Program-made: the position numbers and the translations under genes | In this document: one piece after another, positions 1-64,000 of the stretch | Numbering within the stretch: position 1 is the stretch's first letter | Layout: each line of letters opens with the position of its first letter | Notes under the pieces: generated by a model | Seen by the model: only the letters and a program-made list of their open reading frames with translations | The model's database searches: none | What the model was told of the DNA's origin: nothing | Origin: an uncultured Candidatus Saccharibacteria bacterium | GTDB taxonomy: Bacteria > Patescibacteriota > Minisyncoccia > Phycocordibacterales > UBA9973 | Reading direction: 5' to 3' | Assembly: GCA_964496425.1 (NCBI GenBank) | Contig: CAZBZO010000002.1 | Coordinates: 2,450-66,449 of the forward strand | DNA length: 64,000 nucleotides

Positions 1-662
1 GCTTTTTCAAATTCGAGCAAATATTTTTCATCGGCATCTTTACGGAGGGCGAGGAGATTTTTTACTTCTTTATATTCTTTTGGATAGGCAAATGGAAATG
101 CTGCATCTTCCAGTTCGCCGCGGAGCTTACCCATCGAAAGGCGATTGGCAAGCGGTGCGTATATCTCGAGTGTTTCCATTGCTATGCGGCGCTGTTTATC
201 AGGTCGGACGTGCTTGAGCGTTTCGACATTGTGAAGTCGATCTGCTAGTTTAATGATGATCACGCGAAAATCTGCCGCAATAGAAACGAAAAATTTCCGT
301 AGATTTTCAATATTACGTTCGGCTCCGCGGTACTTGACCGTACCGAGTTTGGTTACGCCTTCTACAAGCCCTAAAATTTCCGATCCGAATTCTTTTTCAA
401 GCTCGGCACTGGTAGTCGGAGTGTCTTCGAGCACATCATGGAGAAAGCCGGCGGCAATAACTATCGGGCTCATACGGAGTGAAGCGAGCTTTTTGGCTGT
501 AGCAAGCACATGGATAAAATACGGTTCACCGCTTTTCCGTAGCTGCCCGTGGTGTGCTTTCAAGGCGAAATCATAGGCATGAGTTATGAGCGCTACATCC
601 TTTTTAGATACAGCACCGAGTTCAGAGACGATCTCTTGTATAGGCATGCATCCATCATACAT
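1..662 (-). CDS. RelA/SpoT-family (p)ppGpp synthetase/hydrolase, N-terminal HD domain (partial, continues beyond window start)
   Basis: Minus-strand translation from ATG (complement of 660-662) gives MYDGCMPIQEIVSELGAVSKKDVALITHAYDFALKAHHGQLRKSGEPYFIHV...GFLHDVLEDT with HD / HDxxED metal-binding motifs typical of RelA/SpoT hydrolase domain; not in ORF track because truncated. Confidence 0.75.
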   Translation of the reverse strand, partial: MYDGCMPIQEIVSELGAVSKKDVALITHAYDFALKAHHGQLRKSGEPYFIHVLATAKKLASLRMSPIVIAAGFLHDVLEDTPTTSAELEKEFGSEILGLVEGVTKLGTVKYRGAERNIENLRKFFVSIAADFRVIIIKLADRLHNVETLKHVRPDKQRRIAMETLEIYAPLANRLSMGKLRGELEDAAFPFAYPKEYKEVKNLLALRKDADEKYLLEFEK

Positions 663-699
663 GACTTCCAAATTGCAAACAATTTTGTATTTGAGGGGC

Positions 700-2937
700 T
701 TAGAGGTCTATTTTTGCCTGCTTGTCTGGTCGATGGTTTTTGCAGAGTCTGTTACTGCAGCGCTCGGGAATAGTTTTGGTGCCTTCCATCATAAGACTTC
801 CACATTGATCACAAATACGTCCAGTTGGCTTGGCTTTTATTGCGTGTTTGCAGTCAGGATAATTTGAACATGAATAAAATATGCCAAAGCGACCGCGTCG
901 CTCCATCATATTTCCTTTTTTACAGACGGGACAGAGCACGTCTGTCATTTTCTTTTTCTTTTCTTCTTCGTCTTCTTTGATAAATTTACATTTCGGATAT
1001 CGCGAGCAGGAAACAAACATGCCGAAGCGGCCTTCGCGCGTCACAAGCTTGCCGCCGCCGCTCTTGGATGGTTCTTTCGGCTTTCCGTCTTTATCTAAGC
1101 CACAGAGTGGACACATCTCGCCCGTTTCTTTTGGTCCCTCCATCTCTTTGCCTTCAATCGTCCGTGCACCATCACACTCTGGATAGCGAGCACAGGACAT
1201 AAATTTTCCATTGCGGCCGAGCTTGATGATCATCGCACCGCCGCATTTCGGACAGAGAAATTCTTTTGGTGCGTCGCCGAGCGTAGTGAGCTTGTCTATT
1301 TTATCTTTTGCTTTTACCTCTTTTTGAAACGGTCCGTAAAAATCTTTGAGTGTTTTTACATATTCGCGTTTGCCTTCGGCGATCTCATCGAGCTGATCTT
1401 CCATGTCCGCCGTGAAGGTGTCACTAATATATTCTGCAAAATTATTTTCTAAAAACGTTGAGACGACGTCACCAGTATCAGTCGGGAACAGGGTGCGGCC
1501 TTCTTTGGTCACATACCCGCGCTCTTCAATCGTGCGCATGATAGATGCATACGTACTCGGTCGTCCTATACCGCGGGCTTCAAGTTCTTTGACGAGGCCT
1601 GCTTCGCTGTAGCGGCCTGGAGGCTCGGTAGCTTTTTCTTCGCTCTCTAAATGGACGAGCATTAATGTTTCACCAGCTGTTACCTTTGGAAGCTCTACGT
1701 CTTCTCCGCGCGCACCGGTATCGACTGCAAGCCAGCCGGGAAAAAGTACACGTGAACCGTTCGCTGCAAATGCTGGGATTTCTTTTTCATGACCTTTGAC
1801 CACTGCAGTGATTTTTGTTTTCAAAAGTTTGGCGTCCACCATTTGAGACGAGACAGCTCGCTCCCAAATGAGGGTATATAATTTTTTCTGCTCATCGTTT
1901 GCGCCTTCATGAAGTGCTTCGACATGCGACGGGCGAATAGCTTCATGCGCCTCTTGAGCATTTTTGGATTTGGTTTTATAGACATTGGCTTGTGCGTATT
2001 CCTTGCCGTATTTTTTGGTGATAAGCGCCAAGATTTGCTCTTGAGCTACCTTGGAAATGTTGGTGCTGTCAGTACGCATGTAGGTGATATGTCCGGCTTC
2101 GTAAAGTTTTTGCGCGACTTGCATGGTGCGTGATGGGGAAAAGCCGAGACGGGTGCTGGCGACTTGTTGGAGGGTAGAAGTGGTAAATGGCGCTCGAGCA
2201 GTACGTTTCTGTTCTGATTCTTTCACGTCGTCCACAATCCATGCGCCGGCACGTCCGACTTCTAGAATTTTTTTCACAACTTTTTCATCACGTGGCTCCT
2301 CTGCACACGTGAGAGCAAGTTCTTCCTTTTTGATAGTATGAAAGAGTCCTTTGATGACCCAATATTGCTCAGGAACGAATGCGCGGATTTCACGCTCACG
2401 TTCCATGATGATGCGTAGCGCTGGAGATTGTACGCGTCCAGCAGAGAGACCGTAGCGCACTTTTTTCCAAATAAGTCCGGAGAGATCATAGCCGACTAGG
2501 CGATCAAGCACTCGGCGAGCTTCTTGTGCTTGGACTAAGTCGCCGTCAATATCGCGCGGATGTTTCAAGGCTTCTTCGACGGCTTCTTTAGTAATCTCAT
2601 TGAAGGCCACGCGTTTGATCGGCGCTTTGACTTTTTTGTCTTCGTCGAGGATAGCTTTGATATGCCAGGAAATCGCTTCACCTTCACGGTCAGGGTCGGT
2701 AGCAAGCATGATCTCTTTCGCTTTTTCTGCTAGGCCTTGCAGCTCGTGCACTACTTTTTCTTTGCCTTTGGAGATTTCGTAGAAGGGGACGAAGCCAGCA
2801 GGAATGTCGATGGCTTTTTTGTTGGACTTCGGAATATCCCGCACGTGGCCGACGGATGCGCGCACAGTAAAAGCGCCATCGAGATATTTCTCGATTGTTT
2901 TTGCTTTTGATGGGGATTCGACAATTAGTAATTTCAT
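700..2937 (-). CDS. topA: DNA topoisomerase I with C-terminal zinc-ribbon repeats
   Basis: 745 aa; TOPRIM N-terminus MKLLIVESPSKAKTIEKYL, catalytic Tyr region, multiple CxxC...CxxC zinc ribbons at C-terminus. Confidence 0.95.
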   Translation of the reverse strand: MKLLIVESPSKAKTIEKYLDGAFTVRASVGHVRDIPKSNKKAIDIPAGFVPFYEISKGKEKVVHELQGLAEKAKEIMLATDPDREGEAISWHIKAILDEDKKVKAPIKRVAFNEITKEAVEEALKHPRDIDGDLVQAQEARRVLDRLVGYDLSGLIWKKVRYGLSAGRVQSPALRIIMEREREIRAFVPEQYWVIKGLFHTIKKEELALTCAEEPRDEKVVKKILEVGRAGAWIVDDVKESEQKRTARAPFTTSTLQQVASTRLGFSPSRTMQVAQKLYEAGHITYMRTDSTNISKVAQEQILALITKKYGKEYAQANVYKTKSKNAQEAHEAIRPSHVEALHEGANDEQKKLYTLIWERAVSSQMVDAKLLKTKITAVVKGHEKEIPAFAANGSRVLFPGWLAVDTGARGEDVELPKVTAGETLMLVHLESEEKATEPPGRYSEAGLVKELEARGIGRPSTYASIMRTIEERGYVTKEGRTLFPTDTGDVVSTFLENNFAEYISDTFTADMEDQLDEIAEGKREYVKTLKDFYGPFQKEVKAKDKIDKLTTLGDAPKEFLCPKCGGAMIIKLGRNGKFMSCARYPECDGARTIEGKEMEGPKETGEMCPLCGLDKDGKPKEPSKSGGGKLVTREGRFGMFVSCSRYPKCKFIKEDEEEKKKKMTDVLCPVCKKGNMMERRGRFGIFYSCSNYPDCKHAIKAKPTGRICDQCGSLMMEGTKTIPERCSNRLCKNHRPDKQAKIDL

Positions 2938-3021
2938 AGTAAATAGGTAGAAGTAAATAGTTAATAGCTATTCACTGAAGCTAATTAGTAGCATCAATCA
3001 ATTTTTTTGGCAAATTTTGGT

Positions 3022-3066
3022 AAATAAAAAACTTCCTTATCCATAATTAAATATATGAATAAGGAA
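3022..3066 (-). terminator. Rho-independent terminator-like hairpin (ttccttat/ataaggaa stem followed by U-run on minus strand)
   Basis: 8-bp inverted repeat 3033-3040 / 3059-3066 with A-run 3022-3031 on + strand (U-run on minus strand) directly downstream of minus-strand gene 3091..3585. Confidence 0.45.
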
Positions 3067-3090
3067 ATTATATTTCAGTGAATTTTTGAC

Positions 3091-3585
3091 TCAGCGGCGC
3101 TGAACCATATCGCTGTCCAAGATATCTTTCAAGTCAGGTTTGCGTGTTGTGTAGCGTAAAATGGACACAAGAATTCTTGAGAGGATTATTGAGGCAATAT
3201 TAAATTGAAGGCAACTAATTAAAATCTCTACTTCCTCGAATATATACCAATCCTGAAATCCTATCAGTATTGTGAAGTAGACAAATTCAATACAATTTAA
3301 TGTCCTAAGACTGACCCAAACCGCCCGTGCTCTTACTAAATTTGATTCTTTCCAAAATCGTAGGTATGTGAATGTGGCAACTAATATTATTGGAACAATT
3401 AAGAAAAGTCCAAATTCAACACGATCATTCCAAAAAAATAAGTTCATTGATCCTAAGGGTAGTACAAAGGATAGTTCGAGCATTAACCTCATTGATAGAT
3501 AAGTAAGGAATCCCATTAGTATGAGTAGGCAGGATTTTCCCCAACGTCTGAGCTTTTTCAGCTCGGTGTATTCTTCTTTTTTCAT
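3091..3585 (-). CDS. hypothetical integral membrane protein
   Basis: 164 aa ORF, several hydrophobic segments, no recognisable motif. Confidence 0.4.
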   Translation of the reverse strand: MKKEEYTELKKLRRWGKSCLLILMGFLTYLSMRLMLELSFVLPLGSMNLFFWNDRVEFGLFLIVPIILVATFTYLRFWKESNLVRARAVWVSLRTLNCIEFVYFTILIGFQDWYIFEEVEILISCLQFNIASIILSRILVSILRYTTRKPDLKDILDSDMVQRR

Positions 3586-3660
3586 AGGAATGTTGTTTTG
3601 CTTGAAACTCTAACACTCTATGACTTTTTGTCAATTTGTATAAGATATTCATAGAAATAT

Positions 3661-4512
3661 TTAAGCTCGCCTGATCTCACCCATTTCTTCTTTGATGAGT
3701 CCTTTGATTTCCATGACTGAAAGAATAGTGTTGGCTTTGGCGGTATCCATTTTCATGAGACGCAAAAGTTCGTCACGAGGATATGGCTCGCGCAAGATTT
3801 CCAAAACTTGTTTTTCTTCCGGGCTACAGTCCTCGAGTTCGCGATTGATTTTTTCTTCAGTGTCGACGCTAAATCCAAGTGCGAGCAACAGCTCTTCGAC
3901 TTTGGTGATTGGTGTGGCTCCGAGACGAAGAAGACTATTGGTACCGATTGAAGTCGGAGAAAATATCGAGCCGGGAATCACGAGAAGATCGCGATTGTAG
4001 TCGAGCGCGAGTCGTGCAGTGATAAGTGTGCCGGATTTGTCTTCAGCTTCAATGATGAGAGTCGCTTTTGCAAGTCCTGCCATCAATCGATTGCGCTGCG
4101 GAAAGGTCCAATATGCCGCTTTAGTTTCGGGTGGGAGTTCGGAGATGAGCGCACCGCCTGCGTCAAGAATTTTTTTCACCAAGGTTTTATTGACGGCGGG
4201 GTAGAGCACATTTTCTCCGAGGCCAGAGCCCGGGAAAGCTATCGTTAGTAAATCATTCGCAAGGGCAGCGTTGTGAGCAATCGTGTCGATACCGTAGGCT
4301 AGACCCGAAACTATGACGACGGGGTAGCCTCGAAGTCCAGCGATGAGTTTCTCGCAAGCTTCGCGGCCGTAGGAAGAAAATTTTCGTGAGCCGACGACGG
4401 TGAGATAGACTGATCCTTGTGGTGGCAGATTGCCCTGGATATAAAGTTTTTTTGGCGCCTGCGGAATTTCTAAAAGTTCTACAGGGATCTCATGTTCTTC
4501 GAGAAGCCTCAT
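3661..4512 (-). CDS. dprA: DNA processing protein A (DprA/Smf)
   Basis: 283 aa; Rossmann-like DprA core VVGSRKFSSYGREA...VVIVSGLAYGIDTIAHNAAL and C-terminal winged-helix-like tail. Confidence 0.85.
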   Translation of the reverse strand: MRLLEEHEIPVELLEIPQAPKKLYIQGNLPPQGSVYLTVVGSRKFSSYGREACEKLIAGLRGYPVVIVSGLAYGIDTIAHNAALANDLLTIAFPGSGLGENVLYPAVNKTLVKKILDAGGALISELPPETKAAYWTFPQRNRLMAGLAKATLIIEAEDKSGTLITARLALDYNRDLLVIPGSIFSPTSIGTNSLLRLGATPITKVEELLLALGFSVDTEEKINRELEDCSPEEKQVLEILREPYPRDELLRLMKMDTAKANTILSVMEIKGLIKEEMGEIRRA

Positions 4513-4557
4513 ATTGTTAATTCTACCATTTGCTGGTACTATTTGAAGACAAAAGCT

Positions 4558-5820
4558 ATGTTAGATATCAAATTTATCCGAGAAAATAAGGATCTTGTAG
4601 CCGCCGGTGCAAAGAAAAAGCAGATCGATTTTGACGTGGAAGCACTGTGCGCTATCGACGATAAACGTCTCGCCTTGATGCGCGAAACCGAAGCTTTGCG
4701 TGCTGAGCAAAATGAAATGTCTACGCATATCAGTACTGAAGCTGATAGTGAAAAGCGGGCGGCGATGATAGCAGGCATGCGCACTGTCAAAGAAAATTTT
4801 AATGCCAAAGAAGAAGAGCTCAAAGAAGTCATGAAAGAGTGGCAGGTCCTCATGCTTCATGCGCCAAACATTCCTGATATGTCAGTGCCAGAAGGTGAGA
4901 GTGACGCGAATAATCAAGAGATAAAAAAGTGGGGAGAGTTGCCGCAGTTTGATTTTACTCCAAAGTCACACATCGAGATCATGACAGCTCTCGGTATGCT
5001 CGATCTTGAGCGTGGTACCAAAGTGGCAGGATTTCGCGGATATATATTGAAGGGTGACGGTGCGCGATTGTCGTTTGCGATTTGGCAGTACGCACTGTCG
5101 TTTTTCTCTAGTCGCGGTTTTACCCCGATGATCGTTCCATCGCTTGTGCGACGAGAATCATTGATGGGCACTGGTTTTCTGCCGCAAAGCGAAGATGATA
5201 TTTATAAAGTGCAGGACGAATTATATTTGGCAGGAACTGGCGAAGTGGCGACTATGGGCTACCACGCTGGCGAAGTGCTTGAAAAAAACCAGCTTCCATT
5301 AAAATACTTAGCATTCTCGCCATGTTTTCGTCGAGAGATCGGCGCACATGCAAAAGATGTGAAAGGCCTTATCCGCGTGCATGAATTTTTCAAGTTTGAG
5401 CAAGTGATTTTGTCTGAAGCTTCGCATGAGGAATCAGTGCGTCATCATGAAGAGCTTACAGAAAATACAGAGCATTTCATCGAGTCGCTCGGCATTCCAT
5501 ATCATCGGGTGCTCAACTGCGGCGGCGATCTTGGTCTCGGGCAAGTGAAAAAATACGATATTGAACTTTGGGTCCCGCTTGAAAATACCTATCGGGAAAT
5601 CGGCTCGGCATCATATTTCCATGATTTTCAAACCCGCCGCTTAGGTATTCGGTATAAAGATGACGATGGCAAGCTTCGCTATGTGCATTCGCTCAACAAT
5701 ACTGCGATCCCTACGCCACGCATCCTTGTTTCTTTGGTAGAAAATTTTCAGCAAGCTGATGGCTCAATCCGTATTCCTGACGCGCTCGTACCGTATTTTG
5801 GAAAAGATACTATTAAATAG
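4558..5820 (+). CDS. serS: seryl-tRNA synthetase
   Basis: N-terminal coiled-coil MLDIKFIRENKDLV..., class II motifs incl. FRRE, GxGxGxxR-like region; ORF-track start 4492 overlaps dprA, conserved MLDIK start at 4558 preferred. Confidence 0.9.
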   Translation: MLDIKFIRENKDLVAAGAKKKQIDFDVEALCAIDDKRLALMRETEALRAEQNEMSTHISTEADSEKRAAMIAGMRTVKENFNAKEEELKEVMKEWQVLMLHAPNIPDMSVPEGESDANNQEIKKWGELPQFDFTPKSHIEIMTALGMLDLERGTKVAGFRGYILKGDGARLSFAIWQYALSFFSSRGFTPMIVPSLVRRESLMGTGFLPQSEDDIYKVQDELYLAGTGEVATMGYHAGEVLEKNQLPLKYLAFSPCFRREIGAHAKDVKGLIRVHEFFKFEQVILSEASHEESVRHHEELTENTEHFIESLGIPYHRVLNCGGDLGLGQVKKYDIELWVPLENTYREIGSASYFHDFQTRRLGIRYKDDDGKLRYVHSLNNTAIPTPRILVSLVENFQQADGSIRIPDALVPYFGKDTIK

Positions 5821-5832
5821 CTTGTAGGCTGT

Positions 5833-6717
5833 ATGAAGACATCGCGAGACATTGTATTGCCTCCCAAAGTCGTCGCTCTTGCGCGCCAAAAGCGTCTTCG
5901 CAAACGAAGACGGACAATTCTCTGGGGTATTTTTTCTATCCTTTGTATTTTTTTTCTTGCGTGGATCTCGACGCTTGAAGCGCTGGCTATCCGGACGATT
6001 GAAGTTTCAGGTAATGTTGTGATACCTGAGAGTAGGCTTGTCGAACATGTAGAAAAAAAATTAGAAGGGAAGTATATCCATTTGTTTTCCAAACGCAATA
6101 GTTTCATTTATCCAAAGCGCACGGTGACCGAGAGCATGACCGAAGAATTTTCTCGTATCCGTACACTGGAAGTCTCTCGCAAAAATCTCCATACGCTCTC
6201 CATTCGTATCACTGAAGAAGCCGGAAAATATTTATGGTGCGGTGAAAAATTTACCGGCCTTAAACAAGTTGCGCCGTGTTACTACGTAAACAACCAAGGA
6301 GAGATATTTGCTGAAGCACCATTTTTCTCGGGGAACATTTACTTCAAATTTTTTACGCCACTTGTCGGAGATTCACCGAAAGCTCCGATTGGGAATACTA
6401 TTTCTGCGTCAGAGGGTTTTCATACTTATATAGAATTTATGGACAGTGTGCAGGCGCTCGATCTGCCGCTTGCTGGATTTGTGACTGTGTCTGACACAGA
6501 AAATAATATTGTCCTTTATGGAAAGAATACTACGGAGTTGCCACGCATTCGCTTCAGTAGTGATGCGGACCTCGTACAGGTAGCGAACGATTTGGCTTTG
6601 GTACTGAAAACTGAAGCATTTGCAGGAGATCGGGAAGATATATTGAGTCGACTCGACTACATTGATCTACGGTTTGAAAATAAAGCGTACTACAAATTTA
6701 AGGTGGCAGGTTTTTAA
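5833..6717 (+). CDS. FtsQ/DivIB-like cell division protein (POTRA domain)
   Basis: 294 aa; basic N-terminus, single TM (ILWGIFSILCIFFLAWI), then IRTIEVSGNVVIPESRLVEHV POTRA-like segment typical of FtsQ. Confidence 0.55.
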   Translation: MKTSRDIVLPPKVVALARQKRLRKRRRTILWGIFSILCIFFLAWISTLEALAIRTIEVSGNVVIPESRLVEHVEKKLEGKYIHLFSKRNSFIYPKRTVTESMTEEFSRIRTLEVSRKNLHTLSIRITEEAGKYLWCGEKFTGLKQVAPCYYVNNQGEIFAEAPFFSGNIYFKFFTPLVGDSPKAPIGNTISASEGFHTYIEFMDSVQALDLPLAGFVTVSDTENNIVLYGKNTTELPRIRFSSDADLVQVANDLALVLKTEAFAGDREDILSRLDYIDLRFENKAYYKFKVAGF

Positions 6718-6724
6718 AATTAAA

Positions 6725-7723
6725 ATGATAAAAAATGCAAATCAAAATTTTTGGGATAGTTTGCCGCATCCTTTTTTTGTATTGGCGCCGATGGCTGATG
6801 TGACAGATGAAGCATTCCGTCAAATCATTGCAAAACATTCGAGACACGGACAAGTCGGCGGCGGTCCAGATGTATTTTGGACAGAGTTTGTTTCGGCTGA
6901 CGGACTCGCGAGTGGAGGTAGGGAAGTTTTGAAGCGTGATCTGGCATATTCGCATGGTGAGCATCCGATCGTGGCGCAGATATTTGGCTCAAATCCAGAC
7001 AACATTTTTACGGCCGCAAAACTTTGTCGCGAACTTGGCTTCGATGGTGTCGATATCAATATGGGTTGTCCTGATCGCTCGATCGAAAAACAAGGCGCGG
7101 GAGCCGCTCATATCAAAGATCCTGCCACTGCTGCTCGTGTTATCGCTGCTGCCAAAGCAGGTACCGATGGATTACCTGTCTCAGTGAAAACCCGAGTCGG
7201 ATATAACAAAATAGAAATTGATACCTGGATCCCATTTCTCCTTGAGCAAGACCTCGCAGCACTCACGGTTCATGCCCGCACACGCAAAGAAATGTCTTTG
7301 GTGCCCGCTCGCTGGGAACATGTAAGAGAAGCAGTAAAGATGCGAGATAAAATAGGGAAAGCTACTCGTATCATTGGTAACGGTGATGTGCAAGATCTTG
7401 TTGACGCAAAAAAGAAAGCTCTAGAAACAGGCTGCGACGGTGTGATGCTCGGTCGGGCAATATTTGGCAATCCGTGGCTTTTTGATACGAACAAAGATTC
7501 TCTATCGATAAAAGAAAAACTTACCGTCATGGTGGAACACACCAAACTCTTCGAGGAGTGTCTTGGTGACATCAAAAGTTTTGCCATTATGAAAAAGCAC
7601 TATAAGGCCTACGTAAATGGTTTTGATGGTGCCAAAGAACTCCGGATGCGCCTTATGGACACTGCCCACACCGCAGCAGATGTTGGAATACTCGTGGACG
7701 AATATTTGAATACGCTGCCGTAA
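6725..7723 (+). CDS. dus: tRNA-dihydrouridine synthase
   Basis: LAPMADVTDEAFRQI N-terminal Dus signature, TIM-barrel FMN motifs (DINMGCP, catalytic Cys region); upstream start 6662 overlaps preceding gene so 6725 ATG preferred. Confidence 0.85.
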   Translation: MIKNANQNFWDSLPHPFFVLAPMADVTDEAFRQIIAKHSRHGQVGGGPDVFWTEFVSADGLASGGREVLKRDLAYSHGEHPIVAQIFGSNPDNIFTAAKLCRELGFDGVDINMGCPDRSIEKQGAGAAHIKDPATAARVIAAAKAGTDGLPVSVKTRVGYNKIEIDTWIPFLLEQDLAALTVHARTRKEMSLVPARWEHVREAVKMRDKIGKATRIIGNGDVQDLVDAKKKALETGCDGVMLGRAIFGNPWLFDTNKDSLSIKEKLTVMVEHTKLFEECLGDIKSFAIMKKHYKAYVNGFDGAKELRMRLMDTAHTAADVGILVDEYLNTLP

Positions 7724-7842
7724 ATTTTCTGTGGAAAACTCCGCTTGTGTAATTTTTATTTTTCGCTACACTACTTCCTAGTGTATATAAAAAGGAAATT
7801 TAAAAATGTTTGTGTCGACGATGTTTTTGATTTTTCTTTTTT

Positions 7843-7872
7843 AAAAGCCCCCGCTTCGGGGGCTTTTTTTTA
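7843..7872 (+). terminator. Rho-independent terminator (GCCCCCG-CTTC-GGGGGC + T-run)
   Basis: Perfect GC-rich hairpin followed by 8 T immediately after dus. Confidence 0.8.
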
Positions 7873-7899
7873 TCAAAATTATAAAAAAATAAATGGTAT

Positions 7900-8733
7900 A
7901 TGATCAACAATTATAAAGGGGTAGAGGACACAGTCGCGTTTAGTAAAGCAGTGAACATGCTTCGCGGGTTTTTCCTTAAGAAAGGATTTACTGAAGTTTC
8001 CACACAAGATCGTCTGTCTATCTTGGCGGCATGCGAAGATCCGTCGACGGTCGCAATGTTTGAATATTCGGGAGAGCGTTGGCCGTTGCCGCAAACGGGA
8101 CAAATGTGGCTTGAATACGAATTGCTTTCAAAACCGGAGCTTGCCGGAGTCTTCTGCGTGTCGACAAGTTATCGAGCTGAGAAAAATCCTGTCCCGGGCC
8201 GCCATAAAGTTATTTTTCCAATGTTTGAATTCGAGACTCGTGGCACTATCGATGATCTTCGGGCACTTGAAGAAGAACTATTGCATGATCTCGGCTTTGC
8301 TGCGCCCTTTATCCATAAACAGTATGATGAGCTCGCGCAGCACTATGGCGTCGCCGATCTTTCACATAAAGAGGAAAATATGATGGAGCATGATTTCAGC
8401 CCGGTTTTATTTTTGGAAAATTTTCCTATTAAAACGTCGCCCTTTTGGAATATGAAACGCAACGGTGACCATGCCAATAAAATCGATGTCATTTTGCACG
8501 GCAATGAAACCATCGGTTCTGCGGAGCGGAGCACGAACCCGATCGAGATGAAAGAGGAGTTCTATACCATCTCAGGTGGTGGTTACGCAGCCAAGCTCTT
8601 TGAGCTTTTTGGGAAAGAAAGGGTAGAGAAGGAGCTGGAAGAATTTTTGACCCTCAATTTCTTCCCTCGATATGGCGCGGGCATCGGTATGAGTCGAATG
8701 ATTGATGCGCTTAAAAAGGCAAAAATTATATAA
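7900..8733 (+). CDS. class II aminoacyl-tRNA-synthetase-like catalytic-core paralog (EpmA/AsnA-like)
   Basis: 277 aa; motif-2-like TSYRAE and motif-3-like GAGIGMSRM, MWLEYELLS resembles LWL..SPE of EpmA/LysRS core; no anticodon-binding domain. Confidence 0.5.
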   Translation: MINNYKGVEDTVAFSKAVNMLRGFFLKKGFTEVSTQDRLSILAACEDPSTVAMFEYSGERWPLPQTGQMWLEYELLSKPELAGVFCVSTSYRAEKNPVPGRHKVIFPMFEFETRGTIDDLRALEEELLHDLGFAAPFIHKQYDELAQHYGVADLSHKEENMMEHDFSPVLFLENFPIKTSPFWNMKRNGDHANKIDVILHGNETIGSAERSTNPIEMKEEFYTISGGGYAAKLFELFGKERVEKELEEFLTLNFFPRYGAGIGMSRMIDALKKAKII

Positions 8734-8844
8734 AAAATTTAGCGTAAAGGGATATGACGTCACATCGTAGTATTCTTATACGTCCCAGCTTAAGGATGGA
8801 TATCAGTCTGAGAATAGTTTTCCCCTCCTTGGTGGGACTTTTCC

Positions 8845-8873
8845 TTGACCCGCACTGGCAAAAAGGTTAAAAT
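8845..8873 (+). promoter_or_regulatory. sigma70-like promoter (TTGACC-17-TAAAAT) upstream of adhesin gene
   Basis: -35 TTGACC 8845-8850, 17-nt spacer, -10 TAAAAT 8868-8873; ~95-nt leader to ATG 8968. Confidence 0.5.
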
Positions 8874-8967
8874 ATGCAATATATATAAGTCTCGGTCAAT
8901 AGAACCCTATTGGCGTGATGGCTGTGTACGTGCTCGAAATTTATTATTACTTTAAGTTTAAAAATCT

Positions 8968-11010
8968 ATGTATAAAAAATCTCTTTTCTCAAGCGGGTGG
9001 CTCAAAAAATTTCTTGGAGTCTTAGCGATAGCCGCTCTCATGACGCCCTATTCAGTACTCAATTGGCCACAATTGGTGATAGCAATGGATGCAGCACCGA
9101 TTACAGATAGTAGCGAAGCGCTTTTTGAAGAACAATCTCTTCGAAGCTATGAGCTTTCTGATGCAGTTGTGCTTGGAGAGGAGATACAAGATACTATTAT
9201 ATCTACCCAGGAAGAAGTAGATACAGATGACGAGCACAGTACGAGCAGCAATACTCCGTCTCCAAAAAACCATCTTGAAAAAGATGAAGATCTTGATTTA
9301 CAAAGTGCAAACCGCAGCATAAGTTCCATGGTACTTGTTGATTCTTTTGGATCATATTGTGGCGACCAGATTGTCAATCAAGACTGGGAAATGTGTGACG
9401 GCGGCGCAAGCTGCACAGCGCAATGCCAAGGCGTAGATGTTTGTACCGATAAAGCTTTTGCTCGCGTGGTAGTAGATAGCATACAGACCCGACCAGAAGG
9501 CGACCTTTCAAGCGATGTGTATGTTGGTGGGAACAGCGGTGCAGATATTGTGCCAGCTGGTACTTGGTTTCTTATTCATGAGAATGGTGCACCTATCGTC
9601 GACGACAATATGTATACATCTGATACCACTGGATACGCATTTTCTGCTGGTATTGTTGTTGAACGCGGCACCAATCAGATTCGACTTGAAGTCTCTGGTA
9701 CCAATGATGAATCAGTAGCTGGCGAACACGTAGAAGGTGCACTCGAATTTTTTAATACAAGCGCGACTTCCCAAAGCAACGACTCTACTGGTTTTATAGG
9801 TAATGCCGTAGAAAATCCAACCGACGGCAACATGGCCATAAATGCAGATAGTGATGAGTATTGGCTCTCGGGCGGCGCATCTCACTTCTGGCTTACTGTC
9901 ACGACTGCAAACGATGGATTTTTTACTTCTTATGATGCACCAGCAACCTGTCCAACTGAAGACCCAACTCGTTATCGCGAGTATTGCGGAGATGGAGTAG
10001 TAAATCAAGACTGGGAAATGTGTGACGGCGGCGCAAGCTGCACAGCGCAATGTCAAACTGCAGATCAGTGTACCGACAAAGCATTTGCACAGGTTGTATT
10101 CGATACAGTCGAAAATACAGGCACTGGCGATATGACCAATGACGTCTATCTTGGAAGTACCGACAATGTTATTCCAAACGGTACATGGTTTTTGATCGGA
10201 GATTCAGATGCTTCTATTGTAGATCCTGATATTGCCCTTTATCGAGATGTGAAAGGTTTGGCTGTTGAACGTACAGATGGGTCAGTGCGCGTCAATCAAT
10301 ATGCGTTTCATCCAAGCGATGGTCATGAGCATACGATAGGGCACATCAATTTCTTCGGGGGTGCGCTTTCAAGCATTGTCTCCGATATTTCAGATGACAA
10401 AATGGAACTTACTGACGCTGATCCGCATCCAGAAAAAGATAGCATGGCGGTGAATGGGACAGCGGTAGACTTTGAAATGCACACTACGCCAAAAGCCGAT
10501 GGATTTTACGCATACTATAATGCTCCACAAATGTGTGATGGTGGTCAAGGTGGTGGTGGCGACACAGACACTGATGGCGATGGTGTAAACGATGATACTG
10601 ACAACTGTGTCAATGATGCCAACGAAGACCAAGCCGATGAAGATGGAAATGGCGTAGGAGATGCGTGTCAACTTCCTGGTGGCGGAGGAGGCGATACTGC
10701 AGGAGATAACACTTCTGGCACAGGCGGACATTCTCATAATAACGGAGACGACGATGATGATAACGGAAGCAGTGGAAGTAATGGTGGCAATAATAATTCT
10801 AACGACGATGATACAACCGACTCGAGTACTCCTGGCACCGTGCTTGCGGCCCTGACTGGTCCCAATGCAGGCGGGGAAGTGTTGGGGACGTCATCTAGCA
10901 CAGGCGAAGTACTCGCCGAGACCGGAGTGGATTTCTCACCATTTACTTTCTTTGCACTTGGAATGCTCGCCGTGCTCTATATTGTACGACCACGAAAAAT
11001 AATTTCTTAA
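8968..11010 (+). CDS. secreted cell-wall-anchored adhesin-like protein with duplicated Cys-rich module, thrombospondin-type-3-like Ca-binding repeats and LAETG sorting signal
   Basis: 680 aa; signal peptide; two copies of YCGD..VNQDWEMCDGGASCTAQCQ..CTDKAFA; DTDTDGDGVNDDTDNCVNDANEDQADEDGNGVGDAC (TSP3-like); C-terminus LAETG + hydrophobic stretch + RPRK. Confidence 0.75.
   Translation: MYKKSLFSSGWLKKFLGVLAIAALMTPYSVLNWPQLVIAMDAAPITDSSEALFEEQSLRSYELSDAVVLGEEIQDTIISTQEEVDTDDEHSTSSNTPSPKNHLEKDEDLDLQSANRSISSMVLVDSFGSYCGDQIVNQDWEMCDGGASCTAQCQGVDVCTDKAFARVVVDSIQTRPEGDLSSDVYVGGNSGADIVPAGTWFLIHENGAPIVDDNMYTSDTTGYAFSAGIVVERGTNQIRLEVSGTNDESVAGEHVEGALEFFNTSATSQSNDSTGFIGNAVENPTDGNMAINADSDEYWLSGGASHFWLTVTTANDGFFTSYDAPATCPTEDPTRYREYCGDGVVNQDWEMCDGGASCTAQCQTADQCTDKAFAQVVFDTVENTGTGDMTNDVYLGSTDNVIPNGTWFLIGDSDASIVDPDIALYRDVKGLAVERTDGSVRVNQYAFHPSDGHEHTIGHINFFGGALSSIVSDISDDKMELTDADPHPEKDSMAVNGTAVDFEMHTTPKADGFYAYYNAPQMCDGGQGGGGDTDTDGDGVNDDTDNCVNDANEDQADEDGNGVGDACQLPGGGGGDTAGDNTSGTGGHSHNNGDDDDDNGSSGSNGGNNNSNDDDTTDSSTPGTVLAALTGPNAGGEVLGTSSSTGEVLAETGVDFSPFTFFALGMLAVLYIVRPRKIIS
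9376..9425. repeat. 50-bp exact direct repeat, copy 1 (within adhesin gene)
   Basis: aatcaagactgggaaatgtgtgacggcggcgcaagctgcacagcgcaatg identical at 10003-10052. Confidence 0.9.
10003..10052. repeat. 50-bp exact direct repeat, copy 2 (within adhesin gene)
   Basis: identical to 9376-9425; reflects internal domain duplication. Confidence 0.9.
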
Positions 11011-11021
11011 TATAATCAAAA

Positions 11022-11050
11022 ATAGCCCCGCTGTGGCGGGGCTATTTTTG
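11022..11050 (+). terminator. Rho-independent terminator (atagccccgc-tgtg-gcggggctat + T-run)
   Basis: 10-bp perfect stem, 4-nt loop, TTTTT after; directly after adhesin stop. Confidence 0.75.
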
Positions 11051-11068
11051 TACTATACTATATATCGT

Positions 11069-11695
11069 ATGACAGATCAGGATAAGAAAAAATATATTCG
11101 ACTTCGCAAAATTAATGTCTATCTTGCACGAGTGGTTTTGGTCATCTGCATCTATTTTATAAGTTTTCCATACTTACCTGAGCTTTCATATGCGGCAACA
11201 CATGTGTTTGCAAGCGTCGAGCGCTATAGTGTCAGTATTGATTCGGGTATCCCGTCTCGTCTCACTGACGCCATTGCTACAAAAAGTCGAGTACTCTATA
11301 TTCCTGCGATTGATGTACGGGAGGACATTATTGAAGCGAATGATATTGGCGAAGTCCATGAAAAAATATGGCGCCGGCCGAAAAGCGCCACGCCTGCTAC
11401 GGGCAGCAATACAGTTTTGGCTGCTCATCGGTATGCAACAATTGGAGGAATACATGGGAGCACATTTTATAATTTGCCAAAACTTGGCGAGGGTGACGTA
11501 GTATACGTGGCATGGGACGGAGATCTCTATATATACATCGTTGAAAAAACGAAAGTGGTGACACCGGATCATATAGAAATCGAAGGTCCGTCTGAAACGC
11601 CAATGATTACACTCTATACCTGTACACCACTGTGGAGCGCTAAGGAGCGTTTTGTAGTAGAGGCACATCTCATAAATACAATTGTATGGCAGTAA
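11069..11695 (+). CDS. sortase (class E/A-like transpeptidase)
   Basis: N-terminal TM, conserved His in LAAHR, TLYTCTP catalytic Cys motif, downstream Arg; start moved to 11069 because 11033 lies inside terminator. Confidence 0.85.
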   Translation: MTDQDKKKYIRLRKINVYLARVVLVICIYFISFPYLPELSYAATHVFASVERYSVSIDSGIPSRLTDAIATKSRVLYIPAIDVREDIIEANDIGEVHEKIWRRPKSATPATGSNTVLAAHRYATIGGIHGSTFYNLPKLGEGDVVYVAWDGDLYIYIVEKTKVVTPDHIEIEGPSETPMITLYTCTPLWSAKERFVVEAHLINTIVWQ

Positions 11696-12105
11696 AAAAA
11701 AACGTAGATACAATTTCAGCTCCTAAAAAACGCGCGCCAGCAAAGCGTAAAGCTGTTGCCGACACCGCACTAGCAAAGACCAAAAAGAAAGCTCCTTTGC
11801 AGAAGCGGACACCGAGAAAAAAAATTATTTCTGTACCGGAAATTATTCCTGAGGCTATTGCCGCCCCGGTTCCAGTATGTATCCCTCCACCTGCATTAGA
11901 TTTCTCTCAAGTCACTACAACTCCTCCTGTGGCAGCTTCGGTGCCTAAAAGTGAGACGAATTTTAGTATTCTTATTAAGCAAGAATATGTCCGTATGGGT
12001 GTTTTGGCAGTAATTCTTCTTTGTTCGGTTGCCTTTTATCTTCATATGAATCATAATTATAAGGTAAATTTTGTTGATACTGCAGAAGATGCATCGAGTC
12101 TCTAG
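11686..12105 (+). CDS. hypothetical Lys/Ala/Pro-rich protein with C-terminal TM
   Basis: 139 aa ORF, basic low-complexity N-terminus, single C-terminal hydrophobic helix. Confidence 0.4.
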   Translation: MAVKKNVDTISAPKKRAPAKRKAVADTALAKTKKKAPLQKRTPRKKIISVPEIIPEAIAAPVPVCIPPPALDFSQVTTTPPVAASVPKSETNFSILIKQEYVRMGVLAVILLCSVAFYLHMNHNYKVNFVDTAEDASSL

Positions 12106-12111
12106 ACTTTT

Positions 12112-13137
12112 TTGAAAATTTGTGATATAATGCGAGTAATGAATTTTATGCGAATCGTAAAAGACTATTTTATACCGCACGAAAATAATAATTTTAAGCC
12201 GCATTTTTTCCGCGAAGAAGCGATCATTTTTGTCATGCTTGTTCTTGTTGTGCTCTTTGCATCATCCGTCGGAAGTACTACTATTTTGCGGACCAATACA
12301 CTCTTGGGCGACGTCTATGCATCGGTGCTTGTCGATCTCACGAATGAAGATCGCGTAGCAAACCAAGAAGCGCCCCTTATTTTAAATTCCATCCTTGCCT
12401 CTGCTGCAGAGCTTAAGGCAACCGACATGGTCTCGAAAGGATATTTTGCTCATACCAGTCCGGAAGGTATTACACCCTGGCATTGGTTTGCGCAGGCTGG
12501 ATATTCATTTATATACGCCGGAGAAAATCTGGCGGTTGGATTTGATGAATCAGACGCTGTGAATCAAGGATGGCTCGATTCGCCAGGACATAAAGCGAAT
12601 ATCCTCAGTGAAAAATTTACTGAAATCGGCATTGCAGCTGTGCCTGGAATATATAAAGGAAAACCAACGACTTATGTCGTACAACTTTTTGGCAAACCAA
12701 AAGTCGCTCCCGCCACTGTTGTGGCGCCTCCTGTTGTAGCGCCGATCATACCTACTGCGCTTGTCGTACCTACAGAAACAAAAGTTTTGGGTGCAGAAGT
12801 TGAGAATGTCCCTGCGGTGGTGATTGTTGCTGAAGAGGAAAATATGATCGTAGCGCAAAGTTTTGAAACTCCAGATCCTGTGCCAGCGCCCGAGCGAGTC
12901 GTGCCACACTATAGCACCTGGTATGAACGCCTATTAGTCAGCCAGCCCTACCGAGTACAAACGACGTTTACACTTGTCTCTATAGTCGTCATAGTGGCGC
13001 TGATCCTTTATATTTTTATTGAAATTAGAATTCAGCATAAGAAAAACCTGATCTATGGCTTCGGCTTACTCGCGTTTGTCGTACTTCTCATGATAGTGAA
13101 TCATTCACTGATCGTGATTCCAACTATTGTCAGCTAA
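12112..13137 (+). CDS. CAP/SCP (PR-1/YkwD-like) domain membrane protein
   Basis: GYFAHTSPEG...AGENLAVG...GWLDSPGHKANIL signature of CAP superfamily; N- and C-terminal TM segments. Confidence 0.7.
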   Translation: MKICDIMRVMNFMRIVKDYFIPHENNNFKPHFFREEAIIFVMLVLVVLFASSVGSTTILRTNTLLGDVYASVLVDLTNEDRVANQEAPLILNSILASAAELKATDMVSKGYFAHTSPEGITPWHWFAQAGYSFIYAGENLAVGFDESDAVNQGWLDSPGHKANILSEKFTEIGIAAVPGIYKGKPTTYVVQLFGKPKVAPATVVAPPVVAPIIPTALVVPTETKVLGAEVENVPAVVIVAEEENMIVAQSFETPDPVPAPERVVPHYSTWYERLLVSQPYRVQTTFTLVSIVVIVALILYIFIEIRIQHKKNLIYGFGLLAFVVLLMIVNHSLIVIPTIVS

Positions 13138-13206
13138 AATAATTGCTGATTATAAAGAGCAGCGCTTTCCAAACAGCGTGTATTTCTGTATACTCTCCAT
13201 ATATTT

Positions 13207-14247
13207 ATGAGCGAATCCACTGCCCTCTATCGAAAATACCGATCAAAAAACTTTGACGAAGTGATCGGGCAATCGCATGTCATAGACGTCCTTCGTGCAG
13301 CTTTCCAAAAAGGAAAAGTATTTCATGCCTACCTACTCTCAGGTGGCCGCGGCATCGGTAAAACATCGGTCGCGCGCATTATCGCAAGCGAGCTTGGCAC
13401 GCAGCCGTCTGACATCTACGAGATTGATGCAGCATCAAATCGCGGCATAGATGATATTCGCGAACTTCGTGAAGGAGTGCGCACGCTGCCATTTGATTCA
13501 AAGTACAAAGTCTACATCATCGATGAAGTCCACATGCTTACCAAAGAAGCCTTCAATGCGCTTTTAAAAACTCTGGAAGAGCCTCCTGCGCATGTCGTGT
13601 TCATCTTAGCGACGACCGAGCTTGATCGAGTCCCTGACACTATCATTTCACGCTGTCAGACATTTGTCTTCAAAAAGCCAACTGAAACTATTTTGCGCGA
13701 CTTCATCATGGAGACTGCCAAGAAAGAAGGAGTGATTCTTGATGCGGGCGGAGCGGCACTGATCGCTCTTTTGGCTGATGGATCATTTCGCGATGCGCTC
13801 GGCACGCTTGAAAAAGTGGCAAGTTTTGCTGGCACAAAAAAAATCAGTCAAAGCGAAATCGAACGCATCACCGGCGCACCGGAGAGCGCTCATGTCGACG
13901 AATTTATTTTGGCAATTGCTGAAAAAGATATCGAACGAGGATTTGCTGCGGTGAGAGCTGCGAGTAGCGCCAACATCGACATGGAAATCTACGCCAAGCT
14001 TATTCTCATGAAGTTTCGCCTACTTTTGGTTTTCCGCTATGCTCCGGGGACTGCCAAGGAGGTCAAAGCCGAGCTTTCCGAAGGCGATCGTGCATTCTTT
14101 GAACATATACTGAAAGAAAAAACCAATACTATCACTTCAGCTACCCTTGTCGTACTCCTTGAGGCCTACCAGGGCATTCGCCGAGCATTTATCAAGGAAT
14201 TGCCGCTTGAGCTTGCGCTTATTGAAATATTAGGGCAAGATAAATAG
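13207..14247 (+). CDS. dnaX: DNA polymerase III subunit gamma/tau (short form, AAA+ clamp-loader core)
   Basis: YRKYRSKNFDEVIGQ, Walker A GGRGIGKTS, DEVHML Walker B, SRC motif (SRCQTF); only 346 aa. Confidence 0.85.
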   Translation: MSESTALYRKYRSKNFDEVIGQSHVIDVLRAAFQKGKVFHAYLLSGGRGIGKTSVARIIASELGTQPSDIYEIDAASNRGIDDIRELREGVRTLPFDSKYKVYIIDEVHMLTKEAFNALLKTLEEPPAHVVFILATTELDRVPDTIISRCQTFVFKKPTETILRDFIMETAKKEGVILDAGGAALIALLADGSFRDALGTLEKVASFAGTKKISQSEIERITGAPESAHVDEFILAIAEKDIERGFAAVRAASSANIDMEIYAKLILMKFRLLLVFRYAPGTAKEVKAELSEGDRAFFEHILKEKTNTITSATLVVLLEAYQGIRRAFIKELPLELALIEILGQDK

Positions 14248-14285
14248 GTTTTTGAGGTATCGCGTCTGCTTTGTAGGTAAATAAT

Positions 14286-14356
14286 TGGGGTATCGTCTAA
14301 TGGTAGGACAGAGGCCTTTGAAGCCTTTAATCGAGGTTCGAATCCTTGTACCCCAG
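14286..14356 (+). tRNA. tRNA-Gln (anticodon TTG)
   Basis: Cloverleaf: acceptor tggggta/tacccca, anticodon loop ctTTGaa, T-loop ggttcgaatcc; close to E. coli tRNA-Gln. Confidence 0.85.
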
Positions 14357-14379
14357 CACTTCTATCAAAGTTTAATATA

Positions 14380-14916
14380 ATGCAAAATATTGTTAAGGGA
14401 GAAAATACATCCAAGATCGGAATGACATCAAGAGATGTTGTTGATCTTTATAATAAACTAGAAAATTTGGGGATTAAAATCTGGGTAGATGGTGGTTGGG
14501 GTGTGGATGCCTTACTGGGCAAACAAACTCGTGAGCATAAAGATCTTGATATCGCTATTCAATATAAAGATCTCCAAAAATTCCGAGAATATTTAGAATC
14601 CCAAGGATACAGTGAAGTGGAACGACAAGAAGATAAGAAGTGGAACTTTGTTTTAGGAGATAAGGATGGACACGAAGTAGATGTACACGCTTTTACTTTT
14701 GATGAAAATGGACTAGTGATTGAAGGTATTGAATACCCCGAAGGTTCTCTTTCTGGTATCGGTAGTATAAATGAGTGTAAGGTGAGATGTATTGATCCAA
14801 AACATTTAGTCATGTTCCATACTACATATGAACCAAGAGAATATGATTACCAAGATGTGCATGCTCTGTGCGAGAAATTTAATATAGAATTGCCAGAGGT
14901 ATTTCGCACTAAATAA
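14380..14916 (+). CDS. nucleotidyltransferase of the ANT(2'')-Ia / LinB-like family
   Basis: IWVDGGWGVDALLGKQTREHKDLDIAI matches WxxGGWxxDAxLGxxTRxHxDxD core of aminoglycoside 2''-nucleotidyltransferase family. Confidence 0.6.
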   Translation: MQNIVKGENTSKIGMTSRDVVDLYNKLENLGIKIWVDGGWGVDALLGKQTREHKDLDIAIQYKDLQKFREYLESQGYSEVERQEDKKWNFVLGDKDGHEVDVHAFTFDENGLVIEGIEYPEGSLSGIGSINECKVRCIDPKHLVMFHTTYEPREYDYQDVHALCEKFNIELPEVFRTK

Positions 14917-14932
14917 TAGGTCAAACTTTAAT

Positions 14933-15613
14933 ATGAATCAAGCACCTAAAATTACCGATCTTACCCATACGATTTCCTCCGATATTCCTACCTTCGACGG
15001 AAGCTGTGGTTTTACGATGTCGCTCGCTGTTGATTACAAAGATTGCAAGGAACCCAATTTGTTTCGTCTGCAAAAAATAGAAACCAAGACTGGCATTGGT
15101 ACGCATATGGATGCGCCGGTGCATTGTTTTCCTGGTGCAAAAACTATTGATATGATCGATCTCAATGATCTGGTGACTGATTGCGTCATGATAGATGTAA
15201 GTGAGGTGGCAGATGAAAACTACGTCATTATGCCATCTGTTGTAGAAGAATTTGAAAATAAACACGGAAAGATCGCACCAAATACGTTTGTTATTTTCTA
15301 TACAGGCTGGGATCAGTTTTGGACTACTCCAGAAAAATATAGGAATGGGAATATATCGCCGAGCGTCGATGCGAGCACTGCCGAAATGCTCACATCGCGA
15401 GATATTGCCGGTCTTGGTATTGATACGCTTTCTGCCGACAAAGGGAAAGATGATTTTCCTGTGCATCGAATCGTTCTTGGAGCAGGGAAGTATCTCGTAG
15501 AAAATATCGCCAACGCCAAAGCTTTACCACCAACTGGTGCCAAAATCTTTGTGTTGCCGATGAAAATAAAAGATGGCACAGAAGCACCGATTCGGTTGGT
15601 TGCACAAATCTAA
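14933..15613 (+). CDS. cyclase-family protein (kynurenine formamidase-like)
   Basis: GTHMDAPVHCF motif (HxDxPxH) characteristic of putative cyclase/KynB family. Confidence 0.7.
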   Translation: MNQAPKITDLTHTISSDIPTFDGSCGFTMSLAVDYKDCKEPNLFRLQKIETKTGIGTHMDAPVHCFPGAKTIDMIDLNDLVTDCVMIDVSEVADENYVIMPSVVEEFENKHGKIAPNTFVIFYTGWDQFWTTPEKYRNGNISPSVDASTAEMLTSRDIAGLGIDTLSADKGKDDFPVHRIVLGAGKYLVENIANAKALPPTGAKIFVLPMKIKDGTEAPIRLVAQI

Positions 15614-15626
15614 GTATTTAAGAACT

Positions 15627-16115
15627 ATGAAAATCACATTTATACAAACTGGCGGGACAATTGATAAGGATTATCCAAAAACGAAACTTGGGTATGCGTT
15701 TGAGATTACCGCTCCGGCCGCTCATCGTATTTTGGAAAATGCTAATCCTTCATTTAAGCCGGAAGTTATTACAGCCTTCCGCAAAGACAGCACTGAAATC
15801 ACTCTCGTCGACCGCCGCAAACTTTTAAAAATCTGCAAAGATACTAAGAATAATAAAATTATTATCACTCACGGCACCGATACCATGCTTCTGTCTGCCA
15901 AAGTACTCTCTGTAATAAAAGATAAAACGATCATTCTTACAGGAGCTATGCGGCCGGAAAAGTTTTCCAATTCCGATGCACCGTTTAATCTTGGCATGGC
16001 AGTAGGAGGAGTGAAAGTCCTTCCGTATGGAGTTTATATCGCTATGCATGGACAAATCATTCCCTGGGACCTTTGTTGGCGCAATGCTAGTGGGCAGTTT
16101 GTATCAAAAGTTTAA
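15627..16115 (+). CDS. L-asparaginase N-terminal-domain-only protein
   Basis: ITFIQTGGTIDK (TGGTI threonine motif) and ITHGTDTM (hGTDT) signatures; only ~160 aa so lacks C-terminal domain. Confidence 0.6.
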   Translation: MKITFIQTGGTIDKDYPKTKLGYAFEITAPAAHRILENANPSFKPEVITAFRKDSTEITLVDRRKLLKICKDTKNNKIIITHGTDTMLLSAKVLSVIKDKTIILTGAMRPEKFSNSDAPFNLGMAVGGVKVLPYGVYIAMHGQIIPWDLCWRNASGQFVSKV

Positions 16116-16149
16116 ATATAAACAGCTCTGCGTTGCGTTGGTGCCATAA

Positions 16150-17685
16150 ATGTACTACCATTTTGGCATGATTACACAACAACTAATCGACTCTATTAAA
16201 AATGAGCAGGTCAAAGGCAATTCTGCTGAATTCATTCGTGCCACGCTTGCCAAGCAAGGTTACAGCGATGAGGATATCACTCTCGCCTTTGCGAGTCTGT
16301 CTGATGTCCAAACTGGTACAAACCACGCATCGTATACAGTAAGTCCAGCACGGAGCGTAAAATTTTTAATTATTGCTATCATTATTTTAGGAGTTGCTGG
16401 AGCAGCAAGCGCATACGCATACTACAGCGGGTACTTTGTCTCGCCCGACGTAGTCACAACTGAGGCATTTCAAGCTGCTCGGGAAGCGACCAGTGGCGCG
16501 TTTGACACGACTATCACTATCGATACTTCGGGCCTCAAAAATAGTAAGCCTTCAACCATGCAATTTTTACCGATCGGGGCTTCGAAAAAATTTAGTATCA
16601 CTACTAAAGGGACGTACGATATGAGTGATTCTTTAAATAGTAAATTTGATGTGGCACTTTCGTTTGATCTTGGCACGCTTTCTGCCGCTGCCAATGTTCG
16701 TAGTGTCGACGGAATGTTCTATGCAACTTTAACGAAAGTGCCCACGGTGTCTTTGGTCCCGATGCCAATATTTTCAAATTATCAAAATAAATGGATTTCT
16801 TTTGTAAGCAAAGGCGAGAATAGTATCCTCGAGCGCTTGCCCCTCATGACGACAACAGGCATCAACCCAAACACTTTTTCTCGTCTTACGGAAGAGCAGA
16901 AAGATCACATATATGATTTGACGACTGATGCACACTTTGTCACGGTTACTCAAAAACTGCCAAGCGAGACTGTTGGTGGTGCATCATCCTATCATTATAT
17001 GTTTGATCTTGATCGTGCTGGCGTGGCTGCTTACTTTGAGAAACTAAAAGAATATGTGCAAACCATAGGCAAGGATGACTCGGTGCTGTCTTCTTTTGAC
17101 CCGACTCTCTATAACCAAAGTCTCGAATCAATACAAAATTTCATCGGCGAAGCCTGGATCGGCAAAAGCGATAAGTTGCCGCATAAGGTCGTGCTTAGTT
17201 TTGATATTTTGCGTAAGGGGCATGAAGATGAGGGCGCTGTAAAAATAGGTATGGTCAGTATTTTTAGTGACTGGAATACTCCACAGAGTGTTCCAGTGCC
17301 TGCAGGAAGTATGACACTTGAAAATTTTATGGCTGAAATGACTGGCGCATCGCTTGACCAGGCTCGACAAAAAGCTGCCGATGCGGAAATAAAATCAGTT
17401 CTTGCAAGTATGCGTGCCGAAGCAGAATTATTTAACATGAGCAACGGCGATTCATATGTAAATTTCTGCTTAGCTCCTAAGACTGGAAGTATGAAAGTGC
17501 AGATAGAGGAAAAAAATCCTGATGCAACTTTCTTCTGTAAAGATGCAGTTAGTTCGTTTGCCGTATCTGCAAAACTTATTGGAGAAGGGTACCACTGTGT
17601 TGATTCAACAGGTTTTTCTGGTAGTTCCACCGTGCCTGCCACTTCGACTGCGTGCCCGATTGATCATGCTAATTTGCCGGATTAA
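16150..17685 (+). CDS. hypothetical secreted/membrane-anchored protein
   Basis: 511 aa ORF, N-terminal TM (FLIIAIIILGVAGAASAYAYY), Cys pairs near C-terminus; no recognisable domain. Confidence 0.4.
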   Translation: MYYHFGMITQQLIDSIKNEQVKGNSAEFIRATLAKQGYSDEDITLAFASLSDVQTGTNHASYTVSPARSVKFLIIAIIILGVAGAASAYAYYSGYFVSPDVVTTEAFQAAREATSGAFDTTITIDTSGLKNSKPSTMQFLPIGASKKFSITTKGTYDMSDSLNSKFDVALSFDLGTLSAAANVRSVDGMFYATLTKVPTVSLVPMPIFSNYQNKWISFVSKGENSILERLPLMTTTGINPNTFSRLTEEQKDHIYDLTTDAHFVTVTQKLPSETVGGASSYHYMFDLDRAGVAAYFEKLKEYVQTIGKDDSVLSSFDPTLYNQSLESIQNFIGEAWIGKSDKLPHKVVLSFDILRKGHEDEGAVKIGMVSIFSDWNTPQSVPVPAGSMTLENFMAEMTGASLDQARQKAADAEIKSVLASMRAEAELFNMSNGDSYVNFCLAPKTGSMKVQIEEKNPDATFFCKDAVSSFAVSAKLIGEGYHCVDSTGFSGSSTVPATSTACPIDHANLPD

Positions 17686-17760
17686 TTTTTAGTGTATTAA
17701 TTGCATGAAATGTACCTGGGATAATGTTCTATAAAAATAATAATTTATTTAAAAAAGTAT

Positions 17761-18984
17761 ATGGGTAGAAGTCTCGTGGGCGGCGATCCATTTTGGCTCG
17801 CTAAAAATGGCATCCCAGTTTCTTTTCCTCTACTTGAAACTTCGCTCGAAGTCGATGTACTCATTTTAGGCGGAGGTATCTCTGGTGCCCTTATTGCCCA
17901 CGCGTTTGCTAAAGCTGGTGTAAAAGTCGCGGTGGTAGACAAACGTGCTATTGCACATGGAAGTACGGTAGCTTCGACAGCACTACTTCAGTACGAAATA
18001 GACGTACCACTTTCAAAATTAAAAAAACAAATTGGTAAAGAAAAAGCCGTACGAGCGTACATGCTGTGCAAAGACGCGATTTCTAAAGTTGAAACAGTGA
18101 CCAAGGCATATGGTGAACGCTGTCTGTTTTCGTACCGACCAAGTGTGTATTTTGCTGGTTCGGAAAAAGATATTCCGTATCTAGAAGAAGAGTACCGGGC
18201 TCGCGCAGAAGCAGGTTTCGTCGTATCTTTTCTCAATGCCGCTACACTTTATGATGAGTATGGTATCAAAGCAGAGGGCGCGATTCGATCGGAAGAGGGA
18301 GGAGAAGTCGATCCTTATATGCTTACCTATACCATACTCGGCGAGCTACAGGAGCAGGGGCATTTTATATTTGAAAATACTAAAATTGATGTTGATACCA
18401 TTGAAACAAAAAATGGAATTGTCGCCAAAAGTACTACGGGACACACAATCAAAGCAAGGAAACTTATTTTTGCGACTGGTTATGAATCGCAAGGATATTT
18501 GAAAGAAAAAATCGTTGATCTTCAAAGTTCATTTGCTCTAGTCACTGATGTTGTTCCTCATACAGATGGTCATATTTGGAAAGATAATGCTTTGTTGTGG
18601 AATACAAATGACCCCTATCTCTATGCTCGAACCACCAAAGATAATCGTATCTTGGTTGGCGGCAGGGATATACGCACCAAGCATATGATTATCCGTGATT
18701 TGCAGATCAGGCATAAAGCCAAAAAGATTTTAAAAGATTTTCAAATGTATATGCCTCACACTGACCTTCATATTGCCCATGCCTGGAGCGGTACCTTTGG
18801 GGAAACCAAAGACGGCTTGGCATATATTGGAGAGTCGCCAGAGTGGCCGGAATGTTATTTTGCGCTTGGATTTGGAGGAAATGGGATTACGTACAGCGCA
18901 CTTGCAGGTGATTTACTCGTGCGACTCTGGCAGGGTGAAACACCCGACGACCTTTCACTCTTTCGCTTCGGAAGGAATATATAA
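17761..18984 (+). CDS. FAD-dependent oxidoreductase (DAO family)
   Basis: Rossmann dinucleotide fold VLILGGGISGALIAHAFAKAGVKVAVVDK near N-terminus; 407 aa. Confidence 0.7.
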   Translation: MGRSLVGGDPFWLAKNGIPVSFPLLETSLEVDVLILGGGISGALIAHAFAKAGVKVAVVDKRAIAHGSTVASTALLQYEIDVPLSKLKKQIGKEKAVRAYMLCKDAISKVETVTKAYGERCLFSYRPSVYFAGSEKDIPYLEEEYRARAEAGFVVSFLNAATLYDEYGIKAEGAIRSEEGGEVDPYMLTYTILGELQEQGHFIFENTKIDVDTIETKNGIVAKSTTGHTIKARKLIFATGYESQGYLKEKIVDLQSSFALVTDVVPHTDGHIWKDNALLWNTNDPYLYARTTKDNRILVGGRDIRTKHMIIRDLQIRHKAKKILKDFQMYMPHTDLHIAHAWSGTFGETKDGLAYIGESPEWPECYFALGFGGNGITYSALAGDLLVRLWQGETPDDLSLFRFGRNI

Positions 18985-19001
18985 ACGTAACATACTTTTT
19001 C

Positions 19002-20189
19002 GTGGCTGTATGTTACACTACGGTATCTATGAGCAATACCCCAAAGATCCTATCCGGTAAAACGTATCTGTATATCTTTTTGTGTATATGCGTGGCGCTT
19101 GCGCTTTTTCTTGTTTTAAATCACACCAGCGTGCTTGGCGAAAAATACGATTCTACTATTCCAGTAGTGCTCGGAGATACGGAAGCAAAGACAAAAAAAG
19201 ATAAAATCGTTCTTCCAAAATATGTGCCGCTCGATAAAGATTTGTATGATAAAAAAATCATCGAGCTGGCCAATCATTATTTTCCACCTGAGCCTGCAGT
19301 AGTGGAGCCGGTCCCATCTGCTGATGGGACCGTACCTGTCGCTCCGCCAGCCAAAGTTGTCCCACCACCCCTTTGGCCGCCAAAAACTGTCTATCCAAAA
19401 GACGGAGCCATCTTGCCTTTCAACCGCATCGTTGCGTACTACGGTAATTTTTATTCCACCAAAATGGGAGCGCTCGGCGAATACGAGGAAGATGTTATGC
19501 TGGCCAAACTCGATGCAGAAGTAAAGCGCTGGACTGCGGCTGATCCATCTACGCCAGCAATCCCAGCTATTCACTATATTGCACTTACGGCACAGGGAAG
19601 TCCGGGCGCTGACGGTATGTATCGCTTTCGTATGCCCAAGGAGCAAATCGACATCGCCCTTCGAATGGCTGAGAAAATACACGGCATTGTCTTTTTAGAT
19701 ATTCAAGTCGGGCTCAGCACTGTACAAAAAGAAGTTGAAGTGCTTGAACCGTATCTCAAACTCCCCAACGTTCACCTCGGTATAGACCCAGAGTTTGCTA
19801 TGAAAAATGGCGCAAAGCCTGGTACGGTGATCGGTACTGTAGATGCGAGTGAAATAAACGCTGTTGCGGCATACCTAGCGCGTCTCGTGCAGGAAAACGA
19901 TTTGCCTCCAAAAATATTGATTATTCATCGTTTCACGCAAAGAATGGTAACCAATGCCGAGCTGATCGAGCCCTTGCCTGAAGTCCAAGTAGTCATGGAC
20001 ATGGATGGATGGGGATCGCAAGCAAAGAAGAAAGGCACGTATCGCCAGGTCATATATCCTGAGCCAGTGCAGTTTACAGGCTTTAAAATTTTCTACAAAA
20101 ATGATCTGAAAGAGCCAAGCACAGGGCTCCTTACACCTGAGGATCTTCTCCAGCTCGAGCCGCGCCCGATCTATATTCAGTATCAGTAG
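19002..20189 (+). CDS. hypothetical secreted protein
   Basis: 395 aa, N-terminal TM/signal, Pro-rich linker, no confident domain call. Confidence 0.4.
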   Translation: MAVCYTTVSMSNTPKILSGKTYLYIFLCICVALALFLVLNHTSVLGEKYDSTIPVVLGDTEAKTKKDKIVLPKYVPLDKDLYDKKIIELANHYFPPEPAVVEPVPSADGTVPVAPPAKVVPPPLWPPKTVYPKDGAILPFNRIVAYYGNFYSTKMGALGEYEEDVMLAKLDAEVKRWTAADPSTPAIPAIHYIALTAQGSPGADGMYRFRMPKEQIDIALRMAEKIHGIVFLDIQVGLSTVQKEVEVLEPYLKLPNVHLGIDPEFAMKNGAKPGTVIGTVDASEINAVAAYLARLVQENDLPPKILIIHRFTQRMVTNAELIEPLPEVQVVMDMDGWGSQAKKKGTYRQVIYPEPVQFTGFKIFYKNDLKEPSTGLLTPEDLLQLEPRPIYIQYQ

Positions 20190-20190
20190 T

Positions 20191-20862
20191 ATGAAATCAA
20201 AACATATCGTTATATATTCGCATGGCTTCGGTGTCCAAAAAGATGATGATGGACTTTTTACCGATATTTCAAAGGCACTTAAGGAAGATGGTATCCAATC
20301 AGTATTATTTGACTACTTTGAATACCATTCTGATACAAAAGAACTTCTTACAACTCCATTCAGTGATCAAGTGAAAAAATTAGCAGAAGTCATAAAGATG
20401 ACCCGGGAAGAAAATCCTGATGCACGAATCAGTATTATTGGTCATTCCCAAGGTTGTATTATTCCAACCTTATGTAATTTAGAGGGAGTTGAAAGGATTA
20501 TTGCAATTTCTCCTTTTTTCCATACTGACATGAGCGAAGTGTTAAAGCGTTATACTAAAAATGCCAATAATCATATTGAACTAACAGGAATTTCTCGCAG
20601 ATATCGATCAAACGGTAGTGTGACTGTTATTCCTCCCGAATATTGGCAAGAGCGTTTTGCGACCGACGTAATTGCACTCTATAATCGCATGGCTTTAGAA
20701 ATAGAATTCACGACAATATATGGACTTAATGATGAAATAATGAGTTTTAGTGATTTTAATAAATTGAAATACGTCCGTATGATTAATACCGATGGAGATC
20801 ATAATTTTTCAAAAAGTCATCGCTCTGATCTTATTGCTCTTATACGGAAAGAACTTCTCTAA
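20191..20862 (+). CDS. alpha/beta-hydrolase (esterase/lipase-like)
   Basis: GHSQG nucleophile elbow (GxSxG), 223 aa. Confidence 0.6.
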   Translation: MKSKHIVIYSHGFGVQKDDDGLFTDISKALKEDGIQSVLFDYFEYHSDTKELLTTPFSDQVKKLAEVIKMTREENPDARISIIGHSQGCIIPTLCNLEGVERIIAISPFFHTDMSEVLKRYTKNANNHIELTGISRRYRSNGSVTVIPPEYWQERFATDVIALYNRMALEIEFTTIYGLNDEIMSFSDFNKLKYVRMINTDGDHNFSKSHRSDLIALIRKELL

Positions 20863-20924
20863 CTAGTACTCGCAGTAACTCCTAAAAAGAATTTCTCGTA
20901 GTATTCATGGTAAAATAGGATGTT

Positions 20925-21887
20925 ATGAAATCAATACATATATCTCTCGGAGCATGGTTTATTTTAGCTCTCATTAGTGTGCCGCTTTGTACATTCGCAT
21001 CTCATACAAGTAGTAGTACAGACAAGAAAGTAAATAGTCTAAGTAAAAGCGCGGTGGATCAATTCCCCGTACCCATACTGCTTGGAGTAGAGCCAGGTCA
21101 TTTTTCTGATACCTGGGGCGATGCCCGCTCTTCCGGCCGCACGCATGAAGGTACCGATATTCTGGCGCCTCTAAATGCGTTTATTGCCAGTCCCACCGAA
21201 GCTGTGGTGACATCGATCGGCACGAGCACGCTTGGCGGCAACTACGTCTACACAGCCAATCCTGGCAAAGAACGTTTTTACTATGCACATTTGGATCACA
21301 TTGCAGAAGGACTCAAAGTAGGTACTGAGCTTGAGGTTGGAGATCTTATTGGCTATGTTGGTAATTCTGGCAATGCCTCGGGCGGTCCGACCCATCTTCA
21401 CTTTGGTATTTATCATGGCAGCGAAGCTGTCAATCCATTTTCTCGGATGGATCGTATTTTTACTTTGAAAAATCGTATCGAAAGCATAGAGAAAATTCTT
21501 GAAAATAGTGATGATGCTCAAGCACTAGCCCAAACACTGACTGAAAGTTATCGCAGTCTCTTTCTTCAAGCAAAAACACTTTCTATTGCTTTGCCGGATG
21601 ATATCGAAACAGCACTTGGCGGGGGATTCCTGGCTGGTTCGATCGGTCCAGCCCGTGATTTGTCGCTTAATATGTCAGGTGACGATGTTAAATGGCTCCA
21701 GCAATTCCTTGTGGCAGAAAATAAAGGACAAAAAGCTCTCGCATTGGCTTCTCTTCCTTTGACCGGATACTATGGTTCGTATACGCAAGCAGCACTTGCT
21801 GAATATCAAGCCAGTGTTGGTATTTCACCGGCCTCTGGATCCTATGGTCCCATCACTCGTGCCTACTTTCGATCAATAGGGCATTAG
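20925..21887 (+). CDS. M23-family peptidoglycan endopeptidase with C-terminal peptidoglycan-binding domain
   Basis: HEGTDI and HLHFGIY (HxH) M23 motifs; C-terminal GYYGSYTQAALAEYQASVGI PG-binding-like repeat; signal peptide. Confidence 0.7.
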   Translation: MKSIHISLGAWFILALISVPLCTFASHTSSSTDKKVNSLSKSAVDQFPVPILLGVEPGHFSDTWGDARSSGRTHEGTDILAPLNAFIASPTEAVVTSIGTSTLGGNYVYTANPGKERFYYAHLDHIAEGLKVGTELEVGDLIGYVGNSGNASGGPTHLHFGIYHGSEAVNPFSRMDRIFTLKNRIESIEKILENSDDAQALAQTLTESYRSLFLQAKTLSIALPDDIETALGGGFLAGSIGPARDLSLNMSGDDVKWLQQFLVAENKGQKALALASLPLTGYYGSYTQAALAEYQASVGISPASGSYGPITRAYFRSIGH

Positions 21888-21903
21888 TAGAATAGACTTT
21901 TTA

Positions 21904-21932
21904 TTGACAAAGAAAGACTTTTTTGCTATAGT
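21904..21932 (+). promoter_or_regulatory. sigma70-like promoter (TTGACA-17-TATAGT)
   Basis: consensus -35 and near-consensus -10 with 17-nt spacer, ~110 nt upstream of helicase gene. Confidence 0.5.
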
Positions 21933-22045
21933 ATAGATAGAGTATTTCTCACTCGTTTTCGTTTTTGAAGTAATCCTTTATAAACAAATTCTAAAGCGAA
22001 CTGGATTTGATTCCTCCGCGCGCGAGACGACTCCTAATAATAAGT

Positions 22046-23239
22046 ATGCAACCAAAACGCACTTTTTCGCGTCCCAAGTTTGGGGCACCCCGTAGGCCTC
22101 GTGGACATGCTGCACCATCTCGTGGTCGCGGCAAGTCAGATCATTTGAATCCTGCGCTATTTATCAACAAAGCAGTCATTGTCGAGGAAGCTGATCACTT
22201 TATACCGGAGCATCGCTTCGAGGATTTTGTTATTCACGAAGCACTCAAGAAAAACATCATCACCAAAAAATATACGGCACCGACTCCGATTCAGGATCGG
22301 GCTATTCCGCATATTTTACAAGGTCGCGATGTTGTGGGTATCGCTAACACCGGTACTGGTAAAACTGCAGCCTTTCTTATTCCGCTTATCCATAAAGTAC
22401 TGACGCACAAAGATGAACGCATTTTGATCGTCGTGCCAACACGTGAGCTTGCGATTCAGATCAATCAAGAGCTTAAGACCCTCGCGCCACACCTCGGCAT
22501 TTATTCAGTGTGTTGCGTTGGTGGGGCACCGATCGGAGGACAAATCAAGGAACTCAAGTTTACCAATCAATTCATTATTGGTACTCCAGGTCGTCTCAAA
22601 GATTTGCTCGAACGCAAATGTCTTGATCTTTCTCATACCGGCACCGTCGTGCTTGACGAAGCAGATCGGATGCTTGATATGGGCTTCATCGGGGATATGC
22701 GTTTTCTAATGACGAAAATGCCCCCGATTCGCCATACGCTTTTCTTTTCAGCGACCATGAATCCGACTATCGAAAAACTTATTCATGAATTTCTTCGCGA
22801 TCCAGTTTCTATTTCGGTTAAAACCCAAGACACTGCCAAAAACGTTGATCAAGATATTGTCAAAATGAAAGCAGGGGAAGACAAGGTGGATGCTCTCGTT
22901 GCGCTTTTGAAACAACCAGAATTTAAAAAAGTACTCATCTTCGGCCGCACTAAGCATGGTGTCGAACGTCTTTCGGTCGCACTTCTTAAAAAGGGATTCA
23001 AAGCTGAGTCTATTCACGGCAACAAAAATCACAATCAACGCCAGCGTGCACTTTCATTTTTCAAAAGCGACAGCTTGCAAGTACTGGTCGCTACCGACGT
23101 AGCAGCTCGCGGACTTGATATACCAGGTGTTTCTCATGTCATCAACTTCGACATCCCTGCTACATACGAAGATTATATTCACCGCGTTGGCCGAACTGGT
23201 CGAGGGGATAAAAAAGGTAAAGCATTGACGTTCGTCTAA
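22046..23239 (+). CDS. DEAD-box ATP-dependent RNA helicase
   Basis: Q-motif/PTPIQ, Walker A AxTGTGKT, VLDEADRMLDMGF, SAT, HRVGRTGR; basic N-terminal extension (alt. start 22007). Confidence 0.9.
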   Translation: MQPKRTFSRPKFGAPRRPRGHAAPSRGRGKSDHLNPALFINKAVIVEEADHFIPEHRFEDFVIHEALKKNIITKKYTAPTPIQDRAIPHILQGRDVVGIANTGTGKTAAFLIPLIHKVLTHKDERILIVVPTRELAIQINQELKTLAPHLGIYSVCCVGGAPIGGQIKELKFTNQFIIGTPGRLKDLLERKCLDLSHTGTVVLDEADRMLDMGFIGDMRFLMTKMPPIRHTLFFSATMNPTIEKLIHEFLRDPVSISVKTQDTAKNVDQDIVKMKAGEDKVDALVALLKQPEFKKVLIFGRTKHGVERLSVALLKKGFKAESIHGNKNHNQRQRALSFFKSDSLQVLVATDVAARGLDIPGVSHVINFDIPATYEDYIHRVGRTGRGDKKGKALTFV

Positions 23240-23245
23240 ATTATC

Positions 23246-23285
23246 AAACAAACAAAGCCCTGCGTACGCAGGGCTTTGTTTGTTT
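23246..23285. terminator. 40-bp perfect palindrome / bidirectional rho-independent terminator
   Basis: aaacaaacaaagccctgcgtacgcagggctttgtttgttt; A-run upstream and T-run downstream, immediately after helicase stop. Confidence 0.75.
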
Positions 23286-23337
23286 CACTAAGTGACTTTG
23301 CTATACTGTAGACATTATTTAATAGCAGGTAAGGTAT

Positions 23338-24375
23338 ATGGATAAAAATCTACTCAAAACAACAGCACAAGCTCTGGTCGCAAAAGGCAAAGGGATTTTA
23401 GCAGCAGATGAAAGTATCAGCACGTGTAATGCGCGGTTTAAAAAAGTCGGTATTCCAGAGACGGAAGAAGTAAGGCGCGATTGGCGAGAGCTTCTCTTAG
23501 CGGCACCGGGGATAGAGCAATATGTTTCGGGCGTTATTTTATTTGATGAGACGATCCGCCAATCGACTGCGAGCGGCATTCCATTTTCTAAATTATTGAG
23601 TGACAAAGAAATTTTACCCGGCATTAAAGTGGATAAAGGAGCGATCCCGTTTCCCGGACATCCTGGCGAACTTTTTACCGAGGGCTTGGATGGTTTGCGG
23701 CAGCGATTTGCTGAATATGCTACTTTAGGAGCGCGATTTTCAAAGTGGCGAATAGTGGTGACATTTGATACGGCACATAATATTCCTTCTGAAACAGTTA
23801 TGCGAGCGAATGCAGTAGGCCTTGCCATGTATGCGCTCTTGGCGCAAGAAGCAGGTATCGTGCCACTCGTTGAACCAGAAGTTCTGCATGATGCACTTAT
23901 GTTTCCGGGACAAATCGCTACGCATTCGATCGAGACAGCTGAAGCGGCCAGTGCTCGCATGCTAACTATTCTTTTCGAGGAACTCAATCGCTACGGTGTC
24001 TATCTTCCAGGTGCAATCTTAAAAACAAGCATGGTTGTACCGGGTAAAGACAGCGGAGTCCCAATTGATACTAACGAAACCGCCAAGCGTACATCAGAGC
24101 TTCTAAAAAATATTGTTCCAAAAGATCTCGGTGGTGTGGTATTTCTCTCTGGTGGGCAATCCTCCGATGATTCAGTCAAAAATTTGAACGCAATTGCAAA
24201 ACTTGGGCCGTATCCGTGGGGACTTACGTATTCGTTTGGTCGTGGTATTCAGCAGCCCGCACTTGATTATTGGAAAGGAGAAGCCGGAAATATTGAAGGA
24301 TCTCGTGCGCTGTATTTGGCGCGTCTCAAGGAATCAAGCGATGCTTCGGTAGGTATGTACTCACCAGAAGTGTAA
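23338..24375 (+). CDS. fba: fructose-bisphosphate aldolase, class I
   Basis: GILAADES N-terminal signature and Schiff-base Lys region of class I FBA; 345 aa. Confidence 0.85.
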   Translation: MDKNLLKTTAQALVAKGKGILAADESISTCNARFKKVGIPETEEVRRDWRELLLAAPGIEQYVSGVILFDETIRQSTASGIPFSKLLSDKEILPGIKVDKGAIPFPGHPGELFTEGLDGLRQRFAEYATLGARFSKWRIVVTFDTAHNIPSETVMRANAVGLAMYALLAQEAGIVPLVEPEVLHDALMFPGQIATHSIETAEAASARMLTILFEELNRYGVYLPGAILKTSMVVPGKDSGVPIDTNETAKRTSELLKNIVPKDLGGVVFLSGGQSSDDSVKNLNAIAKLGPYPWGLTYSFGRGIQQPALDYWKGEAGNIEGSRALYLARLKESSDASVGMYSPEV

Positions 24376-24414
24376 GATTGAGTTTGTTGCCGCACTTTCT
24401 CGTCTATTTGAAAT

Positions 24415-25308
24415 ATGAAAAAAACCTATCTTTTCCTTTTGCTTTGTATTGTAATGAGTGGTTTTTCTCTGCGATCTGCCAGCGCCGCTCCACTTTCAAA
24501 TGCCGGTTTGATCCCTGGCGACATTTGGTTTTCAGTCGCCACACCAAAAGAAGGGGAGACTATTTCTGTCTATACGCTTTTTTTTAACGGATCTTCAGCC
24601 ACCCTCTCGGGTAGTATCGAATTTTATGACAAAGGAGCTATCTTGGATGTAGCAACATTTACAGTCGGTCCCCAAGAATCTGAACAGATCTCCGTCCTTT
24701 GGCAGGTAAATGCTGGCGATCATGTGGTAAGTGCTCGAGCGATCGGTGTCGTTTCCACACCTGTGGGCGGGGGCGATGGTACCAATGTCTACCTCGAACA
24801 AAATATTACAGCCCCAAAGACATTTTTCGTTTCTCGAAGCAATTTTTCTCCCCGGCCTTCGAGTGAAACTGTAGAGCCAATCCTCAATCAAGTGGATTCG
24901 ATAGAATCAAAATTTACTGCGTGGATACCGCAGTGGCTTAAAAACAGTGTTACGAATCTTATTATGCAGCTTGAAGATTTTCGTACCGGCGTTGTGCAGG
25001 ATTATAGCATTAAAAACCTTGACGCACTCAATAAAAAAGACGTGCTTTCAACACGCGTAAGTAGCGTCGATACAGAAGGACAGGGTATTTCGCCATCGAC
25101 GAAATTTATTGAAATACCAAGTGTCTACGGAAAACTTTTTTGGGTGGCGCTCGTACTCTTTGTTTTCAGCTCGCAATTCGTTTTTTACGGCTTAAGTATC
25201 TTACTCGTAGTATTTTTTGTGGATCGGATCATCAATGGCATAAAAAAAATCTCAGGGCGATTCCATGCGCAGCCTGTACCCAAAACGTATAAAAGCCTCA
25301 AATCATAG
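24415..25308 (+). CDS. hypothetical protein with signal peptide and C-terminal TM
   Basis: 297 aa ORF; no recognised domain. Confidence 0.4.
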   Translation: MKKTYLFLLLCIVMSGFSLRSASAAPLSNAGLIPGDIWFSVATPKEGETISVYTLFFNGSSATLSGSIEFYDKGAILDVATFTVGPQESEQISVLWQVNAGDHVVSARAIGVVSTPVGGGDGTNVYLEQNITAPKTFFVSRSNFSPRPSSETVEPILNQVDSIESKFTAWIPQWLKNSVTNLIMQLEDFRTGVVQDYSIKNLDALNKKDVLSTRVSSVDTEGQGISPSTKFIEIPSVYGKLFWVALVLFVFSSQFVFYGLSILLVVFFVDRIINGIKKISGRFHAQPVPKTYKSLKS

Positions 25309-25348
25309 GAATTTTTGGTTTTTATGTCGATAAGCGTATAATGCCGAT

Positions 25349-25609
25349 ATGGACCTTACTCGCCTTGGCGTATTTTTCTTACTTATTTTGGGGGTCTTTT
25401 TCCTGCCATTTTGGATAAATATCATCCTTTGGTTAGTTTTCCTTTACTATGCTCACAACGGATATGAAGTATTATTTCTCGGCTTTTTAAGCGATGCCCT
25501 CTATGGAGAAAGCCTCGGGTACTGGCATGGGTTTTCGGTGGTTACGCTTGCGCTCGCTGCACTACTTTGTATTGGTATGAATGTACTTAAAACACGCCTC
25601 ATTCGATAA
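25349..25609 (+). CDS. small multi-pass membrane protein (possibly MreD-like, immediately upstream of PBP2)
   Basis: 86 aa, three hydrophobic helices; position before mrdA-like gene is where mreD usually sits. Confidence 0.3.
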   Translation: MDLTRLGVFFLLILGVFFLPFWINIILWLVFLYYAHNGYEVLFLGFLSDALYGESLGYWHGFSVVTLALAALLCIGMNVLKTRLIR

Positions 25610-25614
25610 AATGT

Positions 25615-27318
25615 ATGATTTTTAAATTTTTTAAAAAAAATAAATATCGCGGACGGCAAGCTGAAGTGGCGCCTGATGAAATCTTTCTGGATTCGAAAAA
25701 TCTACCTGCGTTCAACCGCCAGCAATTTGAAGGTAGTATCGAGCATCCGATTGAAAAACGCACTGTGTTATTTCTCGGAATTTTTTTTGTGATTATTGGC
25801 ATTTTATTCACCTATCGCTTGGGTGTGCTCCAAATCGCGCAAGGTGAAACATATTTTGAAAAAAGCCAAAACAATGTTCTCAATCGCGAACCAATTTTTG
25901 CAAATCGGGGAATTGTCTATGATCGCAACGGCCTCGAGTTGGTTTCCAATACCGAAAATACTGACGGAGAAGATTTTCCGTTTCGGAAATATACTGAGAG
26001 CGGTGGCTTCGCCCATATCTTGGGATATGTCAGCTATCCATCTCGCGACAAGCAGGGGTTCTATTGGCAGCCCGAATTTATCGGCAAAGCTGGTGTGGAA
26101 AAGATCTACAACACTATTCTCTCGGGACGTAATGGTTTGAAAATTCTTGAAACAGATGTTCATGGTAGTGTGCTTTCAGAAAATATGATCAATCCGCTTG
26201 TGCAAGGAGAAAATCTTACGTTGTCGATCGATAAGCGAGTGCAAGAAAAACTATTTGAATCGATACACGACGTCGCACGTGACGCCGACTATCAAGGAGC
26301 TACTGCCATGGTCATGGATGTAACCAATGGAGAGCTTATCGCGCTGACGAGCTATCCAGAATATGATCCCAATATTCTTTCAGATGGAAAAAATGAAGAA
26401 GAAATACAGAATTATCTGACAAGTACGGATCGACCATTTCTCAATCGCGCCATTGGCGGACTGTATTCTCCCGGATCAACCGTGAAGCCGTTTATTGCAC
26501 TTGGTGGCTTAGCCGAGGGTGTGATCGATCCTGAAACGGAAATAGAAAGTAGCGGTTCTATTACCATTCCAAATCCGTATTTTCCAGATTTGCCTTCGGT
26601 ATTTAAAGATTACAACCCTGATAATGGCTGGGTCGATATGCGAAAGGCACTTCAGGTGTCATCCAATATTTATTTTTATGAAATCGCCGGTGGCTTTAAA
26701 GACCAACGGGGAATCGGAATAGATAATATTGGCAAATATGCGCGGTTGTTCGGTCTTGGAGAGCGCTCTGGTATTGATTTGCCAGGCGAAGTAGAAGGGA
26801 CGATTCCATCACCACAGTGGAAAGAGAAAAATTTTCCTGGTGATCCGTGGCGTCTCGGCGATACCTATCATACGGCAATCGGACAATATGGATTTCAGGT
26901 TACTCCGATAAACATGCTCCGCGGCGTGGCAGCTATTGCAAGCTATGGCCGTCTCGTGACTCCGCACGTGAAAAAGTATGATCCGAGTATGCCCGTAGAG
27001 GAAGAGATAATTGATATGCCACATGACGATTTTCAAGTGATTCATGATGGTATGCGGCAGGTGGTAGAGCTTGGTACTGCTCGAAGCTTAAACGATTTGT
27101 CGGTGCATGTAGCTGCCAAGTCGGGAACTGCCGAGGTCGGCGTGGCAAATGAATTCATCAACTCTTGGATCATGGGTTTTTTCCCATATGAGCATCCGCG
27201 GTATGCTTTTGCTGTTTTGATGGAGCGCGGACCTTCTACCAATACCGTAGGAGCACTTGCTGCCCTTAAAAATACTCTTGTCTGGATGGAGGCCAACACC
27301 CCTGAATATTTCGATTAG
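25615..27318 (+). CDS. penicillin-binding protein 2-like peptidoglycan D,D-transpeptidase
   Basis: N-terminal TM, dimerisation domain, transpeptidase motifs STVKP (SxxK), SSN, KSGTA. Confidence 0.85.
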   Translation: MIFKFFKKNKYRGRQAEVAPDEIFLDSKNLPAFNRQQFEGSIEHPIEKRTVLFLGIFFVIIGILFTYRLGVLQIAQGETYFEKSQNNVLNREPIFANRGIVYDRNGLELVSNTENTDGEDFPFRKYTESGGFAHILGYVSYPSRDKQGFYWQPEFIGKAGVEKIYNTILSGRNGLKILETDVHGSVLSENMINPLVQGENLTLSIDKRVQEKLFESIHDVARDADYQGATAMVMDVTNGELIALTSYPEYDPNILSDGKNEEEIQNYLTSTDRPFLNRAIGGLYSPGSTVKPFIALGGLAEGVIDPETEIESSGSITIPNPYFPDLPSVFKDYNPDNGWVDMRKALQVSSNIYFYEIAGGFKDQRGIGIDNIGKYARLFGLGERSGIDLPGEVEGTIPSPQWKEKNFPGDPWRLGDTYHTAIGQYGFQVTPINMLRGVAAIASYGRLVTPHVKKYDPSMPVEEEIIDMPHDDFQVIHDGMRQVVELGTARSLNDLSVHVAAKSGTAEVGVANEFINSWIMGFFPYEHPRYAFAVLMERGPSTNTVGALAALKNTLVWMEANTPEYFD

Positions 27319-27322
27319 TGCC

Positions 27323-28330
27323 ATGGTAGAAATCAAAGTAATAAACGAAAAGTACGATCAGACTGATTTTGATAATCGGGTACTACATCCGATACAATCA
27401 TGGGCCTGGGGGGAAGCTCGAAAGCAGATGGGGCATACCGTGCTCCGTTTTGGAGTATTTGAAAATAATAACTTGATCGAAGGTTATACACTTACGTTTC
27501 ATCGCGTACCAAAAACATCCTTTATGATCGGATACCTTGGCATGAGTCATATGCCTTCAGCGCTCGTTGTAGATTTTCTTGCCTCACTGAAAAAATCCCT
27601 GCCTCTCCTTTTTGTAAAAATAGAGCCCTATGTGAGAGAGCAAGATTCTCACCCTATACTTCCTGAAAATATTTCTACAAAACTGGTATTCTCTCGCCAT
27701 CCACTTTTTTTTAAGCATACCGAATGGGTGGATTTGAGAAAATCTGAAGAAGAATTGTTAGCGTCGTTTGATAAAGATGTTCGATACGATATTCGAATGG
27801 CTGCTAAAAAAGGCGTAGAAGTGCGAGAAGTAGTAGGGGAAGAGGCATTTGCAATTTTTTCCGATCTCTATTTTACAACTGTCCGGGCAAAAAAATACCA
27901 CGGCCATACTCTTTCGTATCACCATACGATCTGGCAAGCAATGTCGAAAGCAGGCATCGGCCATATTTTTGTGGCATACGTACATGAAGTTCCTATTGCA
28001 GCACATATGATATTTCATTTTGCCAACAACTTATACTATCCCTATAGTGGTTCAAATCCCAAGTTTAGGGACTTTCATGGGCCTTCAATAGCACTCTATG
28101 AAGCGATGAAATTTGGCCACAAGGTCGGTGCTACACATTTTGATCTGTGGGGGTCGGAAGGTGAGGCTACAGCAGGCCGCGTCGGATGGAAGGGCTTTAG
28201 CGACTTTAAGAAAGGATTTGGTACTGAGCATATGAAGCTTGTGGGAAGTTATGACCTTGTTTTTTCTCCAACATTGTATTTTATATATGGGCTCGCATAC
28301 CGATTGCGTCGATTTTTCCTTGCTCTCTAA
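27323..28330 (+). CDS. FemAB-family peptidoglycan interpeptide-bridge aminoacyltransferase
   Basis: ~335 aa GNAT-fold FemABX-like pattern (HPIQSWAWGE...; FKKGFG near C-term); adjacent to PBP2. Confidence 0.6.
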   Translation: MVEIKVINEKYDQTDFDNRVLHPIQSWAWGEARKQMGHTVLRFGVFENNNLIEGYTLTFHRVPKTSFMIGYLGMSHMPSALVVDFLASLKKSLPLLFVKIEPYVREQDSHPILPENISTKLVFSRHPLFFKHTEWVDLRKSEEELLASFDKDVRYDIRMAAKKGVEVREVVGEEAFAIFSDLYFTTVRAKKYHGHTLSYHHTIWQAMSKAGIGHIFVAYVHEVPIAAHMIFHFANNLYYPYSGSNPKFRDFHGPSIALYEAMKFGHKVGATHFDLWGSEGEATAGRVGWKGFSDFKKGFGTEHMKLVGSYDLVFSPTLYFIYGLAYRLRRFFLAL

Positions 28331-28364
28331 ACGTGTCGATTTTTCAATATACCCTAAGAGCCGT

Positions 28365-28393
28365 TTGACTTTTTGGTCAAAAAAGCATAGTAT
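28365..28393 (+). promoter_or_regulatory. sigma70-like promoter (TTGACT-17-TAGTAT) for greA
   Basis: -35/-10 hexamers with 17-nt spacer followed by strong SD AAGGGAG before ATG 28447. Confidence 0.45.
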
Positions 28394-28446
28394 GTACGCG
28401 CAGTCCCGAAAAGGGACTTTTATCGTTAGACTAAAGGGAGTTTTTT

Positions 28447-28914
28447 ATGGATAATACACAACAATATATCACTGTAGAAAAACGTGAAGAATTAGAAAAT
28501 GAATTAGTCGCTTTGAAAGGTCCAAAACGAAAACAAATTCTTGAGTCACTCGAGTTTGCAAAATCACTCGGCGATCTTTCTGAAAATGCTGAATACCATC
28601 AAGCCCGCGAAGAACAAGCCAAGCTCGAAGAGCGAATCGGCACAATCGAAGAAGTGCTTCGGAATTCTGAGGTAGTGAAAGCTCATAGTAGTACACAGGT
28701 TGAAGTCGGCACGACTGTCATCGTCCAGAAAGAAGGTACAAAAGAACAAAAGAAATACCAAATCGTAGGATCAGAAGAAGCCGATATGCAAAACGGTAAG
28801 ATCTCTCACCAGTCTCCACTTGGTGTGGCACTCTTTAGCAAAAAGAAAGGTGACACTGTCTCTTTCAATAGTCCTAAAGGTGCGGTACAATACAAAATAA
28901 TAGATATAGAGTAA
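28447..28914 (+). CDS. greA: transcription elongation factor GreA
   Basis: N-terminal coiled-coil with LGDLSENAEYH signature, C-terminal FKBP-like domain; 155 aa. Confidence 0.9.
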   Translation: MDNTQQYITVEKREELENELVALKGPKRKQILESLEFAKSLGDLSENAEYHQAREEQAKLEERIGTIEEVLRNSEVVKAHSSTQVEVGTTVIVQKEGTKEQKKYQIVGSEEADMQNGKISHQSPLGVALFSKKKGDTVSFNSPKGAVQYKIIDIE

Positions 28915-28921
28915 AAGCTTC

Positions 28922-29018
28922 GCAAAACGTAAAATTAGGAGCACAGATATTTGCGTGGTCGCAAATTCTTCCTGCTCGGGCCGTCGCCCTGCGCAAGTCT
29001 CCTAATTTTACATTTTGC
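28922..29018 (+). ncRNA. large structured intergenic element (20-bp inverted repeat enclosing two nested hairpins) between greA and lysS
   Basis: gcaaaacgtaaaattaggag (28922-28941) pairs with ctcctaattttacattttgc (28999-29018) with 1 mismatch; inner hairpins atttgcg-tggt-cgcaaat and gggc-cgtc-gccc. Confidence 0.35.
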
Positions 29019-29069
29019 TCCGCATAGAATTTATTCTCTTACCTATTTTACCCCTAACTACTTATTATT

Positions 29070-30533
29070 TTGGCCTCTTTAGAAGAATTACGCGAAACAC
29101 GACTTGCCAAATTGGCGCTTTTAAAAGAAGCGGGTATGAATCCTTACCCAGCTACAGTTTTGCGAGATGCTTCACTCGCCGACCTACGAGCTTCATTTGA
29201 AGAGCGAGTAGCGAAGGCTGAAAGTATTTCTATCTCAGGCCGCATTATGGCTATCCGCGGCCAAGGCGCTATTCTCTTTGTGGTGCTTGACGACGGTACT
29301 GATACATTTCAAACAGTATTTAAAAAAGATTCTCTCGACGAAAAACTTTTCAGCCTTTTTGTCGACGGTATAGACATCGGAGATTTTATATCAGTTTCAG
29401 GTACATGTTTTACGACTGAGCGGGGAGAGAAAAGCCTGATGGTTTCTACCTGGATGCTTGCTGCTAAGACACTTTTGCCAATGCCTGAAAAATGGCACGG
29501 TATTACCGATCCAGATGAGCGGTTCCGCAAACGTTACCTCGATCTTTTGATGACACCAGCGCTTCGCGATACTTTTCGCAAACGTGCGCTCTTTTGGGAA
29601 GTCATACGCGATATTTTAATACGGGAAGGATTTTTGGAAGTGGAAACGCCGACTTTGGAAGTGACGACTGGCGGTGCAGAAGCACGGCCGTTTAAAACCC
29701 ATCACAATGATTTTGATATGGATGTGTTTTTGCGTATTTCGGTCGGTGAGCTCTGGCAGAAAAAACTTTTAGCCGCCGGCTTTCCGAAAACATTTGAAAT
29801 CGGACGCGTCTATCGCAATGAAGGCAGTAGCCCCGATCATTTGCAAGAATTTACCAACGTGGAATTTTACTGGGCCTATGCCAACTATACGATGGGCATG
29901 GAGCTCATCGAAAAAATGTTTGCCGAAATCACAACACGGGTGTTTGGCACCACGTCGTTTTCAGCACGAGGATACACGTTTGATCTCTCCGGTACATGGC
30001 CGCGGATAGATTATAGAGAAGAAGTTCTGAAACAAACTGGTATTGATATTTTAGCGGCAAGCGAAATAGAAATGAAAGAAAAGCTCACTGAGCTTGGTGT
30101 GGTCTATGAAGGCGACAACAAAGAGCGTCTTACGGACACACTCTGGAAATATTGCCGTAAAAATATTTCGGGCCCAGTATTTTTGATCAATCATCCAAAA
30201 CTTGTTTCACCACTCTCAAAAGCAAGTCCCGAAAATCCACTTCTCACAGAACGCTTTCAAGTCATTATTGCTGGGAGCGAACTCGCCAATGGCTTCTCTG
30301 AGCTCAATGATCCAATCGATCAGCGAGAACGTTTCGATCTTCAGCAGAAGCTGATCGAGCGGGGAGACGAAGAAGCCATGATGCCTGACTATGAATTCGT
30401 GGAAATGCTTGAACACGGTATGCCACCAGCTTGTGGATTTGGTTTTGGCGAGCGACTCTTTTCATTCCTTGTTGATAAACCGATCCGCGAGACGACTTTG
30501 TTCCCACTGATGCGACCCAAAGACAACAACTAA
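29070..30533 (+). CDS. lysS: lysyl-tRNA synthetase, class II
   Basis: OB anticodon-binding N-domain, class II motifs (FRNEG, GFGFGERL); ORF begins with TTG at 29070. Confidence 0.9.
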   Translation: MASLEELRETRLAKLALLKEAGMNPYPATVLRDASLADLRASFEERVAKAESISISGRIMAIRGQGAILFVVLDDGTDTFQTVFKKDSLDEKLFSLFVDGIDIGDFISVSGTCFTTERGEKSLMVSTWMLAAKTLLPMPEKWHGITDPDERFRKRYLDLLMTPALRDTFRKRALFWEVIRDILIREGFLEVETPTLEVTTGGAEARPFKTHHNDFDMDVFLRISVGELWQKKLLAAGFPKTFEIGRVYRNEGSSPDHLQEFTNVEFYWAYANYTMGMELIEKMFAEITTRVFGTTSFSARGYTFDLSGTWPRIDYREEVLKQTGIDILAASEIEMKEKLTELGVVYEGDNKERLTDTLWKYCRKNISGPVFLINHPKLVSPLSKASPENPLLTERFQVIIAGSELANGFSELNDPIDQRERFDLQQKLIERGDEEAMMPDYEFVEMLEHGMPPACGFGFGERLFSFLVDKPIRETTLFPLMRPKDNN

Positions 30534-30644
30534 TATTTAATATAAAAAATAAATTATCAAAAGCTCCAATATTTTTGGAGCTTTTGACGTTTATAAATAA
30601 ACATTTTTTAATACTTAAGCTGTGGATAACTCTACTTTTGCATA

Positions 30645-30690
30645 GTGGCATGAAGTGGCATATACTTACATGTAAGTGGGATAAGGTGGG
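30645..30690 (+). promoter_or_regulatory. candidate MraZ operator: GTGGC-N5-GTGGC and GTGGG-N5-GTGGG direct repeats upstream of mraZ
   Basis: gtggc atgaa gtggc (30645-30659) and gtggg ataag gtggg (30676-30690); MraZ is known to bind GTGG[GN] direct repeats with 5-nt spacers in its own promoter. Confidence 0.5.
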
Positions 30691-30744
30691 ATTTCGAAGA
30701 TTGTGGTTAGTCTTCGAAATCCCATCAGGATCTCCAGAAAAAAT

Positions 30745-31179
30745 ATGCTTATCGGCGAATACACACATACCATCGATGAAAAAAATAGAATGTCTTTGCC
30801 GGTCAAGTTCCGCAAGGAAATGGGCTCAACGGTCGTCTTGGCGCCGGGGCTCGACAAGTGTCTGTTTATGTTCACGGTCAAAGAGTGGGAAAAGATTTCC
30901 GCTAAACTCTCGGAATCTTCCATGCTTCAAGCAGACAACCGTAGCTTCAATCGCTTTATGTTCGGCGGAGCAGTGGAAACAGCAGTTGACGGCAGTGGTC
31001 GAATCTTGATCCCAGACTTTTTGAAGGATCGGGCAGGTCTTTCAAGCAAAGTCGCTGTGATCGGGGTGCAAAACCGTGTTGAGATCTGGAATGATAGTGC
31101 GTGGGGCAATTATAAGAAGGTGGTGGAAGCTGAGGCAGATCAGTTGGCAGAAAAGTTGGGGAGCGTGGGAGTGCTCTAG
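30745..31179 (+). CDS. mraZ: transcriptional regulator MraZ
   Basis: MLIGEYTHTIDEKNRMSLP and second DxxxR repeat (duplicated SpoVT/AbrB-like halves); first gene of dcw block. Confidence 0.85.
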   Translation: MLIGEYTHTIDEKNRMSLPVKFRKEMGSTVVLAPGLDKCLFMFTVKEWEKISAKLSESSMLQADNRSFNRFMFGGAVETAVDGSGRILIPDFLKDRAGLSSKVAVIGVQNRVEIWNDSAWGNYKKVVEAEADQLAEKLGSVGVL

Positions 31180-31276
31180 TAGTTATTAATTACGAATGAC
31201 GAATTACGAATTGAAATATATTAGTGATTCGAGTTTCGCAATTAATTTGCATCAATTAGTAATTATTAATTTGTAA

Positions 31277-32179
31277 TTGTTAATTGCTATGCACATTCCA
31301 GTTCTTTTAGATGAAGTTATAGATGGTCTGGCAATAAAAGCAGACGATATTTTCCTTGATGGCACGCTTGGCTCAGGAGGACATAGTCTTGCAGTATGCA
31401 AAAAATACGGCAAGAATGTGAAGCTCATCGGCGTGGATCTTGATGCTGATGCGCTGGCTCGCTCAGAAGCACTACTGAACACAGCTGGCTGCTCATGTAA
31501 AGCAGTGCACGGCAGCTTTGAAAATATCGAAAATATTCGTATGTCGTCTGGCATCACTACCGCCAACAAGATACTGCTTGATTTGGGGTATAGCTCAGTG
31601 CAAATGGATGATTCGGGTCGAGGCTTCTCCTTTCTCCGTAAAGAAGGACTTAGTATGTCGCTCAAATGGCCGCTCGGCGAGAACGATACCACTGCGTCAG
31701 ATATTGTGAACGATTGGAGTGAGGAGCATATTGCAGACATTATCTACGGCTACGGTGAAGAACGCTTTTCACGCCAGATTGCAGCGGCGATCGTCAAAGC
31801 TCGAGCAGAGGCACCGATTCTCGACACTCATCAGCTTGCAGCATTGATTGAAGGTGCAATACCGAAACGTTTCCAGTCACGAAGGATTCATCCAGCCACC
31901 AAGACATTTCAGGCACTGCGCATTGCAGTGAACGATGAGCTCGGTACGCTTGCTCGCGGTATGGCCAATCTGTTTGACTTCTTAGCCCCCTCTGGCCGAC
32001 TTGCAATCATCAGTTTTCATAGCTTGGAAGATCGTATAGTAAAAAATTATTTTAAACAAAAAAAAGAAAGTGGGGAGGGAAGCATTATCACTAAAAAACC
32101 AATCATTGCGAGTATCGCAGAAAAGAAAGCCAATCCCAGGTCTCGCAGTGCAAAATTAAGAATTATAGAAAAAAAATAA
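31277..32179 (+). CDS. rsmH: 16S rRNA (cytosine1402-N4)-methyltransferase RsmH (MraW)
   Basis: HIPVLLDEV, DGTLGSGGHS SAM-binding motif; follows mraZ. Confidence 0.9.
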   Translation: MLIAMHIPVLLDEVIDGLAIKADDIFLDGTLGSGGHSLAVCKKYGKNVKLIGVDLDADALARSEALLNTAGCSCKAVHGSFENIENIRMSSGITTANKILLDLGYSSVQMDDSGRGFSFLRKEGLSMSLKWPLGENDTTASDIVNDWSEEHIADIIYGYGEERFSRQIAAAIVKARAEAPILDTHQLAALIEGAIPKRFQSRRIHPATKTFQALRIAVNDELGTLARGMANLFDFLAPSGRLAIISFHSLEDRIVKNYFKQKKESGEGSIITKKPIIASIAEKKANPRSRSAKLRIIEKK

Positions 32180-32180
32180 T

Positions 32181-32516
32181 ATGTCCCATTCTTCACTCCC
32201 ATTTACTACAGTCCCAACATTCTCACACCGTGCCTTCCACGCTCTCTTTGGCATTGTTGGAGCACTCGTGTGTGCGTACGTCCTTTTTTTGGGTCTTACC
32301 GTTTTCAATATCATTCATATTAAAAGTGCTGAGCTCTCTATCAAATCCATAAGCTCTGAAATCGGCACTCTCGAGCAAGAATATTTTTCAAAAGCAAATA
32401 GTATTGACCTTACCTTCGCAAAAGCGCGTGGCTTCACAGAAGCGACCGACGCGCAGTACGCTTCTCGTGATAACCATGTTGCCTTCGGGACTCACTTGAA
32501 TCCTCATGAACTCTAA
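32181..32516 (+). CDS. FtsL-like small bitopic cell-division protein
   Basis: 111 aa, single TM then short coiled region; canonical position between rsmH and ftsI. Confidence 0.5.
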   Translation: MSHSSLPFTTVPTFSHRAFHALFGIVGALVCAYVLFLGLTVFNIIHIKSAELSIKSISSEIGTLEQEYFSKANSIDLTFAKARGFTEATDAQYASRDNHVAFGTHLNPHEL

Positions 32517-34215
32517 GTCGTTTCATGTACGCATAAAAATCGTCGGTGGTGTTATTGTTCTCTTTTCTTTTGTTCTTATCGCAAAACTATTTTTTATACA
32601 AGTCGTCCATGGAGCTGATTATCGTGATCGCGCTGATCATCAATACAGCACCCCAGCGTCGGATATATTCGAACGTGGCTCAATATTTGCCACGAGCAAA
32701 GACGGTGCTCCAGTCACTCTCGCGGGCGTCACGACGGGTTTTAAGATCGCTGTGGTGCCACGAGAGATCACAGACCCTGATACTACCTACGCCGCGCTTA
32801 CCGCGATTGTTCCCATTGATCGGAATTCGTACGATACCCATATGGACCGTACGAACGATCCCTATGAGGAAGTTGCGACGCATCTAACGAAACGACAGGC
32901 GGATTTGGTGTCCGCACTCGATATTCCCGGTGTTTCTATCTACAAAGATAAATGGCGTTTTTATCCCGGCGGGAGTCTTGCAGCACGAACACTCGGCTTT
33001 CTTGGATTTAGTGGCGAAAACTTTGGTGGCCGTTATGGACTTGAACGGACCTACGAAAATGTTTTAGGGGCATCAGGCAACAACCCTTCGGTCAATTTTT
33101 TCGCACGTGTTTTTTCAAATATCACGAGCACCTTTGAAGATGAAAAAGGCATGGGAGATCTTGTGACGACGATAGAGCCTTCGGTGCAAGCCTATCTCGA
33201 TGATGCCCTTTCTGACGCAGTGGAGAAATGGGGCGCAGAGAGCGCGGGCGGGATCATTATTGATCCCATGACCGGCGCGATTTATGCCATGTCAACGGTG
33301 CCGACTTTCGATCTTAATAATTTTTCGAAAGTGAAAAATCCACTGACATTTGCAAATCCGTTGGTGGAAAATGTCTATGAGTTGGGCTCTGTGGTAAAGC
33401 CCCTCACGCTCGCAGCGGGACTGGATGCGGGAGTTATTACACCTTCCACCACCTATGAAGACAAAGGCTTTTTAGTGATCAACACAGAACGGATCAACAA
33501 CTTCGACAAGAAAGGCCGTGGTGTCATACCAATGCAAGAAATTCTCAATCAGTCCTTAAATACCGGTGCCGCCTTTGTCATGGAAAAACTCGGTCGTAAT
33601 CGTTTCCGAGAATATATGCTTGAGTATGGTTTGGGAGAAAAAACTTTAATCGATATGCCTGGAGAAGTAAAAAGTCTCGTCAACAATCTTCAAAGTCCTC
33701 GCGACATCGAATACGCTACTGCGTCGTTTGGTCAGGGTATTGCGCTTACACCAGTCGCTGCAGTGCGAGCATTTTCTACGCTTGCCAATGGCGGATACCT
33801 CATAACACCTCATCTTGGCAAATCTATCACCTATGCGGACGATAGTGTGGAAACGCTTGAATTTCCTGTTGACAAAGAAGCAGTACTCAAAAAAGAAACA
33901 TCACTTGCTATCACCCGCATGCTCGTAGAGGCCTTTGATACCGGACTTTTGGACGGCAAGTTTAAATTTGAGCATTACAGTGTAGCTGCTAAAACAGGTA
34001 CAGCTCAGATTGTGAATCCGAGCGGGGAGTATTATACTGATCAGTACCTCCACAGTATGTTTGGTTATTATCCGGCCTACAATCCACGTTTTTTGACCTT
34101 TATGTATCTCTACAATCCCAAAGGTGTTGATTTTGCTTCAAATACGTTGGCCTATACCTTTTCTGATATCGCAAAGTTTTTATTCAATTATTATTCCGTG
34201 CCGCCTGATCGATAA
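32506..34215 (+). CDS. ftsI: FtsI-like penicillin-binding protein (septal D,D-transpeptidase)
   Basis: N-terminal TM, SVVKP (SxxK), SxN and KTGTAQ motifs; dcw position. Confidence 0.85.
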   Translation: MNSKSFHVRIKIVGGVIVLFSFVLIAKLFFIQVVHGADYRDRADHQYSTPASDIFERGSIFATSKDGAPVTLAGVTTGFKIAVVPREITDPDTTYAALTAIVPIDRNSYDTHMDRTNDPYEEVATHLTKRQADLVSALDIPGVSIYKDKWRFYPGGSLAARTLGFLGFSGENFGGRYGLERTYENVLGASGNNPSVNFFARVFSNITSTFEDEKGMGDLVTTIEPSVQAYLDDALSDAVEKWGAESAGGIIIDPMTGAIYAMSTVPTFDLNNFSKVKNPLTFANPLVENVYELGSVVKPLTLAAGLDAGVITPSTTYEDKGFLVINTERINNFDKKGRGVIPMQEILNQSLNTGAAFVMEKLGRNRFREYMLEYGLGEKTLIDMPGEVKSLVNNLQSPRDIEYATASFGQGIALTPVAAVRAFSTLANGGYLITPHLGKSITYADDSVETLEFPVDKEAVLKKETSLAITRMLVEAFDTGLLDGKFKFEHYSVAAKTGTAQIVNPSGEYYTDQYLHSMFGYYPAYNPRFLTFMYLYNPKGVDFASNTLAYTFSDIAKFLFNYYSVPPDR

Positions 34216-34241
34216 GACATGTACTGAGGTGAAAATATCTC

Positions 34242-35552
34242 ATGAAAAAAATTCTCAAAAAAATTATTGTTTTTGTTCTCACGACGCTTGCGATATTGGT
34301 TCTTAAGAAATACGGGCCAAAAATAATAGCAGTCACGGGCAGCGTGGGAAAGACTTCTACAAAAGACGCAATTTTTACCGTACTTTCGACGTTTTATTCT
34401 GTACGCAAAAGTGAAAAAAGCTACAACAGTGAGACAGGGGTGCCACTTTCTATTTTAGGCGCACCATCTGGATGGAATAATATCAGTGTGTGGATGAACG
34501 ATATTATTGTCGGCCTTGACCTCTTACTTTTTAAGCATGAATATCCGACCTGGTTGGTGCTTGAAGTCGGCGCAGATCGTCCAGGTGATATTGAACATAT
34601 TGCACGGTGGCTTAAGCCTGACATTACCGTTGTGACGCGATTTCCCGACTTGCCTGCACACATAGAATTTTTCTCTTCGACCGAGGAAATCATAAAAGAA
34701 AAATCATTTTTGGCTCATGCGACCAAAGAAGCGGGTTTTATTATTCTCAATCGCGACGATGAAAAAGTATACGCACTTCACGACAGTGTGCCACGTGCCC
34801 ATTTCTCGTATGGATTTTCCGATAGCGCAACCTTGGTCGCATCGAACGACGCGCTGTGGTACGAGTCTGAAAACGAAGAAAATCACGGCGCACTTCTCGG
34901 GCTCATTTACACACTCTCTTTTGACGGTAAAACCATGCCTGTGCGGCTTCCTGGCGTGGTAGGACGCGCATATGTCTACATCACCCTCGCAGCTCTCTCT
35001 GTAGCCTATGCTTTGAAGCTTAATATGGTAGAAGCCGTAGAATCTCTGGCTTCGTACAATACGCCTCCAGGCCGCCTCCATTTGCTCCCTGGCATCCGCG
35101 GAAGCATTTTGATCGACGATACCTACAATTCCTCGCCCGCAGCTTGTGAAGCAGGTCTACAAACCTTGGCAAGCATTAAGACCGATAAGCGTAAATTTGC
35201 TGTGCTCGGAGATATGCTCGAGCTCGGACGATTTACCGATGAAGCGCATTTAGAAATAGGAAAATTGGCAAAGCGTAGCGCTGATGTGCTGATTACCGTA
35301 GGATTGCGTGCTAAGCATATTCGAGATGGCGCTCTTGTAGCGCGTATGCCAAAGAAAAATATTCAAGAATTTGTAGACGCCAAAAGCGCGGGAGAATTTC
35401 TGAAAAATGAAGTGCAAGAAGGGGACTTTGTGTTTGTGAAAGGCTCGCAAGGTGTACGCATGGAACGCACAGTAGAGGCAATCATGGCTCATCCGGAAGA
35501 TAAAGAAAAGCTCTTGGTGCGCCAGGAGCCAGAATGGCTCAGTCGACAATAG
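34242..35552 (+). CDS. Mur ligase family protein (MurF-like)
   Basis: P-loop AVTGSVGKTSTKD typical of Mur ligases; C-terminal domain; dcw position after ftsI; 436 aa. Confidence 0.65.
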   Translation: MKKILKKIIVFVLTTLAILVLKKYGPKIIAVTGSVGKTSTKDAIFTVLSTFYSVRKSEKSYNSETGVPLSILGAPSGWNNISVWMNDIIVGLDLLLFKHEYPTWLVLEVGADRPGDIEHIARWLKPDITVVTRFPDLPAHIEFFSSTEEIIKEKSFLAHATKEAGFIILNRDDEKVYALHDSVPRAHFSYGFSDSATLVASNDALWYESENEENHGALLGLIYTLSFDGKTMPVRLPGVVGRAYVYITLAALSVAYALKLNMVEAVESLASYNTPPGRLHLLPGIRGSILIDDTYNSSPAACEAGLQTLASIKTDKRKFAVLGDMLELGRFTDEAHLEIGKLAKRSADVLITVGLRAKHIRDGALVARMPKKNIQEFVDAKSAGEFLKNEVQEGDFVFVKGSQGVRMERTVEAIMAHPEDKEKLLVRQEPEWLSRQ

Positions 35553-35602
35553 AAAAGACATTTAGTAAATTAGCTAATCCATCTAGATTAGCATCCTGAA
35601 AA

Positions 35603-36361
35603 CTAGTCCGTGTATTCTCCGAACGGATAGAAAAAGCTTTCAGCGTTTTTGATACGACCTTTGAAAAGTAGATGCAACATTTCTCCATCCTTAAACATCC
35701 ACGAATAGCCATATTTGATGAGTCGGCGAGCTGATATGGGCCACTTGACCCTAATCTGATGATATGGCCCATATTTGGATGCACGCATAGAATAGTCTAC
35801 ATCCTCTCCAAGAAGTATATTGGTATCAAAACCACCTAATGCATGAAATACTTCTCGTGTCGTAGTCAATCCTGCGCCGCCAAAATATGGCCGTTTCAGC
35901 GCTAGAAGCAAACGCTGCACATACACCAACACTTTATGTATGAGAGCGATTCTGATTCCTGGTTCAATTGGCACTAATATTGGGCTCGCTACAACACTTT
36001 TTTTGTGAATAAAGTGAGAAATATAACAAACAAACGCCTCATGTGAGGGGGCGACCATGTCTGCATCACAAAACATAAATAATGAATGACGCGCTACCTC
36101 TGCTCCCAGATTACGCTGTAGAGAGATTCCTCGCTTTGAGGCCTGGATAAGGCGCAGAGAAGAATCACCGGAGAAATGAATTTGATGCTCTTGTACGATC
36201 CGAACAGTGCCATCGGTGGAATTGCCATCGACAACGATTATATCGAGAGGAGAGTTAATATTTCGCAGTGAACATAAAAGCACTGGCAAGTATTTTTCTT
36301 CGTTCAGAGTTGGAATAATAATAGAAACAGATGGAATTGCTTGGATCGGAATACGAGACAT
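35603..36361 (-). CDS. glycosyltransferase family 2
   Basis: IIIPTLNEEKYLP...VVDGNSTDGT and DAD (DxD) motifs of GT-A fold. Confidence 0.75.
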   Translation of the reverse strand: MSRIPIQAIPSVSIIIPTLNEEKYLPVLLCSLRNINSPLDIIVVDGNSTDGTVRIVQEHQIHFSGDSSLRLIQASKRGISLQRNLGAEVARHSLFMFCDADMVAPSHEAFVCYISHFIHKKSVVASPILVPIEPGIRIALIHKVLVYVQRLLLALKRPYFGGAGLTTTREVFHALGGFDTNILLGEDVDYSMRASKYGPYHQIRVKWPISARRLIKYGYSWMFKDGEMLHLLFKGRIKNAESFFYPFGEYTD

Positions 36362-36465
36362 GAATCAAGTCTACACCCTTACTGGAGTTTGTCATATTTT
36401 AAAACTTCAAACAAAACTTTCATAAATTTTATGAAGGATATAATATTTCTTTAATAAAATGGAAC

Positions 36466-36497
36466 TTTTAAGCCCTGTGATATGTCGGGCTTGTTTT
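36466..36497 (+). terminator. orphan rho-independent terminator-like hairpin (aagccc-N11-gggctt + TTTTTT)
   Basis: hairpin plus T-run on + strand with no annotated upstream + strand gene; lies in AT-rich region upstream of tRNA-Glu. Confidence 0.35.
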
Positions 36498-36603
36498 TTG
36501 GAAAGAGGTAAAACTCTTTATTTTTGGTATAAAAAATGCTATTGTCTTGGTGGTTTCAGGCTTGGCAAATAGTAATTCTTCATTGGTAATTAGTATTTAT
36601 ATT

Positions 36604-36675
36604 GGCCCTATCGTCTAACGGTTAGGACGAGTCCTTCTCAAGGATTAAATCAGAGTTCGATTCTCTGTAGGGTCA
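36604..36675 (+). tRNA. tRNA-Glu (anticodon CTC)
   Basis: Cloverleaf: acceptor ggcccta/tagggtc (one GU), anticodon loop ttCTCaa, T-arm cagag-ttcgatt-ctctg. Confidence 0.75.
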
Positions 36676-36867
36676 CAAAACGTAGAAAGCAGACAAACTG
36701 CTTTGTCTGCGAGCGTTTTGTGAAGCCACAGTCATGCTGCTTGCAGTAGACGAGGCGGGGTCGGCAAGTACTTAGTCCGCGCAATCACTTGTGATGAGCA
36801 GACTTAGTAACTTGTGATCACATAAAATTTTTATGCAAAGCATATCAATTAACTAACAATTCTAAAA

Positions 36868-37404
36868 ATGAAAATCTATATCATTCGGCACGGACAGACA
36901 GAGCTCAATGTAAAAGGCCTTATCAACGGCCATATCGATGACTGCCTTACTCAAGAAGGTGAAGAAGCAGCGCGAAGCGCAGCCCTAATCTTGCCAGATA
37001 CCATAAAACACATTTACTCTTCACCTCTTCTTCGCGCCAAGCAGACTGCGGAAATAATAAATGAAAGACTCAAAGTTTTACTGACTTTTCACGATGAACT
37101 CAAAGAAGCGAACTTTGGCGACCTCAACGGCACACCGTTTCTTGACGAGTATAAAAAAAGACATGCCGCGCAGGATTATGATTGGCGACCCTCGGGTGAG
37201 TGTTTTGAAGACGTAAAAAAGAGAGTACTCGATATCCTCAGTATCATTGTGGCCAAAAATGGAGATGGGGAAGTGCTGATCGTCGCACATGGTGGTATTA
37301 TCAGGCTTCTTCACCTTCTTGAGTACGGCGAAGTTATGGGTGACATCGGCAATGTTGCTCTGTATGACTTTGATTTGGATGCAATACTACTGAAGCATAA
37401 ATAA
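36868..37404 (+). CDS. histidine phosphatase family protein (phosphoglycerate mutase-like)
   Basis: RHGQTELN catalytic motif at N-terminus, 178 aa. Confidence 0.75.
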   Translation: MKIYIIRHGQTELNVKGLINGHIDDCLTQEGEEAARSAALILPDTIKHIYSSPLLRAKQTAEIINERLKVLLTFHDELKEANFGDLNGTPFLDEYKKRHAAQDYDWRPSGECFEDVKKRVLDILSIIVAKNGDGEVLIVAHGGIIRLLHLLEYGEVMGDIGNVALYDFDLDAILLKHK

Positions 37405-37411
37405 ATATTTC

Positions 37412-37999
37412 ATGACTTTAAAAATTATCATTAGCATAATCGCCATTATCCTCACGTTTATTGGATACGGTGTATATATCCGAGATATTTTGAAAGGTAA
37501 AATAAAGCCGCATACATTTACGTTTTTAATTTGGGGTGTAGCAAGTACGATTACTTGGGCGCTTCAAGTATATGGGGGAGCTGGAGTTGGAGCATGGATT
37601 ACATTTGTCGTATCGGCGATTTGTATTTTTATATTCTTCCTTTGTTTGAAATATGGTGAAAAGCGTATAACTTCTCTCGATGTTCTCTTTTTCTTCCTCT
37701 CTTTATTCGCACTTTTTTTGTGGCTGGTCGTAAAGCAACCAGTCTGGTCTATTATTTTGCTTGTAGCAAGTGATTTGCTGGGCTTTGCTCCAACAATCCG
37801 TAAGTCATGGAACAAACCTCACGAAGAAGGCCTTTTTACTTGGGAGCTGACTGCATTCCGTCATGCGCTCGGTATCATCGCTCTCGAAAAATTTAATATT
37901 CTCACCCTTCTCTATCCTGTGGCGTGGACAATAGCTAATCTGCTTTTTAGTATATTTATCATTGTGCGAAGAAAACAAATGGGTAAAGATCAAAAATAG
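37412..37999 (+). CDS. hypothetical multi-pass membrane protein
   Basis: 195 aa, ~6 hydrophobic helices. Confidence 0.4.
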   Translation: MTLKIIISIIAIILTFIGYGVYIRDILKGKIKPHTFTFLIWGVASTITWALQVYGGAGVGAWITFVVSAICIFIFFLCLKYGEKRITSLDVLFFFLSLFALFLWLVVKQPVWSIILLVASDLLGFAPTIRKSWNKPHEEGLFTWELTAFRHALGIIALEKFNILTLLYPVAWTIANLLFSIFIIVRRKQMGKDQK

Positions 38000-38023
38000 T
38001 AGCATTTTTGCCTCATACGCAAT

Positions 38024-38458
38024 ATGGTATTATGTCCCCATATGGAACTGGAAGAAAAAGTCGGGGAGGATGGCAAGCATGTTAGTCCGCATTTGCCCGA
38101 GGGGATGAAAAACTATCTGATCGACATTGACGGCACGATATGCGAGGACATTCCCAACGAAGAACCTGCGCGTATGCTCACTGCAGAAGAGTTTCCAGAA
38201 GCGCGTGAAATCATCAATGGCTGGTACGACGAGGGGCACATCATCACTTTTTTTACGTCTCGCACCGAAGCTCACCGAGCATATACCGAAGCGTGGCTCG
38301 CTGATCATGGCTTCAAGTATCACCACATCCTTTTTGGCAAACCCCGCGGTGGCAATTATCACTGGATCGATAATCATACCGTGAGAGCGACACGCTATAT
38401 CGGTAAATTTACGGAGTTTGTGAAAGCGCAGAAGGAAATTTTAGTCTTCGAAGAGTAG
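38024..38458 (+). CDS. small HAD-superfamily phosphatase
   Basis: LIDIDGTI (DxDGT motif I), downstream TSR and K/D motifs; ~140 aa. Confidence 0.55.
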   Translation: MVLCPHMELEEKVGEDGKHVSPHLPEGMKNYLIDIDGTICEDIPNEEPARMLTAEEFPEAREIINGWYDEGHIITFFTSRTEAHRAYTEAWLADHGFKYHHILFGKPRGGNYHWIDNHTVRATRYIGKFTEFVKAQKEILVFEE

Positions 38459-38483
38459 GGTTGACCCGGTAGTGAGACTTCGT
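38459..38483. repeat. left arm of imperfect 25-bp inverted repeat flanking GIY-YIG gene
   Basis: gttgacccggtagtgagacttcgtc vs reverse complement of 38757-38781 (19/25 identical, identical cores acccggtagt and cttcgtc). Confidence 0.6.
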
Positions 38484-38489
38484 CTTGTT

Positions 38490-38756
38490 ATGTTCTATAC
38501 CTATTGTTTGCAAAGTAAAAAAGATGGTGAAGAGTTATATTTTGGGTATACCCGCGATCTAAAAGCTCGGGTTCTTGAACATAACTCTGGGCAGAACACT
38601 TCTACAAAAAGATATATGCCCTGGAGAATTATTTATTACGAAGCTTGCTTACTCGAAAGCGACGCACGTAGACGAGAAAAATATCTTAAAACAAGTATGG
38701 GCAGAAGGATGTTCAAAAGGAGGCTAAAAGATTATTTTAAAAAAGTTCTGCCCTAG
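38490..38756 (+). CDS. GIY-YIG nuclease-domain protein (YhbQ/UPF0213-like)
   Basis: FYTYCLQSKKDGELYFGYTRDLKARVLEHNSG matches GIY-(10)-YIG core with conserved R and E/N. Confidence 0.7.
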   Translation: MFYTYCLQSKKDGEELYFGYTRDLKARVLEHNSGQNTSTKRYMPWRIIYYEACLLESDARRREKYLKTSMGRRMFKRRLKDYFKKVLP

Positions 38757-38781
38757 ACGAAGCTCTACTACCGGGTTGACG
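38757..38781. repeat. right arm of imperfect 25-bp inverted repeat flanking GIY-YIG gene
   Basis: gacgaagctctactaccgggttgac; see left arm. Confidence 0.6.
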
Positions 38782-38831
38782 CGTGTGATATAATTACATT
38801 GTAAGAGAATTAATAATTTAGGAGTTACAAA

Positions 38832-39071
38832 ATGAAAAAAGTATCCATTTACACCACCGTTTCCTGCCACTTCTGTCATATGGCTAAAGAATTTTTTAAA
38901 GAAAAGGGCGTAGAGTTTGAAGAATATAATGTCGGTACTGATGCTGCACGTCGGAGCGAAATGGTAGAAATCACTGGCCAAATGGGAGTGCCAGTCATCC
39001 GCATCGACAACGATGTCATCATCGGATTCAATAAACCAAAAGTCGTAGAACTCCTGGGGCTGACCGGGTAA
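38832..39071 (+). CDS. glutaredoxin-like protein (NrdH/Grx fold)
   Basis: 79 aa, VSIYTTVSCHFCHMAKEF with CxxC redox motif in thioredoxin-fold context. Confidence 0.7.
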   Translation: MKKVSIYTTVSCHFCHMAKEFFKEKGVEFEEYNVGTDAARRSEMVEITGQMGVPVIRIDNDVIIGFNKPKVVELLGLTG

Positions 39072-39154
39072 TGGTCAGCATCTGTAGACGAGCTTTAAGA
39101 ATAGAGCTAAATATACTAAGATACAGAAGCACTCGATAGCGAGTGTTTTTGTTT

Positions 39155-39226
39155 GCCCTCGTAGTTCAATGGATAGAACAGTCCCGTCCTAAGGGATAGA
39201 TGTACGTTCGATTCGTGCCGAGGGCA
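39155..39226 (+). tRNA. tRNA-Arg (anticodon CCT)
   Basis: Acceptor gccctcg/cgagggc, anticodon loop gtCCTaa, T-arm gtacg-ttcgatt-cgtgc. Confidence 0.8.
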
Positions 39227-39341
39227 CAATTTTAGACATTGGTACTGGGGTCCTATGGATGTACGTTCCCTGCCTGCGGCAGGCAGGGATTCCTGCCTGT
39301 GGCACATTGAAACTGCCTCATTTATATGATATTGTAGGCAC

Positions 39342-39638
39342 ATGGATCCAGAAATGAGGCGCTATTTGGAAGAGGGCCTCGTGCTTTTAAAAGAGAATAA
39401 TAAGATGCTCCATGAGATCCGTGGTTCTCAGCGACGAGGGCAGATCATAAAAGCGCTCTATTGGGCGGTGATTATCGCTGTCACAGTCGGTGGCTATCTT
39501 ATCGCCAAGCCATATTTGGATTCGGTGATGGGTTTATACACGCAGAATAAAGGAGTAGTGGATAGTTTGAAAACATTTAATACCGATGCACAAAACGGTG
39601 ACTTGCAAGAGTTGTTGAAAACACTGCAAGGGAATTAA
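39342..39638 (+). CDS. hypothetical small membrane protein
   Basis: 98 aa, one TM (ALYWAVIIAVTVGGYLIA). Confidence 0.35.
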   Translation: MDPEMRRYLEEGLVLLKENNKMLHEIRGSQRRGQIIKALYWAVIIAVTVGGYLIAKPYLDSVMGLYTQNKGVVDSLKTFNTDAQNGDLQELLKTLQGN

Positions 39639-39647
39639 TTTAAATAT

Positions 39648-39720
39648 GCCAAGGTAGCTCAGTTGGTAGAGCATGTCCCTGAAGAGGATGTGGTCGGCGG
39701 TTCGAGTCCGCCCCTTGGCA
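39648..39720 (+). tRNA. tRNA-Phe (anticodon GAA)
   Basis: Acceptor gccaagg/ccttggc, D-loop agctcagttggtagagc, anticodon loop ctGAAga, T-arm ggcgg-ttcgagt-ccgcc. Confidence 0.85.
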
Positions 39721-39721
39721 C

Positions 39722-39760
39722 CGCAAAACAAAAAACTCCCCGTAGGGAGCTTTTTGGTTT
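39722..39760. terminator. hairpin ctccc-cgta-gggag with flanking A/T runs (bidirectional terminator between tRNA-Phe and convergent hsp20)
   Basis: aaaaaactccccgtagggagctttttgg. Confidence 0.5.
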
Positions 39761-40235
39761 ATACAGATTTGATTCGAAGGAGTGTCTTTCGTCCTTTATC
39801 AATCTTTGGCAAGCGGATCATGAGCAGACCATGACGTTCGATAGCTTCTGCTTCTTCCGGCTCGACTTCTTGCGGGAGGGAAATAGTACGTGAAAAGCTA
39901 CCCCAGTAAAGCTCACGAATAAAAAAGTTGTCGTCAGCGATAGCTTTATTTTCTTCACGTTTGCCTTTGATGGTCACGAGATCTCGAGTGATATTGATCT
40001 GAAGATCCTCGGTCCGTACACCAGCCACCATTGTTTGTATGACTATGTCGGTCGCTGTTTGATACACGTCGACTGAAAGTTGACCTTCTTCACTTTCGTC
40101 AGTGGCCCAGGCGGGATTGCCGAGGCGTTCGCCTTTTTGGCCAAGTGGAGAGACTGGCTCTGCAAGCTCTTCATCTTCGAGACGAATGCCGCCAGTGATT
40201 TTTTCAAAAAAGGATCTTTTTTTCTTATTAAACAT
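39759..40235 (-). CDS. Hsp20/alpha-crystallin family small heat-shock protein
   Basis: 158 aa with alpha-crystallin domain pattern (DVYQT..DIVIQTMVAGV..DLQINITRDLVTIKG...ISLP). Confidence 0.8.
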   Translation of the reverse strand: MFNKKKRSFFEKITGGIRLEDEELAEPVSPLGQKGERLGNPAWATDESEEGQLSVDVYQTATDIVIQTMVAGVRTEDLQINITRDLVTIKGKREENKAIADDNFFIRELYWGSFSRTISLPQEVEPEEAEAIERHGLLMIRLPKIDKGRKTLLRIKSV

Positions 40236-40252
40236 AGTATAAGGATTTGGCT

Positions 40253-40969
40253 TCAGGCAAAATCTCCCATGCGCCGAAGTTTTTCAAATAGAAGCATTAT
40301 AATAATCGACACGACCCACAAAAACGCGAACACTTGCAGAAAGTTTATTCCGTTGTTTTCTATTATAAAGAAATTGAAGATACTGTGCAAGGCGACAGAG
40401 AAGATCACGCCGCCTACGCAATAGATAAACTTCACACCTTTGGATTGAAAGAAAGCAAGTCCGAGCGAAATACCGATCAAGGCGCTCGATGTGGCATGAA
40501 GTAAGGTGGCGCCCATAAAACGCAGGTTGCCGGTGAGGAGTGAGACCGTGGTGTCGTTGACGGTAATCGGGTAGATCAGGAAGAGTGCGTTTTCAAGTGC
40601 TGCGAAGCCCAAAGCGCAAGTAATGAAATAAATTGGGTAGTCGACTGGCTGGTCGACTTCTTGGCTTTTAAGGGCAATGATGAAGACTGCAGCAAACTTC
40701 ATGAGTTCTTCTGCTGCCGCCCAAAGGATAGTCAGGATGTTAGAGTCATTTGAAAGGGTAGCGATGAATTTTTCAACTGGCAAGACAAGAATCACTGCAA
40801 ACATACCCATGATGAAGGTCAGAAAGAGGAGTCCGGTTGGTTCGGGATTGTCTTTATCTTCGCGGAGCCAAAAGTGAAGCCAGAAAATAGCTGGCACCAT
40901 GCCGCCGGCCAAGGCGATCAGAAGTGTCGTCGGGTCGTTTGAAAATGCGACGTTGCTAAGACTGTTCAT
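40253..40969 (-). CDS. PrsW-family intramembrane metalloprotease
   Basis: AAAEELMKF (EExxK), FALGFAALEN and HATSSALIG motifs across multiple TM helices, characteristic of PrsW/CPBP proteases. Confidence 0.65.
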   Translation of the reverse strand: MNSLSNVAFSNDPTTLLIALAGGMVPAIFWLHFWLREDKDNPEPTGLLFLTFIMGMFAVILVLPVEKFIATLSNDSNILTILWAAAEELMKFAAVFIIALKSQEVDQPVDYPIYFITCALGFAALENALFLIYPITVNDTTVSLLTGNLRFMGATLLHATSSALIGISLGLAFFQSKGVKFIYCVGGVIFSVALHSIFNFFIIENNGINFLQVFAFLWVVSIIIMLLFEKLRRMGDFA

Positions 40970-43118
40970 TGTGAGTCGGCCAAGAGCTTGCGATTAATAA
41001 TCTGCTGTCTTTCTTTTGGCTTTCGGGCATCATGCTCCAGATCTCCTCTGTCACAAACGGCATAAAAGGATGGAGAGCCCTGATTAATATTTCATGTTGA
41101 GATTTTAAGATCCATTTGGCAGACTCCACGTTTTTTCCTTCAAGGATTTTTTTCTTACTGCGTTCTATTATTATATCAGCAAAGGTATGCCAGAAATAAT
41201 GATAGATTTTTTCTCCAGCTAGATAAAATTTGTACTCATTCATCTCAGTGGTGATGGTGTCGATAAGTGTACCCAGTTCGTCGACTGATTTTTGATCTTC
41301 TTCGTCATAGACTGGCATACTTTCTAAGTCATGCGTATTATCAAATACAAAGCGAGTCGCATTCCAGACCTTATTGGCAAATTTACCATACCCTTTAACA
41401 TCGTTTTCAGAAAGTTTGGAATCGTTGCCTGGACCTGTGCCGATAATCATCGCCATACGAAGTGCGTCGGCGCCGTATTTATCGACAAGTCCGACTGGGT
41501 CAACAATGTTGCCGAGAGATTTGCTCATCTTGCGGCCTTTCTCGTCGCGTACTAAACCATGGAGATATACAGTTTCAAACGGGATCTCGCCTAAAAGATA
41601 GGTACTCATCAAAATCATTCGTGCTACCCAGAAGAAAATAATATCGTAGCCAGTTTCAAGGACGGTTGTCGGATGGAATGTTTTTAGATCAGCTGTTTCG
41701 TCTGGCCAGCCGAGCGTGGAGAAGGTCCAGAGTCCGGACGAAAACCATGTATCGAGCGTATCTTCGTCTTGGATCCATCCTTCGCCAGTTGGAGCAATGA
41801 CTCCACAGTAAATTTCTTCACCTTTGTACCAGACCGGAATGCGATGCCCGTACCAGATCTGTCGAGAGATACACCAATCCCGAAGATTATTGATCCAGTT
41901 GAAGTACACACGTTCAAAGTGGTCGGGGAGTATGGTAATATTTTTATTTTCTACCGGAGCAAGCATGAGCTCTTTGAGGCTTTTATTGTCACGGTGTGCA
42001 ATCGGTTTGTTGACGTCGATAAACCACTGGTTCATGATCTGCGGCTCTATCGTAGCTCCAGTGCGTTCTGCTGTAGCAATGTTGTGAGTGTAGTCTTCAG
42101 TTTTTTCTACCAAGCCCTTTGCTCCTAGTTTTTCGATTATTTTTTCTCGAGCCTCGGTTATTTTTATACCAGCAAATTCTCCTGCGATCGGCAAGAGCTT
42201 GCCGTACTTATCAATGATTTGCTCTTTGTCGAGTTTGTGCCGTTCAGCGATCTCAAAGTCTATGACTGAATGCCATGGAGTGATTGTCATCACCCCTGTG
42301 CCAAACTCCATATCTATGGCTTCGTCTTTTATGATCGTGGCAGTGATCGGGCCATTGATCCATTCAAGCTCGATCTGTTGACCATGAGTATAGTCAGCAT
42401 ACCGTGTGTCGGCAGGATGCATGACGACGTATTTATCTCCAAACTTTGTTTCTGGTCGGGCGGTACCGATCGTGAACGGTCCATATTTCAAGTAATAGAA
42501 TTTTGTTTTTTCTTCCACATATACGAGCTCATCGTCGGAAATAACAGTCTGTCCTTTTGGATCCCAGTTGACGATGCGATGACCGCGATAAATAAGTTTA
42601 TCGTCATACATTTTTTTGAAGGCTGTGTAGACGGCACGCTCTCGAGGAGCGTCGAGGGTGAATGCTTCACGCGACCAATCAAGCGATGCTCCCATTTTTT
42701 TACATTGTCCGACGATGGTGTCGTGGCTCTCTTTTGCAAAAGCATCCACGCGCTTGAGGAATTCTTCTCGCCCTAAGTCAGTTTTTCGTTTACCTTCTTC
42801 TTTTTCGAGAATCTTTTCGACTTTTGACTGCGTAGCGATCGCCGCATGGTCGGTGCCAGGCAGCCACAGAGTGCGCTTGCCCTGCATACGAGCATAGCGA
42901 GTCATGATGTCTTCGATCACGAGCATAAGCGCATGGCCAGTGTGGAGAGTACCAGTGACGTTCGGCGGCGGCAAAACAATAGAGAAGGGCGTTGCGTCAG
43001 GCGCAGTGATGCCTTTTTGAACACAGATATCAGGATTAAAAAAACCTGAGTCTTCCCAGGCGGTATAGATCCTCGCCTCGGTCGCTTTGGGATCATAGGG
43101 TTTCAGCAATTTATCCAT
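40956..43118 (-). CDS. valS: valyl-tRNA synthetase (compact 720-aa form)
   Basis: PPPNVTGTLHTGHAL (HIGH), KMSKSLGN (KMSKS), N-terminus parallels E. coli ValRS; lacks long C-terminal coiled coil. Confidence 0.85.
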   Translation of the reverse strand: MDKLLKPYDPKATEARIYTAWEDSGFFNPDICVQKGITAPDATPFSIVLPPPNVTGTLHTGHALMLVIEDIMTRYARMQGKRTLWLPGTDHAAIATQSKVEKILEKEEGKRKTDLGREEFLKRVDAFAKESHDTIVGQCKKMGASLDWSREAFTLDAPRERAVYTAFKKMYDDKLIYRGHRIVNWDPKGQTVISDDELVYVEEKTKFYYLKYGPFTIGTARPETKFGDKYVVMHPADTRYADYTHGQQIELEWINGPITATIIKDEAIDMEFGTGVMTITPWHSVIDFEIAERHKLDKEQIIDKYGKLLPIAGEFAGIKITEAREKIIEKLGAKGLVEKTEDYTHNIATAERTGATIEPQIMNQWFIDVNKPIAHRDNKSLKELMLAPVENKNITILPDHFERVYFNWINNLRDWCISRQIWYGHRIPVWYKGEEIYCGVIAPTGEGWIQDEDTLDTWFSSGLWTFSTLGWPDETADLKTFHPTTVLETGYDIIFFWVARMILMSTYLLGEIPFETVYLHGLVRDEKGRKMSKSLGNIVDPVGLVDKYGADALRMAMIIGTGPGNDSKLSENDVKGYGKFANKVWNATRFVFDNTHDLESMPVYDEEDQKSVDELGTLIDTITTEMNEYKFYLAGEKIYHYFWHTFADIIIERSKKKILEGKNVESAKWILKSQHEILIRALHPFMPFVTEEIWSMMPESQKKDSRLLIASSWPTHNEQS

Positions 43119-43200
43119 GCGTTTACTATACCAATTTTTATTATTTTTCGTACTTTGACTTTCTCAATTAATATGGTATTTTTACAAAAATCTTCGTAAA

Positions 43201-43674
43201 ATGAAAAAATCAACACATGGAAACATTGCCGCAATTTACATTTGTTCTGTCGCTGGAGAACCAATGCAATTAGTGCAAGAAGTTGAAGCTATTGCTGGTA
43301 GTGGCCTAAAGGGTGATCGCTACAGTACGGCTGAAGGCAGCTTCAACAAAGGAAAGCAAGGGAACAGACAAGTAACCTTGATTAATGGAATGTTTTTTGA
43401 AAAAAGTGGTTTTGACTATATTGATAGCAGACGCAATATTGTTACGTTAGGTGTTGAGCTCATGTGGCTCATTGGCCGGGAATTTCAAGTCGGGACTGCG
43501 TATTTTCGTGGAGTAAAATACTGTGATCCCTGCGATCGACCAAGTAATCTTGCCACTAAAAAAATTAGTTTCAAAGAAGCATTCTTTGATCGTGGCGGTC
43601 TCATTGCCGAAATAATCGAAAGTGGTTTGATAAAGATTGGTGACCAAATTGTTCCGCCACCAAAAAACTACTAA
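43201..43674 (+). CDS. MOSC-domain protein
   Basis: beta-barrel MOSC pattern incl. GLKGDRY and conserved Cys (YCDPC); 157 aa. Confidence 0.65.
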   Translation: MKKSTHGNIAAIYICSVAGEPMQLVQEVEAIAGSGLKGDRYSTAEGSFNKGKQGNRQVTLINGMFFEKSGFDYIDSRRNIVTLGVELMWLIGREFQVGTAYFRGVKYCDPCDRPSNLATKKISFKEAFFDRGGLIAEIIESGLIKIGDQIVPPPKNY

Positions 43675-43691
43675 ACAAGTATCCATTACTG

Positions 43692-43724
43692 GTCGCGCTG
43701 GCATTTAACCAGCGCGACTTTTTA
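43692..43724. terminator. bidirectional rho-independent terminator (gtcgcgctgg-N7-ccagcgcgac + T-run)
   Basis: 10-bp perfect GC-rich stem between convergent MOSC and tsaD genes. Confidence 0.75.
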
Positions 43725-43732
43725 TTTGGATT

Positions 43733-44983
43733 TTAATTTCCAAGTTGCAGGTTTCCCTGTGCAAGAATAGTTTTAGAAAATTTTTTCTTTGTACGAGATT
43801 GCATATAACCAGCAATGGCGATCATGAGGGAATTATCGCCGGTCATGTCGGAGCGGGGGAAGAGGACATTAATGTCTAATTTCAAATTACTAATTACTAA
43901 TTGAAGTTGCTTACAGAGGTGTTTGTTGGCAGCTACGCCTCCTCCGACGATCAGTGTTTTGATTTTATAGTGCTCAATAGCTTTACATGTTTTTGCGACC
44001 AAAACATCCACAACGGCATCCTCGAATTCTCGAGCGATTTCATTTTTTATACTATTGTTTTGTAAAATTGCGGGATTTGGTTTTTTTAAATCCCGAAGCA
44101 AGTAAAGAACAGCGGTCTTAAGACCCGAGAAAGAAAAATCGTAGTCTTTGCTGTGGATCATTGGGCGCGGCAGAGTAACTTGTAACATGTCACTTGTCAC
44201 ATGTGATTTTAGCTTTCTCGCTATTTCTCCAAGCTTGGAAATCTGCGGTCCACCGGGATAGGGAAGCTCGAGCATGCGAGCGACTTTGTCGAAGGCTTCG
44301 CCAGCTGCATCGTCGCGTGTTTGTCCGAGGATTTTATATGAGCCCCACTTTTTCATAAGTACAAGCTCGGTATGTCCGCCAGAGACCAGCAAAGAAAGTG
44401 CTGGAAACTCTAAATCCGAAATTCTAAATTCTAATTTTTTCGATCTTAGAGTTTCGAGCTTAGAGTTTTGTTTCTGTTTTTGTTGAGGAACAAAAACAGA
44501 AAAGACGTGTCCTTCCATGTGATTGACTGGCACGACGGGAACATTCCATAGTTTTGCCAACGCTTGAGCGAAGTTGATGCCGACCCAGAGTGCTGGTTCA
44601 AGCCCCGGACCGACAGTGACGGCAATAAGATCGATACTGGGTTTTTTTATCGTAGGAATAAATTGTAAAAAATGCTCCAGGAGTTCAGGCTCACGCGTAA
44701 GGGCGGATTTGAGTTGTGCGATTTGAGACTGAGATAATTCAGGACCGCCTTTTTTTATTTTTACGAACAACTTTGATTTTTTGAGAACTTTTTCAAAGAG
44801 GGGAATGAGAGCCTTGGCATGTTCTCGCTTGGCCATCATTGGGAAGACGCCACCATATTGTTCATGCAGTTTGGCTTGCGAAGCGACCAGGTTGGCCTCC
44901 ACAGTAAAGACACCTTTCTTGTCTACGCTTACAATCGAAAGGGCTGTTTCATCGCACGATGTTTCAATAGATAAAATTCGCAT
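43733..44983 (-). CDS. tsaD: tRNA N6-adenosine threonylcarbamoyltransferase TsaD (with lineage-specific insertions)
   Basis: MRILSIETSCDETALSIV N-terminus, HMEGH metal site, VSGG; 416 aa vs ~340 typical, extra Lys/Gln-rich insert. Confidence 0.85.
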   Translation of the reverse strand: MRILSIETSCDETALSIVSVDKKGVFTVEANLVASQAKLHEQYGGVFPMMAKREHAKALIPLFEKVLKKSKLFVKIKKGGPELSQSQIAQLKSALTREPELLEHFLQFIPTIKKPSIDLIAVTVGPGLEPALWVGINFAQALAKLWNVPVVPVNHMEGHVFSVFVPQQKQKQNSKLETLRSKKLEFRISDLEFPALSLLVSGGHTELVLMKKWGSYKILGQTRDDAAGEAFDKVARMLELPYPGGPQISKLGEIARKLKSHVTSDMLQVTLPRPMIHSKDYDFSFSGLKTAVLYLLRDLKKPNPAILQNNSIKNEIAREFEDAVVDVLVAKTCKAIEHYKIKTLIVGGGVAANKHLCKQLQLVISNLKLDINVLFPRSDMTGDNSLMIAIAGYMQSRTKKKFSKTILAQGNLQLGN

Positions 44984-45004
44984 GTTCTATTAACTACTTA
45001 CTAT

Positions 45005-46540
45005 CTAAATTCCCCGCATGACTTCGATTTTGGCACCAAGAGTATTTAAGCGCCGAGCTAAATCAGCATAGCCACGGGTAATAGAATGCACATTGCGAAG
45101 CGTTGATACGCCTTCAGCTCCGAGCATGGCGATCAAGATAGAAGCTGATGGCCGGAGTGCGGGCGGGCAGATGATTTGGGCGCCACGAAGTTTGGTGCTG
45201 CCGGTAACGAGTGCTCGATGTTGATCAAGAAGTTTTACATCTGCACCTAAACGATTGAGTTCGGTAAAATAAATGGCTCGGTTTTCCCATGACCAATCAT
45301 GAATGAGGGTAGTGCCGGTAGCAATAGCAGAAATAGGCACAAAAAACGGCAGACTATCGTTTTGAAGTCCGGGAAAGGGTTGGGTGTGGAGCTTATCATG
45401 CAGTGCGTGCAATTTCGAAGGCGCAATAGTGATGTCGACAAGCTTCGTTTTGCCGTTTTTTGAAAGATACGGTGCACTTTGTGTGTACGACTGACCCATG
45501 CGAGAGAGTTTTTCAAGTTCAAGCTCGAGAAAATCAATCGGCACTCTTTTTATCGTGAGTGTCGAATGAGTCAGGATACCAGCTGCCAGGAAAAACATAC
45601 TTTCAATCGGATCTTCGCTATTGTAGTGTTCAACAGTTTGGTTTATGTCTGCGATACCGTGCACAATAAGTGTTGTCGTGCCGATACCTTCAATGACAAC
45701 GCCCATCTTTTCGAGTAAGAAACAGACATCTTGAACTTGATAGTTTGGCGGAGCAAACTTGATCGTTGTGGTACCAGGAATACGCGCAGCAGCCGCAATC
45801 ATACATATGGCTCCTGTGTCACTTGATTCGTAGAGAATGATCGTTCGATCTTTTTTGAGATTTTTTGGACGAGTAATGTGGTAGCCGTCCTCTTTGGTAG
45901 TGATTTTCACACCGAGCGTTTCCAGACCGTAGCGATTTGAAGAAATAGTACGCTCTCCCATTTTGCATCCACCAGCATGCGGAAAAACAAATTTATCTGC
46001 GTAGTGAATAAGACTACCAAGAAAGGTGGCACTTCTGGTTTTGGTAACTGCATCTCGATCGATATGATCAAATGTCATTTTTTTACCTGGTATGATTTCT
46101 ACGGTGTCTGCTGAAAGCCACCGTACCTCAACACCGAGACTTTTCATGATAGCAATGTAACGATACACTTCATCAATCTCTGGAATGCCATGGAGGATTG
46201 TTTTGCCGCGGTTGACTAATGCCGCACAGAACATATTGATTGCTCCATTTTTTGAAGTATTGGTGGTGATTGAGCCATGGAGCTTGCGGCCGCCGTAGAT
46301 TTTGAAATCAAGCGATTCTGACAAGCCGACAAGCTTGCGCTCCAGTACTTCACCGATCTTTGTGAGCTGTTCTAGGGTCAGATTTTGACCGCCTCTTTCC
46401 ATACGGGCGACCGCGCTTTGGGAGGTACCTAAGGCTTTGGCGAAATCGCTTTGAGTCATGGATTTTTCTTCGCGGAGTTTCTTTATTCGATCCCCAATTT
46501 TCTCGGAGTCGCTTTTCTGGGCTGTTTTTGTTGATGCCAT
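45005..46540 (-). CDS. murA: fusion protein: N-terminal XRE-family HTH domain + UDP-N-acetylglucosamine 1-carboxyvinyltransferase (MurA)
   Basis: HTH_3 segment (LREEKSMTQSDFAKALGTSQSAVARMERG) followed by complete MurA (KLHGSITTNTSKNGAINMF..., active-site GGCKMGERTISS, C-terminal ITRGYADLARRLNTLGAKIEVMRG). Confidence 0.8.
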   Translation of the reverse strand: MASTKTAQKSDSEKIGDRIKKLREEKSMTQSDFAKALGTSQSAVARMERGGQNLTLEQLTKIGEVLERKLVGLSESLDFKIYGGRKLHGSITTNTSKNGAINMFCAALVNRGKTILHGIPEIDEVYRYIAIMKSLGVEVRWLSADTVEIIPGKKMTFDHIDRDAVTKTRSATFLGSLIHYADKFVFPHAGGCKMGERTISSNRYGLETLGVKITTKEDGYHITRPKNLKKDRTIILYESSDTGAICMIAAAARIPGTTTIKFAPPNYQVQDVCFLLEKMGVVIEGIGTTTLIVHGIADINQTVEHYNSEDPIESMFFLAAGILTHSTLTIKRVPIDFLELELEKLSRMGQSYTQSAPYLSKNGKTKLVDITIAPSKLHALHDKLHTQPFPGLQNDSLPFFVPISAIATGTTLIHDWSWENRAIYFTELNRLGADVKLLDQHRALVTGSTKLRGAQIICPPALRPSASILIAMLGAEGVSTLRNVHSITRGYADLARRLNTLGAKIEVMRGI

Positions 46541-46547
46541 ATTGTGG

Positions 46548-46571
46548 AAGTATATCATATATGATATACTT
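46548..46571. promoter_or_regulatory. 24-bp perfect palindrome (aagtatatcatatatgatatactt) in murA/murB divergent intergenic region; candidate operator
   Basis: perfect dyad symmetry; contains TATGAT/TATACT -10-like hexamers in both orientations; 8 bp from HTH-MurA start codon. Confidence 0.5.
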
Positions 46572-46578
46572 GGCAAGT

Positions 46579-47607
46579 ATGATAGATATGCATCACAACG
46601 TCGCACTTGCTCGGTATTCAACGTTTCGAATGGGTAGTACGGCCGCATATTTTGCCAGTGTCTCGTCTTTGCCTGAAATAGAAGAGTGTCTTTCTTTTGC
46701 AGATGCTAATAATCTTCCCGTCATTGTGTTAGGCGGGGGATCCAATACAATATTTGCCTCAGTAGAGCCGCTCAATGCTTTCGTAATAAAAATAGATAGT
46801 AAGGGCAAAAAAATTATTTCTACAAATGAGAACAGTACGCTGGTGGAGATCGGAGCCGGGGAAAATTGGGACGATGTGGTGGCATGGAGCGTAGAAAATA
46901 ATCTCTCGGGAATTGAAATGCTCTCTGCCATACCTGGTACCTCTGGAGCTACCCCCATACAAAATGTTGGCGCATACGGTGGCGAGATCAAAAATGTCCT
47001 CGTATCACTTCGGGCCTACGATAGACATTCTCGTAGCGTTGTCACGCTTTCAAACACCGACTGTGGGTTTGGGTATCGCGATAGTATTTTTAAAAAAGAT
47101 GCTCGTGACCGTTATATTATTCTTAGTATTACTTTGCGACTATCTCCCCATGCACCCGAGGCTCCAGAGTACCCAGGTGTGAAGAAGTATTTTGATGAGA
47201 AGGGAATCGTTTCGCCCACTCTTTTGCAAATCCGTGAAGCTATTGTCGCCATCCGAGCCCATAAGCTGCCAGATCCCCGGGATATAGCATCGGTGGGTTC
47301 TTTTTTTAAGAACCCGTTTATAGAGACCCAAAAAGCGCTTACGCTCAAAACGAAGTATCCAACACTCGCTGTTTTCCCAGTAAGTGAAACTCAGGCGAAG
47401 ATAGGTGCGGGATCACTGCTTGATACGCTCGGACTTCGAGGAAAAGTATTTGGCAATTTGTCACTGTATGCCGGCAATGCATTAGTGATTGTAAACAATG
47501 GTCAGACGCGACCAGAAGAGCTTTTAGAACTCAAGGAGTACATTATTTCTGAAGTAGAAAAAAAATTCGGTATTACACTTGAACCTGAACCAGTGTTTGT
47601 GACTTGA
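46579..47607 (+). CDS. murB: UDP-N-acetylenolpyruvoylglucosamine reductase MurB
   Basis: FAD-binding PCMH domain (ARYSTFRMGSTAAYF...VLGGGSN), C-terminal MurB domain. Confidence 0.85.
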   Translation: MIDMHHNVALARYSTFRMGSTAAYFASVSSLPEIEECLSFADANNLPVIVLGGGSNTIFASVEPLNAFVIKIDSKGKKIISTNENSTLVEIGAGENWDDVVAWSVENNLSGIEMLSAIPGTSGATPIQNVGAYGGEIKNVLVSLRAYDRHSRSVVTLSNTDCGFGYRDSIFKKDARDRYIILSITLRLSPHAPEAPEYPGVKKYFDEKGIVSPTLLQIREAIVAIRAHKLPDPRDIASVGSFFKNPFIETQKALTLKTKYPTLAVFPVSETQAKIGAGSLLDTLGLRGKVFGNLSLYAGNALVIVNNGQTRPEELLELKEYIISEVEKKFGITLEPEPVFVT

Positions 47608-47612
47608 TCATT

Positions 47613-47631
47613 GTGCGCGATAGAGGATTCG
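47613..47631. repeat. 19-bp exact copy of tRNA-Val 3' end (att-like island boundary)
   Basis: gtgcgcgatagaggattcg identical to 53045-53063 (3' acceptor/T-arm part of minus-strand tRNA-Val); 6 nt after murB stop. Confidence 0.8.
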
Positions 47632-47787
47632 GTCACAGATAATTTTCTGCTGAAAATTTCCGCGAGTCTCCGACGACACGATCCTCTGATCGCCCGCCTC
47701 GCGCCGCCGCGCTTTGGCTTTCTCATCCCTTTCGCATCGCAATGATGCTCCACTCGAATAGTTCCCAACTATTCTCGTGGATCATTG

Positions 47788-48008
47788 TGCACCTTAGGAA
47801 TAAAATTACGAACCCTCCATATCTGGCAAATTTCCCAAACGGTGCTGCTATATCTACTGATTCTGGAAATAGTGCGCTTGGTACTGATCCAGAATTTTGG
47901 CAGAAAGTAAGGAATGACATAGTCACTCTCAGTGAGATTATAAAGGATAGTGGGAAAGAAGACAATGAGGAGGAATTGTCATTTCTAGCACGTTATCCTG
48001 GGCAATGA
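47788..48008. repeat. ~210-bp direct repeat copy 1 flanking defence cassette (contains 71-nt 100% identical core 47895-47965; encodes small ORF)
   Basis: aligns with 51344-51556; small + strand ORF 47742..48008 and minus ORF 47723..47965 both have paralogs in copy 2. Confidence 0.8.
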
Positions 48009-48093
48009 TTCTTTTTTTTGATTATTCTCATTCAAAAGTATTGAATTTAATAAATAGCTTTATCTGCAAGAGTAAAAATGCTAAATTGCATAT

Positions 48094-49779
48094 ATGGCAA
48101 ATATCCATAACCTGAAAATCAAAAACTTTAAGGGGATCAAGGAACTGGATCATACTTTTGGTCCAGCTAACTTGATTTGCCTGGTGGGTCGCGGGGATTC
48201 TGGAAAAACAACTATTCTCGAAGCAATTGAACGTGCATTATACCCGAACTGGAATCCATCTATAAGTGATAATGATTTTTATAACTGTGACATTTCTTTG
48301 CCGCTCGAGATAGAGGTAACACTCAAGGGGATTGCCGATAAGCTATTGAGCGATAATAAATATGGACTACATATTCGTGGTCTTCATGCGGATGGAATGA
48401 CTATTTGTGATGAAATTCAAGATGGGCAAGAAAAACTTCTTACAATACTGTTTAAAGTTGAAAAAGATCTGGAACCTAAATGGTTTGTAACAAGTCATCG
48501 CCCACATCAGGAGGACATGAAAATTGACACGGGAGATCGCTCTACTTTTAATGTTTTTTTGCTATCTGATTATCTGGATAAACATTTTTCATGGAGTAAA
48601 GGAACACCATTATTCGCTTTACTTAAACAGGACGGAAATATAGCAGAAAGTTCATTGTTACTAGATGCTGTTCGAGATTTAAAGATAGGGATCGATAGAG
48701 TAGGATTTCCTCATCTAGACACAGTTATTGATAGGGTTAAGAGTTCGACACTAAAATTTGGTGTCAATATCAATAATACTAAAACTAGCATTGATATAAA
48801 GGATCTTGCCATAAAGGATAGTAAGGTAATTCTTCATGATGACTTGGTTCCTTTAAAACTTAAGGGAAAAGGTTCAAAAAGACTTATTTCTGTTGCAATC
48901 CAAACGGAATTAGCAAAAGACGGGATATTATTACTTGACGAAATAGAACAAGGCCTTGAACCTGATAGAGTTAAGCATCTTGTCAGAACTCTTTGCTGTA
49001 ATACCAACGAACAAACATTTGTGACCACTCATTCACAGCAAGTAATTGAAGAACTTGAACCAGAAAATATATTTGTTGTGAATGCCGAAAATGGCATTGT
49101 GACTATCAAGCAAACAAATAGTGCTGAAAGCGATAAATATAAGAGTCTTTTTAGAACATGCTCTGAAGCACTGTATGCAAATCGAGTCATTGTTTGTGAA
49201 GGCAAAACTGAGCTTGGATTTTGCCGGTCCATAGACAAACAAAGAGTCCTATCATCATTACCATCAATGGCCATGAAGGGTGTTGTGTACTCCCTAGGTG
49301 GTGGTGATGGATTTAACAGAAAGGCAAAACAACTGAAAGAAAATCTTGGTAAAGAAGTTTGTGTTTTTTGTGATTCAGATAAAGATGAGGATATTGGTGA
49401 ACCAACAAAAGTTGAATTGAGAGCTTCAGGTATAGATATTTTTGATTGTGAGACACTTAATAATTTAGAACAACAGATTTCAAAAGATCTACCATGGGAA
49501 GGGATCGAGGAGCTTTGCAACTATGTTGTTCAAGATAAAAACATTAAGAAAGAATTTGCTCTTTATTTTAAAGAATTGACTACTTCTAGTTGGAATAACG
49601 CTGATACTCCTGAAAATAGAAAACTCTTTTCCGATGCAGCAAAAAAATATTCTTGGTTTAAAAGAATTGATCACGGTGAGAAACTAGGGGACATCTGTCT
49701 TAAATATAAGAGTCAATTAGCAGAAGACTCACGGCTAAAAGTGATTATCTCCGGAATAAATTCCTGGATAGAAATATGA
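48094..49779 (+). CDS. OLD-family ABC-type ATPase with C-terminal TOPRIM nuclease domain (class 2 OLD; GajA-like)
   Basis: Walker A GRGDSGKTT, ABC signature/Walker B LLLDEIEQGLEP...H, TTHSQQ; TOPRIM glutamates VIVCEGKTE and DxD CDSDKD. Confidence 0.75.
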   Translation: MANIHNLKIKNFKGIKELDHTFGPANLICLVGRGDSGKTTILEAIERALYPNWNPSISDNDFYNCDISLPLEIEVTLKGIADKLLSDNKYGLHIRGLHADGMTICDEIQDGQEKLLTILFKVEKDLEPKWFVTSHRPHQEDMKIDTGDRSTFNVFLLSDYLDKHFSWSKGTPLFALLKQDGNIAESSLLLDAVRDLKIGIDRVGFPHLDTVIDRVKSSTLKFGVNINNTKTSIDIKDLAIKDSKVILHDDLVPLKLKGKGSKRLISVAIQTELAKDGILLLDEIEQGLEPDRVKHLVRTLCCNTNEQTFVTTHSQQVIEELEPENIFVVNAENGIVTIKQTNSAESDKYKSLFRTCSEALYANRVIVCEGKTELGFCRSIDKQRVLSSLPSMAMKGVVYSLGGGDGFNRKAKQLKENLGKEVCVFCDSDKDEDIGEPTKVELRASGIDIFDCETLNNLEQQISKDLPWEGIEELCNYVVQDKNIKKEFALYFKELTTSSWNNADTPENRKLFSDAAKKYSWFKRIDHGEKLGDICLKYKSQLAEDSRLKVIISGINSWIEI

Positions 49780-51182
49780 GTGAGACATTTGATGTAAGAT
49801 CTTTTGCAACCGCGCGGGATAATGTTTTAATTGCTCCAGCAGGTTTTGGCAAAACCCATTCAATTAGTGAATGTCTTAAGTACACTCATGGTAGACAACT
49901 TATTCTAACGCATACTCAAGCTGGTGTCGCTTCTATTAAAGACAAGCTACAAAAATGTTATATCAGTAAAGACAAATACAGTGTGGAGACCATATCTAGT
50001 TTTGCTAAAAGGTATGTGGTTTCCTTCGATAATTCAACAAGTATTCCAAATGAAACAGATGATAACTTCTATCCTTATTTCATTGAACAGGCAACCAATT
50101 TGTTATCTTCAATCTTAGTACAGGATATAATAAAGCTTTCCTACTCAGGCTTGTTTGTTGATGAATATCAAGACTGTACTATTAAGCAACATAATTTAAT
50201 ATTGATATTGGCCGGAATACTGCCAACCCACGTTTTAGGTGATCCTTTACAAGGAATTTTTGGTTTTGCTGGCGATCTAGTTGATCTAAATGACTCTCCT
50301 CAGATGGGTAGATTCAATACAGTCCATTATTTGAAAGTCCCTCATCGGTGGATCATTGGGGGTAATAAGCAACTTGGAACGGATTTACTACAAATAAGAG
50401 AGAAATTGCAATTAAATCTTGAAATTGAATTAAAGCACTTTCCATCCATAGAATTTAGGCAAGGAGGTTATTTAGATCATTATAATTTCATAATGGAAAC
50501 CCTAAAAAACTGTGATAGCGTCTTAGTAATTGATCCTAATTCAATGAGATTAAGTAACAGGGAAAAGTTTGTTGTTACTTTCAAGTATATTCCCTTACTA
50601 ATTGAAGCATTTGATGGGAAGGACTTTTATTCTTCCGCGATCCATTTTGATAATAAAAACAATCTTCCTGCTAGTGAGGTTTTACACAAGTTTATTGAAG
50701 GTAAGTTTTCTAATTTAGATAATTGGTACGATAAGACTAATAGGAGATTCAGAAAAAAAAGAAACCCTGTTGAAGAGAAGGAGTTGTTCGTGATAAAACA
50801 ACTTATGAGTAGGTTGGAATTAAGTTACTCACTAATGGATTTGAAAGAGGTCATATTTAGAATAAGAAATTTAAAGGGTGTTAACTGCGCGAGAAGGGAT
50901 CTTTTAAGTTCTCTGAGTAGATCAATGGAAGATGCTCATTATTCAAGAATCTCAGTACTGGAAGCAATGAGAAACAATCGAAATGGGATAAGGAGATTAG
51001 GTAGAAAAATGTATGGCAAATGTGTAGGTACAACTCTTCTAACTAAAGGGTTGGAGTTTGAAACCGTAATTATATTAGATGCAGATAAATTTAATGACCC
51101 CAAGAATTTTTATGTTGCAATATCAAGATGTATTAAGAGGCTTATTATACTTGCCAGTAATAGTAAATTAAATCCGTATTAA
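49776..51182 (+). CDS. short UvrD-like superfamily-1 helicase (GajB-like)
   Basis: Walker A APAGFGKTH, motif II VDEYQD, C-terminal motif VI-like TLLTKGLEFETVIILDAD; 4-bp overlap with upstream ATPase. Confidence 0.7.
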   Translation: MSETFDVRSFATARDNVLIAPAGFGKTHSISECLKYTHGRQLILTHTQAGVASIKDKLQKCYISKDKYSVETISSFAKRYVVSFDNSTSIPNETDDNFYPYFIEQATNLLSSILVQDIIKLSYSGLFVDEYQDCTIKQHNLILILAGILPTHVLGDPLQGIFGFAGDLVDLNDSPQMGRFNTVHYLKVPHRWIIGGNKQLGTDLLQIREKLQLNLEIELKHFPSIEFRQGGYLDHYNFIMETLKNCDSVLVIDPNSMRLSNREKFVVTFKYIPLLIEAFDGKDFYSSAIHFDNKNNLPASEVLHKFIEGKFSNLDNWYDKTNRRFRKKRNPVEEKELFVIKQLMSRLELSYSLMDLKEVIFRIRNLKGVNCARRDLLSSLSRSMEDAHYSRISVLEAMRNNRNGIRRLGRKMYGKCVGTTLLTKGLEFETVIILDADKFNDPKNFYVAISRCIKRLIILASNSKLNPY

Positions 51183-51343
51183 CCAAGAATAGATTCTTTG
51201 TGTTATTATTACTTTTTTTGAATTGCTGAGCTTGTTGAAGTTGATTGTGAGAGGTTCAAATTTTGTTTAGGTAACCTTCAATTACAAGAACATTTGACAA
51301 GATTCTGTAAAGGAGGGAGCATTTGCTATTTATGACAATTGGG

Positions 51344-51556
51344 TGCACCTTAGGAAAAAAATTATGCCCTCCATATCTGGCAAATTTCCCAAACGGTGCG
51401 GCTATACCTACTGATCCTGGAAATAACATCCTAGCTACAGATCCAGCATTTTGGCAGAAAGTAAGGAATGACATAGTCACTCTCAGTGAGATTATAAAGG
51501 ATAGTGGGAAAGAAGACAAACCGGATGAATTGTCGTTTCTAGCAAAACTTCCCTAG
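51344..51556. repeat. ~210-bp direct repeat copy 2 flanking defence cassette (71-nt identical core 51450-51520)
   Basis: see copy 1; small ORF 51323..51556 paralogous to 47742..48008. Confidence 0.8.
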
Positions 51557-51591
51557 TTATCAAGCTAGGTACTTATTAGTATGCTACTTGT

Positions 51592-51828
51592 ATGGATACC
51601 TCTATACCAAATGATTTAAGAAAGTGGAGGAAGGCTAAGGGATTTCGACAGCTTGATGTAGCATGTAAACTAGGATTTTCTAGCACTGATCGAATTTCGA
51701 AGTGGGAGAAGGGAATTTCCTATCCTCATCTGATTAATCTCTTTAAGCTCTGCGCGATATATGAGGTAATGCCGCAGGAGTTGTATGGAGAAGTCTTGAG
51801 ACAAGTTTATCAATCACAAAATAAATAA
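51592..51828 (+). CDS. XRE-family helix-turn-helix transcriptional regulator
   Basis: 78 aa; LRKWRKAKGFRQLDVACKLGFSSTDRISKWEKG HTH_3 pattern. Confidence 0.7.
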   Translation: MDTSIPNDLRKWRKAKGFRQLDVACKLGFSSTDRISKWEKGISYPHLINLFKLCAIYEVMPQELYGEVLRQVYQSQNK

Positions 51829-51830
51829 TT

Positions 51831-52748
51831 TTAGTAAGTCTTATTGAGCAAGGGGTCAAAGACCATTTTGTAATTAGAATCTTTTACAAAATCATGCTCA
51901 TCGAATTCAAGAATAGTTTGTTTCAGGTTAAAATTATACGCTTCTGTTTTGGATTGAATAAAAAAACTTACTCCCTCAGCATTGCCAAAAAAATGCCTTT
52001 GTGGATTCGTTACATTTTCATGAAGTAGTTTTGCATGGAATATTTCACTATTAAAGTAATGAAGTATTCTCTTGTGAACTTCCCCAAAATAATCTTTACC
52101 GGAATCAGTGCCGTTAAAATATTCTCCGTGTACCAATCTATGCCTTAATCCAGATCGAGAATTTCCTTTTATGCCAAATAATTCGATTTTAAGCTCTTTC
52201 CCTAGTATTAGTTCAATAAAGTTAAAGTCCTTTTTGTCATTTCTTTTGGCAAGAGCTTCAATGGCTGAAAACATGAGCAGCAACTTAGAAGAATACCCAG
52301 TAGCATTGGTTGCATCATTCCAATAAAAGTAGAATTCATCGGGTATCTGGAGGTTCCTATGAAGTACATCCAATGCCTTCAGATGGTCTTCCATGAACAT
52401 TAGTCCAACAGGCGACCTATCTTTCACAATTCTTATAAATGCTGTATCAGAATCTTCCCTATGAATAAGAAAAGATTCATTCACAAAATCAATATAGCAT
52501 TGAGAGATAAGGGCAATCTTGGGAATAATCTGAAGTAGTTTTAATCTAAATTCCTTGAAAGCTTCATGGAAGTCAGCTGCTTCAAATGTTGCTTCAGCCA
52601 GCCAGGCATCTCCTTTCCATCCATATGCATGATTGAAATCCCATTGTGAAAGGGTTATGTCATCAATCGCAAATGATGCTGGATTATCCTTTCCGATAAT
52701 TGCATTGTGAGCAAGAGTTGTAATGCGATGCTGAATTTTATACTTCAT
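51831..52748 (-). CDS. hypothetical protein, island-encoded (possible Rx4H/HEPN-like motif RHRLVH)
   Basis: 305 aa ORF, AT-rich codon usage like neighbouring Gabija genes; no confident domain. Confidence 0.4.
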   Translation of the reverse strand: MKYKIQHRITTLAHNAIIGKDNPASFAIDDITLSQWDFNHAYGWKGDAWLAEATFEAADFHEAFKEFRLKLLQIIPKIALISQCYIDFVNESFLIHREDSDTAFIRIVKDRSPVGLMFMEDHLKALDVLHRNLQIPDEFYFYWNDATNATGYSSKLLLMFSAIEALAKRNDKKDFNFIELILGKELKIELFGIKGNSRSGLRHRLVHGEYFNGTDSGKDYFGEVHKRILHYFNSEIFHAKLLHENVTNPQRHFFGNAEGVSFFIQSKTEAYNFNLKQTILEFDEHDFVKDSNYKMVFDPLLNKTY

Positions 52749-52942
52749 AAATCTTTTTGCTTCTCCATAAATGTATCAACAAGTAATTTAGCGAGATACA
52801 TCAATTGAATATTTTCTTCTTGTTCCTTAGCTGATAAGCGTTCAAAGGCTTGGACTCCCGCGTGCTTTATAGCTGACTCCTTCGCATACAGATAACCTTC
52901 TAAATCCATTCTTGCATTATTCATCAGCGTACTATAGCGCAT
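52745..52942 (-). CDS. hypothetical small protein, translationally coupled upstream of 305-aa ORF
   Basis: 65 aa; stop overlaps start of downstream ORF (ATGA). Confidence 0.35.
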   Translation of the reverse strand: MRYSTLMNNARMDLEGYLYAKESAIKHAGVQAFERLSAKEQEENIQLMYLAKLLVDTFMEKQKDL

Positions 52943-53045
52943 AGTAGGAGAAAGTTCGAATCCCTTTAACCTCCACCATGTTTTTGGTGTTTCTGCAAAA
53001 TAAAAAATCCTTAGGAAGTAAGGATTTTTGAGTAATACCTTAAGG

Positions 53046-53118
53046 TGCGCGATAGAGGATTCGAACCTCTGGCCTACCCCACGTCAAGGGGTCGCTCTAC
53101 CAACTGAGCTAACCGCGC
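53046..53118 (-). tRNA. tRNA-Val (anticodon GAC)
   Basis: Reverse complement folds: acceptor gcgcggt/atcgcgc, D-loop agctcagttggtagagc, anticodon loop ttGACgt, T-arm agagg-ttcgaat-cctct. Confidence 0.85.
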
Positions 53119-53207
53119 GTCACCCCACAATACTAAAAAATAGCCAATGCTGCAATAATAGCTTTATTGATGGGTTGATTGTTGTTATAATGGGGTAGCT
53201 CGGCACA

Positions 53208-56200
53208 ATGCTTTTTTTTAATCAAAAAAAAATAAAAGACCAAGAAAACAATCAAATTCAGGATGTTTTTTTTGATTCAGCCAAAAGCATCATCAATCTT
53301 AAAAAAAAGACGCCATTTATTGAATTTCACTTTGAAAATTCAATTATTCTATTTAAAAAATACGAACGAAAATTGTTTGTCACCCTTGCAATATTTTTTG
53401 GAGTTGCAATTTTTAGTATGTTTTATGTCACCACGGCGAATGTTGCTGTTTTTTATTCAAGTAAATGTCTTGGGGGGTGGGAACATCCAGAAAACGCCGA
53501 AGGTAAGCCATCGCTTTCTTCTGGAGCTCATGCAGAAGATTTTACCAAAAATAATTCTGCATATGTGAAAGAACATTCTGCCTCTATGTACTGCGGCGAA
53601 TTTGACGGCGTAGTTCCCGTGGATGCTATACCTAAAACTTTCAAGCTTTCTCTGGCCTGGTCTGTTGATAATGGAACCGTTCGTCATCGCGAACCAAAAC
53701 CGTTTGATCTTTCCACTGAGTTTGAACCAGATACGAGTACCGCGGTAACTGATGAGAATAAAAATGATGATATTTTAAACGAAGGTGGTGAACAGGAAGA
53801 AATTATAACGGATGAGTCTAGAGAGAGTACTGACATCCTACAAGTAGAAGAGCGTGATAGTTCTCCTGAAACCGATCCTCAAGATGAGGAAGCATCCAGT
53901 GAGGATATTTCCTCAGAACAGAGTGATGAATCTTCAGACCAGCAAACATTCTTTGAGCGATTATTTACTAAAAAAGTATTTGCCCAAGAAGAAAATTCTG
54001 AAGGTACGAGCTCTGAGAGTTCTTCAAATAACAATGACTCAACATCTACCGAAAATGGATCTGAGAGCTCGGACTCAAGCTCGGATAATAAGAATGGTTC
54101 CGAACCATCAGGCGATGCTCCACAAGATTCTGAAAGCATAACAGAAAACGAGCCTTCAAACGTTCCGACTCAAGGATCGGAACAGAATAGAGATACTTCC
54201 GTACGGGATCAGAGAGAAATAACAGAGAAGAAAAATCGAATAAAAAAGGAAACAGGAAGCATCCCCGAAACGGAGCCAGTGGTAGACGGGTTTATGGAAG
54301 TTTCTTATACATTAGATGGAGCAACCTGGAACAGTCTGGGACAAGTCAGTATGAATAATTGGCAAGACGTATCTTTCGATATCCCACTTACCGCCTGGGC
54401 GGACCTTTCAACATTTCAAATCGGTTTTCAAACCCTAGCCAATCTTGATGAGTCACCGGCAATATATATAGACAGCGTGAGCGTCGAAGTGCAATATGAA
54501 ACAGAACAAGAAAACTTCAATCTTGAAGTTCCTACTGTAAAAATAATAGATTCGTCTGAAAATATCATTTTCAGCGACATGACAACATTCTCTTCCCAAG
54601 ACGAACCGTTCTTCGATGTAGTTAATCCAAAATATAGTGAGAGTGATTTACTTTTACTTATTAATGAAGGCAAAATTGAGATTGTAGAAGATACAGATAA
54701 GATGATAGATCTTTGGGAAATGCCCAGTATGCTCGAAGATCCGGTAAAAAATAGTATTGAATCAATCAAAAGTATTGTTAATCCAACAGTGTCGCATACA
54801 CCTTCTCAGATAGAGGAAGAAACTTTCTCTTCTCAAGATGAAGAGCAAGGTTCGGCGGGGCCACGCCGGAAGTCTACTCTTGAAATCATCGAAGGTTCTC
54901 CTCCTGACGAGCAAGCGCAAGAAGAGACCACAAACGGAGCGATTCAATTAAAAGAAAATACTTCCGAAGAATCTCCTGCAATTGAAAGTGATGGTGAGAA
55001 TATAGATCAATCAGAAGAAGGAGATAATGAGATTATATCAATGCTCCCCAAACAGAGCCTTGATCGTTATTGGGGAAATAGAATAAAATCTGAAAAAACA
55101 AACTCAATAATAAGTAATCAGAGTGGAGGTACTTCGAAAGCTTTTTTATTTGGGCCATATATTGCTCATGCGCAAGAAGAAGAAGCTCTGCATCTGAATG
55201 ATATTGTTGCGGAAGTGTTTGATTCTCAAGGTAAAACAGATATACAGACAAGTATAACAACCGTGATTATCGGTGGAGTACAAAAGAGAAGAGTCAATAT
55301 AGAGCGACCACAGCAATTCCGACCAGGAACGTATACCTTGCGGATAACATTGAGAGGAGAAAATGCAAATATTATTTCAGAGCAGAATTTTACGTGGGGA
55401 GTACTTGCGATCAATATTGACCGCTCAATAGAATTGCCTGGGGAAGATGCCTATATTCAAATGGCCGTGCTCAACGATCTTGGGCATACGCTGTGTAACG
55501 CTGATCTTTCACTTGAAATCAAAAGTCCTAGTGGTATCGTTACTCATTTCAATACAAGTGACGCTACTATTGTGTCTGCACAAGAATGTGGCGTAGATAA
55601 TATTATCCCAGTTCCAGACTATTTCAGTCACTACACTGTTTCAAACGAGATTGGTGTTTACTCAATGACACTAACTGCCGAGACGTTAAACGGCACAAAA
55701 ACGATTACTGATTCATTTGAAACAAAGGCATCTCCACTATTTGATGTTGTTCGTACCGGACCTACCAGAATAAATCCAACTGCTGGATATCCTGTGACTA
55801 TTGAAATTACCCCAAAGGCAGATTGGAATGGTGTTATAACCGAAACCGTACCGATTGATTTTACGATTTCACCGCCGATGAGAAGTATTGCATATGACAG
55901 TATTGAAATAGTAAACAATAAAAAAAATATTACGTGGAATATATCCTTGATTAAGGGTGAGACAACAACAATCGGCTATTACTTTGATGCACCGGACGAA
56001 AGTCCTCAATTTTATTTGTTGGGTCCCCTTGATTTTAGCCTACTTTCATTTAAAGGTTTGAAAACTACTTCTGTTTTTCAAGAAGCACGTGAGTGGCAAA
56101 TTGCAAGTGACGTTGCGACTATCGTACTTTTAACGACTGGTACGAGCTGGAGTGTGCCTGTAGACTTTGATCCAGCAAACAATACGATCGAAGGTATTGG

Positions 56201-59200
56201 CGGCGGCGGCGGCGGTGGTGGTGGAACGAATGGAACAGGAGCACAGGGTCGTGGTGGTGGCGGAGCTGGTGGTGGAGGTGAATATAGAAAAATTTCGAAT
56301 TTCAATCCAGGCGGTGCTGGATCAATATCATATGTAATTGGACAAGGTGGAACTTTCGGTGCAGCAAATACAAGTGGTAGTAATGCTACTGATACGACAT
56401 GGAATAGTACATCACTTGTTGCAAAAGGTGGACTTTTAGGAACGAATACTGGAGCAGGCACTGGTGGTACAGGTGGTGCTGGTGGTACTGGTGGTACTGG
56501 AGCTGCAGGAAATAATAATGGTGGTAAAGGTGGCCGTGGAGGAAACCGTTCTGTGACATTAGGCGGTGGTGGCGGTGGTGGAGGAGGTGCCGGTGGGACA
56601 AGTGCAGTTGGGGGCGCAGGAACAAACGGTACTGCTGGTAGTACTGGGGGTGCAGGAGGTGCGGGAGGTAATGCTTCTGGTGGAACAGCAGGAACGAGTA
56701 ATGGTGGGGCTGGAGGAGCTGGTACTGTTTGGACCGACAACTCAGGTGGCGCCAATAATGGTATACAAGGTGGTGCTGGTGGTGGTGGCGGAGGAGGACT
56801 TGCCAGTGCCGGTGCCGGTGGTGCATCAGGTACTGCTGGTAATTATGGAGCTGGCGGTGGCGGTGGTGCTGGTGGAGGTTCAGGTTCTTCAGCTGGAAGT
56901 GCTGGCAAGGCAGGAGCAAATGGTATTATTGCTATTACCTATACTCCGTTTACTATTTCAGGGACTGCAAATGGTAATGATACCGCAACTGTAAGAGTTG
57001 CTATTAATGGAACTTTACAAGCTCAAACAGGCACTATTTCTGCTAGTGCTTGGTCTATAAGTGGAGTCACTTTACCAACGTCTGGGGATATTATTACTGT
57101 TTGGGTAGATAACGTAAGTGACGCAAATGAATCAAGTGCGGTAACCAAGTGGAGTTCTGGTAGTGTTTCTAGTATGGTGCTTAACACCAATTTTTTAACA
57201 ATTGGAAGTAATCAAAATACAAGTTTGACGGTCACTAACCTTGGTCAATATGATTCTGACAATGATGAGGACATTATGCATACTGCGAATAGTGGGGCTT
57301 TCTTAGTGCAAGCATCTGGCAATACATATACAGGAGAAACCATCACAATAGCGTCAAGTAATACACTAACAGTTAGTACCGGTGAATCACTTACAACTGA
57401 AAAGATGATTATAAGTGGAACAGTAACTTCGTCAGGTACTGCCACCTATACATTTACTGCAACATCTGGGACACTACTTACGAGAACTGGAACATTCACT
57501 CAAAGTAATTCAACGGTTAATGTTACATCAGCATCAGGAACCCCTACATTCCTCTCTGCTGCAGTCACATTTCATATTCTTACTATTAATGCAGCTGCAA
57601 CGGTCATAAATGCTGGCGCAGTGATTACTATTGATGACACAAGTGGAGCTTTGCTCTACATTCAATCTGGAGTTCTCAATGACGATGGTTTGGGAATATC
57701 AACTTCGGCTTCTACCGCTAATACATTGCAAATAGATTCTGGTGGTACGATGTGTTTAGGTGGATCAAGTTCAAATACATCTGCAACTTGCAACACTGGC
57801 ACCGTATCAACGACGACAAGGTCTATGCCAGCATTTAGTACGTATACATTAAATGCTTCTTCGACTATTATTTATTTATCAGACGCAGACACAACTATTT
57901 CATCTACACCAACCTATGGTAATTTGAAATTACAGCCAAAATTCGTAACTACTGCACGTACCTATACCTTGAATGGCGCTATGACCATTAATGGTAATTT
58001 TGATATAAATCCCGAAGAATCAGGTGCGGGTACTCCTGCGCTTACAGTTAATGCCGGAGGTACCATTACAGTTGCGACAACAAAAACAATAACTTTGACA
58101 CGATCAAATAGTTCAAGTAGCTCTCTTGATCTAAGGCCCTCATCAACTGATTATAATCTTTCAACAGGGTTTTTGGTTGTGGCCACTGGTGGCACGCTTG
58201 ACGCAGCCAGTGCTTCGTCAACGATTACGCTTACAGGTACTTCTGGAACGCTATTTACAAAAGCTGGCACATTTACCCAAGGCACTTCTGATGTGGTTGT
58301 CACCAGTGCTTCAGGGACACCAACATTATTATCTGCCGGAACTACATTTCACAGGTTGACGATTAATAGCGCTGCAACTGTCATAAATGCAGGCGCAGTG
58401 ATTACTATGTCGAGTGCTGATGCCAATAACAGACTCTATATTCAAACTGGTGTGCTCAACGATGGAGGTAGTCAAATTGTTGGCACGGCAAATGGGACAA
58501 TGCTCATAGATGGAGGGGCAATGCTCTGTATTAATGGCACGGTGGGTGGGACCAATGCGACATGTAATAGCGGAGCAGCTGTTAATGGTGGATCAGGTGG
58601 ATTCCCAACCAACTATACCACTGGCAATATTACTCTTGCTGTTACTTCTACGGTTGCCTATCTTGGAAATGGTGGTTTGAGCATTTCATCCACGCCTACG
58701 TACGGGAATTTAAAATTGATCCCGGTACTAGCTTCAACAAATAAAAGTTATACATTTTCTGGTGTTACAACGATAAATGGAGATTTTACGATCCTACCTT
58801 CAGGTGCCGCACTGGAATTAAAAGTAAAGTTAGGCGGTGATCTAACGGTGGCTGCAACTAAAACGACAACAATTTCAAATAGCGGAGTTCCAACCTCTTT
58901 GTTGCAGCTGCGTCCAGTGAGTACAGATTATAATCTGACCACTGGCTTTTTGAGTGTCAGTAGTGGCTCCGAGCTCGATGCAACTCTCAGTGCATCGACT
59001 ATTACAATTACTGGGACATCAGGTACGCTGTATACAAATGCAGGGACATTTAGTAACGGAAGTACAGAAGTAAACTTTTCAGGTAATGGTAGTGCGACGA
59101 TCAATTCCGGTAGTATTACATTTAATAATTTTAGAAGTTCTGGTACGGGCACAAAAAGCCTCGGTGTTTCAGGAATTTCTGTTGCGAATAATATATTTAT

Positions 59201-60956
59201 TACCGCAGGTACGTTTAATCCAAACGGAGTAACTATGACAGGTTCAGGAATCAGTAACGTACTAACGGCGACTAATAGTACTTTATTGGTGGATAAAAAT
59301 ACCACTACAGCATTTTCGGATAATTATTCAAGTATGGAAACAGTAACACTTGGTACCGGTTCGACGGTTGACTACATGGGAAGTGGTTCGCAGACAATTA
59401 GTAGTTCGTTCGGTTATGAAAATATAAAAACCTCAACAGGAGGTACCAAGACTTTAAATGGTACTACTGTTGCAAATGGATCAATTACTATTACTACATC
59501 AACACTCACCACTGCAGGTAATACACTGACTGCTCTGAGCATTTCAGTTGATGGAACAAGTACATTTACTGCTAGTTCGACATCTACGGTCACCATTACT
59601 GGCACGACAGGACCAGTTTTTACGCTTACCTCAGGAGGCGCATTTAATGCAAATTCTTCATCTTTTGTTTTTAACGGCAATGCGACCATGACGCTTCTTT
59701 CTGGTACATTCACCGGCGGTAATGCGTTTAACGACGTCACATTCTCTCCAACGGTTTCGGTAGGTGGTAATAAAACCTACACTCCAAGTTCTACGGCAGT
59801 AGCGATAAATGGCAATTTTACTATTAATCCTTCCGCATCGGTTATCACAACAACTTTGATAGTAAATTTAGCCGCAAATCTTACTGTTGCAACAAATAAA
59901 ACAATAACAATCCAAGGTACCGGTACAGGATTAGGTAGAATTGATTTACAGTCATTTGCCTTGAGCGCGGGTTCGATGTCAATTGCGTCAACCGGCACGG
60001 TCCTTGGTAATACCGGGAGTATTACATTAGCTGGCAGTTGGACGAATGGTGGTACTTTTACTGAAGGAACATCGACAGTGACTTTAAATAGTGGCACAAC
60101 AGCAGTCGTGACAGGTACGACAACATTTTACAATCTTACTATTACTCATACTGCAGCCAAAGAAGTTGATTTCGCAACTTCGGGTACTCCGATTTTTCAC
60201 GTGACGAATGCTTTTGTTGTAACGGGAAGTTCGGGCAATCTTATTAAATTATATTCAGATTCCGCCGGTACTCAGTGGGAATTTCATCCGACAGGCACGG
60301 CCTCGGTTGATTACGCTGATGTGAAAGATGGTGGTTGTCAGTCGGGCGCTATTACTATTACGCCCACAAACTCGATCAACAGCGGCAACAATGATTCGTG
60401 TTGGTTTTTTGCAAGTGCATTATCGTTTGATATTGATACAGCATTAACTGATGCCGAGTCTGCTTCGCCGTACTCAGTAGCGTTGGGTACACTTACCACT
60501 TCGGATACCAGGGTCTCAGGCAGTACTGATAGCATCAATTATATTTGGCTTGATATTAGCAGCAGTGCGCCTGGTGGGGCGGTTATAACGGTCCTCAATG
60601 CCAATGGATCAAACGGCCTCGTTTCTACCTCAAAACCAACAAGTACCATAAATAGCACGGATGGTTCAGTAGCGGACGGAACGGAAAATTATGGGTTGTG
60701 CGTTGTCTCAGTATCTACAAGTTCTGGTACCTTAGATGATGAAGGGGGATATGATGGAGACACGTGCGCGGGTAACAGCGAAACTAATAATGTTCAGGAG
60801 CTTAGTTCGTCCGGTGAGATACTACTTGATACCAATGGAGCCGCGATTACTGCCGGAAGGGCACAAATTGCCGTAAATGCATCCATAAGTTCCGTAACTC
60901 CTGCACATGATGATTATACCGATACGCTTATATTTTTAGTAACAGGAACGTTTTAG
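53208..60956 (+). CDS. giant (2582 aa) repeat-rich cell-surface protein with N-terminal TM, acidic/Ser-rich region, Gly-rich low-complexity block, Thr/Ser/Gly-rich ~270-aa tandem repeats and a conserved ~190-aa C-terminal domain
   Basis: single uninterrupted ORF; repeats e.g. TSASGTPTFLSAAVTFHILTINAAATVINAGAVIT / TSASGTPTLLSAGTTFHRLTINSAATVINAGAVIT; C-terminal domain homologous to C-terminus of ORF 61121..62260. Confidence 0.8.
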   Translation: MLFFNQKKIKDQENNQIQDVFFDSAKSIINLKKKTPFIEFHFENSIILFKKYERKLFVTLAIFFGVAIFSMFYVTTANVAVFYSSKCLGGWEHPENAEGKPSLSSGAHAEDFTKNNSAYVKEHSASMYCGEFDGVVPVDAIPKTFKLSLAWSVDNGTVRHREPKPFDLSTEFEPDTSTAVTDENKNDDILNEGGEQEEIITDESRESTDILQVEERDSSPETDPQDEEASSEDISSEQSDESSDQQTFFERLFTKKVFAQEENSEGTSSESSSNNNDSTSTENGSESSDSSSDNKNGSEPSGDAPQDSESITENEPSNVPTQGSEQNRDTSVRDQREITEKKNRIKKETGSIPETEPVVDGFMEVSYTLDGATWNSLGQVSMNNWQDVSFDIPLTAWADLSTFQIGFQTLANLDESPAIYIDSVSVEVQYETEQENFNLEVPTVKIIDSSENIIFSDMTTFSSQDEPFFDVVNPKYSESDLLLLINEGKIEIVEDTDKMIDLWEMPSMLEDPVKNSIESIKSIVNPTVSHTPSQIEEETFSSQDEEQGSAGPRRKSTLEIIEGSPPDEQAQEETTNGAIQLKENTSEESPAIESDGENIDQSEEGDNEIISMLPKQSLDRYWGNRIKSEKTNSIISNQSGGTSKAFLFGPYIAHAQEEEALHLNDIVAEVFDSQGKTDIQTSITTVIIGGVQKRRVNIERPQQFRPGTYTLRITLRGENANIISEQNFTWGVLAINIDRSIELPGEDAYIQMAVLNDLGHTLCNADLSLEIKSPSGIVTHFNTSDATIVSAQECGVDNIIPVPDYFSHYTVSNEIGVYSMTLTAETLNGTKTITDSFETKASPLFDVVRTGPTRINPTAGYPVTIEITPKADWNGVITETVPIDFTISPPMRSIAYDSIEIVNNKKNITWNISLIKGETTTIGYYFDAPDESPQFYLLGPLDFSLLSFKGLKTTSVFQEAREWQIASDVATIVLLTTGTSWSVPVDFDPANNTIEGIGGGGGGGGGTNGTGAQGRGGGGAGGGGEYRKISNFNPGGAGSISYVIGQGGTFGAANTSGSNATDTTWNSTSLVAKGGLLGTNTGAGTGGTGGAGGTGGTGAAGNNNGGKGGRGGNRSVTLGGGGGGGGGAGGTSAVGGAGTNGTAGSTGGAGGAGGNASGGTAGTSNGGAGGAGTVWTDNSGGANNGIQGGAGGGGGGGLASAGAGGASGTAGNYGAGGGGGAGGGSGSSAGSAGKAGANGIIAITYTPFTISGTANGNDTATVRVAINGTLQAQTGTISASAWSISGVTLPTSGDIITVWVDNVSDANESSAVTKWSSGSVSSMVLNTNFLTIGSNQNTSLTVTNLGQYDSDNDEDIMHTANSGAFLVQASGNTYTGETITIASSNTLTVSTGESLTTEKMIISGTVTSSGTATYTFTATSGTLLTRTGTFTQSNSTVNVTSASGTPTFLSAAVTFHILTINAAATVINAGAVITIDDTSGALLYIQSGVLNDDGLGISTSASTANTLQIDSGGTMCLGGSSSNTSATCNTGTVSTTTRSMPAFSTYTLNASSTIIYLSDADTTISSTPTYGNLKLQPKFVTTARTYTLNGAMTINGNFDINPEESGAGTPALTVNAGGTITVATTKTITLTRSNSSSSSLDLRPSSTDYNLSTGFLVVATGGTLDAASASSTITLTGTSGTLFTKAGTFTQGTSDVVVTSASGTPTLLSAGTTFHRLTINSAATVINAGAVITMSSADANNRLYIQTGVLNDGGSQIVGTANGTMLIDGGAMLCINGTVGGTNATCNSGAAVNGGSGGFPTNYTTGNITLAVTSTVAYLGNGGLSISSTPTYGNLKLIPVLASTNKSYTFSGVTTINGDFTILPSGAALELKVKLGGDLTVAATKTTTISNSGVPTSLLQLRPVSTDYNLTTGFLSVSSGSELDATLSASTITITGTSGTLYTNAGTFSNGSTEVNFSGNGSATINSGSITFNNFRSSGTGTKSLGVSGISVANNIFITAGTFNPNGVTMTGSGISNVLTATNSTLLVDKNTTTAFSDNYSSMETVTLGTGSTVDYMGSGSQTISSSFGYENIKTSTGGTKTLNGTTVANGSITITTSTLTTAGNTLTALSISVDGTSTFTASSTSTVTITGTTGPVFTLTSGGAFNANSSSFVFNGNATMTLLSGTFTGGNAFNDVTFSPTVSVGGNKTYTPSSTAVAINGNFTINPSASVITTTLIVNLAANLTVATNKTITIQGTGTGLGRIDLQSFALSAGSMSIASTGTVLGNTGSITLAGSWTNGGTFTEGTSTVTLNSGTTAVVTGTTTFYNLTITHTAAKEVDFATSGTPIFHVTNAFVVTGSSGNLIKLYSDSAGTQWEFHPTGTASVDYADVKDGGCQSGAITITPTNSINSGNNDSCWFFASALSFDIDTALTDAESASPYSVALGTLTTSDTRVSGSTDSINYIWLDISSSAPGGAVITVLNANGSNGLVSTSKPTSTINSTDGSVADGTENYGLCVVSVSTSSGTLDDEGGYDGDTCAGNSETNNVQELSSSGEILLDTNGAAITAGRAQIAVNASISSVTPAHDDYTDTLIFLVTGTF
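56200..56920 (+). repeat. Gly-codon (GGN) low-complexity tract inside giant ORF
   Basis: runs of ggcggcggcggtggtggt...; antisense proline-rich ORFs here are artefacts. Confidence 0.85.
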
Positions 60957-61120
60957 TTCTGAGGACTATTTAAGGTATTCTAAAAATATCAGTGACAAAC
61001 AATAAAGCGTATTACATGGCTGTGGATAACTTACGTTGCTGATATTTCTTTATATAAATGCTATAATTTGTGAAGCCTACAACATTACTAATTTTTTCTT
61101 ATACTTACATTAATCAATCA

Positions 61121-62260
61121 ATGAATAAATTTTTACGTAAAAGTACAGCGATTGCTCTCACGCTCGCAATGCTTGTTTCAGTTTCTTATCTTCATTTTCA
61201 AACCCTGCAAGCGGCGACGATCACAAGCGCTAAGGCTACATTTGGAAGACTTAAAGCTAGTACTGCGAATGAATTTGGCACAATTGAATTTGCGACTCCA
61301 ACCGGTATTCAAACAGGAGGCGCGGATACTATCACGCTTACGTTCAGCGCGGATTTTACTCTTGCAGCAGAAGTTGCAAACAACTACGATATTGAACTCG
61401 GGGATAGCGCTACGTGTTCTACGGCTACATATACTGATGAAGTCGTTGCGCTTTCGCCTTCAGCAACCGATTGGGGACTCGATATTACTGGCCAAGTAAT
61501 TACGCTTTCTCCGGAAACCGACCAAGTACTTACTGCTGGGTTTTGTATGAGACTTGTCTGGGGTACCGCTGCAACCACTGGTGCAACTGGATCATCAAGT
61601 ACGATTACAAACGGTGCAGTAGATGATGATGACACAATTACTATTGCAGGTGCCTTTGGGGATACCGGGACTATTACCGTAGATATTATCGATGATGACC
61701 AAGTCACTGTGACTGCTAGCGTCAACCAGTCTATTACATTTGACCTCGATGCCACAGTGGCAGACGGAGAGACCGGTACTCCTTACAACGTTGCACTTGG
61801 TACGATCACTACGACTGATACTCGCGTCTCAGGGTCAACAGATAGCGTTAACATGATTGTTGCGGAAGCTGACACCAATGCTTCCGGCGGGGTAGTGGTA
61901 ACAGTACGTAACGCGAACGGTTCAAATGGCCTAGTGTCTACCTCTGTTCCAGCTGATAACATAAATAGCGCTGATGCGGCAATGATTGATGGTACGGAAA
62001 ATTATGGTCTCTGTGTTATCACTGCAGGACTAAGCGGATTTACAATCGCAACTCCGTATGCGTCAAATACGTGCGCGACAAACTCTGAGACAAACGACGT
62101 AGAAGCACTTACAACAACAGGAGAAAACATTTTGAGTACAACAGCACCAGTGTCTGCTGCTCATGCAGAAATTTCGGTCAATGCTGCTATATCTGGCACT
62201 ACTGTTGCTCACTCAGACTACACGGATACGCTGACATTTATTGCAACTGCAACTTTCTAA
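61121..62260 (+). CDS. secreted protein sharing the ~190-aa C-terminal domain of the giant protein (WxL/CscB-like candidate)
   Basis: signal peptide MNKFLRKSTAIALTLAMLVSVS; C-terminal region (ITFDLDATVADGETGTPYNVALGTITTTDTRVSGSTDS...SDYTDTLTFIATATF) ~60% identical to giant protein C-terminus. Confidence 0.7.
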   Translation: MNKFLRKSTAIALTLAMLVSVSYLHFQTLQAATITSAKATFGRLKASTANEFGTIEFATPTGIQTGGADTITLTFSADFTLAAEVANNYDIELGDSATCSTATYTDEVVALSPSATDWGLDITGQVITLSPETDQVLTAGFCMRLVWGTAATTGATGSSSTITNGAVDDDDTITIAGAFGDTGTITVDIIDDDQVTVTASVNQSITFDLDATVADGETGTPYNVALGTITTTDTRVSGSTDSVNMIVAEADTNASGGVVVTVRNANGSNGLVSTSVPADNINSADAAMIDGTENYGLCVITAGLSGFTIATPYASNTCATNSETNDVEALTTTGENILSTTAPVSAAHAEISVNAAISGTTVAHSDYTDTLTFIATATF

Positions 62261-62271
62261 ATTTTAACTAA

Positions 62272-63306
62272 ATGAACTCTAATTCATTCTCAAGAAACGC
62301 ATTTCTTTTTCTCACTGCTGCTATCGTTCTATTGTATGGCGTAAAAGCTGAAGCTCTTACGCTTTCTCCCGTGCGTTTTGAACTTACGGCAGACCCTGGG
62401 GCAACAGTTTCGGGAGAGATGGTTCTTACCAATGAACGAGAAACCACAGAGACGTACTATTCTTCATTTTCCAATTTTGAAGCACAAGGAGAATCAGGAA
62501 GCCCGAACTTCATCACTCCAACTGAAGGCTTAGGAACATGGATGAGTACGCAAGCAAGTCTAACCCTTCAGTCCGGCGAATCACAAATTGTACCTTTCCA
62601 AATCAAGGTACCTAGCGATGCCGAACCAGGAGGGAATTTTGCTGCAATTTTTTGGTCTACAAGTCCAAGTGACATTGGTGAAGGTGGTGCTGTTGTTATT
62701 GGTGCTCGAACAGGAATACTCGTACTTCTTTCGGTTAATGGAGAGGTAGAAGTGAGTGGGGGAGTTACTGGATATACCACAAAGGATGAAAAAAGCTATT
62801 ACGAATCCCTCCCCATTGAATTTGTCTATCGGTTTAGAAACGATGGAGGCGATCGTATCAAACCTGAAGGCGACATAACTATCAAAAATCTTTTTGGTTT
62901 TACGAAAGCGGTAATACCTGCCAATACCGTAGAAGGCAATGTACTTCCGACCCAAATCCGCCGTTTTGAAACAGCATGGGTTGGTAATGGAAAAAATGCT
63001 TCCACTGAGCCCGAGCTTATCGATGGATTTTTTAATAAAGCAAAAAATGAATGGCGCAATTTTGCTCTTGGCCGCTTTACTGCAACCCTTGATCTTACCT
63101 ACGGCGAAACTGAGCAAAAAACGCAGTCAAAAATAGCATTTTGGGTATTTCCATGGCATTTTTTGATTGTCTTTCTCGTATTACTTATTCTTGCTCTCTA
63201 TACTATTTCGAAACTGATGCGCGCGTATAACAGATGGATTATCGCACGAGTCGAAGAGCGAATGATCGCTGAGGGAAAAATTTCCTCATCTCGCAAGACT
63301 AACTAA
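62272..63306 (+). CDS. cell-surface protein with signal peptide, beta-rich ectodomain and C-terminal TM anchor (DUF916/DUF3324-like, CscA-like candidate)
   Basis: 344 aa; N-terminal signal, C-terminal FWVFPWHFLIVFLVLLILALYTI helix then basic tail. Confidence 0.5.
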   Translation: MNSNSFSRNAFLFLTAAIVLLYGVKAEALTLSPVRFELTADPGATVSGEMVLTNERETTETYYSSFSNFEAQGESGSPNFITPTEGLGTWMSTQASLTLQSGESQIVPFQIKVPSDAEPGGNFAAIFWSTSPSDIGEGGAVVIGARTGILVLLSVNGEVEVSGGVTGYTTKDEKSYYESLPIEFVYRFRNDGGDRIKPEGDITIKNLFGFTKAVIPANTVEGNVLPTQIRRFETAWVGNGKNASTEPELIDGFFNKAKNEWRNFALGRFTATLDLTYGETEQKTQSKIAFWVFPWHFLIVFLVLLILALYTISKLMRAYNRWIIARVEERMIAEGKISSSRKTN

Positions 63307-63338
63307 TACGCCTATGCGGAGGAATCCCACACGATTCC

Positions 63339-64000
63339 ATGAAACAACGTTTGAACGCTTTGTGTGTTCGATCGTATTGATTGCGTATCTTGTTTTATAT
63401 TCTCAAAGTGGCAGAGCTCAAACAGATCCCGTAGAAGTACCGCTTAGCGTGACGGCGACCGTAGTAGGGGAACCAGGCGTAGACAATGGTGGTGGCGGAG
63501 GCGGCAATTTTTCTAGTCCGACTGAAGTTATTTTTTCAGGACGTGCGTACCCGCTTTCGGTAGTCATTTTACTTAAAGATGGAGTCGAGGTTGTAAACAC
63601 CATCGCAGGCCCTGATGCAAAATTTGAAATTAAACTCTCCAATCTTTCAAGCGGTACCTATACGTTTTCACTTCTTTCAGAAGACTCTGCTGGGCGCCGT
63701 TCAATACCTTTTACGATTCCGATTATGATTACCAAAGGAGCGTCAACTACGGTATCGGGTATTTTTTTGGCTCCCACCATCGATATAGATAAAGAAGTCG
63801 TTAAGCGTGGCGATATTTTAGCTATTTTCGGACAGAGTGTCCCATCGGCAACGATCACTATTGAAGTTCACTCAGACCAGGAAATTACAGCTGTCGTACC
63901 GACTGATGCATGGGGAACATATTTATATAATCTTAATACGACACTTCTATCATACGGAGAGCATGATACGAGTACTCGCGCCGAGCTTGTAGCAACCAAT
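63339..64000 (+). CDS. secreted hypothetical protein (partial, continues beyond window)
   Basis: ATG 63339 followed by signal-like N-terminus MKQRLNALCVRSYLIAYLVLYSQSGRAQT and open frame to window end; not in ORF track because unterminated. Confidence 0.45.

Follow-up and report, generated by a model that had tools for sequence, protein, structure and literature searches.

Gabija is reported from over 15% of sequenced genomes (PMC10781630). The described system closest to the locus considered here is that of Bacillus cereus VD045 (PDB 8SM3, 8U7I, 8X5I, 8J4T), a two-gene operon in which gajA is followed by gajB. GajA combines an ABC ATPase with a TOPRIM nuclease, while GajB is an SF1 UvrD-like helicase with a Walker A and a DEYQD motif. 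OLD nucleases of class 2 are defined by a tandem UvrD/PcrA/Rep-like helicase gene, whereas those of class 1, such as phage P2 Old and Thermus scotoductus OLD (TsOLD, PDB 6P74), have the ATPase and TOPRIM architecture in common with GajA but are stand-alone genes (PMC10781630). The Septu protein PtuA and the PARIS protein AriA have an ATPase head of the same AAA_15/AAA_21 type; they differ in having no TOPRIM nuclease and in their partners, PtuB HNH and AriB, respectively.

CPR genomes are reported to contain more defence systems per Mb than other phyla, with the highest number in Paceibacteria (PMC12259885). Here we describe a gajAB pair and the island that carries it, both located in a stretch of 64,000 nucleotides that was analysed at its full length (the window; Table 1).

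Results

The pair shares its gene order with the B. cereus operon, and its products are of similar size (561 and 468 aa vs 578 and 494 aa). The host differs: as judged from topoisomerase I, which is 77-83% identical to Paceibacterota/Nomurabacteria proteins, it is a Patescibacteria/CPR bacterium near Paceibacteria/Nomurabacteria, in agreement with the reduced-genome host proposed in a first-pass annotation of this DNA. That annotation had also reported two overlapping open reading frames with a series of motifs, and had read them as a GajA/GajB pair, i.e., a class-2 OLD ATPase-TOPRIM protein with a UvrD-like helicase. Both reading frames were recovered, with the TGA of gajA and the ATG of gajB sharing 4 nt (ATGA), and every quoted motif is present in the translations, with little or no variation at the key residues among 33 GajA-like and 20-76 GajB-like homologues. 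The identification itself was supported by HMM searches and by comparisons of profiles, fold and synteny, as set out below.

Table 1. Positions of the gajAB genes, the island borders and the neighbouring features in the window
Feature	Coordinates	Strand	Remarks
Left island border, 19-nt exact copy of tRNA-Val 3' end (att-like)	47613..47631	.	6 nt past murB stop codon
204-nt repeat, copy 1	47787..47990	+	ends ~100 nt upstream of gajA
gajA, class-2 OLD nuclease (ABC-type ATPase + C-terminal TOPRIM)	48094..49779	+	561 aa; PADLOC, Pfam, hhalign, Foldseek
gajB, SF1 UvrD-like helicase	49776..51182	+	468 aa; PADLOC, Pfam, PDB match, hhalign
204-nt repeat, copy 2	51343..51544	+	ends 48 nt upstream of HTH gene
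Xre-type HTH_3 protein	51592..51828	+	78 aa; Pfam HTH_3, 1.2e-8
Protein of uncharacterised family	51831..52748	-	305 aa; invariant R202-x4-H207 motif
ORF of no known family	52745..52942	-	65 aa; overlaps 305-aa gene start by 4 nt
tRNA-Val(GAC)	53044..53118	-	ARAGORN; Rfam tRNA 68.5 bits; right island border

The ATPase portion of the gajA product carries the Walker A sequence GRGDSGKTT (residues 32-40, including K38), LLLDEIEQGLEP at 279-290, in which D282/E283 form Walker B, and TTHSQQ at 311-316, with H313 as the H-loop residue. The Walker B pair is DE here vs EE in Bacillus GajA. In the TOPRIM portion we found VIVCEGKTE at 365-373 (E369), G402-G404 and CDSDKD at 426-431 (D427-S-D429). K38, D282, E283, H313, E369, G402, G404 and D427 are invariant in the 33 GajA-like homologues, and D429 is kept in at least 90% of them.

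Both products gave strong matches to Gabija models in PADLOC, over the full length of each protein: GajA model PDLC04168 was matched at 1e-156 (profile positions 1-559/570) and GajB model PDLC04173 at 4e-119 (positions 10-466/471), and the classical models PDLC00086 (GajA, 1e-28) and PDLC00122 (GajB, 7e-21) were matched as well. The 561-aa protein also matched Old (8e-22), AriA (1e-19), AbiLi (1e-19) and PtuA (2e-18), but these far weaker matches span only the common ATPase motifs and lie at least 130 orders of magnitude below that to GajA. Pfam placed AAA_15, AAA_21 and SMC_N at the N-terminal ATPase and OLD-like_TOPRIM at the C-terminus, where residues 360-429 cover positions 1-67/67 of the profile at 22.5 bits, against a gathering score of 23.2.

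The canonical Bacillus gajAB locus was reached via a BcGajB fragment and then used for hhalign. The clade profile of GajA aligned with the canonical protein over 397 columns (Prob 97.8, E 8e-13), such that the Walker A lysine, the catalytic glutamate, the glycine and the DxD motif correspond residue for residue (K38=K35, E369=E379, G403=G409, D427/D429=D432/D434). E379, G409 and D432/D434 are the active-site residues named for BcGajA in PMC10781630, and the TOPRIM acidic residues, which had been put forward as the point to check, therefore align with catalytic positions.

The fold comparison led to the same protein. With an AF2 model of GajA (pLDDT 79.6), the best four Foldseek matches in the PDB were chains of B. 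cereus GajA (8u7i_A, 8x5i_D, 8sm3_A and 8x5i_B; E 4e-18 to 3e-17, prob 1.00), ranking above TsOLD, whose structure 6P74 came fifth (E 9e-17), and above retron Eco8 OLD. The identity to B. cereus GajA in the structural alignment is only 16-17%, and the TM value is only ~0.42 because the domain arrangement differs. The segments that match the dimerisation insert, 159-190 and 232-256, have a pLDDT below 50, and a 4:4 assembly of the B. cereus type is therefore only putative here. In sequence searches of the PDB, using phmmer with the full-length protein and the clade profile, GajA was not reached at E<=0.01, while PtuA, the retron Ec83 ATPase and, at the N-terminus, TsOLD were matched; the C-terminal 222 aa alone and a TOPRIM-only profile had no match in the PDB, and the TOPRIM domains of BpOLD/TsOLD were reached by none of these four queries.

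For the gajB product, B. cereus GajB is the closest PDB sequence match, and Pfam assigns it to UvrD-helicase. Its motifs comprise Walker A (P21-T27, with GFGKTH at 23-28), DEYQD (129-133), GD..Q (155-159) and, towards the C-terminus, KGLEFETVII at 424-433 (KGLEF 424-428) and R451. AGFGKT (22-27) and DEYQD are invariant in sets of 76 and 20 GajB-like sequences. The hhalign comparison with Bacillus GajB (Prob 98.8, E 6e-17) aligned only the N-terminal 1A region. GajB had initially been regarded as short, a description that does not hold, as its 468 aa compare with 494 aa for BcGajB, 471 positions in the PADLOC profile and a clade median of 478 aa.

The coupling of the two genes extends well beyond this genome. 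Of 80 related loci, drawn from many phyla, 79 have gajB immediately after gajA (within ~80 nt), and the remaining one is truncated at a contig end. The OLD nuclease gene thus stands in strict tandem with a UvrD/PcrA/Rep-like helicase gene and belongs to class 2, in contrast to the stand-alone genes of class 1. Among GTDB species genomes, the clade is represented by at least 324 loci, most of them in Bacteroidota and others in Planctomycetota, Nitrospirota, Cyanobacteria, Proteobacteria, Patescibacteria and a Nanoarchaeota metagenome-assembled genome. The closest relative of the pair is 79-80% identical, and in comparison with a 79%-identical Saccharibacteria homologue the dN/dS ratios are 0.07 (gajA) and 0.08 (gajB). 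The first-pass annotation had suggested a divergent Gabija variant: the pair is indeed remote from BcGajA, but it is not new, as the clade has its own PADLOC models, which the pair matches end to end with no substantive difference. gajAB is simply one more member of this large and already modelled Gabija clade.

The genes reside on an island that had been described as tRNA-associated, with the pair AT-richer than its flanks, and both observations stand. The 3'-terminal 19 nt of tRNA-Val (53045-53063) recur at the far border with 19/19 nt identical, this sequence having two copies in the window where 0 are expected by chance, and they delimit an island of ~5.4-5.45 kb. The GC content is 0.348 for gajAB and 0.358 for the island vs 0.436 for the rest of the window, and GC3 is 0.27-0.29 for gajA/gajB vs 0.39-0.46 for murB/topA. 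Identical sequence was found in three independent assemblies, and the island junctions recur in a second assembly (NCBI record L001).

No integrase-like ORF was found between 47632 and 53043 in the ORF list or by profile searches, so that the island is most aptly described as an integrase-less remnant or as an element that is mobilised in trans. In L004, the closest relative, gajAB precedes a tyrosine integrase gene and a tRNA-Lys. The predicted murB-tRNA-Val empty-site junction gave no match in JGI metagenome contigs in an exact-match scan that tolerated zero mismatches. With neither an integrase nor an empty site found, it is the 19-nt repeat alone that points to integration.

Within the island, gajAB is bracketed by two copies of a 204-nt direct repeat (89.7% identity, including a 73-nt identical block). 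A promoter-like site in copy 1 (47914-47941, ATGACA-16-GATTAT with a TG extension) overlaps the palindrome TGAC-ATA-GTCA, and the same site is present in copy 2 (51468-51495). Two other roles for the repeat were considered. A structured RNA was rejected, given that Rfam returned nothing at E<=1, fold z-scores were -2.2, +0.1, -1.3 and -0.9, and no common structure emerged; a conserved small gene was judged unlikely in view of a 2-nt indel, ~14/18 non-synonymous substitutions in the + frame and the absence of a family match. Exact-match scans of metagenome and viral contigs with the repeat core gave no match.

The 78-aa HTH protein downstream of the second copy matches an NCBIfam RstR-family repressor below the cut-off, and its homologues adjoin gajAB in three other loci; it is a possible island regulator. 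Ten further ORFs of the window were searched against PADLOC and revealed no second defence system, the sole match being a generic DEAD-box helicase (22007-23239) that resembles the helicase parts of several models.

Discussion

Based on these results, we propose that the locus is very probably a complete, selectively maintained Gabija system that was acquired horizontally on a tRNA-Val island and would act by a mechanism of the B. cereus type. In this scenario, a Patescibacteria (Paceibacteria-like) host would have gained gajAB on the 5.45-kb AT-rich island, which site-specific recombination would have inserted into the 3' end of tRNA-Val(GAC), the integrase having been lost later or never carried. 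The subsequent steps are modelled on the B. cereus system as summarised in the abstracts of PMC8136825, 10.1101/2023.05.02.539174, PMC10781630 and PMC10822852; phage protection and nucleotide-inhibited nicking or cleavage of DNA are known only from that system and its relatives. The two proteins would form a GajA4:GajB4 complex, in which the TOPRIM nuclease of GajA would be restrained by cellular NTP levels. Phage replication, by depleting nucleotides or exposing DNA ends, would release the nuclease, and GajA would nick or cleave DNA through two-metal catalysis by E369 and D427/D429. GajB would recognise the ends so produced and hydrolyse (d)ATP/(d)GTP, such that depletion deepens and infection is aborted. 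It should be noted that activity against phages, formation of the complex and sensing of nucleotides, as attributed here to the clade, are extrapolated from a system that is only 16-17% identical in the structural alignment.

A further reading is that the gajAB cassette is a regulated, excisable module and that this clade perhaps responds to another trigger than the B. cereus system does. Recombination between the 204-nt repeats could allow gain or loss of the cassette, and through the repeats a single repressor could control both gajAB and the HTH gene that follows, with AATGACATAGTCACT as a putative sequence that the 78-aa HTH protein may bind. A different trigger is considered because of the low identity to BcGajA and because CPR cells have minimal DNA-repair machinery. 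We regard this reading as rather unlikely.

It also seems improbable that the OLD nuclease and the UvrD-like helicase serve mainly outside defence, in DNA repair, in fork processing, or in stabilising or excluding the mobile island. Both are DNA-repair-like enzymes, and CPR genomes have sparse repair repertoires, which would leave room for such a role; moreover, most class-2 OLD proteins are still without a functional assay (PMC10781630). However, an orphan toxin-like gene accompanies the pair on an AT-rich, tRNA-flanked island that was acquired horizontally, and in L004 the pair travels with an integrase. Its patchy spread over unrelated phyla is typical of defence genes, unlike core repair genes, and its top profile matches are defence-system models.

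We consider it very improbable that gajAB is decaying and no longer functional, left over from an island that is itself dead. No integrase was found on the island, and recombination between the flanking 204-nt repeats could delete the cassette, yet both reading frames are full length relative to their profiles, all catalytic residues are intact and the translationally coupled ATGA overlap is kept. The low dN/dS and the identical sequence in three independent assemblies further argue against decay. That the 561-aa protein belongs to some other OLD/ABC-ATPase system (PARIS AriA, Septu PtuA, AbiL, a retron class-3 OLD or class-1 P2 Old), with the helicase as a mere neighbour, is extremely improbable: the top matches of PDB sequence searches are PtuA and the retron Ec83 ATPase, and weaker PADLOC matches to such systems exist, but PtuA and AriA have no TOPRIM while the one present here aligns to that of GajA, the fold search ranks GajA first, and the partner is a GajB-type helicase in 79/80 loci, not AriB, PtuB or a reverse transcriptase.

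As a Gabija system, the locus provides a cleanly bounded example of how a complete system would be brought to an ultra-small Patescibacteria genome by a tRNA-targeted island, and adds one more data point to the dense, mobile defence repertoires published for CPR bacteria. It also demonstrates that the catalytic residues are unchanged in a Gabija clade whose sequences lie very far from that of the B. cereus model. The presence of a defence system in such a small genome, which had been thought noteworthy at first, is not so in itself, as it is already documented in CPR genomes (PMC12259885). Overall, the find is correct but ordinary, since standard defence-annotation profiles cover the clade, and it opens no new question.

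The sole element of the island that might repay more study is the orphan family of the 305-aa protein, with its Rx4H motif. This protein is an independent island passenger, outside Gabija, and we tentatively describe it as HEPN-like. It was also considered as a divergent integrase and rejected, as it has no BLASTP similarity to the L004 integrase and no Pfam, NCBIfam or PHROG match. The 65-aa ORF that overlaps its start is absent beside homologues of the 305-aa protein, and is annotated as a 59-aa gene in L001. Members of the 305-aa family often sit among restriction-type genes.

A complete Gabija pair

The first-pass annotation had proposed that an OLD ATPase-TOPRIM gene (gajA) and a UvrD-like helicase gene (gajB) form a Gabija-like defence pair, and all the motifs it listed are found in the translations of the two ORFs, which are co-oriented and share a 4-nt ATGA junction. 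The pair is borne out by PADLOC-DB, in which both proteins match Gabija models end to end: GajA matches model PDLC04168 (1e-156, residues 1-559 on 1-567 of 570) and GajB matches PDLC04173 (4e-119, residues 10-466 on 6-468 of 471). There were matches to the earlier models of GajA and GajB too (PDLC00086, 1e-28; PDLC00122, 7e-21), while Old, AriA, AbiLi and PtuA reached the 561-aa protein at 1e-18 to 1e-22 only, via the common ATPase head. Pfam assigns AAA_15/AAA_21/SMC_N to this protein, with OLD-like_TOPRIM at residues 360-429 (full model length, but at 22.5 bits below the 23.2 cut-off), and UvrD-helicase/AAA_19 to the 468-aa protein. We conclude that the identification is correct, and that a complete, ordinary Gabija system resides on a tRNA-Val island in this Patescibacteria genome.

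Features of the island and its tRNA border
Feature	Position	Strand	Remark
204-nt direct repeat, copy 1	47787-47990		bracketing gajAB
gajA	48094-49779	+	561 aa ORF
gajB	49776-51182	+	468 aa ORF
204-nt direct repeat, copy 2	51343-51544		bracketing gajAB
Xre-type HTH gene	51592-51828	+	78 aa
Orphan gene	51831-52748	minus	305 aa
65-aa ORF	within island		
tRNA-Val(GAC)	53044-53118	minus	

Conservation and spread

Residues K38, D282, E283, H313, E369, G370, T372, E373, G402, G404, D427 and S428 are invariant among 33 GajA homologues, at least 90% of which also keep D429. The GajB clade is invariant in Walker A (P21-T27), DEYQD (129-133), GD..Q (155-159), KGLEF (424-428) and R451. Scanning one genome per GTDB species returned at least 324 relatives; the best 80 of these fall in Bacteroidota (the majority), Planctomycetota, Nitrospirota, Cyanobacteria, Proteobacteria and Ignavibacteriota, and include two Patescibacteria MAGs and one Nanoarchaeota MAG. 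In 79 of the 80, no more than ~80 nt separates the stop codon of GajA from the start of a GajB homologue; the lone exception is truncated by a contig end. Protein identity to the nearest relative, in a Saccharibacteria MAG (L004), is 79% for GajA and 73% for GajB, and dN/dS in this comparison, where dS is near saturation, is 0.07 for gajA and 0.08 for gajB. The conserved residues, near-universal pairing and low dN/dS together show that the two genes are intact, coupled and under purifying selection.

The Nanoarchaeota locus (JAQICZ010000001.1, 177-3244) holds a same-clade gajAB (43% and 40% identity) on a 3.7-kb contig. Its presence in a DPANN archaeal MAG could reflect gene exchange across domains between ultra-small cells, or an artefact of binning.

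Relation to Bacillus cereus Gabija

Plain sequence searches of solved structures, by phmmer and with the 33-sequence clade profile, did not reach B. cereus GajA and returned PtuA, the retron Ec83 ATPase and TsOLD; TOPRIM-only queries of the same structures found nothing. B. cereus GajB (BcGajB) was the top PDB match of our GajB (1.3e-6), and a fragment of it served as bait to recover a canonical Bacillus gajAB locus for catalytic-residue comparison (GajA 578 aa; GajB 100% identical to the bait fragment). Profile-profile alignment of the GajA clade to this Bacillus GajA (Prob 97.8, E 8e-13, 397 columns) places K38 and G403 in the columns of K35 and G409, and the TOPRIM acidic residues on catalytic positions, E369 on E379 and D427-S-D429 on D432-N-D434; the residues paired in Bacillus GajA are exactly those reported to make up the BcGajA active site (PMC10781630). 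The GajB clade aligns with Bacillus GajB over the N-terminal 1A region (Prob 98.8, E 6e-17).

As modelled by AlphaFold2 (pLDDT 79.6), the 561-aa protein has E369 after beta-strand 364-368 and DSD after strand 421-425, TOPRIM-like as expected. Foldseek against the PDB ranked four B. cereus GajA chains best (E 4e-18 to 3e-17, 16-17% identity), followed by TsOLD and retron Eco8 OLD. The two GajA proteins are remote in sequence, but their catalytic machinery is conserved. The suggestion of a divergent variant does not hold, as the pair, though remote from the model system, sits in a large, already modelled Gabija clade; nor is GajB short, at 468 aa against 494 in BcGajB, 471 in the profile and a clade median of 478.

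B. cereus GajA and GajB are described as a 4:4 complex (PMC10781630, PMC10822852), GajA as a DNA-nicking/-cleaving TOPRIM endonuclease inhibited at physiological NTP concentrations (PMC8136825), and GajB as sensing DNA ends and hydrolysing (d)ATP/(d)GTP (10.1101/2023.05.02.539174); according to a recent preprint, sensitivity is tied to phage proteins that bind DNA ends and antagonise RecBCD (PMC12407980). Assembly, trigger and phenotype of our pair are extrapolated from that system: by homology, the proteins would form a 4:4 complex in which GajA, held off by physiological NTP, would nick or cleave DNA through its TOPRIM endonuclease, and GajB would act as a sensor of DNA ends and a (d)ATP/(d)GTP hydrolase.

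The island and its borders

The pair had been described as AT-richer than its flanks and as lying in a tRNA-associated island, and both descriptions stand. GC is 0.34-0.37 from 48 to 53 kb and ~0.44 in the flanks (gajAB 0.348, island 0.358, remaining window 0.436), and GC3 is 0.27-0.29 in gajA/gajB against 0.39-0.46 in murB/topA. An exact copy of the 19 nt at the tRNA-Val 3' end (53045-53063) is found at 47613-47631, 6 nt past the murB stop codon; no further copy occurs in the window even with 2 mismatches, and none is expected by chance. Such a sequence pattern is classically left by site-specific integration at a tRNA gene, and it bounds a 5.45-kb island. An independent NCBI assembly contig (99.95% identity) has identical junctions, and the arrangement is therefore not a chimeric assembly. 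No integrase was found among the island ORFs, and a search demanding exact matches found no empty site.

Nucleotide similarity to L004 is limited to gajAB (48090-51145). In L004 a tyrosine integrase and a tRNA-Lys come after the pair, which shows that the gajAB module travels on integrase-bearing tRNA islands. The L004 stretch after gajAB (11105-12601) encodes a 131-aa protein (weak Terminase_2 match), the 317-aa integrase and tRNA-Lys(TTT), and a second integrase lies upstream (5162-6124); the locus resembles a patchwork of integrative elements.

The direct repeat copies share 89.7% identity and a core of 73 identical nt, and lie upstream of gajA and of the HTH gene, respectively. A promoter-like site shared by both (ATGACA-16-GATTAT, -10 extended by TG) overlaps a TGAC-ATA-GTCA palindrome. 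The repeat has no Rfam match, no convincing or stable shared RNA fold and a weak coding signal, and no other copies were found in the window, in the loci retrieved, or in metagenome or viral contigs. The most economical reading of its sequence is a shared promoter/operator, or a recombination scar. HTH homologues adjoin gajAB in only a few other loci. An independent Logan contig (SRR10036058, 3461 nt) begins in copy 1 (47936) and ends in copy 2 (51396), likeliest because the assembly broke at the repeat, and possibly because the cassette between the copies was excised or lost. Between the left att copy and copy 1, a 155-nt stretch (47632-47786), by eye more GC-rich than the remaining island, ends in a strong hairpin (~47749-47780, CCACTCGAATAGTT-CCC-AACTATTCTCGTGG).

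The family of the 305-aa protein comprises at least 340 members, every one of them annotated as hypothetical; several named ones come from CPR lineages, and R202-x4-H207 is invariant. Homologues adjoin an EcoRI-type methylase, a GmrSD/HNH protein and DUF3644 in one genome and DUF5677 in another; as a counter-case, one sits among housekeeping-type genes. Because its structural matches are weak, the idea of a HEPN-like toxin is only a lead.

Host and other genes

Topoisomerase I is 77-83% identical to proteins labelled Candidatus Paceibacterota/Pacebacteria, Nomurabacteria or Patescibacteria group. This places the host in the CPR, in agreement with the reduced genome guessed at first pass. General knowledge of the CPR group suggests obligate symbiosis. 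A defence system in so small a genome had been thought noteworthy, but is not unexpected: in 3004 CPR MAGs, defence systems were fewer per genome and denser per Mb than in other phyla, with the highest density in Paceibacteria (PMC12259885).

The remaining window genes are housekeeping (topA, an aminoacyl-tRNA synthetase, PBPs, murA, murB, tsaD). A MurA-like protein (45005-46648, minus strand) joins an EPSP_synthase domain (119-532) to an N-terminal Xre-type HTH_3 (55-106), a fusion unusual for a cell-wall enzyme, and the ORF may have been called too far upstream. Directly past tRNA-Val begins a giant 2582-aa ORF (53208-60956, +), presumably a surface protein, with an acidic Ser/Glu-rich N-terminal part, Thr/Ser-rich repeats and a long Gly-rich low-complexity block (GC 0.51, GC skew 0.37 at 56-57 kb).
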